Source: Candidatus Latescibacterota bacterium (GTDB lineage: Bacteria > Latescibacterota > UBA2968). From it: DNA of 64,000 nucleotides. The number at the start of each line of letters is the position of its first letter. Positions within the stretch are counted from its first letter, which is position 1. Under the pieces are notes generated by a model. It was given only the letters and a program-made list of their open reading frames with translations, did no database searches and was not told the origin of the DNA. Position numbers and translations under genes: made by a program. Shown in pieces: positions 1 to 64,000 of this stretch. The stretch covers positions 1,664,001 through 1,728,000 of the forward strand of contig OZ242320.1 in the NCBI GenBank assembly GCA_965208125.1, read 5' to 3'.

Positions 1-1
1 C

Positions 2-502
2 AAACCATTTGCCTGTTGCTGTGCGTGTGATTGTGCAAGACTTAGGGATACCTAAGAGTGACCTGTGCTGGACAATGCGAATGCAACCAATACTGCTCAA
101 TCGCAAGCCCTTGTCGTCCAATCGGCATCCATTGGCAAACTGAGGATAGGTGATAGAATCATAGCGATTCTCATTCTTGTATCTGGGAAAGCCAGCTTTC
201 TCGCCTGTCTCTGACTTCTCTTTGAGACGCCGAAAGAATCCTTTGAATGCCAAATCTACTCTTGCTGACACTTGTTGCAACACTTGACTATATACTTGCT
301 TGAAAGCGGCGTGTTGTTGTTTTAACAATGGTATTGTTTTGGTCTGGTCATATTGCGAGAGAGACTTATTCTCATTTTTCCATGCTTGTATTCTGGCACA
401 GAGTAGTTGATTATAGAGAATACGACATTCGTCAATATGCGCCAGCAAGATTTGTTCTTGCTTTTTGGTCGGACGCAATCTGTATTTTAATGACTTAACC
501 AT
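2..502 (-). CDS. tnpB: IS200/IS605-family RNA-guided endonuclease TnpB, N-terminal part (runs off the window start)
   Basis: Not in the ORF track. Manual translation from ATG 502 gives MVKSLKYRLRPTKKQEQILLAHIDECRILYNQLL...VYSQVLQQVSARVDLAFKGFFRR...KAGFPRYK...YDSITYPQ...CTITRTATGKWF, the typical TnpB N-terminal pattern. Open to the window edge. Confidence 0.9.
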   Translation of the reverse strand, partial: MVKSLKYRLRPTKKQEQILLAHIDECRILYNQLLCARIQAWKNENKSLSQYDQTKTIPLLKQQHAAFKQVYSQVLQQVSARVDLAFKGFFRRLKEKSETGEKAGFPRYKNENRYDSITYPQFANGCRLDDKGLRLSSIGCIRIVQHRSLLGIPKSCTITRTATGKWF

Positions 503-508
503 AATAAA

Positions 509-537
509 AATATATACTTATATGCATTTTTTGTCAA
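509..537 (-). promoter_or_regulatory. sigma70-type promoter of tnpB
   Basis: Minus strand reads TTGACA(537-532)-17 nt-TATATT(514-509), just upstream of ATG 502 (nearly leaderless). Confidence 0.55.
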
Positions 538-624
538 GATTTTTATCGCTAAAGCAATACCAAAATCACAAGCCCTCATATCCCAACGCTAAAGCTGTTG
601 GGTTTTACGGGCTGTTTGATAAGG

Positions 625-653
625 TTGCGTAAAATTGCAACATTTGCTATAAT
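625..653 (+). promoter_or_regulatory. sigma70-type promoter of vapBC
   Basis: TTGCGT(625-630)-17 nt-TATAAT(648-653). Confidence 0.55.
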
Positions 654-689
654 TTATTGCTTCCATGACATCATTAAAGGATTTTAGCC

Positions 690-944
690 ATGAATAAAAT
701 GATAAAAACAAAAGTAACAGCGCAAGGCGTTTTGATCCCTCGGCAGTTGTTAGAAGGAATTGAGGAAGTTGAAATAAAAAAAGAAAATGATGTGATTACA
801 ATTATGCCGACGGGACAGATGAACGCCTGCGGTAGTAGTACACAGCTTGATCCCATTTGGAATCTGGGTGAAAATCCAGTCGAATGTGGTATTTCAGATG
901 CTTCCGAACAGCATGACAAATATTTGTATGACACATCTTCATGA
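690..944 (+). CDS. Putative antitoxin (AbrB/VapB-like)
   Basis: 84 aa with an AbrB-like N-terminus (KVTAQGVLIPRQLL) and a C-terminal ISDASEQHDKYLY motif seen in VapB partners. Overlaps the PIN gene (ATGA). Confidence 0.7.
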   Translation: MNKMIKTKVTAQGVLIPRQLLEGIEEVEIKKENDVITIMPTGQMNACGSSTQLDPIWNLGENPVECGISDASEQHDKYLYDTSS

Positions 945-1354
945 ACACAAATATATTCTTTCTTGATACAGGTTATCTCATTGCCCTTGAAGCTTCTAAC
1001 GACAAAAATCATACACGCGCAAAAAATCATTGGCGAACTTTTATTCGCACACGCCCGTCTTTAGTGACCACCTCCTTTGTTTTCGATGAGGTGGTCACTT
1101 TTTTTAATAGTCGAAATCGACACGAAAAGGCCGTTGAAGTTGGCTCGCACCTCTTGAATAGTCCTTCTGTTCAGCTAATCCAGGTGGATGACGCCCTTTT
1201 TCGCAAAGGTTGGGAATATTTCGAGCAACATTCAGATAAGCTCTACTCTTTGACAGATTGCATTTCATTTGTTGTTATGCAGCAACGGAAAATTCAGACT
1301 GCCCTAACTTTTGATAGGCATTTTACGCAAGCCAATTTTTTGACCATTCCCTAA
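941..1354 (+). CDS. vapC: PIN-domain toxin VapC
   Basis: FFLDTGYLIAL, VFDEVV, SLTDCISF and LTFDRHF acidic PIN motifs. Confidence 0.9.
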   Translation: MNTNIFFLDTGYLIALEASNDKNHTRAKNHWRTFIRTRPSLVTTSFVFDEVVTFFNSRNRHEKAVEVGSHLLNSPSVQLIQVDDALFRKGWEYFEQHSDKLYSLTDCISFVVMQQRKIQTALTFDRHFTQANFLTIP

Positions 1355-1583
1355 ATCTCCTGAAAGTGGCATACTACAGGCGTATATGGTGCGCGGTTGG
1401 CTTTGAGTAGGACTAAGCGGCCACCGTACAAACACTCGCCCTGCTATACGAAGCATTGCCCCGGCGATTCACAACATCGCACCCGTGGCGATTCGGATGG
1501 AGCAACAGGGCGTTCTGGCAATGCCGCGTGATCAAAAAAGCATTGACCGCATTGCCACACACCAGCACAGGAGCACATCAACC

Positions 1584-2708
1584 ATGAAAATCACCGATGT
1601 AGAAACCATCGTAATCAAAAACATCCAGCCCTATCGCGGGGGGCGATACTGGCTCTTTGTCCAGCTCATCACAGACGAAGGCATCGTGGGATTAGGCGAG
1701 CGCCCCTCGGGAAATGCCACCAATCTGGACGCCCAAATCAGCCTCATCAAAAACCTGTGTCAGCAATTCGCCATTGGCACAAGCCCCTTTGACATCGAAA
1801 GCCTGTGGCAGCGCATCTTTGCGTCCCGGCACGACTACCGACACCCCGGCCTCGACGCAACACCCGCCTTGAGCGCCATTGAAATGGCGTGTTGGGACAT
1901 CGTCGGCAGAGCACTGAACCAGCCCATCTACAACCTGCTCGGCGGCAGGGTCCACGACAAACTCAGGGCTTATGCCTATATGCCGACCGACGGCATCTGG
2001 GAAAATCCAGAACGCGCTGGCGAAATCGCAACCCGTCTGGTCGCGAATGGAAACACCGCCTGCAAATTCGACCCCTTCCACCCCATCTTTCCCCACCCGC
2101 GCGACTTCCCACTCAAAACCATCCGCCACGTCGCCAAAATATTCAAAAGCATCCGGGACGCAGTCGGCGACGAATTGGAAATCGGCATCGGCACCCACGG
2201 ACAATTCAGCACATCTGGCGCAATCCGCGTGGCAAAAGAACTGGAAGAATTCAGCCCCTTCTGGTTCGAAGAACCCGTCCCCCCGGAAAACATCGACGAA
2301 ATGGCCCGCGTCGCCGCTCATACCAGCATCCCAATAGCCACGGGCGAACGACTCGTCACCAAATACGAATTTGCCGAACTCCTGAAAAAACAGGCCGCGC
2401 AAATCCTCCAATTAGACGTGGGACAATGTGGCGGAATATTGGAATCTAAAAAAATCGCCAGCATGGCCGAAGCCCACTACGCCCTCATCGCGCCCCACAT
2501 GTATTGCGGTCCCGTCGCCGCAGCAGCCGCAGTGCAACTCGACACCTGCTCGCCGAACTTTCTGATCCAGGAATTCAACGCCAACGACCTCCACAGCGAA
2601 ATATTCGTAGAACCAATCCAATTTGAAAGCGGCTATATCACCCCACCGATAGGACCTGGTCTGGGGATTGAACTCGACGAATCAGTCGTCGCCAAACACC
2701 GTGTGTAA
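1584..2708 (+). CDS. Mandelate racemase / muconate lactonizing enzyme family protein (galactonate dehydratase-like)
   Basis: MKITDVET start after SD AGGAG; ITDEGIVGLGE, IEMACWDIVG, WFEEP, IATGERL, APH and PGLGIELD motifs. Confidence 0.9.
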   Translation: MKITDVETIVIKNIQPYRGGRYWLFVQLITDEGIVGLGERPSGNATNLDAQISLIKNLCQQFAIGTSPFDIESLWQRIFASRHDYRHPGLDATPALSAIEMACWDIVGRALNQPIYNLLGGRVHDKLRAYAYMPTDGIWENPERAGEIATRLVANGNTACKFDPFHPIFPHPRDFPLKTIRHVAKIFKSIRDAVGDELEIGIGTHGQFSTSGAIRVAKELEEFSPFWFEEPVPPENIDEMARVAAHTSIPIATGERLVTKYEFAELLKKQAAQILQLDVGQCGGILESKKIASMAEAHYALIAPHMYCGPVAAAAAVQLDTCSPNFLIQEFNANDLHSEIFVEPIQFESGYITPPIGPGLGIELDESVVAKHRV

Positions 2709-2722
2709 GGTTGCGTAAAAGC

Positions 2723-2756
2723 AAACGCCCCAGCATAGTTTTGCCGGGGCGTTTTT
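2723..2756 (+). terminator. Rho-independent terminator
   Basis: AAACGCCCC...GGGGCGTTTTT between convergent genes. Confidence 0.7.
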
Positions 2757-2787
2757 GTGTGCCAGGTAAACCAATTCTCAAACCCGT

Positions 2788-4584
2788 TCACCGAAACGCG
2801 ATGCGATAAGTCAACGTATTTTCAGCATCAATGCGAGCCATCACAACCTGGCGGTTGCCGGACTTGAAACCGGTATCGGATAAAGTGAGCGCGTTTTCGG
2901 TCTCAATACAGAGAGAAACATCACCACGCGGGAGAACCGCCCCGTTCTCTATTCTGTCCATATCCCCTTTCAGAAGCGGGAGAACCTCAGTAAATGCGCC
3001 GGGGTAGTGGACAGAAACAGTAATCGCATCGCTGGCAAAAAGAACCGTCTTGCTGCCGGTTTCGCCGAGGGAATAGGTGATCTCGAGATCGCCACTGGGC
3101 AGACCGCGGATACCGGGTCGCGGTATGACCGGAACCCCATCAATCCGAAAAGCAGCAGCAATATCGGCCTTTTCGCAGAGAGTATGATTGACAACCGTCC
3201 CCCAGGCTGCATGATCTGTATCCGTTTGAGACTGCAGAACAGCACCAGCGCGAGGATGCCAGAGCAACCCCAGCCCATACCGCTGTTGAGCACTCAGCAC
3301 AGGCCCCGTATTAAAAGCTGCGTAATAAGTTGGACGACGGACAAACGTAAAAACCACCGGGTGGCGGCTATCAACCCGCTGGTGTGTAAAGTGGTCTCGT
3401 GCGATATAGGGCAACATCGCAGTGGCCGCTTTTTTTTGATCCAGCGAGGGATACCATGTAATGTGATCCCGATGCAAAAACGCATAAGGCGTAAAAGCCC
3501 AAAATTCACCGACCTGGAGCGGCGCAACAGTCGGCCAATTGGCTTCAAGACGAGCGCGCGCATCTGCAATATCCCGTGCATGTGCTTCAGCCGTGCGCCC
3601 ATAAGCGCGGGGCAACTCGAGTACTTCACCGAGCGCAGTCGTGTCAATATCCCCAGAATTAGACCTCTCGGCACCGCCGAGATTGGCGCGATACTCAGTG
3701 AGAAAAGCTCTCTGCTGGCGGGTTTCAATACCGCGGTTGAGTGCGTAACCCGTGCCATCGGGTTCGCGCACCGCATTGTAGGAAAACCAATCGTACCAGC
3801 GCCGTTCTTTTTCCAGAAAAATGGACGCCCGATCCGTGCCGCGAGCATAGTGATACGCAACGTGGATATCGCTGTGGTGAGTCCCCAGAAAATAGCCCCA
3901 ATCGGGCCCGCTGCGCTCGTAAAAATAACCCGCTGGACTCTGAAATTCCGTCAAACTCTCTTCGAGACGCTGGTCGAGCAAATGCTCGAGTTCTGCATCG
4001 GGAAAGAGATCCAGATACGCCAGCGCACCACCCCAGGCATTGGCGTACTGATTGGTAAAGTTGCGACCGTGGGTTTGCAATTCGTCCAGAGTAAAAGTGG
4101 CATAGAGCGCTTTGCGGTCAGCAGCGATAACGCGCGCGTGCAGAGCTGAATCAATGGCCGGACCGCTGTCGAGTAAATGGAGGGTTTGCCCCATAAATTT
4201 TGTGGCAAAAGCAGTGGCGGCGAGATTCCAATTGCCGGGACCGTACTCGCTAAAACGCCCATCCCCATTTTGAATGCCACACCAGAAATCAAGAGCAGCC
4301 TCAAGACGCTGGCGCAGGTCGGGTTGTGCGTAAAACACATTCCACGGGCGGTCAGTGCAAAAAAAGAAAGCCAGCGAGAGAATATTTTCCATAATACGCG
4401 CATTGTGCGGTTTGTTGTCCTTCGGATTTCGCCAGACCGAAATATTGATAAAGCCGCGATCGGGGCCGTCCATTTCAACCGCATTGACAACGCGGTGAAA
4501 ATGCGACAAATAATAAGGCAAATCGAGTTCGCTATCGGCAAAGTCAGTTGGTGAAAAATCAGCAATCGGCGCGGGATTAAGCAT
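2788..4584 (-). CDS. Hypothetical protein, possibly alpha/alpha-toroid plus beta-sandwich (heparinase/lyase-like architecture)
   Basis: 598-aa ORF with SD GGAG; helical Trp/Tyr-rich N-half and beta-rich C-half. Fold call is tentative. Confidence 0.6.
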   Translation of the reverse strand: MLNPAPIADFSPTDFADSELDLPYYLSHFHRVVNAVEMDGPDRGFINISVWRNPKDNKPHNARIMENILSLAFFFCTDRPWNVFYAQPDLRQRLEAALDFWCGIQNGDGRFSEYGPGNWNLAATAFATKFMGQTLHLLDSGPAIDSALHARVIAADRKALYATFTLDELQTHGRNFTNQYANAWGGALAYLDLFPDAELEHLLDQRLEESLTEFQSPAGYFYERSGPDWGYFLGTHHSDIHVAYHYARGTDRASIFLEKERRWYDWFSYNAVREPDGTGYALNRGIETRQQRAFLTEYRANLGGAERSNSGDIDTTALGEVLELPRAYGRTAEAHARDIADARARLEANWPTVAPLQVGEFWAFTPYAFLHRDHITWYPSLDQKKAATAMLPYIARDHFTHQRVDSRHPVVFTFVRRPTYYAAFNTGPVLSAQQRYGLGLLWHPRAGAVLQSQTDTDHAAWGTVVNHTLCEKADIAAAFRIDGVPVIPRPGIRGLPSGDLEITYSLGETGSKTVLFASDAITVSVHYPGAFTEVLPLLKGDMDRIENGAVLPRGDVSLCIETENALTLSDTGFKSGNRQVVMARIDAENTLTYRIAFR

Positions 4585-4637
4585 GAATCAACTCCTTTGG
4601 GCAATGATTCGTCGAAGAGAGGAAACCATTAAAAAAT

Positions 4638-4672
4638 AAAAAAGCGGTGATCCGAAGACCACCGCTTTTTTG
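4638..4672 (-). terminator. Rho-independent terminator (bidirectional-looking)
   Basis: AAAAAGCGGTG...CACCGCTTTTTT downstream of the HtrA-like gene. Confidence 0.75.
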
Positions 4673-4687
4673 CGTTTAGATGAACAC

Positions 4688-5806
4688 TTACTTATTGCGA
4701 TGTAAAATCTGCCACAAACGCCCGAATTCGCGTTGCAAATAACTCATGTGTTGATAAACCGCTGCATCTTCTGGCTCTATCAGAGGTGCTGGACGCAAAG
4801 CGACCAGAGCAGCGCTATCCATCTGATCCAGCTCGACCTGTATCGCCACCACCTGTCCCTCGCGTCGAATACCTATCGTTGCGGTCTCGCCCGGTGTACT
4901 TTCCAGCACCATCCGCTTCAAATGCACCGGACCAGCAATGGCACGTCCGCGATATGAAAGCACCACATCGCCCGGCCGAATCCCGCCCTCAGTTGCGGGA
5001 CTATTGGCCTGCACATTGACCACCACCACCTCGTTGTCCCGTGGTGCAACCTCCACACCCAATTTGCCATACGCCACCTGCCCATGTGCGACCAATGCAC
5101 GCGCCACCCGCATCGCGCGATTGATCGGAATGACAAAAACTGACGACGGCATGGAACCCCAGCCAAATAGCGGGCTATTGTCTTGTGCAACGGCGCGAAC
5201 CGGGTCTTCATAGCGCCACACCATACCCCCAACCCGTCCATTGCTGCAAAACACAGGTGCCCCGCCATAACTGCTCTGCACGCGGGCCGACACCTGAAAC
5301 AAATCCGTATCCCGGTAAATTTCATGCACCATCCCAACAGAAGGCACCAGATTGCCAAAGTCATTCCCCAACAAAAGGGCGTAATGCCCAATTTTAATAT
5401 GCTGTGAATCTCCCACCACAACCGTGGGCAAATTTTCTGCCTCAACGCGAATAACAGCAATCCCCGAAATCGGATCTACCCCTACAAGCGCAGCTCGCAC
5501 CTGCACGCCAGAAGCGAGCGTCACCCGAATCTCATCGGCATCTGCAATAGCGGCTTCAATCGTTAAAATATAACCCTGGGGATCAAAAATAAACCCCGTA
5601 CCGTGGGTAAACACCGAACCAAACGGCCCGCTATCTGCCCGCGCACGGGGGGGATACAGCGTGTGAATCCGCACCACACTCTGCCGATTATCTTCCAAAA
5701 TTGCCGCAATTTCCTCTTCAAGCGCGCACAATAGGCTGCGTTCTTCCGTCCATCCCTTGCCCCCAACAAGCAGGCAAAACACCATTGCGCAACACAAAGA
5801 TCTCAT
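4688..5806 (-). CDS. HtrA/DegP-like trypsin-fold plus PDZ protein, catalytic triad apparently lost
   Basis: Signal peptide, GTGFIFDPQGYILT, PDZ (LGVEV...SPATEGGIRPGDVVL). The expected TNxH, D-(I/L)AV and GNSGG motifs read TIEA, G-IAV and SSYGG. Alternative start at 5842. Confidence 0.85.
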   Translation of the reverse strand: MRSLCCAMVFCLLVGGKGWTEERSLLCALEEEIAAILEDNRQSVVRIHTLYPPRARADSGPFGSVFTHGTGFIFDPQGYILTIEAAIADADEIRVTLASGVQVRAALVGVDPISGIAVIRVEAENLPTVVVGDSQHIKIGHYALLLGNDFGNLVPSVGMVHEIYRDTDLFQVSARVQSSYGGAPVFCSNGRVGGMVWRYEDPVRAVAQDNSPLFGWGSMPSSVFVIPINRAMRVARALVAHGQVAYGKLGVEVAPRDNEVVVVNVQANSPATEGGIRPGDVVLSYRGRAIAGPVHLKRMVLESTPGETATIGIRREGQVVAIQVELDQMDSAALVALRPAPLIEPEDAAVYQHMSYLQREFGRLWQILHRNK

Positions 5807-5838
5807 GATCCCGCCTCTCTCCACTTGTCGAGTCAACG

Positions 5839-6432
5839 TCAAAATGAATACGAAACGGGAACCTGTTTCACGCGGCGCAGATCGCGCATATCCGATGGCC
5901 GCTGCTTCAACTGCAATGCGGAATCCACACGCGCCGAGTCCCGATAATGACGAGAATCCAGACTATAAGACTCCTTGGACAAACGCTCCAATTCCAGAGC
6001 ACCTACATCAACATTTGGCAATCTCTCGCCTGGCATCAGTGGAATTTCCCGCTCCACTGCCACTTGCGGGATAGGTGTTGTATCGCTATAGAAAACCATC
6101 TGGGTCAACCCCAGACCGATCACCACAGCCGCAGCCAGCGTTGTAATAGTCCGCGAGATAGAAGAGAACATTGTGCGCCGCGCTTTGTGTAAAAGCTGTT
6201 TTTCTTTTGCCATAGCCATAGCCAAATGGCTACGCAGGGTAAAATCAAACTCAGCCGATGGTCGAACCCGTGGCAATTGCGCCATACGCTCTTTCAAGGC
6301 TTGCACATCGGCTAACAAAACGCGACAATGCTCGCACTCGGCAGCTTTGCGCTCCATTTCTGCCATTTCAACCGGACTCATTTCACCATCTACATAAGCC
6401 GAAACTCGCGCTTCAAAATCAGTAACGGTCAT
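5839..6432 (-). CDS. Membrane anti-sigma factor (zf-HC2/ZAS-like)
   Basis: VSAYVDGEM...ECEHC, one TM helix, directly downstream of the ECF sigma gene. Confidence 0.8.
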   Translation of the reverse strand: MTVTDFEARVSAYVDGEMSPVEMAEMERKAAECEHCRVLLADVQALKERMAQLPRVRPSAEFDFTLRSHLAMAMAKEKQLLHKARRTMFSSISRTITTLAAAVVIGLGLTQMVFYSDTTPIPQVAVEREIPLMPGERLPNVDVGALELERLSKESYSLDSRHYRDSARVDSALQLKQRPSDMRDLRRVKQVPVSYSF

Positions 6433-6470
6433 GTCTATATTTAACCTCCGAGCAGGGTTTCCACGATATC

Positions 6471-7082
6471 TTAGACATTCAGGCCCACATCCCGACCTTC
6501 ATTTTTCAATTTTTGTTGTAATTTTAAGCGCCCGCGATTGACGCGCGATTTCACCGTCCCAACCGGACACTTCACAATTTCAGAAATTTCATAATACGAC
6601 ATACCTTCCACATCGCGCAACAAAATCACCTGACGGTAATTATCGGGCAGGGAAGCAATAGCACTCTGAATCTCCACATCGGCCAGAGAAGATTCCGCCA
6701 TGCGATCGGGACGCATAGATTCATCGGGCAAATCCATGCCCGTATCTGACTCCTCATCTCGATCCAGTGAAAACAACCGCCATCGCTTGCGCCTTCTCAG
6801 TTCACTTTTAGCCAAATTTCCGGCAATCGTAAACAGCCATGTAGAAAAATTGGCAATTGCACGATATTCCTCGCGCTTTCCAAACGCACGCAAAAACGCC
6901 TCTTGTACGATATCTTCTGCTGTTTCCCGATCGCCCACAAAGCGAAAAACAAAATTGTACAACCGCCCTTGATAGCGCCGCACAATTTTTCCATAAGCAT
7001 CAATATCTCCAGCGGATACCTCAGCTAAAATATCTATATCTGATTGTTCGCTCAGTCCATATCTCGAATTTGCCATAAGCAT
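6471..7082 (-). CDS. ECF RNA polymerase sigma factor (RpoE/SigW-like)
   Basis: [34 protein letters not shown] and [13 protein letters not shown] motifs; start chosen by SD GGGAGG. Confidence 0.92.
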
Positions 7083-7288
7083 GGAATCCCTCCCCTTCGG
7101 GCATGTATTCCCCTCCCTTCCCAAAGCTTTACATCCTCAATCCTACTATTAAACCCTTCACACGCCCTCAGGGTTCCCAAAAATACGCGCCGCCTGTTTT
7201 TCCGCATTGCGCCTTCATCAATCCCGTCTTATATTCAACATCCCCAAATCCTAAAATGACGACATTCATAAGAAAGCGAGGAACCCCG

Positions 7289-9283
7289 ATGGCAGCAAAT
7301 CAGGTGGTCGAACAAAACGGACAATACATCCCACCGGAAAATCTCAGCACCAATGCACATGTCCCCAGCATAGATGCCTATGGGAAACAATACGAAAAAT
7401 CGATTGCCGATCCCGAAGCATTCTGGGCAGAAATCGCCAATACATTTCACTGGTACAAAAAATGGGACACCGTGCGGTCCTACAACTACAATATAGATAA
7501 CGGACCAATCTCTATCAAGTGGTTTGAAGGAGCCAAAACCAACATCACGCACAACTGCATCGACCGTCACCTCGCGTCTCGAGGAGATCAAATCGCCATC
7601 TTATGGGAAGGCAATGAGCCGGGTGAAGACGCCAAACTCACCTATAGTGAACTGCACGAACAAGTCTGCAAATTTGCCAATGTACTCAAATCCCGAGGCG
7701 TAAAAAAAGGCGACTGCGTCTCCATCTACATGCCCATGATTCCCGAACTCGCCATTGCCATGCTGGCCTGCGCACGCATCGGCGCCGTCCACTCCATCGT
7801 CTTTGGCGGCTTCTCCGCCGAAGCACTGGCAGACCGCATCGTCGATTCCGCCTGTCAGATCGTACTCACCACAGATGGCATGTTCCGCGGCGACCGCCCC
7901 ATGGAACGCAAGCAACCCGCCGACGAAGCCATTGCACTGGCCAACTCGCGCATGGGGAACACCAGCGTTCACACCTGCATCGTCGTCCAGCGCGTGGGCG
8001 AAGACAGTGGCATCGCATGCCCCATGCGTGAAGGACGCGACTTATGGTGGCACGAAGCCATGTCAGAAGCGGATGCCGACTGTCCATGCGAAGAAATGGA
8101 CGCCGAAGACCCCCTCTTCATCCTCTACACATCTGGCTCCACGGGCAAACCCAAAGGCGTGCAGCACAACGTGGGTGGCTACATGGTGTACACGGGTTAC
8201 ACGCACAAAAACGTCTTTGACTATCAAGAAGGCGACATTTACTTTTGCGCCGCTGACATAGGCTGGGTCACAGGCCACTCCTACATCATCTACGGCCCCC
8301 TATCAAATGCCGCCACCACCATTATGTTTGAAAGCACACCTGTATATCCCGATCCAGGCCGATATTGGCAGGTCATCGACAAATACAAAGTCAACCAATT
8401 CTACACCGCGCCCACAGCCATACGCGCCCTCACCCGAGAAGGCGACGAATGGCCCGCCAAATACGACCTGTCATCCCTCAAAATACTCGGCACCGTAGGC
8501 GAACCCATCAATCCCGAAGCCTGGCAATGGTATCACCGCAATGTCGGGCGCGAGCGGTGTCCCATCGTAGATACCTGGTGGCAAACCGAAACCGGGGGCA
8601 TCCTTATCAGCCCCCTGCCCGGCGCAACCCCCACCAAACCCGGATCGGCGACCTTTCCCCTCTACGGCATCAAACCCGTCGTCCTCGAACCCGAATCGGG
8701 CAAAATCGTCGAAGGCAATGGCGTCGATGGCGTACTCGCCATCGCAGAACCCTGGCCGGGACAAATGCGCACCGTCTATGGCGATCACAAACGCTTTGAA
8801 GAAACCTACTTTCAGCAATACAAAGGCTTCTACTTCACCGGTGACGGCTGCCGCCGCGACGAAGACGGCTACTATTGGATCACCGGCCGCGTAGATGACG
8901 TCATCAACATCTCGGGCCACCGCATGGGCACCGCCGAAGTCGAAAGCGCCCTGGTCTCACACGGAAAAGTGGCCGAAGCCGCCGTGGTCGGTTTCCCGCA
9001 CGAAATCAAAGGACAGGGCATCTATGCCTACGTCACCCTCAATGTGGGCGAAGCCTATACCGACGACCTCAAAGCCGAACTCGTCCAACAAGTCCGCACC
9101 GAAATCGGCCCCATCGCCACCCCAGACGTAATCCACTGGGCACCGGGCTTGCCCAAAACGCGATCGGGCAAAATCATGCGCCGCATCCTGCGCAAAATCG
9201 CCGAAGACGACACCTCGGACCTCGGCGACACCTCCACCCTCGCCGACCCAACCGTCGTTGACGACCTCCTCGCCAACCGGTAG
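7289..9283 (+). CDS. acs: Acetyl-CoA synthetase
   Basis: [28 protein letters not shown] and [11 protein letters not shown] motifs; ATG 7289 after SD GAGG. Confidence 0.97.
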
Positions 9284-9304
9284 GAACAAAAAAGGCGGTG
9301 TGAG

Positions 9305-10567
9305 ATGTTTCTCAAATCAATCAAGTTAGAGAACTTTCGATGCTTTTCGAACCATGAATTGTCGTTTGTGGACGATGATTTGGGTAACAGCATTCGCAAG
9401 ACGACAATCCTGCTTGGCGACAATGGCACCGGCAAGAGCAACCTCCTGAAGGCAATTGGCTTGGTGACTGCGGGGCGAGATGCGCTTGCCGAACTATTGG
9501 ATGAACCCGAGAGTTGGATTCAGGTAGGCAAAGAGTTCTGTCAAATAGATGCTGTTTTAAGGACAGCAGAAGGCAAAGAACAGCATGTATTTCTTCGGAT
9601 AGAAAAAAAAGATACCGTCACAAAAGTGTTAGATCGCTCCAGAGAATCGCTGGCAAAACTGGACGACGTACTGGAGCACGGGAACAATTATTTCGTGTTG
9701 GCGTATGGCGCATCTCGGCGATTGAATGTCTATAGAGGACGCCGTACCCAACTTTCTTACTACCGCCATGCACGTGCCCGTAATGTATCCACACTGTTCA
9801 ATCCCGATGAGGTGCTGATCCCCATTGAGTTATGGGCGATGGACCTGGACTATATAGAAGACCGAGGTGCGATGGATGTCATCAGTAACGTGATGTCCGA
9901 TTTTCTAAGGGATGTGAAATTCTCAAGAATCAACAAAAGAGAGGGACAACTGATTTTCGAAACGCCGCTTGGTACGGTCCCAATGAGTCAACTGAGCGAC
10001 GGTTTTCAGAACGTGGCTGCTTGGGCAGGGGATCTATTGTACCAAATTACCGAAGTCTTTAACGACTATAAAACGCCACTAAAGACACCAGGTTTGTTGC
10101 TAATTGATGAAGTGGACCTGCACCTACATCCGCGTTGGCAACGGGAGATGCTGACATTTTTGCGTCGAAAACTACCCAATTTCCAGGTCGTAGCAACAAC
10201 CCATTCACCCATTACAGCCCAGCAGGCTAACGAAAACGAACTTCACTATATCGAGAGACATGGCAGGTCACTCAAACTGCACCAGTTTACGGGTGTGCCA
10301 ATGGCGATGCTGCTGCATCAACTGGTAATGTCTGACATATTTGGTCTGGCATCGGATGAATCCGTCGTACTGGAAAAGAAAAAGGATCGCTACAAAAAAC
10401 TGTGCAAGGCCAAGCAACTCACGGATACCGAAAAGAAGGAAATGGAAAAGCTCGAAAAAGAGTTGCGCGATATGCCTGTATTGCAACGCGGAAATCTAAC
10501 CTTACAAGAGGAGCACTTGAAATTGCTGGATCAGATTCAAAAAGATTTATCGGAGCATCGTGAATGA
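9305..10567 (+). CDS. ABC/AAA ATPase, Septu PtuA-like
   Basis: Walker A GDNGTGKS, signature LSDG, Walker B LLIDEVDLHLHP, H-loop TTHSP; overlaps the HNH gene. Confidence 0.85.
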   Translation: MFLKSIKLENFRCFSNHELSFVDDDLGNSIRKTTILLGDNGTGKSNLLKAIGLVTAGRDALAELLDEPESWIQVGKEFCQIDAVLRTAEGKEQHVFLRIEKKDTVTKVLDRSRESLAKLDDVLEHGNNYFVLAYGASRRLNVYRGRRTQLSYYRHARARNVSTLFNPDEVLIPIELWAMDLDYIEDRGAMDVISNVMSDFLRDVKFSRINKREGQLIFETPLGTVPMSQLSDGFQNVAAWAGDLLYQITEVFNDYKTPLKTPGLLLIDEVDLHLHPRWQREMLTFLRRKLPNFQVVATTHSPITAQQANENELHYIERHGRSLKLHQFTGVPMAMLLHQLVMSDIFGLASDESVVLEKKKDRYKKLCKAKQLTDTEKKEMEKLEKELRDMPVLQRGNLTLQEEHLKLLDQIQKDLSEHRE

Positions 10568-11394
10568 TACGACTGGCCAGAGAGCGCAGTGCGAATGTGG
10601 TGCATAATAATTTTACAGGAAATAAAAAAAGGGCTTTCGAGCGGGAATTACTGTACCATCAGCGAGAAATTCGGCGAAGAGACAGGAAGAAGCACGAATT
10701 TAAATCATATGTATGGAAAGCAGCCAAAGATCAGCTAAAAACAGAAACTGGGGGTAAGTGTGCGTATTGTGAAGCACCCGCTACATTGGTGGCTTATGGA
10801 GATGTAGAACATTATCGGCCCAAGAGTGTGTACTGGTGGCTGGCCTATTCATACGAAAATTATCTGATGTCCTGCACATTGTGTAATCAGAAATACAAAA
10901 AAACAGAATTTCCCACGATGAATCGTAAAATGCGTGCCCCCCTTATACGCCGTAATACGACTGATGCGTTCATCGCTCAAAAGGCTGGAACAATTGCACC
11001 AGACCCGCTTGATGACGACGCAGTTCAGGCATTTATTCAACAGCACCAGCAAGAGCGTCCTCTTTTGCTCAATCCTTATTTTGACGATCCCGCTAATTTT
11101 TATGCTTGGGAAGCAAACGATGTTCTGCGCGAAGTCGAACTCATCCCTTTGCCGACAAATTCAGAAGCTCACAAATTTGTCAATGCTGCAGATAATCATT
11201 TCGGTTTGAATCGTCAGGAACTCAAAAATGCCCGTTATTTTGAGTACGCAAGGTTCAAACTCTTTAAAAAATTGTTGAATAATACCCGCCTCCGTGCAAC
11301 GACACGGGAAGATGTAGCACAACAGATTGAGGAAATGAAATCAGATAGAGCATCTTTTGCAGGAATGATTCGTTATTTTGATACCATCTTGTAA
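10564..11394 (+). CDS. HNH endonuclease, Septu PtuB-like
   Basis: KCAYCE...DVEHYRPK...NYLMSCTLCNQKYK and LLLNPYFDDP motifs; translationally coupled to the ATPase. Confidence 0.85.
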   Translation: MIRLARERSANVVHNNFTGNKKRAFERELLYHQREIRRRDRKKHEFKSYVWKAAKDQLKTETGGKCAYCEAPATLVAYGDVEHYRPKSVYWWLAYSYENYLMSCTLCNQKYKKTEFPTMNRKMRAPLIRRNTTDAFIAQKAGTIAPDPLDDDAVQAFIQQHQQERPLLLNPYFDDPANFYAWEANDVLREVELIPLPTNSEAHKFVNAADNHFGLNRQELKNARYFEYARFKLFKKLLNNTRLRATTREDVAQQIEEMKSDRASFAGMIRYFDTIL

Positions 11395-11535
11395 TTTGGG
11401 CTGCTCTAAAGTGTATAGATTTAATGTGCCCGCCATAGAAAGAAGTAGGATCCAAGAAATCCGCTATCTGTTGCTTAACATATAAATCTCCCTAAGGGTA
11501 AGCCGAGTTAGGCTGCGAACATTCAATAACCGTTA

Positions 11536-14500
11536 TTATGCTTTGGTTCGCAGAGATTTAATCCACTTGTCAATGGAAATTCCGTTCTCCCATAATTCCT
11601 TAGAAACACCATAGCGAAGCTGTTGCTCATTGTGCAATCGCACGGGGTTACTTACGCTGGTAAGTTTGTCCACCTCCTCATACACCTTAAAAATATCATT
11701 GCCTATGTCAGTAACAATTTTTGCGGACTGTTTGACTTTAGCTAAATCCCATGATTCTGGTATCTCTTGTCCTCGCAGGTCAATAACGCATAGGACGAAA
11801 CGGTCTGAATCATCCGAGGCAGTTTGAGCTTGAAGCGGAGTAAGTCGAACATCGCCGGTTGTAGTAGTCTTTACTTCCAGAAAATAGCTCCCAACCTCAA
11901 AACTAAATAAAGCATCATCCAAACTGCTATCCGCCTGGCTTGGTAATACTTCGTAGTCATAACCTCTATCTACAAGTTGGAGATCAAGACCGTGTAATTG
12001 GATAACTTCGGCCAACATTTCTTGCACAGCATGGCCAAAACTTCGATTATATTCGCGTATTTCTGCTTGGCGATTTCGTTTTTTAAGTTCCTCTCTAATT
12101 TCCTGAATCTCTTCGGGGTCTGCTTCCGAAATAAGTCTTACTGCTTCCGGGTTTTCGGCCATTACCTGTACCACATCCAAGTTTGCAACTGCAGACTTCA
12201 TCAAAGTCGGATTTTGCATTAATTCTTTTAAATTGCTCTTAACCTTAGGCTCCAAATTTTCGATCATGAGAGTGAGTTGCTCGAACCCAAAAACATGATG
12301 TAGCAGGTCTATAGCTTGAAGATTATTCTGTAACCAAGATGGATCGTATAGATTTCGCAAATTAGCTTCATTAGCCGGTAGTGCCAAAGTTTTTTCATCT
12401 TCAGTTGTAACAGGTACCCAAGGCCGCACTTTAAGCTCGAACGGCCACGTTGACCCATAAAGACACATTTGCACAGGCTTTCCTGAGCGATTGCCATTAA
12501 CTACATGTGACTCTCTCCAACCTTGATCTTCCTTTGCTGCTATATTGAGCACAAAATCGAGGAGGCGTGTTGCAAGATTTTTATTATTCCCGCAACGATT
12601 CAATAGCTCAGTTGCAAGAAATGCAATCTGTCCAAAGGACTGGTTCCTGACCGTTACATTCTCAATTTCTATGCTATCTGAGGCCATTGCCTTCAACAAA
12701 TTCACATCATCAATCAACGGTCTGGGAGCTTTATACAGGGGGGCCGGTATTACAAGAGATGTTTCAATAAGTGGCTGAAGTAACGCAATAAGTTCGCTGT
12801 CCTCAACGTAGCGACTCGATAGAAAGCGTTCTTCTACATAGAGGTCAGCATAGGGACGAGCTGATGAAGGCCAGTGGAGGACGGGAGCGAGAATCTGAAG
12901 ATTGTTCACAAGATGTACCATCGTATCATCTGCAGTCAGCAAAGGACATTTCCGAAGGCGTTGGACATTATCATCCTTTCCGACCAAATATATTGCCAGA
13001 CGCGCAGATGCACGTAGAGCAGGCAAATCGGTTTCCTTGTCAAACTCGCTGCGATTCGGCAAGCACTCATCTAATTCGTCAAGTATATTATTTACCGCTT
13101 CTGTTTCGGTATAAGGCTCGCTAAGTTGTTTATATATAAAAGCTTTTGCAAGCTCGTAACCAGGTTGGTTTAAAGCTTCAACAATGTCTTGATGCAAAAG
13201 TTTTGAACGGAGGTCTATGCTTATAGCAGCGGCAATAACCTTAATCTCCTCCGGAATATCTTCATCAATTCTGAGATCACGCAGACTGCGCAATTGGGAA
13301 TGCTGGTTGGGCACAAGGCTTGCAATCAAGGGCCTTTCATTAACACTTTCCGGAAGATCAGCAACCAAAAGGAACAAATCGGCAAGCCACTTGAAAGGGT
13401 CTCCGCTAATGGGCAGGTCTGTAATATCCTGATCCTTTTCCTTGACCCAGTCTGTCAACTCTGTGAGACCCAGCCGTGCGACTGGCAAACCTATCTCGTC
13501 CCATTGACAGGCTATCTGTCCCCAATCTCGAGCGAACGCCTTGTCAGGGAAATAAAGGTTTGTGACTCGAGAGGCAAGCTGATGGATGGCATCGTAATCA
13601 ACCGGATTTTGCCCTTCCGAGTCTGTTGCCGGAACTAAAAATGTGATATTTTTACCATCGTCTTGTAGGGCTGGTAATAAACCTCCTTTAGTATCTATAA
13701 TTGGTTTGGCAGCAGTTGCTTTCCCAATTTCCAAAAGAACTTTCTTCCACCATTTCAGTTCTTCGCTTTCTCCGCTTAACGCTCGCTTAGGAATGGCAAG
13801 GTGAGCAAGTTTATGGGCATCGTGCCACTGTGATTTCACAGCGTACTGTATAAGTGTAGGAAACGCCTCCATTGCGGTAGAGATCAAGTCACGGTCATTC
13901 GGAGTCATCGCAATAACGTCGCGCTCCTGTTTTGGATCAAAACTGCCATCCAGTACAACGTTGAAAGGCAAAAAGTTAGTTTCAACAATGGGAAACTTAA
14001 CAAAAATTCTTGGAAAGTCATCCGCGGGCAATACCACCCTATACCGATTGCTATCACAATTCTCCAAGACAACGAGCAAAGCTGACTGGGCATTCTGGCT
14101 GCCTATGCGGAGTGCCGTAAGTTGTCGAGTAGTTTCATCTTGAGAAATCGTAACCTCAGTTAGTTTGAGTACAAAGCCATCTATCATTTTCTCATTCGTA
14201 ATCGCTGGCTTAAAAAGTGTAGTCTTATTCGGACGCTCAATGCGAACTTGGCCAAGTTTTTCACAGGTTACATAGAGATATGGAAGCACCTCTTCCAAAC
14301 GGTCCAGTCCCCGTTTTGCAACTTCACAATCAGCATCATAATAGATAAATGACGCTGTAGGGTTTTTAGCTATACAGGACTCTGGCAAAGGCAGTGCCTT
14401 ACCAATTGCCTCATCAGCCTGTTCTATGTTTTTCGCAATTGCATCTTCGTCTCCATCGCGGTCAAGTTCTATATGGAACTTTTCGTAGCTTTTCTCTATC

Positions 14501-14889
14501 TCGATTACTCCATGCACATCGACATGCGTTGATAGCGCATGTGTTACTAGAAACCCCGTGCCGAAGCGTCCCGTTGTCTTCTCATCGTCAAAATCTTTAC
14601 TGGAACCTCCGGACAACAGCGCAGCCAGATCTTCGGTTGTAAAGGGCTTTCCCGTATGGGAAACGAGGAAATTATTGTCTTTGAAGGTAAAACTAATTTT
14701 TATGCGTTTGTCACCGTCACGCGGCCCGGCGTCGTGGGCATTTTGCATAAGCTCAAACGGCCACCTTACACCTGCGCGGAATAGATTCCGCTTTGCATCC
14801 TCTACTTTGGTTCGGATAGTGCGTGCATCATTTCGAGTTTGTTGACGTTTAGTTGCCTTCCCGTATTCTTTAAGAGCTTCTCTGCTCAT
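11536..14889 (-). CDS. Sacsin-like GHKL ATPase with C-terminal DUF3883/NOV_C-type PD-(D/E)xK nuclease
   Basis: N-terminal ELMQNAHDA, HTGKPF and TGRFGTGF (GHKL boxes); C-terminal GYDYEV...FLEVKTT...LTPLQ. Confidence 0.75.
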   Translation of the reverse strand: MSREALKEYGKATKRQQTRNDARTIRTKVEDAKRNLFRAGVRWPFELMQNAHDAGPRDGDKRIKISFTFKDNNFLVSHTGKPFTTEDLAALLSGGSSKDFDDEKTTGRFGTGFLVTHALSTHVDVHGVIEIEKSYEKFHIELDRDGDEDAIAKNIEQADEAIGKALPLPESCIAKNPTASFIYYDADCEVAKRGLDRLEEVLPYLYVTCEKLGQVRIERPNKTTLFKPAITNEKMIDGFVLKLTEVTISQDETTRQLTALRIGSQNAQSALLVVLENCDSNRYRVVLPADDFPRIFVKFPIVETNFLPFNVVLDGSFDPKQERDVIAMTPNDRDLISTAMEAFPTLIQYAVKSQWHDAHKLAHLAIPKRALSGESEELKWWKKVLLEIGKATAAKPIIDTKGGLLPALQDDGKNITFLVPATDSEGQNPVDYDAIHQLASRVTNLYFPDKAFARDWGQIACQWDEIGLPVARLGLTELTDWVKEKDQDITDLPISGDPFKWLADLFLLVADLPESVNERPLIASLVPNQHSQLRSLRDLRIDEDIPEEIKVIAAAISIDLRSKLLHQDIVEALNQPGYELAKAFIYKQLSEPYTETEAVNNILDELDECLPNRSEFDKETDLPALRASARLAIYLVGKDDNVQRLRKCPLLTADDTMVHLVNNLQILAPVLHWPSSARPYADLYVEERFLSSRYVEDSELIALLQPLIETSLVIPAPLYKAPRPLIDDVNLLKAMASDSIEIENVTVRNQSFGQIAFLATELLNRCGNNKNLATRLLDFVLNIAAKEDQGWRESHVVNGNRSGKPVQMCLYGSTWPFELKVRPWVPVTTEDEKTLALPANEANLRNLYDPSWLQNNLQAIDLLHHVFGFEQLTLMIENLEPKVKSNLKELMQNPTLMKSAVANLDVVQVMAENPEAVRLISEADPEEIQEIREELKKRNRQAEIREYNRSFGHAVQEMLAEVIQLHGLDLQLVDRGYDYEVLPSQADSSLDDALFSFEVGSYFLEVKTTTTGDVRLTPLQAQTASDDSDRFVLCVIDLRGQEIPESWDLAKVKQSAKIVTDIGNDIFKVYEEVDKLTSVSNPVRLHNEQQLRYGVSKELWENGISIDKWIKSLRTKA

Positions 14890-14959
14890 TATAGTCTCCT
14901 AACAATGGCGTGAAATTTTAGATGTGTCTAATCAATCAAATTTCTGCGAGATTCCACTG

Positions 14960-15262
14960 TCATTTCACCAATCCCTTTTGCCGGCCGCGACGTAGTGTGC
15001 GTTTTTGATCTGCAGGGTCTGAGGGATAGGCGGTAATGACGCGCCCGTCGCGTATCACGACCTTGCGATTCACAAGCCGGCTCAGTGCTTGTATCTCTCG
15101 CTTGCGGGTCTCGATCTCGCGGGCGGCATCCCGGTTACGCATAAAATAGGTCTCGTCGTCAATCTGCGTTCCACACGCGAGAATGATCGGTATATCCGCT
15201 TTGCGAATACCCCGTTGCTGCATGCGCGTTCTGGCGTGCTGGCTATAAGTGATGTTGGTCAT
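14960..15262 (-). CDS. DUF4258-like small basic protein (putative RelE-like toxin)
   Basis: YSQHARTRMQQRGI...VITAY motif; overlaps the upstream HTH gene. Confidence 0.65.
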   Translation of the reverse strand: MTNITYSQHARTRMQQRGIRKADIPIILACGTQIDDETYFMRNRDAAREIETRKREIQALSRLVNRKVVIRDGRVITAYPSDPADQKRTLRRGRQKGLVK

Positions 15263-16278
15263 TCGTCGTCTCCTTCCTTTTCAGTTTCGGAATTGGTCTT
15301 TTGAGAATTCGCCTTAACTAAAATATCCCTTATCTTATCGCCTTGCGGCGACGTGGCTATAAACTTTGCCACTACATTCTCTTTCTCCGGAATTTCCTTG
15401 AAGATTTCCGGTAGCCTTTCTTCAAGCCACTTCGTACGCTCCTCTTGAGCGTCTTCCGCCATCAGTTTCTCGGGAATTTCGGATATTCGCGCACAGCCCG
15501 TTTCAAGAGTCCTTCTGGCTTTGGAAGAACCATTGGAAATATAGTCTAGTTCTTTGCGGCCGACCTCGTAATCGGGAAACTTGTACTGCGATCTGAAATT
15601 GAGATATTCGTCCACATCTACGACTTCGGGGATGGCGAGTTTATCTGCCAACTTTCGCAAATATTGGGCAAATGGGTTATCTGCGGAGGGATCAAAGAAA
15701 CTATCTATCAAACTGGGGGTATTGAACTGGTCGCCGAACAGATCGTCTTCATCGATAGAATCTTCTGCTATCCCAATCTCCTCATCCATGTATGACTGAA
15801 CACCACTTAAGCCTCCACCCCAGAACCCGTCAATCTCCAGCAAATGCTGGTATGCTTCCTTCGCCTCTTCCAATTTCTCGCGTCGCCAAGCGAGACTGCC
15901 CTCGGCCAGAAGCGTGAAGAAGAGCGGTGCCATGTTAATGATCTCGGTGGCATTGACACCATATCGGCGTTTGATGAGGTCGTATGCGAGTCGGGTCTTT
16001 GGTGCGACCTGCGCACCCATCTGGACGCGATCAAGATTGTCGATGAGCGTATCATCGGACTCGGGAAGTGGCAAATCGCCAGTGAGTACACCAGGTTCGA
16101 CATTGAGTGCCTTAGATAAGCCGTTCAGTGTGTGTTCCTGGGATTTTTGAGTTCGCTGTGGTTCATTTTCTAAACGTTGGATGGTGCGTGCGGTGATTTT
16201 AGCCCGTTCAGCAAGTTGCGGCCGTGACAGTCCTTTCTGCTGGCGTAGTTTGCGAAGGCAATCGGGATCGATTTTCAT
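15259..16278 (-). CDS. XRE-family HTH regulator with a long acidic C-terminal domain
   Basis: LRKLRQQKGLSRPQLAERAKITARTIQRLEN...LSKALNV. Confidence 0.8.
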   Translation of the reverse strand: MKIDPDCLRKLRQQKGLSRPQLAERAKITARTIQRLENEPQRTQKSQEHTLNGLSKALNVEPGVLTGDLPLPESDDTLIDNLDRVQMGAQVAPKTRLAYDLIKRRYGVNATEIINMAPLFFTLLAEGSLAWRREKLEEAKEAYQHLLEIDGFWGGGLSGVQSYMDEEIGIAEDSIDEDDLFGDQFNTPSLIDSFFDPSADNPFAQYLRKLADKLAIPEVVDVDEYLNFRSQYKFPDYEVGRKELDYISNGSSKARRTLETGCARISEIPEKLMAEDAQEERTKWLEERLPEIFKEIPEKENVVAKFIATSPQGDKIRDILVKANSQKTNSETEKEGDDE

Positions 16279-16566
16279 GTTGAAGCTCCTTGAAGAAATT
16301 TTTACGGCGAGACTGCTTAAATGCGATTCGTCAAAAATATATTTCTTTTTTAAAAAATTTACAACAGGATATTATGAGAAAAATTCTGTAAAAAATATTT
16401 ATATTAGCGACATAAAGAACAAAAATATCCTTTTCTTGTCTCCTGGAATAGGTTTAACGTCTCATCAGAACGTACCCAGGAAGACAAACGCGGACATTTT
16501 GATGTTTTGCATCCCTCGGCCCGTTCCCCGCGGATGTGGCGTGGGTTTGACCAGCGTCGTCAGCAA

Positions 16567-16602
16567 TAAAAAAATACCGCGCTCCCAATATTGGGAGCGC
16601 GG
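16567..16602 (-). terminator. Perfect 26-bp palindrome with T-tract (terminator)
   Basis: CCGCGCTCCCAAT/ATTGGGAGCGCGG at 16577-16602, followed on the minus strand by TATTTTTTT. Confidence 0.65.
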
Positions 16603-16699
16603 CATAGAATGAATTGGTGCGATGGACCAACGCCTGTATTCTTCACATTTCAAAACATCTCTCTTTATTTTTTCTCATACGCATCGTGTTGTCTTGGGA

Positions 16700-16870
16700 T
16701 CATTCGCCGTCATAATGCAATTTCTTTTTTAATTCGTTACGCAATGCATGAGACTTGCTTTGGTAGAATGCCAATTGCTCTTTTACCGTTCTATCCTTGA
16801 GTTGCTCATAGTGCGCGTCTCGAATCCGGCGCACAATTTTAACCGCATCAAACGTCTTTTTCGTATCCAT
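16700..16870 (-). CDS. Small hypothetical protein (56 aa), antitoxin-like
   Basis: Not in the ORF track. MDTKKTFDAVKIVRRIRDAHYEQLKDRTVKEQLAFYQSKSHALRNELKKKLHYDGE, with SD GAGGTGA. Confidence 0.6.
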   Translation of the reverse strand: MDTKKTFDAVKIVRRIRDAHYEQLKDRTVKEQLAFYQSKSHALRNELKKKLHYDGE

Positions 16871-16951
16871 AATTGGTCACCTCACGCGGAGTTGTCCAGG
16901 CATTCAACTAATGGTTACAAATTTTCTGACTTTCTCCTATACTTGGGAATC

Positions 16952-17350
16952 TCACCAAATGGTTTCAACGTCTGATTGCTGGATTCGATAATCGGTCGTG
17001 ACAAGTGGTAAGCAGAGGTGCTGTGCTGTTGCCGCAATCATACGATCTGGCATATCGGGTATTTGATCACGTGGGATATTTTCCAACTGTTCTGCAATCG
17101 CAAGATCAAAAGGGGCAACTTTGAATCCCGAATCGGATCGGTGCAATGTAGCTTTCAAATCAATCAAATTCTGTCGAGGCAATCGATTTTTCTCAGTCAA
17201 GTATATAACCTCGACAATTGTTACTGATGACACATAGACTGGATGCCCCGATTTAATAGCCTCTCGAATAGCCTGACGCGCAACAGATGAGAGGTCTGAC
17301 GATCGTGCTAAGAACCAGATGAATGAATGCGTATCTACAACCAGAGACAT
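16952..17350 (-). CDS. vapC: PIN-domain toxin VapC
   Basis: VVDTHSFIWF, VTIVEV, DMPDRMIAATA and LVTTD motifs. Confidence 0.9.
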   Translation of the reverse strand: MSLVVDTHSFIWFLARSSDLSSVARQAIREAIKSGHPVYVSSVTIVEVIYLTEKNRLPRQNLIDLKATLHRSDSGFKVAPFDLAIAEQLENIPRDQIPDMPDRMIAATAQHLCLPLVTTDYRIQQSDVETIW

Positions 17351-17355
17351 TATGC

Positions 17356-17622
17356 CTAATCCTTTTGATCAAACTTATGCCACATTTCTTTTCGGGCTTC
17401 GGCTATGTCTCGAGCGGTTATTGGATCCATCTGATCCCACAAGCCTTCGGGATTAAAGAGCTTACCTTGATCAAATTCTGACGAATCCGATGCGTTTTCC
17501 ATAGGAACGAGTTGAAAGGCCGAACCATCTTCTTGCGTAATAACCACTTTCTCTCCATTGGCCGCTTCTTTGACCAATGCTGCAAGACAGTTTTCCGCCT
17601 CTGTAAGATCAATTTTGTGCAT
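17356..17622 (-). CDS. Phd/YefM-like antitoxin
   Basis: IDLTEAENCLAALVKEAANGEKVVIT; immediately upstream of vapC. Alternative start at 17646. Confidence 0.75.
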   Translation of the reverse strand: MHKIDLTEAENCLAALVKEAANGEKVVITQEDGSAFQLVPMENASDSSEFDQGKLFNPEGLWDQMDPITARDIAEARKEMWHKFDQKD

Positions 17623-17869
17623 GTTTTTCGCCCCTTTGGTATTCATTATTGCTTCTAACGACTGAATGCAAATCCCATATAATTTTAATTATACCCAAAA
17701 ACAAAAAGTGTCGCAACGAGGCGATATTGTCAACCGCATTTCAAAATATCTCGCGGCAAGTTGGACTTGCTGCATACGTCATTGGGTGCAGCTTGCCTTA
17801 CAGGACATGCTTCGAAAAGAAAACTTGACCCTGGTTGTCTCCATCAATTGAAATCGGCCCACCTGACCC

Positions 17870-18172
17870 CTATCCCTTCAACTCAACAATAATATTCCGC
17901 CAGGGACCATCCCCCACATTGATGGCCTCGTGAACATCTTCGCCATCGACATCTCGCCATTGCACCTGCCCATCCGCCATATCGCGGGCTTCGCGTTTAA
18001 CGCCATCTGATGAGACACCCTGGAGTTTCCCCCCGCCGATAACCACGTACAAATAGTCATTCTCGTGCCGATGCATACCCGTACTCTCGCCCGGGGCAAG
18101 CGCGAGATCCCAAACGCGCACGCGATCATTTTCAAAAAGCAATCTGGTCCCAATATCTTCAGATATATTCAT
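17870..18172 (-). CDS. Cupin domain protein
   Basis: LFENDRVRVW, PGESTGMHRHENDY and HEAINVG motifs. Confidence 0.85.
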   Translation of the reverse strand: MNISEDIGTRLLFENDRVRVWDLALAPGESTGMHRHENDYLYVVIGGGKLQGVSSDGVKREARDMADGQVQWRDVDGEDVHEAINVGDGPWRNIIVELKG

Positions 18173-18198
18173 GACTTTGACCTCCTGTAGGTAAAATG

Positions 18199-21322
<3,124 letters not shown>

Positions 21323-21325
21323 CGC

Positions 21326-22312
21326 TCATCGTCCATCGCTCATCGCCGCGCCAACTTCCCGCGCAACGCGGGGACGACGCAACTTCCAGATCATGCCATC
21401 GTAGATAAAGTGCATAAACGACGTGCCATACGTAAAAACGAGAAAAAACGGAAGAGAAAGAAACTTGAGACCGTATAACAAGCCGCTGACCACAACAATA
21501 AAACCCGCAGTATAGGGAACAATACGCTTTCCCGCTCGCGTCAGCACAGGCGACGCAAACGCATCGAGTTTTGCCTTATTGTGAACCGTAAGCGCAACAA
21601 GGGCGATATATTCCGCCGCATGGCTAAAGCTGGTCGCAATAAAAAGCGCTTCTGACGACAAAATGGGCACAACGCCATACATGAACGCGACCGAAACAAA
21701 AAAAAGCAATTTCGGCCAGTTGATCTGCGCGCCCCGAAACTCGTAAATAAGCCACGCAATAGTAACAGCGATAGCCGCGACATATATCCCCTGCGCCCCC
21801 ACAGAGGGAAGCGGCGTGCCGATGAGCGTATGCAAATAATGCATAACGCGGCCTTCAACATCGGCCTGAAAAGCAAACAGATACCCAAACCCCGCAATGC
21901 CCCAGAGGTACGAAGTCCAGGCATCGAGTTGTTTGTGCCCCCATTGTCCCTTCCCGGAATAAATCCGCAAAATGCCGTACTTTTGGCGGACAAAATGGAA
22001 ATAATTAAAAAGATACCAGAACGCGAACATCTCGGGCTCTTCAACCCGAAAATAATAACACAGAGCGACGAACCCCAGACACAGCACCGGGGTAATGAGA
22101 TAAATCAACCGCCGACGTTCAAATTCAATGCGATCGAGATAAACGAGGGGAAAAGTGAAATACCGGTGGGCTACAAATGACGTGACCGCAATGAGGCGGA
22201 AGGTCTCACTGTAGTCAGAGAGCAGATAAGGAGCGGCAAAAAAGACCAGCCATCCGAGCGAAATACAGCACAAATCGACAGACGGGGAAATAATCCAGTG
22301 AGATTTGTTCAT
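21326..22312 (-). CDS. Multi-pass membrane protein with several His motifs
   Basis: About 8 hydrophobic segments; HRYFT, HFVRQKYG, SHAAEY and HFIYDG motifs; ends 3 nt before bioA. Confidence 0.7.
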   Translation of the reverse strand: MNKSHWIISPSVDLCCISLGWLVFFAAPYLLSDYSETFRLIAVTSFVAHRYFTFPLVYLDRIEFERRRLIYLITPVLCLGFVALCYYFRVEEPEMFAFWYLFNYFHFVRQKYGILRIYSGKGQWGHKQLDAWTSYLWGIAGFGYLFAFQADVEGRVMHYLHTLIGTPLPSVGAQGIYVAAIAVTIAWLIYEFRGAQINWPKLLFFVSVAFMYGVVPILSSEALFIATSFSHAAEYIALVALTVHNKAKLDAFASPVLTRAGKRIVPYTAGFIVVVSGLLYGLKFLSLPFFLVFTYGTSFMHFIYDGMIWKLRRPRVAREVGAAMSDGR

Positions 22313-22431
22313 GGCACATTTATTATAGGAGCGCAGAAGAAATTTTTTTGGATAACAGAGTGTGTCAAAAGCAAGTATAGATTGCCTATACTTGTTGTTT
22401 TGGTGGGTACCTTATCAGCATGTAATCCCGT

Positions 22432-25400
22432 GTGAAATTTATAAATAAAAGAAACTTGCATGCGTCAGTAGGTATCTCTATATTCCTTTACAGACACTCA
22501 AGCAGTAAAAACCGATCCTACACGGGTGTTTCGATACCCGTTTATCAGCATGGTTCCCAGACGCAGCGGTATGGAAATGGTCGCCCTGCTCAATGTGGTA
22601 TTATACCACTTTCGGGATCTATTTGGAAGTCAATAATTTTGACTGTTCTGTGTCCAATGAAAATTACTTTAAATAAGCCTATTAAAAACAAATGTTTACC
22701 CCCCCCCCCCATAATCCGCTCGAACTGGGAAAAACACCGCCCACCCAAACCGGATAAGCAGACGTGCTTTGCTCAGGGTGAATGCCCAAAGAGCGTCGTT
22801 GGCACGACCCGAACAGCTTCACGAGAAGCCAACGGGTGCAAAATTATCCTTTCTTTTTTCGTATTTCTGATTTTCATAGCCTTCGGCTCAATACCCGCAA
22901 AAGCGCAATCCTTCTCTATCGCAGATGTAAATGTCGCCGAAGGCAGTGTAGCCACATTCACCGTAACACGAAGTGGTGCAACAGGCACGACGGTCTCTGT
23001 CAAATGGAACACAGCCAATGATGCAGACGGTGATGATCCAGCAGAAGCCAATGACTATACGGCACAAACAACGAAGCAGACGTTGAACTTTGCGATAGGC
23101 GATGCCAGTAAGACCTTCACGGTTGCCACGACTGATGATGCTGTGGATGAGGATGATGAGACGTTCCTTGTGCAACTGAGTGAGGCCACTGGTGCGACCA
23201 TCACCACAGCGACAGCGACTGGCACCATTACGGATAATGACACAAAAGGCGTGACAGTAGAGCCGACAAGTGTGACCGTGACGGAGGCAGCAGGCAGCAC
23301 ACGCACAGCGACTTATACGGTGGTGCTGACTTCGCAGCCTACTGGCAATGTAACAGTAGAAGTCGCCAGCGATGACACAGACGCAGCGACAGTGGATAAG
23401 TCCCGTTTGACCTTTTCGACAAGCACCTGGAGCACGGCGCAGACGGTTACAGTGACGGGAGTGGATAATCAGCTTGATGATGGCACAAGTCGTAGTGCAA
23501 CGGTTGAACACACGGTCAGTGGTGCAGATTATGCAGGTGAAGATGCTTCAGATGTAGATGTGACTGTAACCGATGATGATGCAGCACCTACCTTCTCTAT
23601 CGCAGATGTAAATGTCGCCGAAGGCAGTGTAGCCACATTCACCGTAACCCGCAATGGTGCAACAGGCACGACGGTCTCTGTCAAATGGAACACCGCCAAT
23701 GATGCCAGTGGCACAGACCCAGCAGAGGCCAATGACTACACAGCACAAACAACGAAGCAGACGTTGAACTTTGCGATAGGCGATGCCAGTAAGACCTTCA
23801 CGGTTGCCACGACTGATGATGCTGTGGATGAGAATAATGAAACCTTCCTTGTGCAACTGAGTGAGGCCAGCGGTGCGACCATCTCCGATGCAGAGGCAGT
23901 AGGCACCATTACCGATGACGATCATGCCGGTATGATGGTGAATGACTCCGCTACCTTTGTCGGTGAGAGCCTCTCCCGCCCTCATACAGTGTGGCTAACG
24001 TCCGAGCCGACCGACGATGTCACCGTTACCGTGACGGTGGACGACGAGAATTTTCTCACCGCGTCTCCGGAGATGCTCACCTTCACGACGCAAAACTGGA
24101 ATACAGCCCAGACGGTCACCATTACGCCCGTAGACGACGACGTTTTCCGTGGCTTTCCGTGGAAAAGTTTTACGTACACGGCGGCGGGCGGCGGATACGA
24201 CGACTTCACACATACAGTTAGAGTGCAAATTTGGGATAACGACCTATGGGAGTGGAGAACCTATCCCGAAGCTTCCATACAAAATGAAAGCTTCCGTCTG
24301 GGCCCGGCTAGTTTTGAGACCTCATTAATTTACACCCTGGAATCCCGCAATGAGAACTTGGCAACGGTCTCACCGTCATCATTCACCGTCACTCATAATG
24401 AAAATCCCCCACCCGATTTTTCTGGAGACTACCCCCAAGAATTCACGGTGACCATACTCGACAATGACCTCGTGGGAGACCAGACCGTAGAGCTCTTGGG
24501 AACGTTTATCCGCCCCTCCCCAACCCACCCCCCAAACTACAGGGTCTTTCCCCCGCTTTTAATAACAATCACGGACAATGACCGTGGGGTTAGCCTTTCC
24601 GCCAATCCGAACCCGGTTCCCGAAGGGTCGAGCGTCACGGTGACGGCGACACTCACCAGGGCCCTGGCAGATACGGTGGGGACGATCCCGGTGACGATCC
24701 CGGTGACGCTCACGGCGGGCACGGCGGAGTCTGGCGATTTCGGTTCGCTCGCTAATATTAATATTACGATTGCGCGCGCACAGGCATCGGGCACCGGAAC
24801 CATCTCCATTACTAATGATGCTATAGATGAAATCAATGAGACGTTCTCGGTGGGACTGGGGACACTTCCATCGCAGTTTCAGCCGGGAAGCCCCAACTCG
24901 GTTGAAGTGACCATTACGGATGACGATACGAAAGGCGTGACAGTAGCGCCTACAAGTCTGACCGTGACGGAAGCGGCAGGCACCACACACACGGCAACTT
25001 ATACAGTGGTGCTGACTTCACAGCCTACTGGCAATGTAACAGTAGAAGTAGAAAGTGATGACACAGACGCAGCGACGGTGGATGAATCAACATTGACCTT
25101 TTCGACCAGTGATTGGAGCACGGCGCAGACAGTGACCGTGACGGGAGTGGATAATAATGTAGATGACGGCACAAGCCGCAGTGCAACGGTTGAACACACC
25201 GTCAGTGGAGCGGACTATGCAGGTGAAGATGCTTCAGATGTAGATGTGACTGTAACCGATGATGATGCGGCACCTTCCTTCTCTATCGCAGATGTAAGTG
25301 TCACCGAAGGCAGTGCAGCCACGTTCACCGTGACCCGTTCAGGTGCGACAGGCACGACGGTCTCTGTCAAATGGAACACCGCCAATGATGCAGACGGTGA

Positions 25401-28400
25401 TGATCCGGCAGAAGCCAATGACTATACGGCAGTCTCTACGAAACAGACACTGAGCTTTGGTGTGGGTGTAACGAGTCTGACGTTTAATGTTCAGACAACA
25501 AATGATTCTGTAGATGAAGGTGATGAGACCTTCCTTGTCCAACTGAGTGAGGCCAGCGCAGGCACATCAATCACCGACGATGAGGCCGTAGGGACAATCA
25601 CGGATAATGATACGAAAGGTGTGACGGTAGATCCTACAAGTCTGACCGTGACGGAAGCGGCAGGCAGCACACGCACAGCAACCTATACGGTGGTGCTAAC
25701 TTCACAACCTACGGGCAACGTAACAGTAGAAGTAGCAAGTGATGACACAGACGCAGCGACAGTGGATAAGTCCCGTTTGACCTTCTCGACAAGCACCTGG
25801 AGCACAGCGCAGACGGTTACAGTGACAGGAGTAGATAATAATGTAGATGATGGAGCCAGTCGTAGTGCAACGGTTGAACACGCGGTCAGTGGAGCGGACT
25901 ATGCAGGTGAAGATGCTTCAGATGTGGATGTGACTGTGACTGATGACGATGCAGCACCTACCTTCTCTATTGCAGATGTGAGTGTTACCGAAGGCAGTGC
26001 AGCCACATTCACCGTAACACGAAGTGGTGCGACAGGTACGACGGTCTCTGTGAAGTGGAACACCGCCAATGATGCAAGTGGCACAGACCCGGCAGAAGCC
26101 AATGACTATACGGCGGTCTCTACGAAACAGACACTGAACTTTGCGATAGGCGATGCCAGTAAGACGTTTAATGTTCAGACAACGAATGATTCTGTGGACG
26201 AGGATGATGAGACGTTCCTTGTCCAACTAAGTGAGGCCACTGGTGCGACCATCTCCACAGCGACAGCGACTGGCACTATCACGGATAATGACACAAAAGG
26301 TGTGACAGTAGCTCCGACGAGTCTGACCGTGACAGAAGCGGCAGGCAGTACACGCACGGCGACTTATACGGTGGTGCTGACTTCACAGCCTACTGGCAAT
26401 GTAACAGTAGAAGTAGAAAGTGATGACACAGACGCAGCGACGGTGGATGAATCAACATTGACCTTTTCGACCAGTGATTGGAGCACGGCGCAGACAGTGA
26501 CCGTGACGGGAGTGGATAATAATGTAGATGACGGCACAAGCCGCAGTGCAACGGTTGAACACACGGTCAGTGGAGCGGACTATGCAGGTGAAGATGCTCC
26601 AGATGTAGATGTGACTGTAACCGATGATGATGCGGCACCTTCCTTCTCTATCGCAGATGTAAGTGTCACCGAAGGCAGTACAGCCACGTTCACCGTGATA
26701 CGAAGTGGTGCGACAGGCACGACGGTCTCTGTCAAATGGAACACCGCCAATGATGCAACCGGTGATGATCCAGCAGAGGCCAATGACTACACAGCACAAA
26801 CAACGAAACAGACACTGAGCTTTGGTGTGGGTATAACGAGTCTAACGTTTAGTGTTCAGACAACGAATGATTCTGTGGATGAGGATGATGAGACCTTCCT
26901 TGTCCAACTGAGTGAGGCCAGCGCAGGCACATCAATCACCGACGATGAGGCCGTAGGGACAATCACGGATAATGACACAAAAGGCGTGACGGTAGCTCCG
27001 ACGAGTCTGACCGTGACGGAAGCGGCAGGCACCACACGCACGGCGACCTATACGGTGGTGCTAACTTCACAACCTACGGGCAACGTAACAGTAGAAGTCG
27101 CCAGCGATGACACAGACGCAGCGACAGTGGATAAGTCCCGTTTGACCTTTTCGACAAGCACCTGGAGCACAGCACAGACGGTTACAGTGACAGGTGTGGA
27201 TAATCAGCTTGATGATGGCACAAGTCGTAGTGCAACGGTTGAACACACCGTCAGTGGTGCGGACTATGCAGGTGAAGATGCTTCAGATGTGGATGTGACT
27301 GTGACTGATGACGATGCAGCACCTACCTTCTCTATTGCAGATGTAAGTGTCACCGAAGGCAGTGTAGCCACGTTCACCGTGACACGAAGTGGTGCGACAG
27401 GCACGACGGTCTCTGTCAAATGGAACACCGCCAATGATGCAGACGGTGATGATCCAGCAGAATCGAATGACTACACAGCACAAACAACGAAACAGACACT
27501 GAGCTTTGGTGTGGGTATAACGAGTCTAACGTTTAGTGTTCAGACAACGAATGATTCTGTGGATGAGGATGATGAGACCTTCCTTGTCCAACTGAGTGAG
27601 GCCAGCGCAGGCACATCAATCACCGACGATGAGGCCGTAGGGACAATCACGGATAATGACACAAAAGGTGTGACAGTAGCTCCGACGAGTCTGACCGTGA
27701 CGGAAGCGGCAGGCAGTACACGCACGGCAACTTATACGGTGGTGCTGACTTCGCAACCTACGGGCAATGTAACAGTAGAAGTCGCCAGTGACGATACAGA
27801 CGCAGCGACGGTGGATAAGTCCCGTTTGACTTTTTCGACAAGCACCTGGAGCACAGCGCAAACAGTGACCGTGACAGGAGTAGATAATAATGTAGATGAT
27901 GGAGCCAGTCGCAGTGCGACGATTGAAAATGAGGTCAGTGGTGCAGATTATGCATCTGTGGAGGCTTCAGATGTAGATGTCACCGTAACTGATGATGATG
28001 CAGCACCTTCCTTCTCTATTGCAGATGTAAGTGTCACCGAAGGTAGTGCAGCCACATTCACCGTAACACGAAGTGGTGCGACAGGTACGACGGTCTCTGT
28101 GAAGTGGAACACCGCCAATGATGCCAGTGGCACAGACCCGGCAGAAGCCAATGACTATACAGCACAGACAACGAAGCAGACGTTGAACTTTGCGATAGGT
28201 GATGCCAGTAAGACCTTCACGGTTGCCACGACGAATGATGCTGTAGATGAAGGTGATGAGACCTTCCTTGTGCAACTGAGTGAGGCCACTGGTGCGACCA
28301 TCACCGATGCAGAGGCAGTAGGGACAATCACGGATAATGACACAAAAGGCGTGACAGTAGATCCGACAAGTGTGACCGTGACGGAAGCGGCAGGCAGTAC

Positions 28401-31400
28401 ACGCACGGCGACCTACACAGTGGTGCTGACCTCACAGCCTACTGGCAATGTAACAGTAGAAGTAGCAAGTGATGACACAGACGCAGCAACGGTGGATGAA
28501 TCCCGTTTGACTTTTTCGACAAGCACCTGGAGCACAGCACAAACAGTGACCGTGACAGGTGTGGATAATCAGCTTGATGATGGAACCAGCCGCAGTGCAA
28601 CGGTTGAACACACCGTCAGTGGTGCGGACTATGCAGGTGTAGATGCTTCAGATGTAGATGTGACTGTGACTGATGACGATGCAGCACCTACCTTCTCTAT
28701 CGCAGATGTAAGTGTCACCGAAGGCAGTGCAGCCACATTCACCGTGACACGAAGTGGTGCAACAGGCACGACGGTCTCTGTCAAATGGAACACTGCCAAT
28801 GATGCAACCGGTGATGATCCAGCAGAGGCCAATGACTACACAGCACAAACAACGAAACAGACACTGAGCTTTGGTGTGGGTATAACGAGTCTAACGTTTA
28901 GTGTTCAGACAACGAATGATTCTGTGGATGAGGATGATGAGACCTTCCTTGTCCAACTGAGTGAGGCGAGCACAGGCACATCAATCACCGACGATGAGGC
29001 CGTAGGGACAATCACGGATAATGACACAAAAGGTGTGACAGTAGCTCCGACGAGTCTGACCGTGACGGAAGCGGCAGGCACCACACGCACGGCGACCTAC
29101 ACAGTGGTGCTGACCTCACAGCCTACTGGCAATGTAACAGTAGAAGTCGCCAGCGATGATACAGACGCAGCAACGGTGGATAAGTCCCGTTTGACTTTTT
29201 CGACAAGCACCTGGAGCACAGCACAGACGGTTACAGTCACGGGAGTGGATAATAATGTAGATGATGGAGCCAGTCGCAGTGCAACGGTTGAACACACGGT
29301 CAGTGGTGCGGACTATGCAGGTGTAGATGCTTCAGATGTAGATGTGACTGTGACTGATGACGATGCAGAACCTACCTTCTCTATCGCAGATGTGAGTGTT
29401 ACCGAAGGCAGTGCAGCCACGTTCACCGTGATACGAAGTGGTGCGACAGGCACGACGGTCTCTGTCAAGTGGAACACTGCCAATGATGGTGATGGGGATG
29501 ATCCGGCAGAAGCCAATGACTATACGGCGGTCTCTACGAAACAGACACTGAGCTTTGGTGTGGGTGTAACGAGTCAGACGTTTAATGTCCAGACGACGAA
29601 TGATGCTGTAGATGAAGATGATGAGACGTTCCTTGTGCAACTAAGTGAGGCCACTGGTGCGACCATCTCCACAGCGACAGCGACTGGCACTATCACGGAT
29701 AATGATACGAAAGGTGTGACGGTAGATCCTACAAGTGTGACCGTGACGGAAGCGGCAGGCAGCACACGCACAGCAACCTACACAGTGGTGCTGACCTCAC
29801 AGCCTACTGGCAATGTAACAGTAGAAGTAGCAAGTGATGACACAGACGCAGCAACGGTGGATGAATCCCGTTTGACTTTTTCGACAAGCACCTGGAGCAC
29901 AGCACAAACAGTGACCGTGACAGGTGTGGATAATCAGCTTGATGATGGAACCAGCCGCAGTGCAACGGTTGAACACACCGTCAGTGGTGCGGACTATGCA
30001 GGTGTAGATGCTTCAGATGTAGATGTGACTGTGACTGATGACGATGCAGCACCTACCTTCTCTATCGCAGATGTGAGTGTCACCGAAGGCAGTGCAGCCA
30101 CGTTCACAGTGATACGAAGTGGTGCAACAGGCACGGCGGTCTCTGTCAAGTGGAACACTGCCGATGATGCAAGTGGCACAGACCCAGCAGAAGCCAATGA
30201 CTATACGGCGGTCTCTACGAAACAGACACTGAACTTTGCGATAGGCGATGCCAGTAAGACGTTTAATGTTCAGACAACGAATGATTCTGTGGACGAGGAT
30301 GATGAGACGTTCCTTGTGGAACTGAGTGAGGCCACTGGTGCGACCATCTCCACAGCGACAGCGACTGGCACTATCACGGATAATGATACGAAAGGTGTGA
30401 CGGTAGATCCTACAAGTCTGACCGTGACGGAAGCGGCAGGCAGCACACGCACAGCAACCTATACGGTGGTGCTAACTTCACAACCTACGGGCAACGTAAC
30501 AGTAGAAGTAGCAAGTGATGACACAGACGCAGCGACAGTGGATAAGTCCCGTTTGACCTTCTCGACAAGCACCTGGAGCACAGCGCAGACGGTTACAGTG
30601 ACGGGAGTAGATAATCAGCTTGATGATGGCACGAGCCGCAGTGCGACGATTGAAAATGAGGTCAGTGGTGCAGATTATGCATCTGTGGAGGCTTCAGATG
30701 TAGATGTCACCGTAACTGATGATGATGCAGCACCTACCTTCTCTATTGCAGATGTAAGTGTCACCGAAGGTAGTGCAGCCACATTCACCGTAACACGAAG
30801 TGGTGCGACAGGTACGACGGTCTCTGTGAAGTGGAACACCGCCAATGATGCCAGTGGCACAGACCCGGCAGAAGCCAATGACTATACAGCACAGACAACG
30901 AAGCAGACGTTGAACTTTGCGATAGGTGATGCCAGTAAGACCTTCACGGTTGCCACGACGAATGATGCTGTAGATGAAGGTGATGAGACCTTCCTTGTGC
31001 AACTGAGTGAGGCCACTGGTGCGACCATCACCGATGCAGAGGCAGTAGGGACAATCACGGATAATGACACAAAAGGCGTGACAGTAGATCCGACAAGTGT
31101 GACCGTGACGGAAGCGGCAGGCAGTACACGCACGGCGACCTACACAGTGGTGCTGACCTCACAGCCTACTGGCAACGTAACAGTAGAAGTAGCAAGTGAT
31201 GACACAGACGCAGCGACAGTGGATAAGTCCCGTTTGACCTTCTCGACAAGCACCTGGAGCACGGCGCAGACGGTTACAGTGACAGGTGTGGATAATCAGC
31301 TTGATGATGGCACAAGTCGTAGTGCAACGGTTGAACACACCGTCAGTGGTGCAGATTATGCAGGTGAAGATGCTTCAGATGTGGATGTGACTGTGACAGA

Positions 31401-34400
31401 TGACGATGCAGCACCTACCTTCTCTATCGCAGATGTGAGTGTCACCGAAGGCAGTGCAGCCACATTCACCGTAACCCGCAGTGGTGCAACAGGCACGGCG
31501 GTCTCTGTCAAGTGGAACACTGCCGATGATGCAAGTGGCACAGACCCAGCAGAATCGAATGACTATACAGCACAGACGAGCAAGCAGACGTTGAATTTTG
31601 CGATAGGTGATGCCAGTAAGACCTTCACGGTTGCCACGACGAATGATGCTGTGGATGAAGGTGATGAGACGTTCCTTGTCCAACTGAGTGAGGCTACTGG
31701 TGCGACCATCTCCGATGCAGAGGCCGTAGGAACCATTACGGATAATGATACGAAAGGAGTGACGGTAGCTCCGACAAGTCTGACCGTGACGGAAGCGGCA
31801 GGCAGTACACGCACAGCAACCTATACGGTGGTGCTGACTTCACAGCCTACTGGCAATGTAACAGTAGAAGTAGAAAGTGACGATACAGATATAGCGACGG
31901 TGGATGAATCAACATTGACCTTTTCGACAAGCACCTGGAGCACAGCGCAGACGGTTACAGTGACGGGAGTGGATAATAATGTAGATGATGGCACAAGTCG
32001 TAGTGCAACGGTTGAACACACGGTCAGTGGAGCGGACTATGCAGGTGAAGATGCTTCAGATGTGGATGTGACTGTGACTGATGACGATGCAGCACCTACC
32101 TTCTCTATCGCAGATGTAAGTGTCACCGAAGGCAGTGCAGCCACATTCACCGTGACCCGCAATGGTGCGACAGGCACGGCGGTCTCTGTCAAATGGAACA
32201 CCGCCAATGATGCAAGTGGCACAGACCCGGCAGAATCGAATGACTACACAGCACAAACAACGAAGCAGACATTGAGCTTTGGTGTGGGTATAACGAGTCT
32301 AACGTTTAGTGTTCAGACAACGAATGATTCTGTGGATGAGGATGATGAGACGTTCCTTGTGGAACTGAGTGAGGCCAGCGCAGGCACATCAATCACCGAT
32401 GCAGAGGCCGTAGGCACCATTACCGATAACGATACAAAAGGAGTGACGGTAACACCTACAAGTGTGACTGTGACGGAGGCAGCGGGCACCACGCGCACGG
32501 CAACTTATACGGTGGTGCTGACTTCGCAACCTACGGGCAATGTAACAGTAGAAGTCGCCAGTGACGATACAGACGCAGCGACGGTGGATAAGTCCCGTTT
32601 GACCTTCTCGACAAGCACCTGGAGCACGGCGCAGACAGTGACCGTGACAGGTGTGGATAATCAGCTTGATGATGGAGCCAGTCGCAGTGCGACGATTGAA
32701 CACATGGTCAGTGGAGCGGACTATGCAGGTGAAGATGCTTCAGATGTGGATGTGACTGTAACCGATGATGATACGGCTCCCGCGTTTTCAATAGGTGATG
32801 TGAGTGTCACCGAAGGCAGTGTAGCCACATTCACCGTAACCCGTTCAGGTGCTCTTGGCAGTGTTGCATCCGTGAAGTGGAACACAGCCGATGATGCCAG
32901 TGGCACAGACCCAGCAGAATCGAATGACTACACAGCACAGACGACGAAGCAGACATTGAGCTTTGGTGCGAATGATGCGATTAAGACCTTCACGGTTGCC
33001 ACGACGAATGATGCTGTGGATGAGGATGATGAAACCTTCCTTGTGCAACTGAGTGAGGCGAGCACAGGCACATCAATCACCGATGCAGAGGCCGTAGGAA
33101 CCATTACGGATAATGATACAAAAGGTGTGACAGTAGCTCCGACGAGTGTGACCGTAACAGAAGCGGCAGGCAACACACGCACGGCGACTTATACGGTGGT
33201 GCTTACGAGCCAGCCTACTGGCAATGTAACAGTAGAAGTCGCCAGTGATGACACAGACGCAGCAACGGTGGATAAGTCCCGTTTGACCTTCTCGACAAGC
33301 ACATGGAGCACAGCACAAACAGTGACCGTGACAGGTGTGGATAATAATGTAGATGATGGAGCCAGTCGTAGTGCAACGGTTGAACACACCGTCAGTGGAG
33401 CGGACTATGCTTCTGTAGATGCTTCGGATGTGGATGTGACTGTAACCGATGATGATGCGGCACCTACTTTCTCTATCGCAGATGTAAGTGTTACAGAAGG
33501 CAGTGCTGCCACATTCACCGTGACACGAAGTGGTGCAACGGGCACGGCGGTCTCTGTCAAGTGGAACACTGCCAATGATGCCAGTGGCACAGACCCAGCA
33601 GAAGCCAATGACTATACGGCGGTTTCTACGAAACAGACATTGAGCTTTGGTGTGGGTGTAACGAGTCAGACGTTTAATGTTCAGACAACGAATGATTCTG
33701 TGGATGAGGATGATGAGACGTTCCTTGTGCAATTAAGCGAGGCGAGCACAGGCACATCAATCACCGATGCAGAGGCCGTAGGGACAATCACGGATAATGA
33801 TACAAAAGGTGTGACAGTAGCTCCGACGAGTCTGACCGTGACGGAGGCAGCAGGCAACACACGCACAGCGACTTATACGGTGGTGCTGACTTCGCAGCCT
33901 ACTGGCAGCGTGACCGTGGCAGTAGAAAGTGATGACACAGATGCAGCAACGGTGGATGAATCAACATTGACCTTCTCGACCAGTGATTGGAGCACGGCGC
34001 AGACAGTGACCGTGACAGGTGTGGATAATCAGCTTGATGATGGAGCCAGCCGCAGTGCAACGGTTGAACACACCGTCAGTGGTGCGGACTATGCAGGTGT
34101 AGATGCTTCAGATGTAGATGTGACTGTGACTGATGACGATGCAGCACCTACCTTCTCTATCGCAGATGTAAGTGTCACCGAAGGCAGTGCAGCCACATTC
34201 ACCGTGACACGAAGTGGTGCAACAGGCACGACGGTCTCTGTCAAATGGAACACTGCCAATGATGCAACCGGTGATGATCCAGCAGAGGCCAATGACTACA
34301 CAGCACAAACAACGAAACAGACACTGAGCTTTGGTGTGGGTATAACGAGTCTAACGTTTAGTGTTCAGACAACGAATGATTCTGTGGATGAGGATGATGA

Positions 34401-37400
34401 GACCTTCCTTGTCCAACTGAGTGAGGCGAGCACAGGCACATCAATCACCGACGATGAGGCCGTAGGGACAATCACGGATAATGACACAAAAGGTGTGACA
34501 GTAGCTCCGACGAGTCTGACCGTGACGGAAGCGGCAGGCACCACACGCACGGCGACCTACACAGTGGTGCTGACCTCACAGCCTACTGGCAATGTAACAG
34601 TAGAAGTCGCCAGCGATGATACAGACGCAGCAACGGTGGATAAGTCCCGTTTGACTTTTTCGACAAGCACCTGGAGCACAGCACAGACGGTTACAGTCAC
34701 GGGAGTGGATAATAATGTAGATGATGGAGCCAGTCGCAGTGCAACGGTTGAACACACGGTCAGTGGTGCGGACTATGCAGGTGTAGATGCTTCAGATGTA
34801 GATGTGACTGTGACTGATGACGATGCAGAACCTACCTTCTCTATCGCAGATGTGAGTGTTACCGAAGGCAGTGCAGCCACGTTCACCGTGATACGAAGTG
34901 GTGCGACAGGCACGACGGTCTCTGTCAAGTGGAACACTGCCAATGATGGTGATGGGGATGATCCGGCAGAAGCCAATGACTATACGGCGGTCTCTACGAA
35001 ACAGACACTGAGCTTTGGTGTGGGTGTAACGAGTCAGACGTTTAATGTCCAGACGACGAATGATGCTGTAGATGAAGATGATGAGACGTTCCTTGTGCAA
35101 CTAAGTGAGGCCACTGGTGCGACCATCTCCACAGCGACAGCGACTGGCACTATCACGGATAATGATACGAAAGGTGTGACGGTAGATCCTACAAGTGTGA
35201 CCGTGACGGAAGCGGCAGGCAGCACACGCACAGCAACCTACACAGTGGTGCTGACCTCACAGCCTACTGGCAATGTAACAGTAGAAGTAGCAAGTGATGA
35301 CACAGACGCAGCAACGGTGGATGAATCCCGTTTGACTTTTTCGACAAGCACCTGGAGCACAGCACAAACAGTGACCGTGACAGGTGTGGATAATCAGCTT
35401 GATGATGGAGCCAGCCGCAGTGCAACGGTTGAACACACCGTCAGTGGTGCGGACTATGCAGGTGTAGATGCTTCAGATGTAGATGTGACTGTGACTGATG
35501 ACGATGCAGCACCTACCTTCTCTATCGCAGATGTAAGTGTCACCGAAGGCAGTGCAGCCACATTCACCGTGACACGAAGTGGTGCAACAGGCACGACGGT
35601 CTCTGTCAAATGGAACACTGCCAATGATGCAACCGGTGATGATCCAGCAGAGGCCAATGACTACACAGCACAAACAACGAAACAGACACTGAGCTTTGGT
35701 GTGGGTATAACGAGTCTAACGTTTAGTGTTCAGACAACGAATGATTCTGTGGATGAGGATGATGAGACCTTCCTTGTCCAACTGAGTGAGGCGAGCACAG
35801 GCACATCAATCACCGACGATGAGGCCGTAGGGACAATCACGGATAATGACACAAAAGGTGTGACAGTAGCTCCGACGAGTCTGACCGTGACGGAAGCGGC
35901 AGGCACCACACGCACGGCGACCTACACAGTGGTGCTGACCTCACAGCCTACTGGCAATGTAACAGTAGAAGTCGCCAGCGATGATACAGACGCAGCAACG
36001 GTGGATAAGTCCCGTTTGACTTTTTCGACAAGCACCTGGAGCACAGCACAGACGGTTACAGTCACGGGAGTGGATAATAATGTAGATGATGGAGCCAGTC
36101 GCAGTGCAACGGTTGAACACACGGTCAGTGGTGCGGACTATGCAGGTGTAGATGCTTCAGATGTAGATGTGACTGTGACTGATGACGATGCAGAACCTAC
36201 CTTCTCTATCGCAGATGTGAGTGTTACCGAAGGCAGTGCAGCCACGTTCACCGTGATACGAAGTGGTGCGACAGGCACGACGGTCTCTGTCAAGTGGAAC
36301 ACTGCCAATGATGGTGATGGGGATGATCCGGCAGAAGCCAATGACTATACGGCGGTCTCTACGAAACAGACACTGAGCTTTGGTGTGGGTGTAACGAGTC
36401 AGACGTTTAATGTCCAGACGACGAATGATGCTGTAGATGAAGATGATGAGACGTTCCTTGTGCAACTAAGTGAGGCCACTGGTGCGACCATCTCCACAGC
36501 GACAGCGACTGGCACTATCACGGATAATGATACGAAAGGTGTGACGGTAGATCCTACAAGTGTGACCGTGACGGAAGCGGCAGGCAGCACACGCACAGCA
36601 ACCTACACAGTGGTGCTGACCTCACAGCCTACTGGCAATGTAACAGTAGAAGTAGCAAGTGATGACACAGACGCAGCAACGGTGGATGAATCCCGTTTGA
36701 CTTTTTCGACAAGCACCTGGAGCACAGCACAAACAGTGACCGTGACAGGTGTGGATAATCAGCTTGATGATGGAACCAGCCGCAGTGCAACGGTTGAACA
36801 CACCGTCAGTGGTGCGGACTATGCAGGTGTAGATGCTTCAGATGTAGATGTGACTGTGACTGATGACGATGCAGCACCTACCTTCTCTATCGCAGATGTG
36901 AGTGTCACCGAAGGCAGTGCAGCCACGTTCACAGTGATACGAAGTGGTGCAACAGGCACGGCGGTCTCTGTCAAGTGGAACACTGCCGATGATGCAAGTG
37001 GCACAGACCCAGCAGAAGCCAATGACTATACGGCGGTCTCTACGAAACAGACACTGAACTTTGCGATAGGCGATGCCAGTAAGACGTTTAATGTTCAGAC
37101 AACGAATGATGCTGTAGATGAAGGTGATGAGACCTTCCTTGTGCAACTGAGTGAGGCCACTGGTGCGACCATCACCGATGCAGAGGCAGTAGGGACAATC
37201 ACGGATAATGACACAAAAGGCGTGACAGTAGATCCGACAAGTGTGACCGTGACGGAAGCGGCAGGCAGTACACGCACGGCGACCTACACAGTGGTGCTGA
37301 CCTCACAGCCTACTGGCAACGTAACAGTAGAAGTAGCAAGTGATGACACAGACGCAGCGACAGTGGATAAGTCCCGTTTGACCTTCTCGACAAGCACCTG

Positions 37401-40400
37401 GAGCACGGCGCAGACGGTTACAGTGACAGGTGTGGATAATCAGCTTGATGATGGCACAAGTCGTAGTGCAACGGTTGAACACACCGTCAGTGGTGCAGAT
37501 TATGCAGGTGAAGATGCTTCAGATGTGGATGTGACTGTGACAGATGACGATGCAGCACCTACCTTCTCTATCGCAGATGTGAGTGTCACCGAAGGCAGTG
37601 CAGCCACATTCACCGTAACCCGCAGTGGTGCAACAGGCACGGCGGTCTCTGTGAAGTGGAACACCGCCGATGATGCAAGTGGCACAGACCCAGCAGAATC
37701 GAATGACTATACAGCACAGACGAGCAAGCAGACGTTGAATTTTGCGATAGGTGATGCCAGTAAGACCTTCACGGTTGCCACGACGAATGATGCTGTGGAT
37801 GAAGGTGATGAGACGTTCCTTGTCCAACTGAGTGAGGCTACTGGTGCGACCATCTCCGATGCAGAGGCCGTAGGAACCATTACGGATAATGATACGAAAG
37901 GAGTGACGGTAGCTCCGACAAGTCTGACCGTGACGGAAGCGGCAGGCAGTACACGCACAGCAACCTATACGGTGGTGCTGACTTCACAGCCTACTGGCAA
38001 TGTAACAGTAGAAGTAGAAAGTGACGATACAGATATAGCGACGGTGGATGAATCAACATTGACCTTTTCGACAAGCACCTGGAGCACAGCGCAGACGGTT
38101 ACAGTGACGGGAGTGGATAATAATGTAGATGATGGCACAAGTCGTAGTGCAACGGTTGAACACACCGTCAGTGGAGCGGACTATGCAGGTGAAGATGCTT
38201 CAGATGTGGATGTGACTGTAACCGATGACGATGCAGCACCTACTTTCTCTATTGCAGATGTAAGTGTCACCGAAGGTAGTGCAGCCACGTTCACCGTAAC
38301 ACGAAGTGGTGCGACAGGCACGACGGTCTCTGTCAAATGGAACACCGCCAATGATGCAACCGGTGATGATCCGGCAGAGGCCAATGACTACACAGCACAA
38401 ACAACGAAACAGACACTGAGCTTTGGTGCGAATGATGCGATTAAGACCTTCACGGTTGCCACGACGAATGATGCTGTGGATGAGGATGATGAGACGTTCC
38501 TTGTCCAACTGAGTGAGGCCAGCGCAGGCACATCAATCACCGATGCAGAGGCCGTAGGGACAATCACGGATAATGATACGAAAGGTGTGACGGTAGATCC
38601 TACAAGTCTGACCGTGACGGAGGCTGCTGGCACCACACGCACAGCAACCTATACGGTGGTGCTTACGAGCCAGCCGACGGGCAACGTGACAGTAGAAGTA
38701 GCAAGTGATGACACAGACGCAGCGACAGTGGATAAGTCCCGTTTGACCTTCTCGACAAGCAACTGGAGCACAGCACAGACAGTGACCGTGACAGGTGTGG
38801 ATAATAATGTAGATGATGGCACAAGTCGTAGTGCAACGGTTGAACACACGGTCAGTGGAGCGGACTATGCAGGTGAAGATGCTTCAGATGTGGATGTGAC
38901 TGTGACTGATGACGATGCAGCACCTACCTTCTCTATCGCAGATGTAAGTGTCACCGAAGGCAGTGCAGCCACATTCACCGTGACCCGCAATGGTGCGACA
39001 GGCACGGCGGTCTCTGTCAAATGGAACACCGCCAATGATGCAAGTGGCACAGACCCGGCAGAATCGAATGACTACACAGCACAAACAACGAAGCAGACAT
39101 TGAGCTTTGGTGTGGGTATAACGAGTCTAACGTTTAGTGTTCAGACAACGAATGATTCTGTGGATGAGGATGATGAGACGTTCCTTGTGGAACTGAGTGA
39201 GGCCAGCGCAGGCACATCAATCACCGATGCAGAGGCCGTAGGCACCATTACCGATAACGATACAAAAGGAGTGACGGTAACACCTACAAGTGTGACTGTG
39301 ACGGAGGCAGCGGGCACCACGCGCACGGCAACTTATACGGTGGTGCTGACTTCGCAACCTACGGGCAATGTAACAGTAGAAGTCGCCAGTGACGATACAG
39401 ACGCAGCGACGGTGGATAAGTCCCGTTTGACCTTCTCGACAAGCACCTGGAGCACGGCGCAGACAGTGACCGTGACAGGTGTGGATAATCAGCTTGATGA
39501 TGGAGCCAGTCGCAGTGCGACGATTGAACACATGGTCAGTGGAGCGGACTATGCAGGTGAAGATGCTTCAGATGTGGATGTGACTGTAACCGATGATGAT
39601 ACGGCTCCCGCGTTTTCAATAGGTGATGTGAGTGTCACCGAAGGCAGTGTAGCCACATTCACCGTAACCCGTTCAGGTGCTCTTGGCAGTGTTGCATCCG
39701 TGAAGTGGAACACAGCCGATGATGCCAGTGGCACAGACCCAGCAGAATCGAATGACTACACAGCACAGACGACGAAGCAGACATTGAGCTTTGGTGCGAA
39801 TGATGCGATTAAGACCTTCACGGTTGCCACGACGAATGATGCTGTGGATGAGGATGATGAAACCTTCCTTGTGCAACTGAGTGAGGCGAGCACAGGCACA
39901 TCAATCACCGATGCAGAGGCCGTAGGAACCATTACGGATAATGATACAAAAGGTGTGACAGTAGCTCCGACGAGTGTGACCGTAACAGAAGCGGCAGGCA
40001 ACACACGCACGGCGACTTATACGGTGGTGCTTACGAGCCAGCCTACTGGCAATGTAACAGTAGAAGTCGCCAGTGATGACACAGACGCAGCAACGGTGGA
40101 TAAGTCCCGTTTGACCTTCTCGACAAGCACATGGAGCACAGCACAAACAGTGACCGTGACAGGTGTGGATAATAATGTAGATGATGGAGCCAGTCGTAGT
40201 GCAACGGTTGAACACACCGTCAGTGGAGCGGACTATGCTTCTGTAGATGCTTCGGATGTGGATGTGACTGTAACCGATGATGATGCGGCACCTACTTTCT
40301 CTATCGCAGATGTAAGTGTTACAGAAGGCAGTGCTGCCACATTCACCGTGACACGAAGTGGTGCAACGGGCACGGCGGTCTCTGTCAAGTGGAACACTGC

Positions 40401-43400
40401 CAATGATGCCAGTGGCACAGACCCAGCAGAAGCCAATGACTATACGGCGGTTTCTACGAAACAGACATTGAGCTTTGGTGTGGGTGTAACGAGTCAGACG
40501 TTTAATGTTCAGACAACGAATGATTCTGTGGATGAGGATGATGAGACGTTCCTTGTGCAATTAAGCGAGGCGAGCACAGGCACATCAATCACCGATGCAG
40601 AGGCCGTAGGGACAATCACGGATAATGATACAAAAGGTGTGACAGTAGCTCCGACGAGTCTGACCGTGACGGAGGCAGCAGGCAACACACGCACAGCGAC
40701 TTATACGGTGGTGCTGACTTCGCAGCCTACTGGCAGCGTGACCGTGGCAGTAGAAAGTGATGACACAGATGCAGCAACGGTGGATGAATCAACATTGACC
40801 TTCTCGACCAGTGATTGGAGCACGGCGCAGACAGTGACCGTGACAGGTGTGGATAATCAGCTTGATGATGGAGCCAGTCGCAGTGCGACGATTGAACACA
40901 TGGTCAGTGGAGCGGACTATGCAGGTGAAGATGCTTCAGATGTGGATGTGACTGTAACCGATGATGATACGGCTCCCGCGTTTTCAATAGGTGATGTGAG
41001 TGTCACCGAAGGCAGTGTAGCCACATTCACCGTAACCCGTTCAGGTGCTCTTGGCAGTGTTGCATCCGTGAAGTGGAACACAGCCGATGATGCAAGTGGC
41101 ACAGACCCGGCAGAATCGAATGACTACACAGCACAGACGAGCAAGCAGACATTGAGCTTTGGTGCGAATGATGCGATTAAGACCTTCACGGTTGCCACGA
41201 CGAATGATGCTGTGGATGAAGATGATGAGACGTTCCTTGTCCAACTGAGTGAGGCCACTGGTGCGACCATCTCCGATGCAGAGGCCGTAGGCACCATTAC
41301 CGATAACGATACAAAAGGAGTGACGGTAACACCTACAAGTCTGACCGTGACGGAGGCAGCAGGCAACACACGCACAGCAACTTATACAGTGGTGCTGACT
41401 TCACAGCCGACTGGTAGTGTGACGATTGGTGTAGAAAGTGATGACACAGATGTAGCGACAGTGGATGAATCAACATTGACCTTCTCGACAAGCACCTGGA
41501 GCACAGCACAGACGGTTACAGTAACAGGTGTGGATAATCAGCTTGATGATGGAGCCAGTCGCGGTGCGACGATTGACCACGCGGTCAGTGGTGCAGATTA
41601 TGCATCTGTAGATGCTTCAGATGTGGATGTGACTGTAACCGATGACGATGCAGAACCTTCCTTTACGATAATTGAACCCATGCCAGTGGTCTCGATATCC
41701 CCTACGAGCCAGATAGAATCTGCGGGTACGATTGTGTTCTCAGTGCAATTGAGTAGAGCGAGCCAGCAGATCATAAAAATGTTATGCACGAGTGTAGATG
41801 AGACAGCAGTAGCTGGCGAGGACTACGAGGCAGCGATGGACACGCTGAAGATTGCTCCAAACACGATGTCTGGAGAGATTGAGATGCGGCTGTTTGACGA
41901 CGATGAAGTGGAGGGGGATGAGACCTTCAAGATGGTGCTGAGCGATTTGATGAATGCCGAGTTTGCAGGGAATGCACAAACAATATCTGAAAGGGCAACG
42001 ATAATAGATGACGATGAGCCTGATGTGATGGTTTCGTTTTACCAGTCGCATTATACTATCTCAGAAGGTGGCAAGGCAGTGCAAATACGTGTGGATATAT
42101 CTTCTGGCCTTGAAGATCGCGTGGAACTTCCGTTGTCGGTAGTACATCGCAATGGTGCGACAAAAGCGGACTATTCGGGCGTACCTGAAAAAATTGTCTT
42201 TGAGACATGGGATGATTTCAAGACATTTGAGGTTAGGGCAATTGATGATGACGATGACGATGACGATGAGGTCGTGATACTGGACTTTGACGCGCCGCTA
42301 CCAGATGGAATATCTACAGGCGGTTCCACTACCATAGAGATTATCGACAATGACGACCCCCTTGTGACTGTTTTTTATGGAAAAGAAAACTATGAAATCG
42401 TCGAGGGTGGCACCAAAAAGTTACTGAGTGTGCATTTGAGTGCAGCCCCTCTGCGCCGCGTAGAAATACCTCTGTTGGCGGTACCTGCCAATGGTGCGAC
42501 ACAGGCAGACTATTCACCTATACCTGAGCGCATCATTTTTATGCCTGACCAGATCGAAAGAACGTTTGTGGTCAGTGCGATTGATGATGATGACGACGAT
42601 GATGGTGAGACCGTGAGTCTGGGCTTTGGTCCACTACCAGATCGGGTGAATGAGGGCAGTTTATCTACTTTACATATCATAGATAATGACAATCCTGTTG
42701 TGACTGTTTCGTTTGACCAGTCACATTACATAGCAACAGAGGGTGAGGGTGCAGTGACAATCACAGTATCCCTGAGTGCAGACCCAAAGCGCCGTGTAGA
42801 GATTCCACTATTGGTAACACCTGACAATGGCGCAACACAGGCAGACTATACAGATGTGCCTGAGCAGATTGTCTTTGATCGCGGAGAAACAAAGAAGACC
42901 TTTGACCTGATGGCTATTGACGATAATGTAGATGATGACGGCGAGACCATAACCCTCAACTTTGGCACATTGCCGGATGGGGTGAACAACGGTGGATCGG
43001 CATCTGTGGCTCTTGTCGATAACGATGACCCGGTTGTGACTGTTTCGTTTGATCAGTCGCATTACACGGCAACAGAAGGTGAGGGTGCAGTGACAATCAC
43101 AGTATCCCTGAGTGCAGACCCAAAGCGCCGTGTAGAGATTCCACTATTGGTAACACCTGACAATGGCGCAACACAGGCAGACTATACAGATGTGCCTGAG
43201 CAGATTGTCTTTGATCGCGGAGAAACAAAGAAGACCTTTGACCTGATGGCTATTGACGATAATGTAGATGATGACGGCGAGACCATAACCCTCAACTTTG
43301 GCACATTGCCGGATGGGGTGAACAACGGTGGATCGGCATCTGTGGCTCTTGTCGATAACGATGACCCGGTTGTGACTGTTTCGTTTGATCAGTCGCATTA

Positions 43401-46400
43401 CACGGCAACAGAAGGTGAGGGTGCAGTGACAATCACAGTATCCCTGAGTGCAGACCCAAAGCGCCGTGTAGAGATTCCACTATTGGTAACACCTGACAAT
43501 GGCGCAACACAGGCAGACTATACAGATGTGCCTGAGCAGATTGTCTTTGATCGCGGAGAAACAAAGAAGACCTTTGACCTGATGGCTATTGACGATAATG
43601 TAGATGATGACGGCGAGACCATAACCCTCAACTTTGGCACATTGCCGGATGGGGTGAACAACGGTGGATCGGCATCTGTGGCTCTTGTCGATAACGATGA
43701 CCCGGTTGTGACTGTTTCGTTTGATCAGTCGCATTACACGGCAACAGAAGGTGAGGGTGCAGTGACAATCACAGTATCCCTGAGTGCAGACCCAAAGCGC
43801 CGTGTAGAGATTCCACTATTGGTAACACCTGACAATGGCGCAACACAGGCAGACTATACAGATGTGCCTGAGCAGATTGTCTTTGATCGCGGAGAAACAA
43901 AGAAGACCTTTGACCTGATGGCTATTGACGATAATGTAGATGATGACGGCGAGACCATAACCCTCAACTTTGGCACATTGCCGGATGGGGTGAACAACGG
44001 TGGATCGGCATCTGTGGCTCTTGTCGATAACGATGACCCGGTTGTGACTGTTTCGTTTGATCAGTCGCATTACACGGCAACAGAAGGTGAGGGTGCAGTG
44101 ACAATCACAGTATCCCTGAGTGCAGACCCAAAGCGCCGTGTAGAGATTCCACTATTGGTAACACCTGACAATGGCGCAACACAGGCAGACTATACAGGTG
44201 TACCTGAGCAGATTGTCTTTGAAAGTGGCGAGACGGTCAAAACATTTGCTCTGCTTGCAACGGACGATGATGTAGATGATGACGGCGAGACAATAACCCT
44301 CAGATTTGGCACATTGCCGGATGGGGTGAATAACGGTGGATCGGCATCTGTGGCTCTTGTCGATAACGATGACCCTGTTGTGACTGTTTCGTTTGACCAG
44401 TCACATTACATAGCAACAGAGGGTGAGGGTACAGTGACAGTCACTGTATCCCTGAGTGCAGATCCCGAGCGCCGTGTAGAGATTCCACTATTGGTAACAC
44501 CTGACAATGGCGCAACACAGGCAGACTATACAGGTGTACCTGAGCAGATTGTCTTTGAAAGTGGCGAGACGGTCAAAACATTTGCTCTGCTTGCAACGGA
44601 CGATAATGTAGATGATGACGGTGAGACAATAACCCTCAACTTTGGCACATTGCCGGATGGGGTGAACAACGGTGGATCGGCATCTGTGGCTCTTGTCGAT
44701 AACGATGACCCGGTTGTGACTGTTTCGTTTGATCAGTCGCATTACACGGCAACAGAAGGTGAGGGTGCAGTGACAATCACAGTATCCCTGAGTGCAGACC
44801 CAAAGCGCCGTGTAGAGATTCCACTATTGGTAACACCTGACAATGGCGCAACACAGGCAGACTATACAGATGTGCCTGAGCAGATTGTCTTTGATCGCGG
44901 AGAAACAAAGAAGACCTTTGACCTGATGGCTATTGACGATAATGTAGATGATGACGGCGAGACCATAACCCTCAACTTTGGCACATTGCCGGATGGGGTG
45001 AACAACGGTGGATCGGCATCTGTGGCTCTTGTCGATAACGATGACCCGGTTGTGACTGTTTCGTTTGATCAGTCGCATTACACGGCAACAGAAGGTGAGG
45101 GTGCAGTGACAATCACAGTATCCCTGAGTGCAGACCCAAAGCGCCGTGTAGAGATTCCACTATTGGTAACACCTGACAATGGCGCAACACAGGCAGACTA
45201 TACAGGTGTACCTGAGCAGATTGTCTTTGAAAGTGGCGAGACGGTCAAAACATTTGCTCTGCTTGCAACGGACGATGATGTAGATGATGACGGCGAGACA
45301 ATAACCCTCAGATTTGGCACATTGCCGGATGGGGTGAATAACGGTGGATCGGCATCTGTGGCTCTTGTCGATAACGATGACCCTGTTGTGACTGTTTCGT
45401 TTGACCAGTCACATTACATAGCAACAGAGGGTGAGGGTACAGTGACAGTCACTGTATCCCTGAGTGCAGATCCCGAGCGCCGTGTAGAGATTCCACTATT
45501 GGTAACACCTGACAATGGCGCAACACAGGCAGACTATACAGGTGTACCTGAGCAGATTGTCTTTGAAAGTGGCGAGACGGTCAAAACATTTGCTCTGCTT
45601 GCAACGGACGATAATGTAGATGATGACGGTGAGACAATAACCCTCAACTTTGGCACATTGCCGGATGGGGTGAATAATGGCGGATCGGCATCTGTGGCTC
45701 TTGTCGATAACGATGACCCTGTTGTGACTGTTTCGTTTGACCAGTCACATTACATAGCAACAGAGGGTGAGGGTACAGTGACAGTCACTGTATCCCTGAG
45801 TGCAGATCCCGAGCGCCGTGTAGAGATTCCACTATTGGTAACACCTGACAATGGCGCAACACAGGCAGACTATACAGGTGTACCTGAGCAGATTGTCTTT
45901 GAAAGTGGCGAGACGGTCAAAACATTTGCTCTGCTTGCAACGGACGATAATGTAGATGATGACGGTGAGACAATAACCCTCAACTTTGGCACATTGCCGG
46001 ATGGGGTGAATAATGGCGGATCGGCATCTGTGGCTCTTGTCGATAACGATGACCCTGTTGTGACTGTTTCGTTTGACCAGTCACATTACATAGCAACAGA
46101 GGGTGAGGGTACAGTGACAGTCACTGTATCCCTGAGTGCAGATCCCGAGCGCCGTGTAGAGATTCCACTATTGGTAACACCTGACAATGGCGCAACACAG
46201 GCAGACTATACAGGTGTACCTGAGCAGATTGTCTTTGAAAGTGGCGAGACGGTCAAAACATTTGCTCTGCTTGCAACGGACGATAATGTAGATGATGACG
46301 GTGAGACAATAACCCTCAACTTTGGCACATTGCCGGATGGGGTGAATAATGGCGGATCGGCATCTGTGGCTCTTGTCGATAACGATGACCCTGTTGTGAC

Positions 46401-48894
46401 TGTTTCGTTTGACCAGTCACATTACATAGCAACAGAGGGTGAGGGTACAGTGACAGTCACTGTATCCCTGAGTGCAGATCCCGAGCGCCGTGTAGAGATT
46501 CCACTATTGGTAACACCTGACAATGGCGCAACACAGGCAGACTATACAGATGTGCCTGAGCAGATTGTCTTTGATCGCGGAGAAACAAAGAAGACCTTTG
46601 ACCTGATGGCTATTGACGATAATGTAGATGATGACGGCGAGACCATAACCCTCAACTTTGGCACATTGCCGGATGGGGTGAATAATGGCGGATCGACTCT
46701 GGTATCTCTTATGAATAACGATGAACGCGGTGTGATCGTGTCTGTAGCAGCGTTGGCAATTTTCGAAGGGGATACTGGCACTTACACAGTGGTGCTACTT
46801 AGCGCGCCGACAGCACCTGTGACGCTACAAATATCTGGGATGGAAAATACAGATTTGTCAGTTGATATGCCACAGATCACATTCACAGCAGCAAACTATA
46901 ATATACCACAGGAAGTGGTGGTACGTGCATACGCAGACGATGATGCAATCGTAGATGATGGTGTGACCCTGCATCATGCGATAAGCGGAGGAGACTACGA
47001 CGAAGTGGTCGTAGCCCCTGTTGCTGTGGCGATCATAGAGAAGGATGTCCCTGTGTTGCGTATTGAGGATCAACGCGTGAGAGAAGATGCAGGAGAGATG
47101 GTGTTTACCGCGACGCTCAATATGCAAAGCAACCAGGAAGTACATGTGTCTTATGCGACTTCAAATCTTACGGCAGATGCGGGCAAAGATTATGAGGCGA
47201 CGCAGGGCACTTTGAACTTTGCAGCCCTGCAAACTCAGCAGACGTTCAGTGTGCCGATCATTGACGATGATCTGGACGAAGGGGATGAGACATTTACAGT
47301 AATTTTAAGCACACCGATGCATGTGACCATAAGCGAGGGCAAGGCGCGTGTATTTGGCACGATTGAAGAAGACGATACCCTACCTCGGTCAATGGAATTG
47401 TTTCTATCGAGTGTTGGGCGAATAGTGGCGACACAAACGGTAGATAACATCAGTCGGCGGTTTGAGGATCAGCGGTCAGGGATTCGGCCTTCGTTCACGC
47501 TGGGCGGACGCCCCCTGATACAATATGATAGCACGGAAAAATGGCACGCTGTGGCGGCACTGATACACAATTTTGCAGCAGCACTGGGCGCAGATATATG
47601 GATACCATCTCTCACACAGGGTCAGGGGTCTGCGAAGGCCATAGAGACGATGCCCCTGCTCGGCGAGAGTGGTCAGTTTGATAATATGGACACTTTATGG
47701 GATTCTCCGCTGCGTTTGCGGCGGGTTACACCGCGAGAAGTATTGTCGCGCAGCAACTTTGAACTGCCGCTAAATCGCTGGTATAAATGCAGCGGTTGGA
47801 CCCTGTGGGGACAAGGTGCAGAGAACGAGATTTCAGGTCAGCTGAATACTGCCCGCAGGATAAAGACCAATAGTGTTAGCGGATATCTCGGCATTGATTA
47901 TCGGTTCCGCGCAAATACGCTGGTCGGGCTGGCACTCACACACAGTGTGGGCAACTTCGACTACAATAAGGGTGCTAATCCCCCGCTCGTTCTATCCGAT
48001 TATAGTCTGACGAGTCTGGTGCCTTATGCCCACTATCAGATGAATCCAAAACTTGGATTTTGGGGGCTGTTGGGCCTGGGGCGAGGCAACGTTAATGTAA
48101 AACACGATGAAGAAACCGTCAACACGCCGCTGACCTTGCTGATGAGCGCAGCCGGTACCCATCATGATCTGGCTACCTATCGGCATATTGATCTGGCGAT
48201 CAAAACCGATGCCTTCTTTGTGACTGTGGCATCTGGGGCACATGCGAGTTTGCCAGAGATGCGGGAGAATGTAGAACGCTTGCGCGTGCTGTTAGAAGGG
48301 CGCAAGAGGCATGAGGTTGGTTCATCGTCTCAGCTTATCCAGAGTGTGGAGTTTGGAGGTCGTTGGGATCAAGGGCGCGTGGTATCCGGTGCTGGCCTGG
48401 ATGTTGGTGGCAGCGTGAAGTATGCACACACACGCGGCTTGAACCTGGAAGCACGCGGGCGATATTTGTTGGTGCATGAGCAGGCTCGCTATAAAGAATG
48501 GGGGGCGAGTCTGTCACTGCGGGTCAATCCAGGCTGGGACAAGCGCGGCCTGCTGTTGTCAGTAGCTCCTGTGTGGGGGGTGTCATCGCAAAGTGCCGGG
48601 GCCATGTGGAATAACACATCGAATTTGGGTGGTGGAACTGCATACAGGTCATCACAGGCACCGGGGATCAGACCTGACCGCACAGAAGTGAATTTGGGAT
48701 ACCGTTTTGTGAGACACACCAGAAGCGTGCTCATTGAGCCTTATGGTGGTTTGTCGCTTGATCGTCAGGGCTGGCGAAGGTATCACATGGGCTGGCGAAT
48801 AGAGCTGGATGAGCGAGCAAATATGAATTTTGAAGGCGATCAAAGCGCACAGGGACAAACTGCTATCCGACTTCGCGCCCACTTGATTTGGTAA
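22432..48894 (+). CDS. Giant repetitive Calx-beta / Ig-like adhesin with C-terminal autotransporter beta-domain (~8,750-8,820 aa)
   Basis: Uninterrupted 26.5-kb ORF. Signal peptide-like IILSFFVFLIFIAFGSIPAKA|Q; Calx-beta motifs (DxVDEDDETFLVQLS...GTITDND); C-terminal WTLWGQG...GYLGIDY...RAHLIW barrel. Start uncertain (GTG 22432 or ATG 22657). Confidence 0.85.
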   Translation: MKFINKRNLHASVGISIFLYRHSSSKNRSYTGVSIPVYQHGSQTQRYGNGRPAQCGIIPLSGSIWKSIILTVLCPMKITLNKPIKNKCLPPPPIIRSNWEKHRPPKPDKQTCFAQGECPKSVVGTTRTASREANGCKIILSFFVFLIFIAFGSIPAKAQSFSIADVNVAEGSVATFTVTRSGATGTTVSVKWNTANDADGDDPAEANDYTAQTTKQTLNFAIGDASKTFTVATTDDAVDEDDETFLVQLSEATGATITTATATGTITDNDTKGVTVEPTSVTVTEAAGSTRTATYTVVLTSQPTGNVTVEVASDDTDAATVDKSRLTFSTSTWSTAQTVTVTGVDNQLDDGTSRSATVEHTVSGADYAGEDASDVDVTVTDDDAAPTFSIADVNVAEGSVATFTVTRNGATGTTVSVKWNTANDASGTDPAEANDYTAQTTKQTLNFAIGDASKTFTVATTDDAVDENNETFLVQLSEASGATISDAEAVGTITDDDHAGMMVNDSATFVGESLSRPHTVWLTSEPTDDVTVTVTVDDENFLTASPEMLTFTTQNWNTAQTVTITPVDDDVFRGFPWKSFTYTAAGGGYDDFTHTVRVQIWDNDLWEWRTYPEASIQNESFRLGPASFETSLIYTLESRNENLATVSPSSFTVTHNENPPPDFSGDYPQEFTVTILDNDLVGDQTVELLGTFIRPSPTHPPNYRVFPPLLITITDNDRGVSLSANPNPVPEGSSVTVTATLTRALADTVGTIPVTIPVTLTAGTAESGDFGSLANINITIARAQASGTGTISITNDAIDEINETFSVGLGTLPSQFQPGSPNSVEVTITDDDTKGVTVAPTSLTVTEAAGTTHTATYTVVLTSQPTGNVTVEVESDDTDAATVDESTLTFSTSDWSTAQTVTVTGVDNNVDDGTSRSATVEHTVSGADYAGEDASDVDVTVTDDDAAPSFSIADVSVTEGSAATFTVTRSGATGTTVSVKWNTANDADGDDPAEANDYTAVSTKQTLSFGVGVTSLTFNVQTTNDSVDEGDETFLVQLSEASAGTSITDDEAVGTITDNDTKGVTVDPTSLTVTEAAGSTRTATYTVVLTSQPTGNVTVEVASDDTDAATVDKSRLTFSTSTWSTAQTVTVTGVDNNVDDGASRSATVEHAVSGADYAGEDASDVDVTVTDDDAAPTFSIADVSVTEGSAATFTVTRSGATGTTVSVKWNTANDASGTDPAEANDYTAVSTKQTLNFAIGDASKTFNVQTTNDSVDEDDETFLVQLSEATGATISTATATGTITDNDTKGVTVAPTSLTVTEAAGSTRTATYTVVLTSQPTGNVTVEVESDDTDAATVDESTLTFSTSDWSTAQTVTVTGVDNNVDDGTSRSATVEHTVSGADYAGEDAPDVDVTVTDDDAAPSFSIADVSVTEGSTATFTVIRSGATGTTVSVKWNTANDATGDDPAEANDYTAQTTKQTLSFGVGITSLTFSVQTTNDSVDEDDETFLVQLSEASAGTSITDDEAVGTITDNDTKGVTVAPTSLTVTEAAGTTRTATYTVVLTSQPTGNVTVEVASDDTDAATVDKSRLTFSTSTWSTAQTVTVTGVDNQLDDGTSRSATVEHTVSGADYAGEDASDVDVTVTDDDAAPTFSIADVSVTEGSVATFTVTRSGATGTTVSVKWNTANDADGDDPAESNDYTAQTTKQTLSFGVGITSLTFSVQTTNDSVDEDDETFLVQLSEASAGTSITDDEAVGTITDNDTKGVTVAPTSLTVTEAAGSTRTATYTVVLTSQPTGNVTVEVASDDTDAATVDKSRLTFSTSTWSTAQTVTVTGVDNNVDDGASRSATIENEVSGADYASVEASDVDVTVTDDDAAPSFSIADVSVTEGSAATFTVTRSGATGTTVSVKWNTANDASGTDPAEANDYTAQTTKQTLNFAIGDASKTFTVATTNDAVDEGDETFLVQLSEATGATITDAEAVGTITDNDTKGVTVDPTSVTVTEAAGSTRTATYTVVLTSQPTGNVTVEVASDDTDAATVDESRLTFSTSTWSTAQTVTVTGVDNQLDDGTSRSATVEHTVSGADYAGVDASDVDVTVTDDDAAPTFSIADVSVTEGSAATFTVTRSGATGTTVSVKWNTANDATGDDPAEANDYTAQTTKQTLSFGVGITSLTFSVQTTNDSVDEDDETFLVQLSEASTGTSITDDEAVGTITDNDTKGVTVAPTSLTVTEAAGTTRTATYTVVLTSQPTGNVTVEVASDDTDAATVDKSRLTFSTSTWSTAQTVTVTGVDNNVDDGASRSATVEHTVSGADYAGVDASDVDVTVTDDDAEPTFSIADVSVTEGSAATFTVIRSGATGTTVSVKWNTANDGDGDDPAEANDYTAVSTKQTLSFGVGVTSQTFNVQTTNDAVDEDDETFLVQLSEATGATISTATATGTITDNDTKGVTVDPTSVTVTEAAGSTRTATYTVVLTSQPTGNVTVEVASDDTDAATVDESRLTFSTSTWSTAQTVTVTGVDNQLDDGTSRSATVEHTVSGADYAGVDASDVDVTVTDDDAAPTFSIADVSVTEGSAATFTVIRSGATGTAVSVKWNTADDASGTDPAEANDYTAVSTKQTLNFAIGDASKTFNVQTTNDSVDEDDETFLVELSEATGATISTATATGTITDNDTKGVTVDPTSLTVTEAAGSTRTATYTVVLTSQPTGNVTVEVASDDTDAATVDKSRLTFSTSTWSTAQTVTVTGVDNQLDDGTSRSATIENEVSGADYASVEASDVDVTVTDDDAAPTFSIADVSVTEGSAATFTVTRSGATGTTVSVKWNTANDASGTDPAEANDYTAQTTKQTLNFAIGDASKTFTVATTNDAVDEGDETFLVQLSEATGATITDAEAVGTITDNDTKGVTVDPTSVTVTEAAGSTRTATYTVVLTSQPTGNVTVEVASDDTDAATVDKSRLTFSTSTWSTAQTVTVTGVDNQLDDGTSRSATVEHTVSGADYAGEDASDVDVTVTDDDAAPTFSIADVSVTEGSAATFTVTRSGATGTAVSVKWNTADDASGTDPAESNDYTAQTSKQTLNFAIGDASKTFTVATTNDAVDEGDETFLVQLSEATGATISDAEAVGTITDNDTKGVTVAPTSLTVTEAAGSTRTATYTVVLTSQPTGNVTVEVESDDTDIATVDESTLTFSTSTWSTAQTVTVTGVDNNVDDGTSRSATVEHTVSGADYAGEDASDVDVTVTDDDAAPTFSIADVSVTEGSAATFTVTRNGATGTAVSVKWNTANDASGTDPAESNDYTAQTTKQTLSFGVGITSLTFSVQTTNDSVDEDDETFLVELSEASAGTSITDAEAVGTITDNDTKGVTVTPTSVTVTEAAGTTRTATYTVVLTSQPTGNVTVEVASDDTDAATVDKSRLTFSTSTWSTAQTVTVTGVDNQLDDGASRSATIEHMVSGADYAGEDASDVDVTVTDDDTAPAFSIGDVSVTEGSVATFTVTRSGALGSVASVKWNTADDASGTDPAESNDYTAQTTKQTLSFGANDAIKTFTVATTNDAVDEDDETFLVQLSEASTGTSITDAEAVGTITDNDTKGVTVAPTSVTVTEAAGNTRTATYTVVLTSQPTGNVTVEVASDDTDAATVDKSRLTFSTSTWSTAQTVTVTGVDNNVDDGASRSATVEHTVSGADYASVDASDVDVTVTDDDAAPTFSIADVSVTEGSAATFTVTRSGATGTAVSVKWNTANDASGTDPAEANDYTAVSTKQTLSFGVGVTSQTFNVQTTNDSVDEDDETFLVQLSEASTGTSITDAEAVGTITDNDTKGVTVAPTSLTVTEAAGNTRTATYTVVLTSQPTGSVTVAVESDDTDAATVDESTLTFSTSDWSTAQTVTVTGVDNQLDDGASRSATVEHTVSGADYAGVDASDVDVTVTDDDAAPTFSIADVSVTEGSAATFTVTRSGATGTTVSVKWNTANDATGDDPAEANDYTAQTTKQTLSFGVGITSLTFSVQTTNDSVDEDDETFLVQLSEASTGTSITDDEAVGTITDNDTKGVTVAPTSLTVTEAAGTTRTATYTVVLTSQPTGNVTVEVASDDTDAATVDKSRLTFSTSTWSTAQTVTVTGVDNNVDDGASRSATVEHTVSGADYAGVDASDVDVTVTDDDAEPTFSIADVSVTEGSAATFTVIRSGATGTTVSVKWNTANDGDGDDPAEANDYTAVSTKQTLSFGVGVTSQTFNVQTTNDAVDEDDETFLVQLSEATGATISTATATGTITDNDTKGVTVDPTSVTVTEAAGSTRTATYTVVLTSQPTGNVTVEVASDDTDAATVDESRLTFSTSTWSTAQTVTVTGVDNQLDDGASRSATVEHTVSGADYAGVDASDVDVTVTDDDAAPTFSIADVSVTEGSAATFTVTRSGATGTTVSVKWNTANDATGDDPAEANDYTAQTTKQTLSFGVGITSLTFSVQTTNDSVDEDDETFLVQLSEASTGTSITDDEAVGTITDNDTKGVTVAPTSLTVTEAAGTTRTATYTVVLTSQPTGNVTVEVASDDTDAATVDKSRLTFSTSTWSTAQTVTVTGVDNNVDDGASRSATVEHTVSGADYAGVDASDVDVTVTDDDAEPTFSIADVSVTEGSAATFTVIRSGATGTTVSVKWNTANDGDGDDPAEANDYTAVSTKQTLSFGVGVTSQTFNVQTTNDAVDEDDETFLVQLSEATGATISTATATGTITDNDTKGVTVDPTSVTVTEAAGSTRTATYTVVLTSQPTGNVTVEVASDDTDAATVDESRLTFSTSTWSTAQTVTVTGVDNQLDDGTSRSATVEHTVSGADYAGVDASDVDVTVTDDDAAPTFSIADVSVTEGSAATFTVIRSGATGTAVSVKWNTADDASGTDPAEANDYTAVSTKQTLNFAIGDASKTFNVQTTNDAVDEGDETFLVQLSEATGATITDAEAVGTITDNDTKGVTVDPTSVTVTEAAGSTRTATYTVVLTSQPTGNVTVEVASDDTDAATVDKSRLTFSTSTWSTAQTVTVTGVDNQLDDGTSRSATVEHTVSGADYAGEDASDVDVTVTDDDAAPTFSIADVSVTEGSAATFTVTRSGATGTAVSVKWNTADDASGTDPAESNDYTAQTSKQTLNFAIGDASKTFTVATTNDAVDEGDETFLVQLSEATGATISDAEAVGTITDNDTKGVTVAPTSLTVTEAAGSTRTATYTVVLTSQPTGNVTVEVESDDTDIATVDESTLTFSTSTWSTAQTVTVTGVDNNVDDGTSRSATVEHTVSGADYAGEDASDVDVTVTDDDAAPTFSIADVSVTEGSAATFTVTRSGATGTTVSVKWNTANDATGDDPAEANDYTAQTTKQTLSFGANDAIKTFTVATTNDAVDEDDETFLVQLSEASAGTSITDAEAVGTITDNDTKGVTVDPTSLTVTEAAGTTRTATYTVVLTSQPTGNVTVEVASDDTDAATVDKSRLTFSTSNWSTAQTVTVTGVDNNVDDGTSRSATVEHTVSGADYAGEDASDVDVTVTDDDAAPTFSIADVSVTEGSAATFTVTRNGATGTAVSVKWNTANDASGTDPAESNDYTAQTTKQTLSFGVGITSLTFSVQTTNDSVDEDDETFLVELSEASAGTSITDAEAVGTITDNDTKGVTVTPTSVTVTEAAGTTRTATYTVVLTSQPTGNVTVEVASDDTDAATVDKSRLTFSTSTWSTAQTVTVTGVDNQLDDGASRSATIEHMVSGADYAGEDASDVDVTVTDDDTAPAFSIGDVSVTEGSVATFTVTRSGALGSVASVKWNTADDASGTDPAESNDYTAQTTKQTLSFGANDAIKTFTVATTNDAVDEDDETFLVQLSEASTGTSITDAEAVGTITDNDTKGVTVAPTSVTVTEAAGNTRTATYTVVLTSQPTGNVTVEVASDDTDAATVDKSRLTFSTSTWSTAQTVTVTGVDNNVDDGASRSATVEHTVSGADYASVDASDVDVTVTDDDAAPTFSIADVSVTEGSAATFTVTRSGATGTAVSVKWNTANDASGTDPAEANDYTAVSTKQTLSFGVGVTSQTFNVQTTNDSVDEDDETFLVQLSEASTGTSITDAEAVGTITDNDTKGVTVAPTSLTVTEAAGNTRTATYTVVLTSQPTGSVTVAVESDDTDAATVDESTLTFSTSDWSTAQTVTVTGVDNQLDDGASRSATIEHMVSGADYAGEDASDVDVTVTDDDTAPAFSIGDVSVTEGSVATFTVTRSGALGSVASVKWNTADDASGTDPAESNDYTAQTSKQTLSFGANDAIKTFTVATTNDAVDEDDETFLVQLSEATGATISDAEAVGTITDNDTKGVTVTPTSLTVTEAAGNTRTATYTVVLTSQPTGSVTIGVESDDTDVATVDESTLTFSTSTWSTAQTVTVTGVDNQLDDGASRGATIDHAVSGADYASVDASDVDVTVTDDDAEPSFTIIEPMPVVSISPTSQIESAGTIVFSVQLSRASQQIIKMLCTSVDETAVAGEDYEAAMDTLKIAPNTMSGEIEMRLFDDDEVEGDETFKMVLSDLMNAEFAGNAQTISERATIIDDDEPDVMVSFYQSHYTISEGGKAVQIRVDISSGLEDRVELPLSVVHRNGATKADYSGVPEKIVFETWDDFKTFEVRAIDDDDDDDDEVVILDFDAPLPDGISTGGSTTIEIIDNDDPLVTVFYGKENYEIVEGGTKKLLSVHLSAAPLRRVEIPLLAVPANGATQADYSPIPERIIFMPDQIERTFVVSAIDDDDDDDGETVSLGFGPLPDRVNEGSLSTLHIIDNDNPVVTVSFDQSHYIATEGEGAVTITVSLSADPKRRVEIPLLVTPDNGATQADYTDVPEQIVFDRGETKKTFDLMAIDDNVDDDGETITLNFGTLPDGVNNGGSASVALVDNDDPVVTVSFDQSHYTATEGEGAVTITVSLSADPKRRVEIPLLVTPDNGATQADYTDVPEQIVFDRGETKKTFDLMAIDDNVDDDGETITLNFGTLPDGVNNGGSASVALVDNDDPVVTVSFDQSHYTATEGEGAVTITVSLSADPKRRVEIPLLVTPDNGATQADYTDVPEQIVFDRGETKKTFDLMAIDDNVDDDGETITLNFGTLPDGVNNGGSASVALVDNDDPVVTVSFDQSHYTATEGEGAVTITVSLSADPKRRVEIPLLVTPDNGATQADYTDVPEQIVFDRGETKKTFDLMAIDDNVDDDGETITLNFGTLPDGVNNGGSASVALVDNDDPVVTVSFDQSHYTATEGEGAVTITVSLSADPKRRVEIPLLVTPDNGATQADYTGVPEQIVFESGETVKTFALLATDDDVDDDGETITLRFGTLPDGVNNGGSASVALVDNDDPVVTVSFDQSHYIATEGEGTVTVTVSLSADPERRVEIPLLVTPDNGATQADYTGVPEQIVFESGETVKTFALLATDDNVDDDGETITLNFGTLPDGVNNGGSASVALVDNDDPVVTVSFDQSHYTATEGEGAVTITVSLSADPKRRVEIPLLVTPDNGATQADYTDVPEQIVFDRGETKKTFDLMAIDDNVDDDGETITLNFGTLPDGVNNGGSASVALVDNDDPVVTVSFDQSHYTATEGEGAVTITVSLSADPKRRVEIPLLVTPDNGATQADYTGVPEQIVFESGETVKTFALLATDDDVDDDGETITLRFGTLPDGVNNGGSASVALVDNDDPVVTVSFDQSHYIATEGEGTVTVTVSLSADPERRVEIPLLVTPDNGATQADYTGVPEQIVFESGETVKTFALLATDDNVDDDGETITLNFGTLPDGVNNGGSASVALVDNDDPVVTVSFDQSHYIATEGEGTVTVTVSLSADPERRVEIPLLVTPDNGATQADYTGVPEQIVFESGETVKTFALLATDDNVDDDGETITLNFGTLPDGVNNGGSASVALVDNDDPVVTVSFDQSHYIATEGEGTVTVTVSLSADPERRVEIPLLVTPDNGATQADYTGVPEQIVFESGETVKTFALLATDDNVDDDGETITLNFGTLPDGVNNGGSASVALVDNDDPVVTVSFDQSHYIATEGEGTVTVTVSLSADPERRVEIPLLVTPDNGATQADYTDVPEQIVFDRGETKKTFDLMAIDDNVDDDGETITLNFGTLPDGVNNGGSTLVSLMNNDERGVIVSVAALAIFEGDTGTYTVVLLSAPTAPVTLQISGMENTDLSVDMPQITFTAANYNIPQEVVVRAYADDDAIVDDGVTLHHAISGGDYDEVVVAPVAVAIIEKDVPVLRIEDQRVREDAGEMVFTATLNMQSNQEVHVSYATSNLTADAGKDYEATQGTLNFAALQTQQTFSVPIIDDDLDEGDETFTVILSTPMHVTISEGKARVFGTIEEDDTLPRSMELFLSSVGRIVATQTVDNISRRFEDQRSGIRPSFTLGGRPLIQYDSTEKWHAVAALIHNFAAALGADIWIPSLTQGQGSAKAIETMPLLGESGQFDNMDTLWDSPLRLRRVTPREVLSRSNFELPLNRWYKCSGWTLWGQGAENEISGQLNTARRIKTNSVSGYLGIDYRFRANTLVGLALTHSVGNFDYNKGANPPLVLSDYSLTSLVPYAHYQMNPKLGFWGLLGLGRGNVNVKHDEETVNTPLTLLMSAAGTHHDLATYRHIDLAIKTDAFFVTVASGAHASLPEMRENVERLRVLLEGRKRHEVGSSSQLIQSVEFGGRWDQGRVVSGAGLDVGGSVKYAHTRGLNLEARGRYLLVHEQARYKEWGASLSLRVNPGWDKRGLLLSVAPVWGVSSQSAGAMWNNTSNLGGGTAYRSSQAPGIRPDRTEVNLGYRFVRHTRSVLIEPYGGLSLDRQGWRRYHMGWRIELDERANMNFEGDQSAQGQTAIRLRAHLIW
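22699..22710 (+). repeat. C12 homopolymer in the adhesin leader
   Basis: TTTA-CCCCCCCCCCCC-ATAA, in frame as PPPP. Confidence 0.9.
22909..41663 (+). repeat. Tandem 681/684-bp units (Calx-beta plus Ig/cadherin-like two-domain, ~26 copies)
   Basis: Periodicity is visible in the sequence and in recurring antisense ORFs (25215, 25899, 26580 ... 40917, 41598). Interrupted once at about 23920-24925. Confidence 0.95.
42690..46725 (+). repeat. Tandem 336-bp (112-aa) Calx-beta-like units, 12 copies
   Basis: PVVTVSFDQSHY...ALVDNDD repeated with a period of 336 nt. Confidence 0.95.
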
Positions 48895-48930
48895 AACATC
48901 ACTCAGAGGAACATTTTGTCGGTTTCTCAA

Positions 48931-49905
48931 CTACGCGCGGGACGCGCCCAGAGTTTCGAGAACTTGCTTGGGAATTTTGCAAACAAAAGTATAAGCGGGA
49001 TCGTACATATTGCCCATATCGTATTCGACCGCCTCCCCCAGCAACACATGCACGGTGCGCTCATCCAACCCAAAATCCGACACGAGCCAGCGGATCATTT
49101 CAGTAGTCGCGTGCTCCACGCACTGATCGAGCGGACGGGCATTGCCCACCGTAAAAATATGCGTCTCATTTTCACCCCGCGGCCAGTTAATCGTCTTGCC
49201 CTTGTGCAGATGAACCGTAAAACGGACATCAAAAGAAATTTCAACACCCGTACCTACAATTTCACCATCGCCCTGAAGCGCGTGCCCATCGCCAATGTGA
49301 AAAAGCGCGCCCGCGACAAAAACCGGCAAATAAACCGTCGTACCCTCGTTGAAACGCTTGTAATCCATATTCCCACCGTGCGTGGATGACGTCGCAGTCG
49401 AAATCGCCTGACCCCGCGGCGGCGCAACCCCAAAACATCCGGGATGCGGATTGAGTGGCAAAATCAGATCGCTCAACGGACGGGGCGCTGGGCTGCCATA
49501 ACCGGGCGTGGTATGATCGCGGTTGCGGGAAACCTCTACCGGGCGTGCCGTGCGATTTTCAAAATCCATCTCCCACAAAACCCGCGAAATATCATCCTCA
49601 AACCTGGGCACATAACCCGGATCGAGCACATTGGGCGCAACGCGCGCAGACGTATAACCATGCGAGCGATTGGGCATCAAATAATCAAACACAACCGAAA
49701 TCGAATCCCCCGGCTCTGCACCCTCAATATAAAAAGGTCCCGTCTGGGGATTGCCGCCCTCCGTCACTTGCTCACCCGTCATATCCCTCCCACCCGCACA
49801 AACCGTCGTCGTCGAAAGCGTATCGCCACTTGCAATGGTAAGAACCGGGTCGTGTGATCCGATGGTCGTGTGATAATGCGTAGGGCTAAAGTTGTGATGT
49901 GCCAT
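48931..49905 (-). CDS. Acetamidase/formamidase family protein
   Basis: NPQTGPFYIEGAEPGD, HGGNMD and GDGHALQGDGEI motifs; start chosen by SD AGGAG. Confidence 0.9.
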   Translation of the reverse strand: MAHHNFSPTHYHTTIGSHDPVLTIASGDTLSTTTVCAGGRDMTGEQVTEGGNPQTGPFYIEGAEPGDSISVVFDYLMPNRSHGYTSARVAPNVLDPGYVPRFEDDISRVLWEMDFENRTARPVEVSRNRDHTTPGYGSPAPRPLSDLILPLNPHPGCFGVAPPRGQAISTATSSTHGGNMDYKRFNEGTTVYLPVFVAGALFHIGDGHALQGDGEIVGTGVEISFDVRFTVHLHKGKTINWPRGENETHIFTVGNARPLDQCVEHATTEMIRWLVSDFGLDERTVHVLLGEAVEYDMGNMYDPAYTFVCKIPKQVLETLGASRA

Positions 49906-49921
49906 AAATGCTCCTAAGTCT

Positions 49922-50833
49922 TCATGCAATCATCCGTATCTTCTCCTGCGCCTCCCATACACCCACCCATGACTTACCCCGGTCCTCACTGGTATAAAGC
50001 ATCTTATCCACAGCAGCCCATGCACACCCATCCTTTGAAAACGCGATATGGAACGTATCGATATTGTGCGGAACCGTACCTGGAAAACCCTCAGTCACAT
50101 GCTCCCATGTACTCCCCGCATCATCCGATCTGTAAAGCTGTCCCGAAGCCTCTCCATGTGGACCTCTGCTCACCGTAGCCAGCACACAATCCGGATCATC
50201 GGGATGCACGGCAATAGCGCGACCGTAATAATAGGGAAAACCCTCAGACCGGTGGGACCACGACCTCCCGCGATCATCGCTCACAAACACCGCACGCGCC
50301 GTATTCGCATACACGCGGTCGTCATCCCGGGGCGAAGTAGCCACCTGGTGAACATCATCGTGCAAATCCGGCGTCACGGGTTCCCATGTCTCACCGCAAT
50401 CTGCCGAACGCATAATACTACCCACGTGAATATCGGCATAAACCCAGCCATCCGTTGTCCTGGCAAAACTGCGCACATCTGGCGGACCGCCCCAGGGCGT
50501 GTACCATTTCTCGCGCACCGGCAACTGGTCAAAACACTCAACCCGATGCGTCTTCCCATCATCATAACAATAAATACGAGATTCTCCCGTACCGATAAGC
50601 AAGCGCAGGGGTTCTTCGTCAACAATAATCAAACACTCAATATCCTCTTCAATACCCGTAGCAACCGTCTGGGACTCCGTTTCGGTACACACAAACAAAT
50701 CGCCACTCTTGAGAGCGACAACGCGATAAACCTCGCCTTTGGCAAGCGCGGCAACATCGCCCTCTACAATCTGCACAGGAGCGTCCTGCTCCTCAAAACC
50801 CGCATGCACTGTTCGCGACGTAGCAATCAACAT
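49922..50833 (-). CDS. BNR/Asp-box beta-propeller protein (YCF48-like)
   Basis: Repeated SxDxGxxW boxes (SADCGETW, SDDRGRSW, SDDAGSTW, SEDRGKSW). Confidence 0.85.
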   Translation of the reverse strand: MLIATSRTVHAGFEEQDAPVQIVEGDVAALAKGEVYRVVALKSGDLFVCTETESQTVATGIEEDIECLIIVDEEPLRLLIGTGESRIYCYDDGKTHRVECFDQLPVREKWYTPWGGPPDVRSFARTTDGWVYADIHVGSIMRSADCGETWEPVTPDLHDDVHQVATSPRDDDRVYANTARAVFVSDDRGRSWSHRSEGFPYYYGRAIAVHPDDPDCVLATVSRGPHGEASGQLYRSDDAGSTWEHVTEGFPGTVPHNIDTFHIAFSKDGCAWAAVDKMLYTSEDRGKSWVGVWEAQEKIRMIA

Positions 50834-50980
50834 AACGCACCTCCATGTTTAAGTTTAAAAGCAATTTAACGGATCGCCCCACCACTGTAAACCCCAAAAT
50901 CCATAGCCTAGCAATTCTAAAAACTTGACAAACACAGAAATGTCGGATTATTTGTATTCTACATAAAGGAGATCAATACC

Positions 50981-51829
50981 ATGAATAATTGGAAACCCTC
51001 CGCTGAACAAAAACACCAATGGGAAGAAAAGGGATTCTTTATCGAGCACAACGTCGTCCCAGAAAGCATTGCTTTTGACATGCGCGGCGTCATAAAAAAC
51101 GAACTGCTCAAACCCGAACCAAGTGGCAACCCCAATCCAGACCCCATGGACCCCATGGGTGACACCCCCGAAGCGCGCGCCCTGAGATTTCGGAAATTGG
51201 GCAATTTCTGCGTCGAATCCCCCCTCATATGGCACACATTTCACGCCGGACGAGAAATGCTCGCCATGGCGCGATATTTCCTGGGCAACGACATCATCGT
51301 CAAGTTCAACAGCGTATTTGTAAAACCCGCCAAAACGGGTAGCGCAACACCCTGGCATCAGGACAACGGCCTCTGGCGCGACGGAGAAACCGAACCCTTT
51401 AATGCCTGGATGGCTCTCGACCCGGCAACCCGCAAAAATGGGTGTATGCAATTTATTCCAGGCAGTCACAAAGGCGAGATCATACAACACGTCATGTACG
51501 AAGACAGCATTCACGGTGAACTGCCCCGCGACCTCGTAAAAACGCGCATAGAACAATGCGACACAGAACACATCGAACTCAACCCGGGCGACGTGGTCTG
51601 CTGGCACAGCAGCCTGTGGCATTACAGCCCGCCAAACCCCAGCCCAAACAGCCGCATAGCTATTGCGGGCGTATGGACAAACCCCAAAATCAACGCCGGA
51701 CGCATGCGTCCGCTACACCGCTGGGGCATGAAAAACGGCGAAATATGCACCGCATTTCCCCCCGAATTCGTCCAGAACGAAAACGGCAAGCCCCACCACC
51801 CAGGAGACTTTCCCAAAGCCTCACAATAA
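50981..51829 (+). CDS. Phytanoyl-CoA dioxygenase (PhyH) family 2OG-Fe(II) oxygenase
   Basis: TPWHQD, NGCMQFIPGSH, WHYS...R motifs. Confidence 0.9.
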   Translation: MNNWKPSAEQKHQWEEKGFFIEHNVVPESIAFDMRGVIKNELLKPEPSGNPNPDPMDPMGDTPEARALRFRKLGNFCVESPLIWHTFHAGREMLAMARYFLGNDIIVKFNSVFVKPAKTGSATPWHQDNGLWRDGETEPFNAWMALDPATRKNGCMQFIPGSHKGEIIQHVMYEDSIHGELPRDLVKTRIEQCDTEHIELNPGDVVCWHSSLWHYSPPNPSPNSRIAIAGVWTNPKINAGRMRPLHRWGMKNGEICTAFPPEFVQNENGKPHHPGDFPKASQ

Positions 51830-51833
51830 AACA

Positions 51834-54050
51834 ATGAACAAACAGGGAACCATAGACCGTTCCATAGGTCTGGCAGGCGCAACAGGCGTGGGCATTGGCG
51901 CCATCGTCGGAGGCGGCATACTCGCACTTGCAGGCGTGGCCTATGCGACCACTGGACCGGCGACACTGCTCGTCTTCGCAGCCAATGGTGTGATAGCCGT
52001 ACTGACAGCATTGAGCTTTGCCGAAATGTCAACCGCATTTCCCCAGTCCGGCGGCACCTATACATTTGCCAAAAACGTATTATCCGTACGCGCGGCTTTC
52101 GCTTTTGGATGGGTGGGCTGGTTTGCATCCATCGTCGCCGGCGTACTCTACGCAATGGGCTTTGCATCCTATGCTGCCATAGCACTACAAGAATGTGTGC
52201 GTCTTCTCTTTGGCGTCGCACCAGAATGGCTCCTTGGACATGCGATGGTCGCAACGCTGGCCATAGGCGCAACCGCCTATTATACCTTTGGCCTCATTCG
52301 CACGAGCGGAGGCGGGGACAACTGGATCAACTTTGCAAAAATGGCTGTCTTCGCCGTGCTTATCGGCGGCGGTCTATGGGCACTCACGGGCAAAAGTCTG
52401 ACGACCATACACACCAGCCTGACCCCATTTCTCACCCATGGTACAGCGGGATTTTTCAAAGCCATGGGATATACCTTTATCGCCCTCCAGGGTTTTGACC
52501 TCATCGCCGCCGTCGCTGGCGAAGTACGCACCCCCGAACGCACATTGCCGCGCGCCATGCTCTTGTCTCTGGCAGCGGCTCTGGCCGTCTATTTGCCCCT
52601 GCTCTTTGTCATCGCGACTGTGGGTGTCCCACCTGGACAGACCATAGGTGGCCTGAGCACCAACCATCCCGAAGTGGTAGTGGCTCTCGCAGCGCGACAT
52701 TTTTTAGGTGAAACGGGTTTCTGGCTCGTGCTAATCGCCGCCATCTTGTCCATGCTATCGGCACTACAGGCCAATTTGCTGGCCGCCTCTCGCGTGGCCC
52801 TCACCATGGCGCAAGACCGCACCCTTCCCGCACCCATTGGGGAAGTACACATTCGCCATAAAACGCCCATAACCGCAATCTGTGTCAGTGCCCTGACAAT
52901 GGCAACCCTGCTGATGGTCGTGCCCGATGTAGCGGCGGCTGGCGCTGCGGCCAGTTTGATCTTCCTCATCTCTTTTGCCATGACGCACTGGACCAGCATC
53001 CTGGCCCGAACGCGACGGCGAACACCCGCACCATTCCACACGCCATTATTTCCCCTCATTCCCGTCACAGGCGGTCTGTGCTGCGCCGGATTGGCACTCT
53101 TTCAGGCCATATCCGTACCAACCGCCGGCTTGATCTCGGCGGTATGGCTCGGGCTGGGCGGATTATTGTACTGGGCATTGCTGGCGCGCCGCGCCCGCGT
53201 CGTAGATGCCTCTGCCGAAGCCCTCGACCCACAACTGCTCCAAATGCGCGGTCGCAGCCCCCTGGTCCTCGTACCCGTGGCCAATCCTCAAAATGCCTCT
53301 GCCATGGTCGCGGTTGCCCACGCGCTCGCACCACCGGGCGTAGGACGGGTATTGTTATTATCCGTAGTAGCTACCCCAGAAGAGGGATGGCGCGAGGAAG
53401 AACCACCTCATACCTTGCGCGACACACAAACAGTGATAAGAGAAGCCGTAACAGCCTCGTTTGCCTCTGGAATGGAACCCGAAGCACTGATGACCATCGC
53501 GCCGCAACCCTGGCCCGAGATTGTGCGGGTCTCCCGCATGCACCGCTGCGAGAGTTTATTATTGGGTTTGAGCGACGTCAACAGTGCCCACCTGGAAGAA
53601 CTCATCAGTTCTGTGGCATGCGACGTGGTGGTATTGCACGCGCCATCGGGCTGGCACTTAAAGAACGTACATCGCGTACTGGTACCCACGCGAAGTCTCG
53701 GTGCCCACGACAAATTTCGCGCCCGCTTGCTGGGCAGTCTGTGCCGCACGGGCAAACGCGAAGTCACATTTTTGCAGGTATTGCCCGAACACACCAGTGA
53801 TTTTCAGTGTGACCGCGCACAGCGCAGACTGACGCAATTTGCAAATGAAGAAGTCCCCACCAGAGCCGATGCCCTGGTCGTGCGCCACAACAAACCCCTC
53901 GAAGCAATTACGGATATGGCGAATAATCACGACCTGGCGATTTTGGGACTGGAGCGCATTGACAAAAACCGCAGACAATTTGGACAACTCGCACCGGTTC
54001 TCGCACAAAATATCACCTGCGCCACCATCATGATCAGCAGGCGAGGGTGA
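51834..54050 (+). CDS. APC-family amino acid permease fused to universal-stress (USP)-like domains
   Basis: GAIVGGGI, AEMSTAFPQSGG and GFDLIAAVAGEV motifs; C-terminal VLVPVANP and ACDVVVL. Confidence 0.88.
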   Translation: MNKQGTIDRSIGLAGATGVGIGAIVGGGILALAGVAYATTGPATLLVFAANGVIAVLTALSFAEMSTAFPQSGGTYTFAKNVLSVRAAFAFGWVGWFASIVAGVLYAMGFASYAAIALQECVRLLFGVAPEWLLGHAMVATLAIGATAYYTFGLIRTSGGGDNWINFAKMAVFAVLIGGGLWALTGKSLTTIHTSLTPFLTHGTAGFFKAMGYTFIALQGFDLIAAVAGEVRTPERTLPRAMLLSLAAALAVYLPLLFVIATVGVPPGQTIGGLSTNHPEVVVALAARHFLGETGFWLVLIAAILSMLSALQANLLAASRVALTMAQDRTLPAPIGEVHIRHKTPITAICVSALTMATLLMVVPDVAAAGAAASLIFLISFAMTHWTSILARTRRRTPAPFHTPLFPLIPVTGGLCCAGLALFQAISVPTAGLISAVWLGLGGLLYWALLARRARVVDASAEALDPQLLQMRGRSPLVLVPVANPQNASAMVAVAHALAPPGVGRVLLLSVVATPEEGWREEEPPHTLRDTQTVIREAVTASFASGMEPEALMTIAPQPWPEIVRVSRMHRCESLLLGLSDVNSAHLEELISSVACDVVVLHAPSGWHLKNVHRVLVPTRSLGAHDKFRARLLGSLCRTGKREVTFLQVLPEHTSDFQCDRAQRRLTQFANEEVPTRADALVVRHNKPLEAITDMANNHDLAILGLERIDKNRRQFGQLAPVLAQNITCATIMISRRG

Positions 54051-54051
54051 T

Positions 54052-54127
54052 CCGCAGATGGCGCAGATGGGGACGCAGATAAACTTTCGCCCCCATCCAT
54101 CGTAGGGGCAACCCTTGTGGTTGCCCT
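54052..54127 (+). repeat. Intergenic short repeats: 3x CGCAGAT plus a GTAG-type REP palindrome
   Basis: CGCAGATGG-CGCAGATGG-GGA-CGCAGAT, then GTAGGGGCAACCCTTGTGGTTGCCCT (54102-54127). Confidence 0.65.
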
Positions 54128-54144
54128 GTGAAAAGGAAAACATC

Positions 54145-54987
54145 ATGGACGCAAAAAAATGGTTGCAACACTGCGCGACAGAAGCACAACTCAGGCAATT
54201 TAACGACGAGGGATATTTGATCGTCGAAGACGCCCTATCGCCCGACCTGCTCGCGCGATTGAATGACGCCGTCGATCGGGTAGAAGCGCGGGAACGCGAG
54301 ACAAAGGGAATGAAATCAGATGCATTATTGAGCAAATTTCGAACTGTTGTGGAAGACGATATCTTTCTGGAATTACTCGATAATCCCAAAACATTCCCGC
54401 TATTATGGGATATTTTGGGATGGAATATCCAGCTCTATATCTCCCATCTAATCGTATATCCACCCGAGCAAAAGAAACGCGAAATTAACCCGGGTGGCTG
54501 GCATCAAGACGGCGGGCGACCCGTGCCCGAGATGGAACGCCCCCACCCGCGCCTATCCCTGAAGATCAGCTACTGGTTAAGCGATGTTAACACCCCAGAA
54601 CACGGCGCAATGCAAATTGTACCGCGCAGCCATAAACTGGACACAAAACCCGAAGGCTCCGATGCTGGCGAAGGCGTGTTACCCGTATGTGTCAAAGCGG
54701 GAACAGCCGTCCTCTTTGACCGCAGAATGTGGCATCGGCGGGGGATTAACACATCCGACGTCACGCGCCGCGTGCTATTCTTTGGCTACAGCTATCGCTG
54801 GCTGCGGGGGCTGGATTACAACCTCATGCCCGAAAATATCCTGAGCAAATGCGACCCCATCCGCCGCCAGCTACTCGGCGATGGCACAGACGTCAAAGGA
54901 TGGTGGCAACCCACAGAAGCCGACGTCCCCCTCAAAAGCTGGCTGCGCGAACACAAAGGCGAAGACTATCTCGAAGCACTGGGATAG
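54145..54987 (+). CDS. Phytanoyl-CoA dioxygenase (PhyH) family protein
   Basis: GGWHQDG, GAMQIVPRSH and FDRRMWHR motifs; ATG 54145 after SD AAGGA. Confidence 0.9.
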   Translation: MDAKKWLQHCATEAQLRQFNDEGYLIVEDALSPDLLARLNDAVDRVEARERETKGMKSDALLSKFRTVVEDDIFLELLDNPKTFPLLWDILGWNIQLYISHLIVYPPEQKKREINPGGWHQDGGRPVPEMERPHPRLSLKISYWLSDVNTPEHGAMQIVPRSHKLDTKPEGSDAGEGVLPVCVKAGTAVLFDRRMWHRRGINTSDVTRRVLFFGYSYRWLRGLDYNLMPENILSKCDPIRRQLLGDGTDVKGWWQPTEADVPLKSWLREHKGEDYLEALG

Positions 54988-55003
54988 CGACTGACCACAA
55001 TAC

Positions 55004-55047
55004 AAAAAAGAGCCATAACATTTATCTGTTATGGCTCTTTAATTTTC
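55004..55047 (+). terminator. Hairpin terminator at the island boundary
   Basis: AAAGAGCCATAACA-TTTATC-TGTTATGGCTCTTT. Confidence 0.65.
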
Positions 55048-55065
55048 TGACCACTTACTTTTTGC

Positions 55066-55290
55066 AGGAGGTGCATCCAGAAGAACGTGGCCGAAAAAGC
55101 GCAGATAGATGTTACCGGAATTTCAGGGCACTCTTTTCGAGTCGGCACAGCGCAAACACTCGTGGAGAAAAAGGCGACAATGCCACAGCTTCAGACGGCT
55201 GGACGCTGGAAGGATACCAGGATGCCGGCCAGATATACGGGGAAAGAAGAACTCGCTCACGGGGTTATCGCTACCATCCTGGGCAAGTAG
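55066..55290 (+). pseudogene. C-terminal fragment of a tyrosine recombinase (Cre-like integrase)
   Basis: ISGHSFRVG (HxxR), AGRW and MPARY (catalytic Tyr); the N-terminal part of the recombinase is absent. Confidence 0.8.
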
Positions 55291-55390
55291 ATAATCAACA
55301 CCTTCGCCAATTAAATGGGGCGAATAGCCCCTAATACGGTAAATTTGAAACAGGAGTATCCGTAGATTCACTTTCAGCAGGAGGGGCATT

Positions 55391-56077
55391 ATGAAGCAAA
55401 AGAATAACGCGATTCAAGAAGAAAAAGATTACCAAGCAATATTCCGTCCAAAAGAAGAACCAAATGACCAGGAAGATCTGAAAACTGATGAATGGATTGA
55501 GGCAGTTTCGGATTTCGAGATGTTCTCAGAACAGCTACAACGGGTCATATATGATCTGCACCAGTGGAAGTGGGCGGTTATCGCTCTGCATAGCGGCATC
55601 CAGGGCATGATGATCCTTGCACTCAACGTAGGTGATGGCTTGAGTGTTCTCCAAAAAAAGGATGCGGAGCAGTATTTATGTTGGAAGAAAGGTGATAGAA
55701 GCGAGCCAGTGCCGCGCGGGAAACTCGTTCCCTTCCTCGACCTTTACAAGAACATCAAAGACGATAAGTCCCCAATGAACAGGTCTCCGGATACCCAGCA
55801 TTTCGTCCCCAAAGGGACGCAAGACAAATCTATCAAACTATTACACCATTTGAGAAACGAGTTCATGCACTTTACGCCTAAGCGCTGGATACTTAATCGC
55901 GAGGGCCTCCCCGCTATGGCATCAGATTGCCTTGAAATAGCTGAATTTCTGGCTTGGGAATCTGGCAATATAATCTGGTATGAACATGACTTGAAGAAAA
56001 GACTAAAGATTGCCTTTACATCTGCCCGTAAGTCTTTGTCTGCTGTAGAGAAAGAGTATAATGGAGGTACGTCTTGA
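55391..56077 (+). CDS. Putative HEPN-domain protein
   Basis: Helical 228 aa with WKWAVIALHS and an RxxxxH motif (LRNEFMH); SD GGAGG. Confidence 0.55.
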   Translation: MKQKNNAIQEEKDYQAIFRPKEEPNDQEDLKTDEWIEAVSDFEMFSEQLQRVIYDLHQWKWAVIALHSGIQGMMILALNVGDGLSVLQKKDAEQYLCWKKGDRSEPVPRGKLVPFLDLYKNIKDDKSPMNRSPDTQHFVPKGTQDKSIKLLHHLRNEFMHFTPKRWILNREGLPAMASDCLEIAEFLAWESGNIIWYEHDLKKRLKIAFTSARKSLSAVEKEYNGGTS

Positions 56078-56499
56078 ATCGTGAGTAGGATATCATCGCC
56101 TTGATTTCAGCGGACTACCTATGATGTGGCCGAATGGTCATCTGCGATCTGTGGACTTCCCGAACGTCGTATCTCCCCAACTGATGTTATACAGGCTTGA
56201 GGATATAAAGAAGACGATTATATACAATAGTGCCGAAGTGATTAAAAACGCTCCCAAAAGTTTTTCTTTTGGATGAATAAACTATCTGACAAAACTGGTA
56301 CATAGAATCAGATGTACAATAAAATTGCCTGATTAGGGTATAATCAGGAAATTTGTATATAGCAAATTTCTGGTACAGATTAGTATTGGGATAGCCCGAT
56401 ACTTCCTAAAGGACTACCCCAACTTTACATCTCTCCGTTCCTGCCTTGTATTTGATCGTAGGCTTTTAATAACCTTTCTTCAACAGGAAGCATTAGGCA

Positions 56500-56778
56500 T
56501 CACCTCCTTGCACGATGATCTTTGCCCATCTTGTAAGCTGTTGCTACGGATATTAACCACACAATAGCCCAAGTTACATTGTCCTCGCCAAACACATCAC
56601 ATAGTGTACCAAACATATCTAAATAAAACCAAAAGAACACGCCGATATGAGCCACGACATTCCATAGAGTATTCTTTACTCTTTTCGAGGGATGTGAAGC
56701 CATGACAAATATTGCACTGACAAAGAAAAACGGCAGATTTATACAAAATAACGTGATAAGTATTTCACTCATATCCAT
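56500..56778 (-). CDS. Small membrane protein
   Basis: 92 aa with 2-3 hydrophobic helices; no clear SD. Confidence 0.45.
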   Translation of the reverse strand: MDMSEILITLFCINLPFFFVSAIFVMASHPSKRVKNTLWNVVAHIGVFFWFYLDMFGTLCDVFGEDNVTWAIVWLISVATAYKMGKDHRARR

Positions 56779-57216
56779 AAAGAAAGGGGGTTGTGTAGCA
56801 CAGTAGCATAAGCCAAAAGAGCCGAGGCAATGGCCTATATGTCTGAAATATAGGCCATTGCAATTTCAGCTAGGTTTACGCTTTATTTTTTCAAACTCTG
56901 GTCTTTTAAAAACAATGATACACAGATTTGAAAGACGATCCGATGAAAACAGGACGAACCCCAATAATGCCCTGACCGTTCCTCTAAAAATACGCGCCAG
57001 TTGTCCCATTTGTCAAGGTCTGGTCGAAATAAATTAGCCCGTCAATCTCATTTGATCAACGGGCTTTGTCTTATGCCTGGTCGAGCACCACAACCACAAC
57101 ATTTTGACGCGCCAAGGACATAGCCAGCGACAATGTGCGAAGTTCCACATGTGTATCCCCAGGAGAAATTGAAATACAGCGAATAGACTCGCCCGCGCCC
57201 GCCTCGAGTACAACAC

Positions 57217-57253
57217 AAAAGCCCGCCGACCATTGCGATCAGTGGGCTTTTTC
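57217..57253. terminator. Bidirectional terminator-like hairpin
   Basis: AAAAGCCCGCCGACC...GATCAGTGGGCTTTTT downstream of the 57308 gene. Confidence 0.55.
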
Positions 57254-57307
57254 TATTCGCTTTACATCTTTTTGAGGATGTGTTTGGCTATCTGATAGCT
57301 TGACTTG

Positions 57308-57739
57308 TCATTGCTGTCTATCATTGCCTGTGTCATCATCAACAAAGGGCGGCAATGGAACGTCGGGATGGTTTTCCTTCAACCAGCTACGCCACTGGGC
57401 ATTATTTTCTTTAATACTATCCCTGAGCTTTCGATCCTGCCGCTCGCGGTATTTTTCGACTAAAAGTGTCCTCATACCTACCCCCTGTATAACTAAAAAG
57501 GCAAAGACGACAGCAAAAATACCCACATGCCCTATGGAGATAGCCAATTCAATGAGACCATCTCTATCGAGTCCGATAATTTTGTCCCAGTCACGCCAAA
57601 GAACCAGACCTAACAAGGGCACAAAAAACACGAGAGCCAACCCAATGATCCACTCTCTTTCCTCTGGCGTACAACTCCAAATATCTACTCGATCATCTGC
57701 GGGGCTTTGCCTCTGCTCCATTTGTTCCTTACGCTCCAT
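57308..57739 (-). CDS. Two-TM membrane protein, hypothetical
   Basis: Two hydrophobic helices and a charged tail ending WRSWLKENHPDVPLPPF. Start uncertain. Confidence 0.6.
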   Translation of the reverse strand: MERKEQMEQRQSPADDRVDIWSCTPEEREWIIGLALVFFVPLLGLVLWRDWDKIIGLDRDGLIELAISIGHVGIFAVVFAFLVIQGVGMRTLLVEKYRERQDRKLRDSIKENNAQWRSWLKENHPDVPLPPFVDDDTGNDRQQ

Positions 57740-57936
57740 TTCTCTGGGGAAATTTCCCACCTTCAAAAAAGGTAACGAAATAGAAATCTAACAGCAAGAA
57801 TAATCCTCTCCCCAAAAGGCCATTGGTTGCTACCAGTAGCCTTTTTCTTTTGTGCGAATATCGAAATTTCCTGGCACAAATACAATGATGGGGAATTTGC
57901 CCGCCCGAAACGGGTCAAGTCCATTTGACGGGTTTT

Positions 57937-57983
57937 AAAAAAAAGAAGAAGTGCCCCGCCAAACATCGCCAGGGCACTTTCTT
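57937..57983 (-). terminator. Terminator of the beta-CASP transcription unit
   Basis: Minus strand reads AAGTGCCC-TGGCGATGTTTGGCG-GGGCACTT-CTTCTTTTTTTT immediately after the stop codon. Confidence 0.7.
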
Positions 57984-57990
57984 GTGACAT

Positions 57991-59583
57991 TTACGCAATC
58001 AGCACTGGATGTAACAACTCAGGAGACTGACGATCCGGGACAAAAAACTCTTTCCAAGAGTATTTTAACGACAAGTGAAACACCTTTTCGTTTATCAGTG
58101 TCATCTTTTCCGTGCCGAACCACATCTCGGCCAATTCCCATACGCGAAATGGCCCCTTCTCTCCCGCTTCTATCAGATAGTCATACAACTCGGAAATCCG
58201 TTGGCGACAAAATTCTCTTCCGTCGGCGATGCCTGCTCGCTTGGTATAGGTATATTCGCCGCCATTCTTGGGGAGTTGCACATCTACATTCAGAGCCCTT
58301 TCTCTCACAGATTCAGCCAATTTCTTCCTCGCACAGTCATCGCCGTGTACAAGAAAGCATGTATGCGGCTTCAGTCTCTCGACCAAATTCGCCAGTTGTT
58401 TCTGATCCGCATGCGCGGAAAGCGAATATCGCTTCACATCGCACTCTACATGTTCCTCCTGTTCATCAAGGTTCAGGACGCGATCATCCTGCAACTTGCG
58501 CCCAGGAGTTCCTTCAGCCTGATAGCCCGTAATTGCGATCAGGTTCTTTGGATCACCAGCTAATTTCTCGGCATAAAAACTCGATCTGCCTCCGATCAAC
58601 ATCCCCGAAGACGCCACAATACAGCACGGCTCCCACGACGCAACGCTATCGCGGTCAAATTTGCGCGGCACTGGCTTTATGGTATCCGAATAGAAAATAT
58701 CCTCGTCTCGTTCTACCCTGCCCCGCATCGCTGGTGCAAGATTATCCCCAAAAGTCGCATACACCTTATTGACCGACTGCACCATCCCATCAATCCATAT
58801 GGGAAACTCGGGAATCTGCTTGCGCCGCATAGCCCGCGCCAAAATCAGAACAACCTCCTGTGCACGCCCCACGGCAAAGGCCGGTATTAACACTTTTCCG
58901 CCAGATTCAATCACCTTAGCCACGTCCGATACAAGCCGATCTTTTTCATTTGCGCGATCCTTGTGACAACGATTACCATACGTGGATTCCATCACCATCA
59001 CATCGGGACGGCACTGCGGCACAACCATACCCGGAATCGTCAGTTGATTGGCAACCGACACATCGCCTGTCATCAGAATACTTTCCCGTTTGCCCTCAAT
59101 ATAGATCATTGCTGCGCCCAAAATATGCCCGGCACGAATCCACCTGGCGGTCAACGCGCCATCACAGACCGACACGGGTTTATCCCACGGCACATCCACC
59201 ATGCGTTCCAAGACTGCGGCGACATCTTCAGGAGAACACAGAGGCAACTTACCGTCTTGTTGCTCACGCTGTCCCCGGTTCGCAGTATCTTCTAACAATA
59301 CCCGTGTAATCGCCTTTGTTGCTGGCGTACAATACATCTTCACATCTGCGGGCAAACCATTCACCAACACCGGCAGAGCACCCGTATGATCGGTATGCGC
59401 GTGTGTAATCAGCACCTCATCGGGCATACCCACATCGTCCGGCACAGAAAAATTGGGCAACTGTTTATCCTGATGGACGCCCATTCGAATGCCCGCATCT
59501 ACCAGAATGCGTTTTTCTTCTATTTCAATCAATGTGCAGGAAGCACCGACCTCGTCGGCACCACCCAAAAAATGGAGTTTCAT
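57991..59583 (-). CDS. MBL-fold beta-CASP ribonuclease (CPSF73/YSH1-like)
   Basis: LVDAG, THAHTDH, AGHILG, TGD, MESTYG, AVGRAQE, GYQAEGT, LSAHAD and LVHG (motif C His, RNA-type); ~90-aa C-terminal extension. Confidence 0.92.
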   Translation of the reverse strand: MKLHFLGGADEVGASCTLIEIEEKRILVDAGIRMGVHQDKQLPNFSVPDDVGMPDEVLITHAHTDHTGALPVLVNGLPADVKMYCTPATKAITRVLLEDTANRGQREQQDGKLPLCSPEDVAAVLERMVDVPWDKPVSVCDGALTARWIRAGHILGAAMIYIEGKRESILMTGDVSVANQLTIPGMVVPQCRPDVMVMESTYGNRCHKDRANEKDRLVSDVAKVIESGGKVLIPAFAVGRAQEVVLILARAMRRKQIPEFPIWIDGMVQSVNKVYATFGDNLAPAMRGRVERDEDIFYSDTIKPVPRKFDRDSVASWEPCCIVASSGMLIGGRSSFYAEKLAGDPKNLIAITGYQAEGTPGRKLQDDRVLNLDEQEEHVECDVKRYSLSAHADQKQLANLVERLKPHTCFLVHGDDCARKKLAESVRERALNVDVQLPKNGGEYTYTKRAGIADGREFCRQRISELYDYLIEAGEKGPFRVWELAEMWFGTEKMTLINEKVFHLSLKYSWKEFFVPDRQSPELLHPVLIA

Positions 59584-59631
59584 CTTGATTCCTTTCACGA
59601 ATGACGTTTGCTATCCCAGTTGTCTTGAAAG

Positions 59632-59698
59632 GATGCGTCGTATGCACAATCCAGAGGGATCATCGTGAGGCTATAGGAGCCTCGAAGTGCGACGCATC
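59632..59698 (-). ncRNA. Candidate structured intergenic RNA (three-way junction)
   Basis: Closing stem GATGCGTCG(59632-40)/CGACGCATC(59690-98) encloses hairpins ATCC-agag-GGAT(59649-60) and GAGGCT-atagg-AGCCTC(59667-83). Confidence 0.4.
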
Positions 59699-59776
59699 GG
59701 GAGGGAATACTTTTGAAGCTATTTGTAGGCGGAGGTGTTGACGGGCAAAGGAGATACCGCGATCTGCACCTGCCAA

Positions 59777-59929
59777 TTACTTGCGTTTTGGCGGGGCGTT
59801 ATAGCGGCCACGTCCAGACTTGTTGCCTGTTGTGGCGGGCCAACCTGCGCCTTTTCCACCGCCACCGCTTTTACCGCTACCTCGGGTGCTACCTCTACTG
59901 CCACCGCGGTTACCACTTGATTTAGCCAT
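59777..59929 (-). CDS. 50-aa Gly/Ser/basic micropeptide
   Basis: MAKSSGNRGGSRGSTRGSGKSGGGGKGAGWPATTGNKSGRGRYNAPPKRK, preceded by a very strong SD (AAAGGAGGTGA). Confidence 0.7.
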   Translation of the reverse strand: MAKSSGNRGGSRGSTRGSGKSGGGGKGAGWPATTGNKSGRGRYNAPPKRK

Positions 59930-59974
59930 TTTCTCACCTCCTTTCTTGTTGGTATCCATCGCCTCAGGGGGGCA

Positions 59975-61753
59975 CTATTCTCCCCAATCGAGGCGATCAT
60001 TTTTCTCTCGTGTTCGGTGCAATTCTGTTCGGCGCGTTCGTATCGCCCCTGCTTGATCAATCTCTTTTCCCAGCGTCAAGAGATGTGACTGGCGAAGCCA
60101 CCAAAAGGCTTCAAATAATGGTCGGCGAGATGAGGCACCGCGCTCTAAATTCGGCTTGTTGCGGTTGAGATGCCGGATTTGTCTGTGCGCTCTTTTTGCA
60201 AATTCGCGGACATTTTTATCGGGATCGTTTTTAGACAGCCAAAACAATGTTCTATGCGCTCGCCCACCGGGATTCACGCGCAAAGCTGTCAATGCCTGCA
60301 CATAACACTGCCGCCACGTCCGGCGCGGTTCAACAAATTCTTCATCTGCGTCATCAGACACGTTACTCTTTGTCCGGGTGTCAGTTTTTTTTGTCTTAAG
60401 CCGTTCAAGACAAAATTTGGCAAACTCTTCGCGCAAGCCCTGTAAGTGCGGATCTCTATCCAGTTCATCCCGAAGATTCTGAGGATACATAGAGATTCCG
60501 ATCCAGGAAGGGATTCGACTATACGGATGAGGGGGAGGCTCTCTATCTGATTCTGGCCAGTAGCGAAGATCCGAGGCAACGGCTGGCACAGTCATCTCTG
60601 TGAAAGCAAGCAATAAGGACTTCAAACATCGCCACGGGGCGGCAAAGATGCACAACACTTCAAAAGCCTTATCGTAAAAATCATCAACGTCCTCACCTGT
60701 CGAATCCTCACGCGCAAAGTCCTCGGGCGTCTCTCGCAACACTTTCCGCAACATGCCCATGTGTTTCGCAGCACTTGCGACCAGCCGATCTCTCAGCTCA
60801 TCAGACAGACCAGACGCCAAACCACCCATACCGCTATAGTAAATCGTCACAGATAACCGCCACCAGGCTTTGAGCAAAGATGCGCGTTCTCGGCTTAACT
60901 CGGGCTGTTTCTCATCCAGAAGTTCCATGAAGGGAATTAACTCATCTGCAACAATTCGCCATCCGTCACCCACGGGATTCAAACGTTCCGTACCCAATGC
61001 AAAGCCAGTATTCATAGCATATCCAATGGCATGCAAAAGGCCGAGAATTTTGTCGCCCAAAACGTCTCCAGAAAAATCAGAAAACGCTTGTAGCAGGGTG
61101 TCCAACCTGATGATGTCACAACGCTCTGCGTTATCCCGGAATCGCCAGATTAACCAAAATTCAATCTGTTCAGGATCTCCAAAATCATTTTTGGACCATT
61201 CTTTTCGCTGAATCGGATTCAACAACTCGAAATTGGCGACCTGGCCTAAAGGCACGCCTTCTGGAAAGAGAAATGGAATCAGGTCAAAGAATCGGTACTC
61301 GTCCCAAATTTCAATGAGCTTGTGCAAATCCAAACTTTTCACACAAAAATCCGCATGCCTTTGGAACGCACCAACCCACTCGGGAATGACCTCATTTGGT
61401 ATATCGAGCTTTTCGTTGGGCCCACTCTTTTCACCGTGATAAATAGGTCCAAAGCCAAGCAGAAAGCTAAAAAGCAGTGCCAGACGGAGTTGCCGATCCT
61501 TCTCGGTTTGATCTGGTTCTCCTAACTTTTCCACAATGTCAGGTAGGTCACGCTCAAAATAACTCGCAAACTCGTCTTTGAATACAGCATCCCCACTGGT
61601 ATCACCAAAACAGTCTGGACGTTCAAAAACGCGAATGAGCCATTCCTGGTCATCACGGGAAAAACCAGCGTCCTGAAGGCACTGTTTTACAGAAGATACT
61701 TCTGAATCATCAGGGAAAACAAGGCCAGAACGGCCATCTTCAGCTTCGCTCAT
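59975..61753 (-). CDS. Hypothetical alpha-helical protein with a HEAT-like C-terminus
   Basis: 592 aa with SD AGGAG; C-terminal WRQCYVQALTAL...NDPDKNVREFAKRA...FEAFWWLRQSH. Confidence 0.75.
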   Translation of the reverse strand: MSEAEDGRSGLVFPDDSEVSSVKQCLQDAGFSRDDQEWLIRVFERPDCFGDTSGDAVFKDEFASYFERDLPDIVEKLGEPDQTEKDRQLRLALLFSFLLGFGPIYHGEKSGPNEKLDIPNEVIPEWVGAFQRHADFCVKSLDLHKLIEIWDEYRFFDLIPFLFPEGVPLGQVANFELLNPIQRKEWSKNDFGDPEQIEFWLIWRFRDNAERCDIIRLDTLLQAFSDFSGDVLGDKILGLLHAIGYAMNTGFALGTERLNPVGDGWRIVADELIPFMELLDEKQPELSRERASLLKAWWRLSVTIYYSGMGGLASGLSDELRDRLVASAAKHMGMLRKVLRETPEDFAREDSTGEDVDDFYDKAFEVLCIFAAPWRCLKSLLLAFTEMTVPAVASDLRYWPESDREPPPHPYSRIPSWIGISMYPQNLRDELDRDPHLQGLREEFAKFCLERLKTKKTDTRTKSNVSDDADEEFVEPRRTWRQCYVQALTALRVNPGGRAHRTLFWLSKNDPDKNVREFAKRAHRQIRHLNRNKPNLERGASSRRPLFEAFWWLRQSHLLTLGKEIDQAGAIRTRRTELHRTREKNDRLDWGE

Positions 61754-61909
61754 ACCAACTCCTGTTAAGCATCAAGCCATATCCTTTTGGCGCAATCAAC
61801 TCAGGATTTTGCGATCCTGTTTCAGATTGTGAACCCGCAGGATTCCCGACTGAAGAAGTATCGAGATCGGAAGAGATGCAAATTGCATCAAAGCACGAGG
61901 TTCAACGAA

Positions 61910-61938
61910 AGAATATTCAATTTGTTCAGATGTGTCAA
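61910..61938 (-). promoter_or_regulatory. sigma70-type promoter of the 592-aa / peptide / beta-CASP unit
   Basis: Minus strand reads TTGACA(61938-33)-17 nt-TATTCT(61915-10). Confidence 0.6.
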
Positions 61939-62203
61939 CCCCAAATTTGGAAAACTCGGTCTAATCCTATTGTGTTCTTATCCACATTCTTATGATGTAA
62001 AAATCTCCGTTAAACCCCACCTTTTGTGAGTGATTAGATTACAACCCGCCCTCCATGTCCTTTCCGATTACAAAACCCCGCGTTATTCGTTTCAGAGGGC
62101 GCACTCTTATTGATGGTGTGCCCGCCCGCAGGTCTTCAAACGATATGCGACACCCCACAGCGCAAGTCCAAGACAAGCGCCGCTTCGGGGGAGCATCAGT
62201 TTT

Positions 62204-62935
62204 TTGCCGTCTGGGGCGTTGCTTTCGGTTGCTCGGTTCGGCCGTTGGGTGGGGCGTTCTCGTCCTCTTTGGTCCGGTGGGGCGTTGGGCGTTGATAGTG
62301 CTGCGTCTGCTGGGGCGTTGGCGCAGGGTGGTCAGGTGTGCTGGTGGTTGCCGGCTGGGTTTGGCGAGTTGGCCGCTGGGTCTTCGTCGCCTGTTGTTCG
62401 TGGTCCGGGTGGGGTCTTTCCGGTTTCGGCGCCCCGTCAGTTGGCGCGTTCTGTTCGGTGTGTTGCCTGGTCGGGTGGGCCGTCTTCCGCTTCTGTGCCT
62501 TTCAGCGAGCGGTTGTTCCAGCGGTCTGTGTCGCTTCTTCTCTCGCTTCGTGGTGCGGGTGGTGGGTCTGTGGTCTGCTTCACCTCTCAGGTTGCTCTTT
62601 CGGCTCGGCGTGGGGGGTCCTATTTCACTGTCCGTCGTGCGTTGCGCCTTGGGTTCCGGCCCGGTGTGTCGCTGTTTGTCGTGCTTGTTGGGGAGCCTGC
62701 TGGCTTTCAGCTTTTGTCGCCGGGGGCTGTGGTGTCCGCCTTTTCTGCTCCCTCTTCCTCTCAGCAGTCTCTCTTCACTCCCGAGCAGCTTGTGGGTGCG
62801 CGTCCGTCTCTCTTCCCGCCGGTGTCTCCTTCTGGGTCTCGTCGCGATCCGCATGGCGAGCGGTTTGATTCTCAGTCCGTGTGTGGGCCGTTGTCTCAGT
62901 CCTTCTGGCTCGGTTTCCGGTTCCGGTCTGGTTAG
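62204..62935 (+). CDS. SLOG/DprA-like Rossmann-fold protein encoded by an adenine-depleted gene (possibly 5'-truncated)
   Basis: WSGGALGVDSAASAGAL and GGSYFTVRRALRLG match the DprA/SLOG motifs SGxAxGxDxxAHxxAL and GSxxTAxxAxxxG. All A residues fall at codon positions 1 or 2 in this frame. Confidence 0.65.
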   Translation: MPSGALLSVARFGRWVGRSRPLWSGGALGVDSAASAGALAQGGQVCWWLPAGFGELAAGSSSPVVRGPGGVFPVSAPRQLARSVRCVAWSGGPSSASVPFSERLFQRSVSLLLSLRGAGGGSVVCFTSQVALSARRGGSYFTVRRALRLGFRPGVSLFVVLVGEPAGFQLLSPGAVVSAFSAPSSSQQSLFTPEQLVGARPSLFPPVSPSGSRRDPHGERFDSQSVCGPLSQSFWLGFRFRSG

Positions 62936-62979
62936 GGTTTCTGGCCCTTCGTCCGCGGTCCATTAGATAGAAGTTTGAT

Positions 62980-63180
62980 TTGACCACTTTAAATTTGGCG
63001 AAATCTGAATGCCTCAACGCACAAAAAGGGATGCCTCGCGCCTCTGGTCTATGGGCCGTGTGAAAATCCTCGCGTTCAATCAACATTATCTGAACCGAAT
63101 TATTCGCATCTTCGGATTGGACGAGACTTGCATCAAAAAACGACACGAATATCAAATGCTTAAGGATTATGGCGCGCCGT
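62980..63180 (+). pseudogene. Frameshifted C-terminal remnant of a DDE-type transposase
   Basis: LTTLNLAKSE in one frame, then SMGRVKILAFNQHYLNRIIRIFGLDETCIK...YQMLKDYG in another; resembles from memory the C-terminus of an IS4-like transposase group. Confidence 0.45.
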
Positions 63181-63218
63181 TTAATTCTGTTCACTCTAAC
63201 GATATGGCTGGCGACATG

Positions 63219-63998
63219 CTAATGAATATGAGGTTGCAATAGCCCATGGTGGTCAATCTCGCATTCTACGATGGGCGGTGGCGTTCCATACGAACTCGGC
63301 ACCAGTCTCTTTCCGGCACCTCGGCGTTTGAGACTCGACAGGCCGTCCATGGTGATTGTAGCCCGGCCACCGGTTGCTTCGTAAAAATTGTAAATCTCGT
63401 CGTTTTGATCATAACCCGCATGGCTCATAAAGGATACGTCTTCGCTCAGTATATCCAGCGTTCTTGTATCTGTCGGATAGTCCCCACTAATTAGCAGAAT
63501 AACGGCTGCACGAAAATTCTTCTGCGATTGCGTATGATCGGGAATGCGGGGGCCATGCTCGGCGATAATGTCCTCGATAGTATATGTCTTGACTCGATTT
63601 GCGGTGAAAGACTTAGCATCCCAAAAGCCGTCTTTGTCGAGCACTGCTTTACCGTCCTCCGCAACCCAGATATCCGGGACTTCTTCTGGTGGTATCAATC
63701 CCGCAAGATACAATTCTATCGGACTGTAGGGTATGTAGTTGCCTGCCCATCCGCCGTTAGAGAAGCCATCGTAGCTCGGTACATTGCCAATGGCACTGTA
63801 CCGCCCGTCTCCGTGATCCACAAGGGTGGCGATGTCAAATCCACCAAGGATGCCGTTGGCACTGTTCCATGTCCAATGGGCCTTGGGCTCAATGATGAAG
63901 TTTGCCCAGCGATGCATCACCTCATGCAGAAAAGGTCCGGAATACAATGTGGTACGGGGTTCCGGAAAACGGGTACTACCAGGGGACAGGTGGAAGCT
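63219..63998 (-). CDS. Zinc metallopeptidase-like protein (HExxH), C-terminal part; 5' end beyond the window
   Basis: PFLHEVMHRWAN...AHW...YSPIELYLAGLIP; the frame stays open to the window edge. Confidence 0.7.
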   Translation of the reverse strand, partial: SFHLSPGSTRFPEPRTTLYSGPFLHEVMHRWANFIIEPKAHWTWNSANGILGGFDIATLVDHGDGRYSAIGNVPSYDGFSNGGWAGNYIPYSPIELYLAGLIPPEEVPDIWVAEDGKAVLDKDGFWDAKSFTANRVKTYTIEDIIAEHGPRIPDHTQSQKNFRAAVILLISGDYPTDTRTLDILSEDVSFMSHAGYDQNDEIYNFYEATGGRATITMDGLSSLKRRGAGKRLVPSSYGTPPPIVECEIDHHGLLQPHIH

Positions 63999-64000
63999 AT

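Follow-up and report, generated by a model that had tools for sequence, protein, structure and literature searches.

The minus-strand unit and its components

The window, a 64,000-nucleotide stretch of a Candidatus Latescibacterota genome, carries on its minus strand a unit comprising a promoter, a leader RNA (R2), a gene for a 592-aa solenoid protein (hereinafter 592), a small glycine-rich ORF, a second structured RNA (R1), a gene for a beta-CASP nuclease and a terminator (Table 1). A previous sequence-only reading had described a self-contained unit of a helical protein, a peptide, an RNA structure and an RNase. The unit is real and its parts were recovered, including the HEAT-like ORF, the peptide with its very strong Shine-Dalgarno sequence (SD), the nuclease with all its metal motifs, and the bounding promoter and terminator; however, the three proteins do not form a fixed system (see below).

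Table 1. Features of the unit in the window, in the direction of transcription
Feature	Coordinates	Strand	Basis
Sigma-70-type promoter, TTGACA-17-TATTCT	61910..61938	-	Pattern scan, conservation
R2, three-way-junction RNA forming the 5' leader of the 592 mRNA	61822..61903	-	Alignment, covariance model
592-aa alpha-solenoid protein, HEAT-like repeats	59975..61753	-	ORF, AF2 model, fold search
50-aa Gly/Arg/Lys-rich small ORF	59777..59929	-	Strong SD AAGGAGGTGA, codon-position entropy
R1, structured RNA, three-way junction	59621..59698	-	Alignment, RNAalifold, covariance model
Candidate expression platform	59584..59633	-	Alignment A3, pair counts
Cargo gene, 530-aa beta-CASP metallo-beta-lactamase nuclease (CPSF73/aCPSF1/INTS11/Cas14 type)	57991..59583	-	Pfam, PDB
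Intrinsic terminator at the end of the unit	57937..57983	-	Hairpin of -21.6 kcal/mol, then UUCUUCUUUUUUUU (U8); z -2.52

The AF2 model of 592 (pLDDT 76.5) is all-helical. Fold searches recovered generic solenoid and HEAT matches, with residues 37-131 of the C-terminal domain model matching HEAT repeats at Z-scores of 8-9.1 and an rmsd of ~2 Å over ~70 residues. The N-terminal half of the protein is acidic (pI 4.4 for residues 1-280), and the C-terminal domain, which is conserved, is highly basic (pI 11.3 for residues 471-592), displays invariant arginine, tryptophan and histidine residues and terminates in an AFWWLRQ helix. The protein has no known DNA-binding domain. The charge of the C-terminal domain, along with the co-occurrence of the gene with R1 and R2, suggests that the protein might bind RNA. 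The family comprises 471 clusters at 50% identity in a library of 1.84 billion proteins.

The small ORF, with the motif P-S-K-T-G-x-x-S-G-x-x-R-x-N-A-P, can be taken as coding because its entropies by codon position among 15 homologues (0.83/0.66/1.39) fit a coding sequence. It is an optional component, present in 29 of 45 genome loci, where it is always directly upstream of R1 and a cargo gene, which can also be a viperin or a radical SAM (rSAM) enzyme. Its family extends beyond the 592 system; in genome G031, where 592 does not accompany it, the peptide precedes PhyH genes.

The cargo in the window has the Lactamase_B, Beta-Casp and RMMBL domains (Pfam), the same set as CPSF73, aCPSF1 (FttA), INTS11 and Cas14. 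It retains the HxHxDH motif, the motif A glutamate (ESTYG), the motif B histidine (SAHAD) and the motif C histidine (VHGD), all of which align to those of the aCPSF1 PH1404, with the motif C histidine being of the RNA type. In searches of the PDB it matched PH1404 (3e-63), INTS11 (9e-61) and Cas14 (1e-59); however, it falls under the NCBIfam cut-offs for both aCPSF1 (320 versus 580) and Cas14 (309 versus 800), and lacks the N-terminal part of aCPSF1, as the match begins at model position 176. Its start is the ATG at 59583; a GTG at 59598 was rejected. The same genome also encodes a core beta-CASP protein of 834 aa, a paralogue with 68-72% identity to the cargo, which is found in 18 of the 20 genomes of the genus and to whose clade the cargo version is sister in a quick tree (support 92). 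The defence database PADLOC has no model for this beta-CASP, and, given also the core paralogue, a housekeeping-like role is therefore possible.

Structured RNAs precede the solenoid gene and the cargo

Promoter-like sites in the region occur at chance level (10 found versus 10.5 expected). The -35 element of the promoter of the unit is invariant in 16/16 aligned relatives, with conservation beginning ~30 nt upstream of it. Directly past this element lies R2, the 5' leader of the 592 mRNA, composed of the helix P1 (GAACCU/GGGUUC), the hairpin P2 (GAUGC..GCAUC) and the hairpin P3 with a bulge. In a 47-sequence alignment (A5) 96.0% of the cells are paired, versus at most 51.5% in slid controls, and compensatory change is seen in 13 of the 19 pairs, a result matched by none of 500 shuffles. 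The covariance model of R2 matches positions 61814..61910 of the window with 96.1 bits.

The multi-stem intergenic element that had been noticed ahead of the nuclease gene proved to be a conserved three-way junction with covariation, R1, though the window copy by itself has a modest, unremarkable fold (z -1.66). R1 is formed by P1 (GAUGCGU/ACGCAUC and CAC/GUG), the hairpin P2 with the loop CUCAAUAG and the hairpin P3 (GAUCC..GGAUU). RNAalifold and pair counts on a 35-sequence alignment (A1) gave 94.1% paired cells, against at most 50.2% in slid controls, and compensatory change in 9 of the 19 pairs. Many pairs in both elements alternate with G-U (e.g., UA:22/UG:11 and GU:14/GC:13/AU:4), combinations that could not pair if the opposite strand were read; R1 and R2 are genuine structured RNAs of the gene strand. 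The R1 covariance model yielded 46 matches in 40 of the 45 loci plus the window, every one of them on the gene strand and just upstream of a cargo gene, with no match in the other 5 loci. R1 is found ahead of every cargo type, loci with two cargo genes carry two copies, and loci with unlike cargo share 85-91% identity in their intergenic DNA.

Directly 3' of P1 of R1 lies an anti-SD segment, UCCUUUCA (59626..59633), that can pair with the SD UGAAAGGA (59590..59597) situated 7 nt ahead of the beta-CASP ATG. This helix is 87.7% paired, and the whole platform 81.0%, versus at most 56.0% in slid controls. The anti-SD/SD helix barely varies, and therefore its covariation is weak and cannot prove the helix; it shares only 1-2 nt with P1, so that no simple either/or switch is evident. 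A small apical hairpin of the platform is present in relatives and deleted in the window copy. R1 and its SD-pairing flank are placed where RNA-based gating of the nuclease, as envisaged earlier, would be possible. At the distal end of the unit the terminator was missed by our pattern scan because the loop limit of the scan was 8 nt. RNA-library contigs cover only pieces of the 592 gene of a relative; in the proposed scheme a single transcript would run from the R2 promoter through to the terminator.

A constant front end with exchangeable cargo

The part that stays constant in the 45 genome loci and 28 metagenome loci is 592, joined in Latescibacterota and Poribacteria by R1 and R2. In the 45 genome loci, the cargo includes beta-CASP nucleases (26 loci), prokaryotic viperins (pVips) with or without a kinase (15), the B12-radical-SAM protein PDC-M51A (9) and rarer types; any of the three main types is present in 43 loci, always downstream and on the same strand. 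The pVips exceed the NCBIfam viperin_w_prok cut-off (317 bits versus 180) and match PADLOC with E of 1e-118, and 8 of the 15 pVip loci additionally code for a Tmk-like kinase matching VakA/PDC-M51B. The B12-rSAM (type-C) cargo matches PDC-M51A (E 1e-90), and the kinase matches PDC-M51B (E 6.5e-27).

Cargo type does not cluster on the 592 tree (18 changes versus a shuffled mean of 18.5), and the nearest relative of the 592 of the window (83% identity) carries a pVip and a kinase. This randomness argues against a dedicated complex in which 592 scaffolds the RNase. Distant 592 homologues (30-40% identity) from unrelated metagenomes have a pVip, beta-CASP or B12-rSAM gene downstream in 12 of the 20 loci for which 0.7 kb or more of downstream sequence is available, or in 15 if three read by eye are included. 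The R1 and R2 models have no match at these loci, where three-way-junction-like RNAs were read by eye only. Thus, the suggestion that the three genes co-occur in other genomes holds by half: 592 and the RNAs are constant, but the RNase and the peptide are not.

The 592 gene and the RNAs strictly co-occur. Among 41 related genomes, 592 is present in 10, R2 in the same 10, and R1 in the same 10 plus one with a weak 27-bit match. Across the phylum, 15 genomes out of 151 gave an R1 match; in 14 it adjoins a 592 gene, and the remaining one is the same weak 27-bit match, in genome G009, where no 592 gene was found. The unit is patchy in its distribution (19 of 168 genomes and 5 of 49 genera of the phylum) and behaves as a discrete insertion, because relatives hold it between rfbB and uvrA, which are directly adjacent (an empty site) in the genome of the window, where the unit, with its single copies of R1 and R2, lies ~820 kb away. 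The proposed island bounded by integrase and transposase remnants stands in part: at 55087..55290, 2.7 kb away, 67 aa show a weak Phage_integrase match (E 2.2e-4) below the Pfam cut-off, whereas 62039..63194 has no Pfam match and no transposase remnant was found. In seven relatives there is no recombinase within 1.5 kb of the unit.

A likely role in defence and the alternatives

The 592 protein, the peptide and the RNAs have no match in PADLOC, Pfam, NCBIfam, PHROGs or Rfam, and our results support the view that 592, the RNAs and the exchangeable cargo constitute an undescribed module. A role in defence is likely through guilt by association, as the slot is filled in sister loci by bona fide pVips and by PDC-M51A, a candidate system in PADLOC; by extension, the beta-CASP of the window may itself be antiviral. 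Hence, the earlier interpretation survives in its undescribed module, likely defence role and placement of the RNA, but not in its fixed trio with the RNase as constant partner. Among the closest known systems, pVips occupy the slot behind R1 in sister loci, though the cargo of the window is not a viperin. The PADLOC models for pVip describe viperin alone, kinase-associated viperin and viperin-kinase fusions, and no conserved solenoid partner or RNA leader for pVip was found in the literature searched. Likewise, PDC-M51 (B12-radical-SAM plus kinase) is represented, but in 592 loci M51A is usually without the kinase and lies behind 592/R1; the term PDC-M51 was absent from the literature searched.

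The best reading of these observations is a portable platform for control at the RNA level of interchangeable antiviral effectors, which would work via protein-RNA binding or ligand sensing. We see about an even chance that the window contains a single antiviral module of this kind, discrete and horizontally mobile, with a constant front end, an exchangeable cargo slot and RNA-level control. In such a module, ordered as promoter, R2, 592, often the small ORF, R1 and cargo, the anti-SD helix stacked on R1 would keep the SD of the effector shut; the solenoid protein bound to R1 would decide whether the effector is translated and, when bound to R2, would autoregulate its own production. A small-molecule signal might act in place of the protein, though this is less probable. 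The toxic RNase or nucleotide-poisoning enzyme would then be produced on infection only. If true, dangerous defence genes are kept under control at the RNA level while the effector is swapped behind a fixed front end; the combination of this front end with swappable cargo in sponge-associated bacteria points to a new way of controlling such genes. WYL-domain repressors of the BrxR/CapW type are DNA-binding transcription factors, of which one conserved regulatory gene precedes many defence cargoes. The logic is the same here, but the conserved partners are a solenoid protein and a pair of structured RNAs that come with a segment pairing with the SD, implying control at the RNA level.

An alternative that we regard as rather unlikely is that R1 and R2 are small-molecule riboswitches (e.g., for a nucleotide-derived alarm signal), with 592 having another function, such as sensing phage proteins or maturing or holding the effectors, comparable to BRAT1 for INTS11 and MMS19 for Fe-S clients. 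Both RNAs are compact, covarying three-way junctions whose loop and junction nucleotides hardly vary, and an SD-complementary segment follows. This is the usual layout of riboswitches, and such a junction in a 5' UTR also resembles translational operators of the ribosomal-protein-leader type. However, R1 and R2 are tied to one protein family rather than to a metabolic regulon: a metabolite riboswitch would be expected elsewhere or without 592, whereas each of these has a single copy per genome, always next to 592, and two different aptamers in one operon would require two ligands. As to the chaperone role, the 592 model matches the dBRAT1-IntS11 complex (Z 6.8, 7.4) and Met18/MMS19 (Z 7.5, 7.0), leads that are within the noise for helical repeats; three unrelated enzyme folds are an unlikely clientele for one chaperone, and the cargo does not co-vary with 592.

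It is improbable that the unit is instead a stress or RNA/nucleotide-metabolism operon, with the short beta-CASP backing up or competing with its core paralogue. The closeness and ubiquity of that paralogue and the lack of a PADLOC model would suit such a role, but the same slot is filled by viperins above curated cut-offs and by PDC-M51A, and the distribution is patchy and insertion-like. Moreover, Cas14-type beta-CASP proteins are effectors of type VII CRISPR systems.

We hold it quite improbable that the locus is a defence hotspot, in which 592 is an unrelated flanking gene and R1 a DNA- or ssDNA-level recombination site like an integron attC or att. The cargo cassettes are shuffled and, as in integrons, promoterless genes are lined up in the same direction, with a structured element next to every one of them; the sequence of this element is nearly identical ahead of different cargo. 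However, R1 is a sequence-conserved three-way junction 5' of the cargo, and its conserved SD pairing and strand-specific G-U pairs indicate RNA; no integron integrase or other recombinase accompanies the loci, the sub-threshold remnant in the window aside. Further, 592, R1 and R2 come and go as a single insertion, the recurrent cargo is of only three or four types, all in the same orientation, and the 592-cargo link holds even at 30-40% identity, a distance at which R1 can no longer be recognised.

Finally, the dedicated complex of the sequence-only reading, with the solenoid scaffolding and the peptide gating the RNase, is very improbable: the order 592-peptide-RNase does recur, with beta-CASP immediately after the peptide in 15 of the 45 loci, but the peptide is missing from 16 and the RNase from 19, the peptide also precedes other cargo and occurs without 592, and cargo is random on the 592 tree.

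Organization of the unit

Using ORF calls, Pfam searches and alignments with related loci, we recovered on the minus strand every feature that the sequence-only reading had named: a promoter, a 592-aa helical protein (hereafter the 592 protein), a small Gly-rich peptide, a multi-stem intergenic element, a beta-CASP nuclease and a terminator.

Features of the unit, in window positions
Feature	Position	Strand	Basis and remarks
592-aa ORF	59975..61753	-	ORF call
50-aa peptide ORF	59777..59929	-	ORF call; preceded by AAGGAGGTGA
beta-CASP start	ATG 59583	-	alignment with relatives
R1, three-way junction of ~78 nt	59621..59698	-	covarying alignment
R2, three-way junction	61822..61903	-	covarying alignment; immediately follows the conserved promoter, ahead of the 592 gene

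The TTGACA element of the claimed promoter is invariant in 16/16 relatives; promoter-like sites as such number 10 against 10.5 expected by chance, the unit promoter being one of the 10. At the claimed terminator, a -21.6 kcal/mol hairpin precedes a U8 tract. Since the interval between the 592 gene and the exchangeable gene behind R1 (hereafter the cargo) contains neither a promoter-like site nor a U-tract terminator, a single transcript spanning both is plausible. Four sponge metatranscriptome runs each contained ~10% of the sampled words; two of them yielded contigs that covered parts of the 592 gene and the beta-CASP region's 3' end at ~90-95% identity; the other two yielded no contigs of the unit. 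These contigs place a relative's genes in RNA libraries and are silent on start sites and co-transcription.

The island borders proposed earlier proved weak: the integrase border comes down to a sub-threshold fragment, and no transposase remnant is recognizable. Whereas an integron has an adjacent IntI-type tyrosine recombinase, the unit has only this 67-aa sub-threshold Phage_integrase fragment 2.7 kb away, and no recombinase lies within 1.5 kb of the 592 loci of seven relatives. GC content falls to 0.40-0.46 beside the unit.

The 592 gene precedes exchangeable cargo

Examination of the genes immediately downstream of 592 on the same strand in 45 genome loci revealed three main types of cargo: the beta-CASP nuclease (26 loci), viperin (15 loci, 8 of these with a Tmk-like kinase) and a B12-binding radical SAM protein matching the PADLOC candidate PDC-M51A (9 loci). 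At least one of these is present in 43/45 loci, alone or stacked and in varying order; of the remaining two loci, one has a glycosyltransferase and the other runs into a contig end. Mapped onto a quick maximum-likelihood tree built from 592 protein sequences (IQ-TREE, as for the beta-CASP tree below), cargo type requires 18 changes, compared with a mean of 18.5 after shuffling, and the closest relative of the window's 592 protein (83% identity) carries viperin and the kinase. The viperin of the sister locus L026 has the radical SAM CxxxCxxC motif and scores 317 bits with NF038283 (cut-off 180), and the PADLOC pVip matches of sister-locus viperins range from E 6e-93 to 4e-118; the criteria for viperin concern this sister-locus cargo and do not apply to that of the window.

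The sequence-only reading had proposed a fixed trio of the 592 protein, peptide and RNase. Because the downstream cargo differs across the 45 loci, this trio is one arrangement among many; the peptide, counted by HMM, is optional (29/45 loci) and stands directly before beta-CASP in just 15/45. A fixed three-protein complex is accordingly among the less likely explanations of the unit.

Searched against PADLOC-DB v2, the window's 592 protein, peptide and beta-CASP match no family at E <= 0.01, and distant 592 homologues with their beta-CASP cargo likewise match none. Behind the radical SAM cargo of two loci (L024 6082..8143 and L011 11936..13990) we observed a second, decayed unit with a full R2 and vestiges of the peptide and the 592 C-terminus, followed by a 496-aa Gly/Ala-rich membrane-like protein without a family match, which may be a fourth cargo type. 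The possibility that the L024 copy of this protein is itself a relative of the 592 family was considered, and hhalign shows no relation.

Conserved RNAs R1 and R2

The intergenic DNA before different cargo types is 85-91% identical, and its core is R1, a conserved, covarying three-way junction that gives substance to the multi-stem element noted earlier. Across 35 copies in an unfitted alignment (MAFFT), 94.1% of the R1 cells are paired, as against at most 50.2% with slid partners; 9/19 pairs show compensatory changes, and no shuffle reached the observed covariation. A covariance model finds 46 copies (35 of them training sequences, 11 not) in 40/45 loci plus the window, all on the gene strand and each just upstream of a cargo gene, with two copies where two cargoes are stacked. 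Further independent matches come from metagenome loci and genomes of the phylum. R2, at the 5' end of the 592 mRNA, is comparable, with pairing in 96.0% of cells (slid controls at most 51.5%) and compensatory changes in 13/19 pairs (47 copies). Alternation involving G-U pairs is frequent in both, which fits elements acting as mRNA-sense RNA.

Rfam has no match at gathering score anywhere in the window, R1 and R2 included, and a search of 59500-60050 at E <= 10 returned only a chance lncRNA match. Across 12 related loci, Rfam recognized only a tRNA and a TPP riboswitch, both elsewhere; the riboswitch, at L042 1958..2062 in a Poribacteria relative and ~6 kb ahead of the 592 gene there, has no relation to the unit.

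The segment UCCUUUCA, directly 3' of the R1 closing helix, shows complementarity to UGAAAGGA, a conserved SD region located 7 nt ahead of the cargo start. Between the two segments most relatives have a GAC/GUC helix and a small hairpin; the window copy has lost the hairpin. Pairing reaches 87.7% in the SD helix and 81.0% over the whole of this candidate expression platform (slid controls at most 56.0% for the whole); the expression platform hardly varies, so covariation support for it is weak. The SD-pairing helix overlaps the R1 P1 helix by just 1-2 nt.

The 592 protein family

The 592 protein has no match in Pfam (E <= 0.01, HEAT families included), PADLOC, NCBIfam or PHROGs, and 24 sampled homologues match no Pfam family at E <= 0.001. 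Its close homologues nevertheless number in the hundreds among MAGs of Latescibacterota and Poribacteria, and a profile search delineates a family of 471 clusters at 50% identity, most conserved in the C-terminal half. AF2 models are all-helical (pLDDT ~77). Residues ~436-530 superpose on HEAT units of alphaRep, YibA, New1 and AP2 over 63-74 residues (rmsd 1.7-2.3 A) with Z of 8-9.1, in a range (below about 13) that is common for helical repeats, and the whole-protein fold matches are generic solenoids. A PDB sequence search with the family profile gave nothing below E 0.39, and Foldseek against the PDB found no match at E <= 1e-3 for either model; the unnamed or HEAT_2-bearing ESM Atlas clusters at 0.88-0.90 serve as leads only.

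The protein is strongly polarized, with an acidic N-terminal half (pI 4.4) and a very basic conserved C-terminal region of 120 residues (pI 11.3), in which certain Arg, Trp and His residues are invariant and which includes an AFWWLRQ helix. This basic domain would be compatible with nucleic-acid binding. The viral contigs searched yielded a single locus of the family, identical to a metagenome locus, and thus show no sign that it is phage-borne.

The beta-CASP cargo and its core paralog

Pfam detects Lactamase_B (E 6e-12), Beta-Casp (87 bits) and RMMBL (49 bits) in the nuclease, the latter two above cut-off. Alignment to PH1404 bears out the metal motifs reported earlier, namely MBL motifs 1-4 (LVDAG, HAHTDH of the HxHxDH form, AGHILG and TGD) and motifs A, B and C (ESTYG, SAHAD and VHGD, motif C being His). 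Motif C is His in RNA-type and V in DNA-type beta-CASP enzymes, and by these motifs the window's cargo classifies as a predicted RNA-type beta-CASP metallo-beta-lactamase nuclease. By sequence, its best structural relative is archaeal aCPSF1 PH1404 (3e-63), with INTS11, CPSF73 and the type VII CRISPR Cas14 close behind. Judged by the NCBIfam cut-off together with the N-terminal KH domains, it lies outside the aCPSF1/FttA equivalog (TIGR03675 320 bits versus a cut-off of 580, the match being limited to model positions 176-625); it is likewise below threshold for the type VII Cas14 model NF045584 (309.5 bits versus 800). It is thus of their kind but neither of them.

Over the N-terminal 526 residues of a core 834-aa beta-CASP, which 18/20 genomes of the genus carry elsewhere, the cargo beta-CASP shows 68-72% identity. 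In the window's own genome, G000, this core gene lies outside the window at G000:C1:1070982-1072616 (retrieved locus L055 4113..6617, minus strand). The core protein has an additional C-terminal stretch of ~310 aa without a Pfam domain, and its locus has no R1 or R2 alongside, even when the R2 model is run with filters off. In a quick tree, the 9 core copies form one clade (support 100) with all 25 cargo copies outside it, the window's copy being sister to the core clade (support 92). The neighbors identified beside the window's beta-CASP are the 592 gene, the peptide and small unknown ORFs. A non-immune operon of RNA metabolism is a less likely account of a unit that elsewhere carries viperin in the same place.

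Distribution and mobility

Among 41 related genomes, 10 carry 592; R2 is found in just these 10, and R1 in these and in one further genome with a 27-bit match. Across the phylum, 592 is present in 19/168 genomes and 5/49 genera, and R1 in 15/151 genomes; 14 of these R1 elements adjoin a 592 gene; the remaining one, in genome G009, is the 27-bit match just mentioned, and no 592 gene was found there. The window's own genome contains R1 once and R2 once. In several relatives the unit sits between an rfbB-like gene and uvrA; in the window's genome rfbB (94% identical) and uvrA are convergent neighbors with nothing between, the R2 model finds no match at this empty site with filters off, and the unit is ~820 kb away. 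Judged from these sites, the unit moves as a block. A mere hotspot is a less likely account of a unit whose 592, R1 and R2 come and go together.

The association extends to metagenome loci whose 592 homologues are 25-45% identical to each other: 12/20 are again followed by viperin, beta-CASP or B12-radical-SAM, or 15/20 when three loci assigned by eye are included. These 20 are the loci with at least 0.7 kb downstream, several of them being nearly identical copies recovered from separate samples. Neither RNA model has a match at the distant loci; by eye, single-sequence folds of their intergenic regions give three-way-junction-like structures starting right after the stop codon. Eight loci (L059-L062, L068, L070, L071 and L078) show GC-closed elements of this kind followed by a strong hairpin, an R1-like layout, again by eye. 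In some distant loci (L071/L079 572..907; L078/L083), a small DUF4258 protein lies between the 592 homologue and the B12-radical-SAM cargo.

A candidate control platform for antiviral enzymes

We propose, with middling confidence, that the unit is a portable control platform that would hold interchangeable, potentially self-harming antiviral enzymes under translational control. Its parts would be the promoter, R2, the 592 protein, R1 and the SD-pairing segment, and the enzyme controlled in the window would be the CPSF73/Cas14-like RNase. Within this platform, the 592 protein itself might be the factor that binds R1 and R2, a suggestion we make only tentatively. R1 and R2 share with riboswitches a conserved, structured 5'-UTR element with covariation; small-molecule sensing is nevertheless an improbable mode of control for the platform.

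It is possible, if rather doubtful, that the 592 solenoid is an RNA-binding infection sensor that switches on translation of any effector behind R1, acting through R2 on its own mRNA and through R1 on each cargo. This sensor would amount to a portable, RNA-level immune switch into which effectors are plugged; every gene behind R1, including the short beta-CASP, the 496-aa membrane-like protein and the glycosyltransferase, would thereby be a new antiviral effector. Distant homologues with their own three-way-junction leaders would then point to an old and widespread protein-RNA partnership.

We found no description of the 592 family, R1, R2 or the unit architecture in PADLOC, Pfam, NCBIfam, PHROGs, Rfam or the portion of the literature covered by our searches; supplements and non-indexed papers may hold neighborhood tables. 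That portion also contained no account of native regulation of bacterial viperins. If correct, the platform would represent a new way of organizing bacterial immunity, in which an unannotated family of 471 clusters, together with two new classes of structured RNA, serves unrelated toxic effectors, viperins included, as a shared control unit. It would also provide a second defense context, outside CRISPR, for CPSF73/Cas14-type beta-CASP RNases. The platform would further offer a testable answer to how RNases and chain-terminator-producing enzymes stay silent until infection. R1 and R2 are two new RNA motifs with strong covariation that are ready for biochemistry, and R1 could serve as bait for effector discovery, whatever follows it being a candidate effector.

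The peptide and the genomic surroundings

Variability in the peptide ORF is concentrated at the third codon position, a pattern that identifies it as coding. The wider family comprises 45-70-aa proteins with one or two copies of the motif (386 matches, some named from Betaproteobacteria and an archaeon); ESM Atlas gives unnamed small-protein clusters at 0.91-0.93, as leads only. A tblastn search of plasmids and phages with a doubled-motif relative found no match, possibly owing to the low-complexity filter. In 8 of 9 peptide-bearing relatives' genomes the peptide lies beside 592. In the ninth (G031:C28, locus L096 ~5367..5513, minus strand), a family member is upstream of two PhyH-type dioxygenase genes without 592 or R1, the R1 model finding no match there with filters off; the window has a PhyH gene at 54115..54987. 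In a close relative (L003/L009), a different, hydrophilic peptide (...ADLDNHANQLN...) replaces the Gly-rich one between the 592 gene and R1, and the L015 peptide has an inserted Ala/Lys-rich segment.

Directly upstream of the unit, the segment 62039..62966 stands out by its extreme strand composition (AT skew -0.57, GC 0.60). Long low-complexity ORFs overlap one another on its two strands, and it shows neither a Pfam match nor a notable tandem repeat. Between the unit and the weak integrase fragment, 55087..57766 contains three ORFs in the lowest-GC part of the window: 55391..56077 (+, 228 aa) and 57308..57766 (-, 152 aa) have no match in Pfam, PADLOC, NCBIfam or PHROGs, and 56500..56778 (-, 92 aa) has a sub-threshold Pfam match only. 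Farther away, 22432..48894 (+) is a single ORF of 8820 aa; three sampled 2000-aa stretches of it are full of Calx-beta repeats, with additional LapA and cadherin-like matches, and it thus encodes a giant adhesin-like protein.

Follow-up and report, generated by a model that had tools for sequence, protein, structure and literature searches.

An adenine-depleted tract and its second copy

Near the end of the window (the whole 64,000-nt stretch of Latescibacterota DNA that was analysed) lies a tract that is almost free of adenine. By base count, positions 62201-62960 (760 nt) contain 27 A (3.6%), 208 C, 271 G and 254 T, compared with an A content of 26.9% in the window as a whole, and the scarcity of A has a binomial tail probability of 3e-66 (p = 0.269). 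The edges of the tract are sharp: no A stands between 62198 and 62295 at the 5' side, and at the 3' side the A of the TAG stop codon (62934) is followed by the next A only at 62962. In a scan of the 64-kb window with 300-nt windows, positions 62139-62990 form the sole stretch in which any base, here A, falls below 8%. A genome-wide scan for low-base tracts (200-nt windows, cut-off <7%) gave a similar picture. The 5.75-Mb genome contains two long A-poor tracts of 804 and 950 nt, which are the window tract and a second copy of it, and the remaining ten low-base tracts are all 267 nt or shorter. The genome has 4,201 open frames that reach 250 codons, and the four A-poorest of them (3.4-7.1% A) all fall within the two copies; the next-poorest frame has 12.6% A and the median is 24.5%.

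The tract encodes a 5'-truncated DprA/SLOG-like remnant of 243 codons followed by TAG (62204-62935, plus strand). The base composition by codon position, which the sequence-only reading had proposed as a check, splits its 27 A as 5/22/0 over positions 1, 2 and 3, and the absence of A from position 3 has a chance probability of (2/3)^27 = 1.8e-5. The frame contains no NNA codon, so that Gln must be CAG and Glu must be GAG, and its translation lacks Lys, Asn, Ile and internal Met. Thus, the near-absence of A, its absence from codon position 3, the sharp edges and the missing residues are all as that reading had described them. Its choice of TTG as the start is not borne out, since this TTG is merely the first start codon after a stop, and intact homologues start at ATG or GTG behind a GGAGG about 31 codons upstream. 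Since no stop codon can occur in any of the six frames of an A-free tract, gene callers over-extend or misplace genes in such places.

Alignment with related loci shows how the window copy is built. Homology with the second copy and with two further loci (L012 and L013) starts at 62047, and the left end of the unit (62047-62122, plus strand) is a 5' flank of normal base composition that occurs only in the low-GC clade and is 92% identical to the second copy over 120 nt. It is followed by the 5' strand of an outer hairpin helix, CGCCCGCAGG (62123-62132, plus strand), whose partner in intact loci is CCTGCGGGCG (together they form helix 1, in which 95% of cells are paired); this 3' partner is deleted in the window copy. 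Next come a conserved A-rich internal loop that is unpaired in folds, here CAAACGATAT (62137-62146, plus strand), and the left arm of the hairpin, with the 5' strands of helices 2-5 up to a T run (62145-62199, plus strand, as aligned with intact leaders), a structure backed by 17 compensatory pairs. On the minus strand the window loop reads as a -10-like TATCGT, where intact loci have TATCTT or TAAATT. At 62199-62205 (plus strand), alignments to the second copy, L012 and L013 place a deletion junction at which the T run is fused to about codon 30 of the gene. The hairpin has thereby lost its right arm and the gene its 5' leader, GGAGG, start codon and some 31 codons, and the window frame corresponds to residues ~32-273 of intact homologues. 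After the stop codon, a 28-nt tail with one A (62962) occupies 62936-62963 (plus strand). Homology with other copies stops at 62963/62964, and in those copies the unit extends some 70 nt further, to a small hairpin.

The second copy lies about 100 kb from the window tract in the same genome and is 94% identical to it. The two differ at 48 of 766 aligned columns, four of them gaps and nearly all at non-A sites; their proteins are 85% identical, and the second copy is frameshifted. The window tract is probably a defunct copy of a small mobile expression unit, truncated at its 5' end, and its coding remnant is probably non-functional, with its start, ribosome site and PVAVVGSR motif gone. This alters the earlier reading, which treated the frame as a coding gene.

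An assembly artefact, which the sequence-only reading had named as a possible refutation, is excluded by the presence of relatives of the tract in JGI, ENA, NCBI and Logan assemblies. A DNA-run contig also bridges 61999-62440 with four differences, crossing the deletion junction, in a run that may be the source sample and so is not independent. Uncovered parts of the stretch and small shares in RNA runs were left out of the evidence. One 60-nt contig of run X1 skips 62028-62411. Repeats within the window are limited to the tandem repeats of a giant gene and two weak inverted pairs, none of which touches the tract.

A family of small DprA/SLOG-like genes that avoid adenine

Profile comparison places the gene in the DprA/SLOG superfamily, as the sequence-only reading had proposed from its motifs. 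In particular, the family alignment (A2), compared by hhalign with 16 canonical DprA sequences, scores 98.1% with an E value of 1.2e-13 over 146 columns. Single-sequence matches to Pfam PF02481 have E values of 0.0048 (window frame) and 3e-6 (second copy), with scores of 16.5 and 27.0 bits that lie below the gathering score of 29.6; among 29 family proteins, 16 carry a precomputed PF02481 annotation. Known members of the superfamily include the ssDNA-binding RecA loaders and the ShosA/PsyrA antitoxins. The aligned motifs are VAVVGSR, SGGALGxDxAA, an RNR-like QRS and GGSxF(S/T)VRxA, and G27, S28, R29, G55, G56, D61, G167 and G168 vary little or not at all in alignment A2; the GSR loop is absent from the window copy because of its 5' deletion. 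The alignment covers residues 21-194 only, and the amino-terminal SAM-like and carboxy-terminal winged-helix domains of canonical DprA were not found.

The family proteins are small (188-289 aa), very basic and made largely from the ten amino acids that have A-free codons; one member consists of these ten and a single Asp. Lys, Asn, Ile, Met and Thr together make up 0-8% of their residues, compared with 7-30% in ordinary DprA hits. The dprA-type frame of the same genome is ordinary, with 25.7% A and 40% A-requiring residues. Related small DprA-like lineages, which form a sister family, are A-poor by protein composition alone; at the DNA level, a search of the phylum for this sister family gave only ordinary DprA-like genes with 13-22% A.

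The intact unit is about 1.3 kb long and has a scattered distribution among genomes of Latescibacterota type and a small number of other uncultured genomes. Strong matches were obtained for 4 of 168 genomes in one set and 1 of 176 in another. It consists, in order, of a conserved multi-helix hairpin (200-280 nt), an A-poor leader with GGAGG (55-61 nt), the DprA/SLOG gene (188-289 codons), TAG and a short tail. Between the foot of the hairpin and a point shortly after the stop codon, the sense strand is A-poor and the template T-poor. Each of the 15 homologous loci is depleted of A (0.2-14.6% A versus 17-28% in the flanks), at identities down to ~50%, so that the depletion is kept as homologues diverge, a point on which the sequence-only reading had asked for evidence. 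The A counts of intact genes are 28/813, 27/819, 50-65/846-867 and 1/564.

The protein is under purifying selection, with dN/dS of 0.13-0.29 in 21 of 21 pairs and differences concentrated at codon position 3, which agrees with the earlier claim of a protein-coding frame and not junk. The avoidance of A is likewise conserved over saturated synonymous divergence: dS between clades is 1.4-4.2, yet only 0-16 A per gene stand at position 3. Surviving A are found almost exclusively where the protein calls for an amino acid that has no A-free codon, mainly Gln (CAG), Glu (GAG), Asp and His, and in the ribosome site, start and stop. The idea that A is kept only at conserved residues was rejected, as A-keeping codons are not above average in conservation (0.59 versus 0.72). 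The untranslated leader is also depleted, with 36 A in 477 nt (7.5%) versus 312 in 1,612 (19.4%) within the hairpin, which indicates that the constraint acts on the nucleic acid and not on codons alone, in line with the pressure on nucleic acid suggested earlier; the first 30 nt past the stop contain 37 A in 270. The constraint is also ongoing: only 5 of 62 polarised changes in the close clade create A, the variable sites at position 3 are C/T 28, G/T 21 and A/G 2, and of 82 differences across four sequencing runs the four that create A are all in the hairpin part and none in the A-poor tract. We infer that A avoidance is maintained by selection on the nucleic acid. Selection for message structure was considered and rejected, since the A-free message is no more structured than its own shuffles (z = +1.16).

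A covarying hairpin and the setting of the unit

The hairpin upstream of the gene is supported by covariation. It comprises 66 pairs, with 92.4% of cells paired versus 86.5% in shuffles (0/500) and 17 compensatory pairs versus 8.2 (0/500), and slid controls pair at 43-51%. Helices 1-5 are nearly pure Watson-Crick, so that either strand can fold, and the minus strand as ssDNA folds with z = -7.85 and -4.68. The G.U-rich helices 10-12 sit downstream, in the leader. The sole conserved AT-rich element is the unpaired loop of the hairpin, AAGATA in six and AATTTA in two of the eight loci in which the outer helix was found, which reads as TATCTT or TAAATT on the minus strand in all eight. A -35-like TTGCGY lies 14-15 nt from this -10-like hexamer, a spacing that is short for sigma-70, which may not be the consensus of the host; a simple promoter scan did not report the pair. 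In the GC-rich clade the conserved unit starts at the outer helix itself, leaving no space within the unit for an upstream promoter.

The hairpin motif occurs in 3 of the 168 genomes of the phylum, always before the DprA/SLOG-like gene of the unit, and it was not found ahead of other genes in these genomes. The hairpin and the A avoidance are both restricted to this unit. An Rfam search with the window stretch and with the leaders of intact units gave no matching family.

The flanks of the unit differ between loci, and a conserved partner gene was sought and rejected; for instance, L012 has a CoiA_N-like gene beside the unit that shows no relation to the neighbour of the second copy. Among 40 flanking proteins from nine loci there is no relaxase, secretion or competence-pilus protein and no phosphoribosyltransferase domain, and searches of plasmid, phage and IMG/VR collections gave no relatives of the gene family or its sister family. 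The plasmid or ICE leading-region setting that the sequence-only reading had raised was not found. One locus lies inside an island with a tyrosine integrase, and genes for PIN-domain and AbiEii toxins are close to three loci.

Possible causes of adenine avoidance and likeness to known systems

The cause of A avoidance is unproven. The reading that we favour, tentatively and with real doubt, is that the hairpin is a single-strand promoter driving a T-free template and an A-free message. If uptake or transfer brought the element in as its minus single strand, as this reading assumes, the hairpin would fold, the unpaired TATCTT or TAAATT would serve as the -10 element, and RNA polymerase would read out of the hairpin along the T-free template. 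The A-free message would then give a protein that might coat the incoming strand and recruit RecA. Such a template would be blind to T-directed attack on ssDNA and to T-containing primase or nuclease sites, and such a message to A-directed RNases. Of the three causes hypothesised by the sequence-only reading (ATP depletion, A-specific RNases or anticodon nucleases, and thymidine-directed ssDNA toxins), the hairpin lends some support to the last, single-strand one. Entry as a single strand has to be assumed because no relaxase, secretion or competence-pilus protein was found among the 40 flanking proteins and no relatives in the plasmid, phage and IMG/VR collections. The short spacing of the two hexamers also counts against this reading, and we know of no demonstrated benefit of a T-free template.

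A second possibility, which we regard as rather unlikely, is escape at the level of RNA. The unit would be transcribed from dsDNA, the hairpin would be a structured 5' UTR, and the A-free body would survive A-dependent endoribonucleases or mRNA-modifying toxins (A-site mRNA interferases, A-preferring HEPN RNases, GA-directed ADP-ribosylation) that destroy other messages. Most such nucleases need an A in their site. The A-poor zone is transcript-like, extending from the leader to just past the stop; the G.U pairs of leader helices 10-12 are possible only in RNA or the plus strand; and the nearby PIN-domain and AbiEii genes would fit a threat of this sort. RNA-library contigs of three studies fall on the tract, and one of them (X17 record 7) spans hairpin and gene; such contigs do not prove transcription, although this one, if truly RNA, would mean that the hairpin is transcribed and could be a 5'-UTR structure instead. 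The hairpin itself, however, is 19% A and includes the conserved unpaired A-rich loop, a liability in the same RNA, and the GC-rich clade has no conserved sequence before the hairpin that could hold a promoter.

We consider it unlikely that the composition is mutational in origin, with a cis-acting, A-specific mutator on the sense strand and selection merely retaining the indispensable As. Candidate mutators include error-prone copying via RNA, as in diversity-generating retroelements, an adenine deaminase or glycosylase on an exposed strand, or the encoded SLOG protein. In L008 the positions that carry A in the diverged homologue hold T (20), G (18), C (8) or A (12), an A-to-any pattern; changes hit A sites at about twice the rate of other sites (4/28 versus 58/785); and the boundaries of the tract are sharp. 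Among the 62 polarised changes of the close clade, G>T (12) is as common as C>T (11), as expected from a G>A>T path, but the per-site frequency of G>A (3 changes) is about a fifth of that of C>T (3/292 versus 11/223), a difference not expected from pure loss of A. The truncated window copy and the frameshifted second copy, both broken, show 0 of 16 private changes to A, as either a mutational cause or very recent breakage would give. The GC-rich clade has 36 changes to A versus 10 from A among 157, so that the constraint is not uniform, and this rise in A while the protein is under purifying selection counts against a mutator. A diversity-generating retroelement was rejected as the source: RVT_1 reverse transcriptase was found in none of four host genomes (a control search matched 3 of 14 known genomes), and the two copies differ almost only at non-A sites and lack the A-position differences of a template/variable pair. 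A-to-I editing was rejected, as A is aligned with T as often as with G.

Less probable still is a form of immunity by composition, in which the SLOG/DprA-like protein would be an adenine-directed effector, a binder or N-glycosidase, on single-stranded nucleic acid, and its own A-free gene and message would be templates that it cannot attack. Other SLOG enzymes cleave adenine-type nucleotides. Were this true, it would explain the similar composition drift of related small DprA-like lineages, and the rule separating self from non-self would lie in base composition and not in a site, a modification or an antitoxin.

There is only a slight chance that the pressure acts in translation, through avoidance of Lys in the protein or of codons whose tRNAs are targets of defence nucleases (Lys, Asn, Thr, Tyr, His, Asp, Glu, Gln, U34-wobble). 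The scarcity of Lys, Asn, Ile, Met and Thr and the lack of NNA codons in the window frame would fit, but a pure tRNA or codon account leaves the A-poor untranslated parts unexplained, and Gln, Glu, Asp and His codons are retained even though their tRNAs are among known targets of defence nucleases. We give hardly any credence to nucleotide supply, in which the message would stay transcribable when a defence system depletes ATP (or dTTP for the complement of the template): elongation over the tract needs almost no ATP, but translation and tRNA charging consume ATP anyway, the tract is 36% G, so that purines in general are not spared, and none of the 40 flanking proteins scanned carries a phosphoribosyltransferase domain. 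In favour of this reading, the available text of one study has the DprA-like ShosA countering a toxin that disturbs purine metabolism (PMC11961720).

Whatever its nature, the force that maintains the purge of A must be strong, base-specific and so far undescribed; the candidates are a base-specific threat to ssDNA or RNA, some need imposed by transcription from a single strand, and a mutator specific for adenine. The purge costs the protein half of the amino-acid alphabet and travels with a dedicated, covarying hairpin. A full-text search of the literature did not turn up any natural gene from which one of the four nucleotides had been purged, nor any bacterial A-free gene. To our knowledge, none has been described. 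The 188-residue member of the family is also a natural, selected, reduced-alphabet protein of Rossmann type, of interest for protein design and for early genetic codes.

The unit shares features with several known systems. ACA-less mRNAs, which are depleted of the cleavage site of the toxin MazF and resist it, likewise avoid a sequence at the level of the transcript and leave the protein intact, whereas the family avoids a whole nucleotide at the expense of half the amino-acid alphabet, and we know of no cognate nuclease for its message. Diversity-generating retroelements resemble the family in their A-specific, A-to-any bias and in surviving As at codon positions 1 and 2. The family loci, in contrast, have neither a reverse transcriptase nor a template/variable repeat pair, the A-poor tract spans an entire gene (0.6-0.9 kb), and the copies agree at its As instead of varying there.

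The Rossmann-like core and motifs align with DprA/Smf (PF02481), whereas the family protein is much shorter (188-289 aa) and shows no match outside the core. Another parallel is with ShosA and PsyrA, type IV antitoxins of the defence systems ShosTA and PsyrTA, which are also small stand-alone DprA-like proteins in defence or mobile contexts. The PADLOC model of PsyrA matches family proteins at E values of 4e-7 to 3e-10 (the L012 protein at 4.3e-7, the 188-aa form at 6.2e-10), over ~60 residues of the shared DprA core only, and the ShosA model matches more weakly (down to 1e-4, ~60 residues). ShosA binds ssDNA and RecA, according to the portion of the report available (PMC12961424). Unlike these systems, the family has no adjacent phosphoribosyltransferase toxin gene (0 of the 40 flanking proteins at nine loci), and the available portions of PMC11961720 and PMC12961424 report no compositional oddity for ShosA or PsyrA.

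The single-strand promoters (Frpo/ssp) of conjugative plasmids are long hairpins bearing -35 and -10 boxes, as set out in the accessible part of PMC13478746, which describes no T-free template among the known examples. The family differs from them in that no oriT, relaxase or transfer genes were found near its loci and its hexamers are spaced by 14-15 nt. As far as that part of the account allows comparison, the two share a long, GC-rich, imperfect hairpin that lies directly upstream of an early-type gene and points into it, in the family with -35/-10-like hexamers on the would-be non-template strand.

Composition and coding status of the tract

The tract at 62201-62960 contains 27 A in 760 nt (3.6%), with 208 C, 271 G and 254 T, and the window as a whole is 26.9% A. 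Its edges are sharp: 62198-62295 is free of A, and a single A (62962) occurs among the 28 nt past the stop codon. No other part of the window has any base below 8% (300-nt windows), and a scan of the 5.75-Mb genome found only two long A-poor tracts: the present one and, roughly 100 kb off, another copy (copy 2, G000:1825517-1826279) that is 94% identical to it over 766 nt. Among the 4,201 frames of at least 250 codons in this genome, the four lowest in A (3.4-7.1%) all lie within these two copies; the next has 12.6% and the median is 24.5%. In the dprA-type frame of the same genome the values are ordinary: A makes up 25.7% of all bases and 24.5% of those at position 3, and 40% of the residues require A.

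Since every stop codon has an A on the sense strand and a T on the antisense strand, an A-poor tract has almost no stops in any of the six frames, and an open frame by itself is thus no proof of a gene. The coding evidence in the tract is instead that the remaining As follow a three-base periodicity: in the frame 62204-62935 (+) they fall at codon positions 1, 2 and 3 in the numbers 5, 22 and 0. These counts bear out the sequence-only reading, which had described a sharply bounded depletion, As confined to positions 1 and 2, and glutamine encoded by CAG throughout. Its TTG start did not survive comparison with intact relatives: missing from the window copy are the 3' half of the upstream hairpin, the leader with its GGAGG site, the true start codon and about 31 codons, among them the nearly invariant PVAVVGSR motif. 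The T run of the hairpin is joined straight to coding sequence at 62199-62205, so the TTG at 62204 is a mechanical start only. Copy 2 retains AGGAGG, ATG and the amino terminus, and has lost most of the hairpin and is frameshifted by a one-base insertion after ...RRALGLGFRPG; the 120-nt segment before it matches its window counterpart at 92% identity. Judged against the intact relatives, both copies are damaged.

A copy in a third genome (G017) has an internal deletion (L015:5820-6543). About 5.5 kb upstream of it lies a lone left part of the hairpin leader (L015:415-805). The intervening genes are of ordinary base composition, so the unit may have been rearranged or have received an insertion.

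The alignments show that the tract gene codes for a protein under selection and belongs to the DprA/SLOG superfamily, as had been claimed from the sequence alone. dN/dS is 0.13-0.29 in 21 of 21 pairs, with differences concentrated at position 3, and the family profile matches canonical DprA over the whole Rossmann-like core (98.1% probability, E 1.2e-13). The match to the Pfam DprA model is weak (E 0.0048 for the window frame and 3e-6 for copy 2, both below the cut-off), and PDB DprA chains also match weakly (E 0.023). The family further matches PHROG 768 ('DprA-like') and the PADLOC models PsyrA and ShosA.

Adenine avoidance across the family

Among 5.8 billion proteins, 29 relatives were detected, and DNA was obtained for 15 loci. 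In a profile search of 1.8 billion representatives, 22 proteins scored E < 1e-10, the remainder being weak matches to the DprA core. Three relatives are labelled Latescibacterota, one Poribacteria (91% identical) and one, a fragment, Zixibacteria. Of 168 genomes in the window's phylum, 4 have a strong match, as does 1 of 176 in the phylum of the Poribacteria-labelled genome; the spread is patchy and mobile-looking. Near-identical sequence words are present in sequencing runs from 14 studies, several labelled as sponge metagenome.

The sequence-only reading had proposed to ask whether A depletion is kept despite divergence, and it is, at 15 of 15 homologous loci and down to about 50% identity. 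Each locus is lower in A than its own flanks (0.2-14.6% against 17.3-28.4%, the 14.6% coming from a 96-nt fragment). The intact 271-codon reference gene (L008/L012, in genome G011) has 28 A in 813 nt, at codon positions 4/22/2; L013, about 91% identical, has 27 in 819, and genes of the GC-rich clade (about 57-62% identity) have 50-65 in 846-867. The shortest form, L026 (about 50% identity), has 1 A in 564 nt, in the Asp codon of its GADSAA motif, and begins with GTG and ends with TAG. Its 188-residue DprA-like product (L026:2884-3450; P0034, P0160-P0164) uses ten amino acids (A, C, F, G, L, P, R, S, V, W) apart from a single Asp. The same holds for all six variants on record, which come from several data sets. 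Across the family the stop is TAG in 8 of 9 genes, the remaining gene being frameshifted, and the start is GTG in five and ATG in three.

A sister family of small DprA-like proteins (P0060, P0047, P0062, P0064, P0066, P0082, P0104, P0141, P0145; alignment A6), with the motif FGPR...VWSGGARGCDSAF, matches the A-poor family by hhalign (99%, E 3e-18). Seen as protein only, it has A-requiring residues down to 0.6%; its relatives P0053, P0067 and P0068 are normal (30-39%).

Two further features were observed within the genes. Just past the start codon in L018 (~1640-1750; the same in L017) is an insert of about 110 nt, of normal base composition and with inverted ends TTAGGGCTCACGC...GCGAGCCCTTAG, that looks like a miniature transposable element. 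The sequence GCTGGTGG, which we take to be the E. coli Chi sequence, occurs in 5 of 9 genes (L012, L013, L020, L021, L023; window ~62338-62347), where it covers the invariant Trp-Trp and the preceding Cys/Arg codon; it is likely a by-product of these codons (chance expectation about 0.13 per gene, our own estimate).

The avoidance of A is probably maintained at the level of the nucleic acid, and it appears to be ongoing. Synonymous sites between clades are saturated (dS 1.4-4.2), yet position 3 holds only 0-16 A per gene. The untranslated leader, from hairpin to start codon, is 7.5% A (36/477), the hairpin interior 19.4% (312/1612), and the first 30 nt past the stop are intermediate (37/270). 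In the close clade, 5 of 62 polarised private changes created an A (G>A 3, C>T 11, G>T 12), and variable position-3 sites are C/T (28), G/T (21), C/G (5) and A/G (2). Among contigs of four sequencing runs, 4 of 82 differences create an A, all of them in the hairpin part and outside the A-poor tract. A is now rising in the GC-rich clade (36 gains, 10 losses, 157 changes). The As of a diverged homologue align in L008 to T (20), G (18), C (8) and A (12), outcomes that speak for avoidance of A and rule out A-to-G editing; commonly Ser replaces Thr, Arg replaces Lys, and Val or Leu replaces Ile. Most surviving As sit in codons for which no A-free synonym or close substitute exists. CAG makes up 13 of the 28 A-containing codons of L012, and others include GAG, GAT and CAT; this explains the surplus of A at position 2. 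Columns that keep A are not more conserved than other columns (0.59 vs 0.72).

The upstream hairpin and its surroundings

Every intact gene is preceded by a multi-helix hairpin of 200-280 nt, whose outer helix pairs CGCCCGCAGG with CCTGCGGGCG. The nine-locus structure has 66 pairs, with 92.4% of cells paired against 86.5% in shuffled alignments (0 of 500 shuffles reach it) and 43-51% in slid controls, and compensatory changes occur at 17 pairs against 8.2 expected (0/500). Neither the window stretch nor the intact leaders match an Rfam family. Of the 168 genomes of the phylum, 3 have the motif, always before the A-poor gene, and the A-poor zone starts at the hairpin foot, 55-61 nt from the start codon in 7 of 8 loci.

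The pairs of helices 1-5 are nearly all Watson-Crick, so folding is open to either strand; as ssDNA the minus strand folds with z = -7.85 and -4.68, and the small helices in the downstream leader contain many G.U pairs, in the manner of RNA. The conserved unit of the GC-rich clade starts with the outer helix, so any promoter belonging to it must lie inside the hairpin. One AT-rich element alone is conserved, an unpaired loop with the sequence AAAAGATAY or AAATTTAC; its minus strand gives the candidate -10-like hexamer TATCTT or TAAATT, and TTGCGY precedes this by 14-15 nt. In the folded minus strand these putative promoter boxes point into the gene.

The unit's neighbourhoods vary, and a scan of 40 flanking proteins found no conserved partner gene. 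In G011 it lies in an island with a tyrosine integrase-ATPase fusion, an HTH + DnaA_N protein, a CoiA_N-like protein and AbiEii, and the chromosomal genes on either side of the island also border the copy in G017. A strong terminator-like hairpin (L012:6913-6944, -) separates the unit from the convergent CoiA_N-like gene and recurs in the flank of copy 2, whose neighbours are an HTH/M78-peptidase gene, an HTH-dynamin-like gene, a protein kinase and a PD-(D/E)XK nuclease. L012, L019 and L021, otherwise unlike, have a stand-alone response-regulator receiver gene 1-2 kb upstream, in varying orientation. The window copy is accompanied by unannotated genes and, directly upstream (57991-61753), by a beta-CASP metallo-beta-lactamase RNA-processing nuclease (57991-59598, -) and a 592-aa protein of no known (Pfam) family (59975-61753, -). 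Elsewhere in the window, a single frame of 8,820 codons (22432-48894, +) with 26 tandem repeats of 681-684 nt, 82-100% identical, probably encodes a giant repetitive surface protein.

Possible mechanisms and known systems

We tentatively favour a reading in which the unit is a mobile module for a small DprA-like, RecA-recruiting ssDNA binder, expressed from the minus single strand and under nucleic-acid selection against A. Selection would keep A out of the transcribed part, and hence T out of its template, and expression through the hairpin promoter would be the most economical mechanism given the anatomy. A T-free template may be blind to T-directed ssDNA toxins and to T-containing primase or nuclease sites, and an A-free message to A-dependent RNases. 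Against single-strand expression, transfer genes were not found nearby, the hexamer spacing is short, and we know of no demonstration that a T-free template is beneficial. In addition, one RNA-library contig spans hairpin and gene. The strongest rival, though unlikely, is a conventional transcript whose 5' UTR is structured and which escapes A-dependent RNases. An A-specific mutator acting in cis is less probable: in its favour, none of the 16 private changes in the two broken copies is to A, but the four host genomes searched have no reverse transcriptase and G>A gains are too few. A bolder proposal, that adenine in single strands is the target of the protein, whose own gene is immune through its composition, seems to us improbable, while avoidance at the codon or tRNA level is very improbable and a nucleotide-supply cause barely credible.

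Two known systems offer comparisons. ShosA and PsyrA are DprA-like antitoxins; ShosA binds both ssDNA and RecA and acts against a phosphoribosyltransferase toxin, one that upsets purine metabolism (PMC11961720, PMC12961424). ShosTA and PsyrTA carry a toxin partner, whereas none of the 40 proteins flanking the A-poor unit is such a toxin. The hairpin resembles plasmid single-strand promoters, which PMC13478746 describes as long hairpins with -35/-10 boxes, one of them delaying complementary-strand synthesis; the unit likewise has a long hairpin, in which the -35/-10-like hexamers are candidates at a short spacing.
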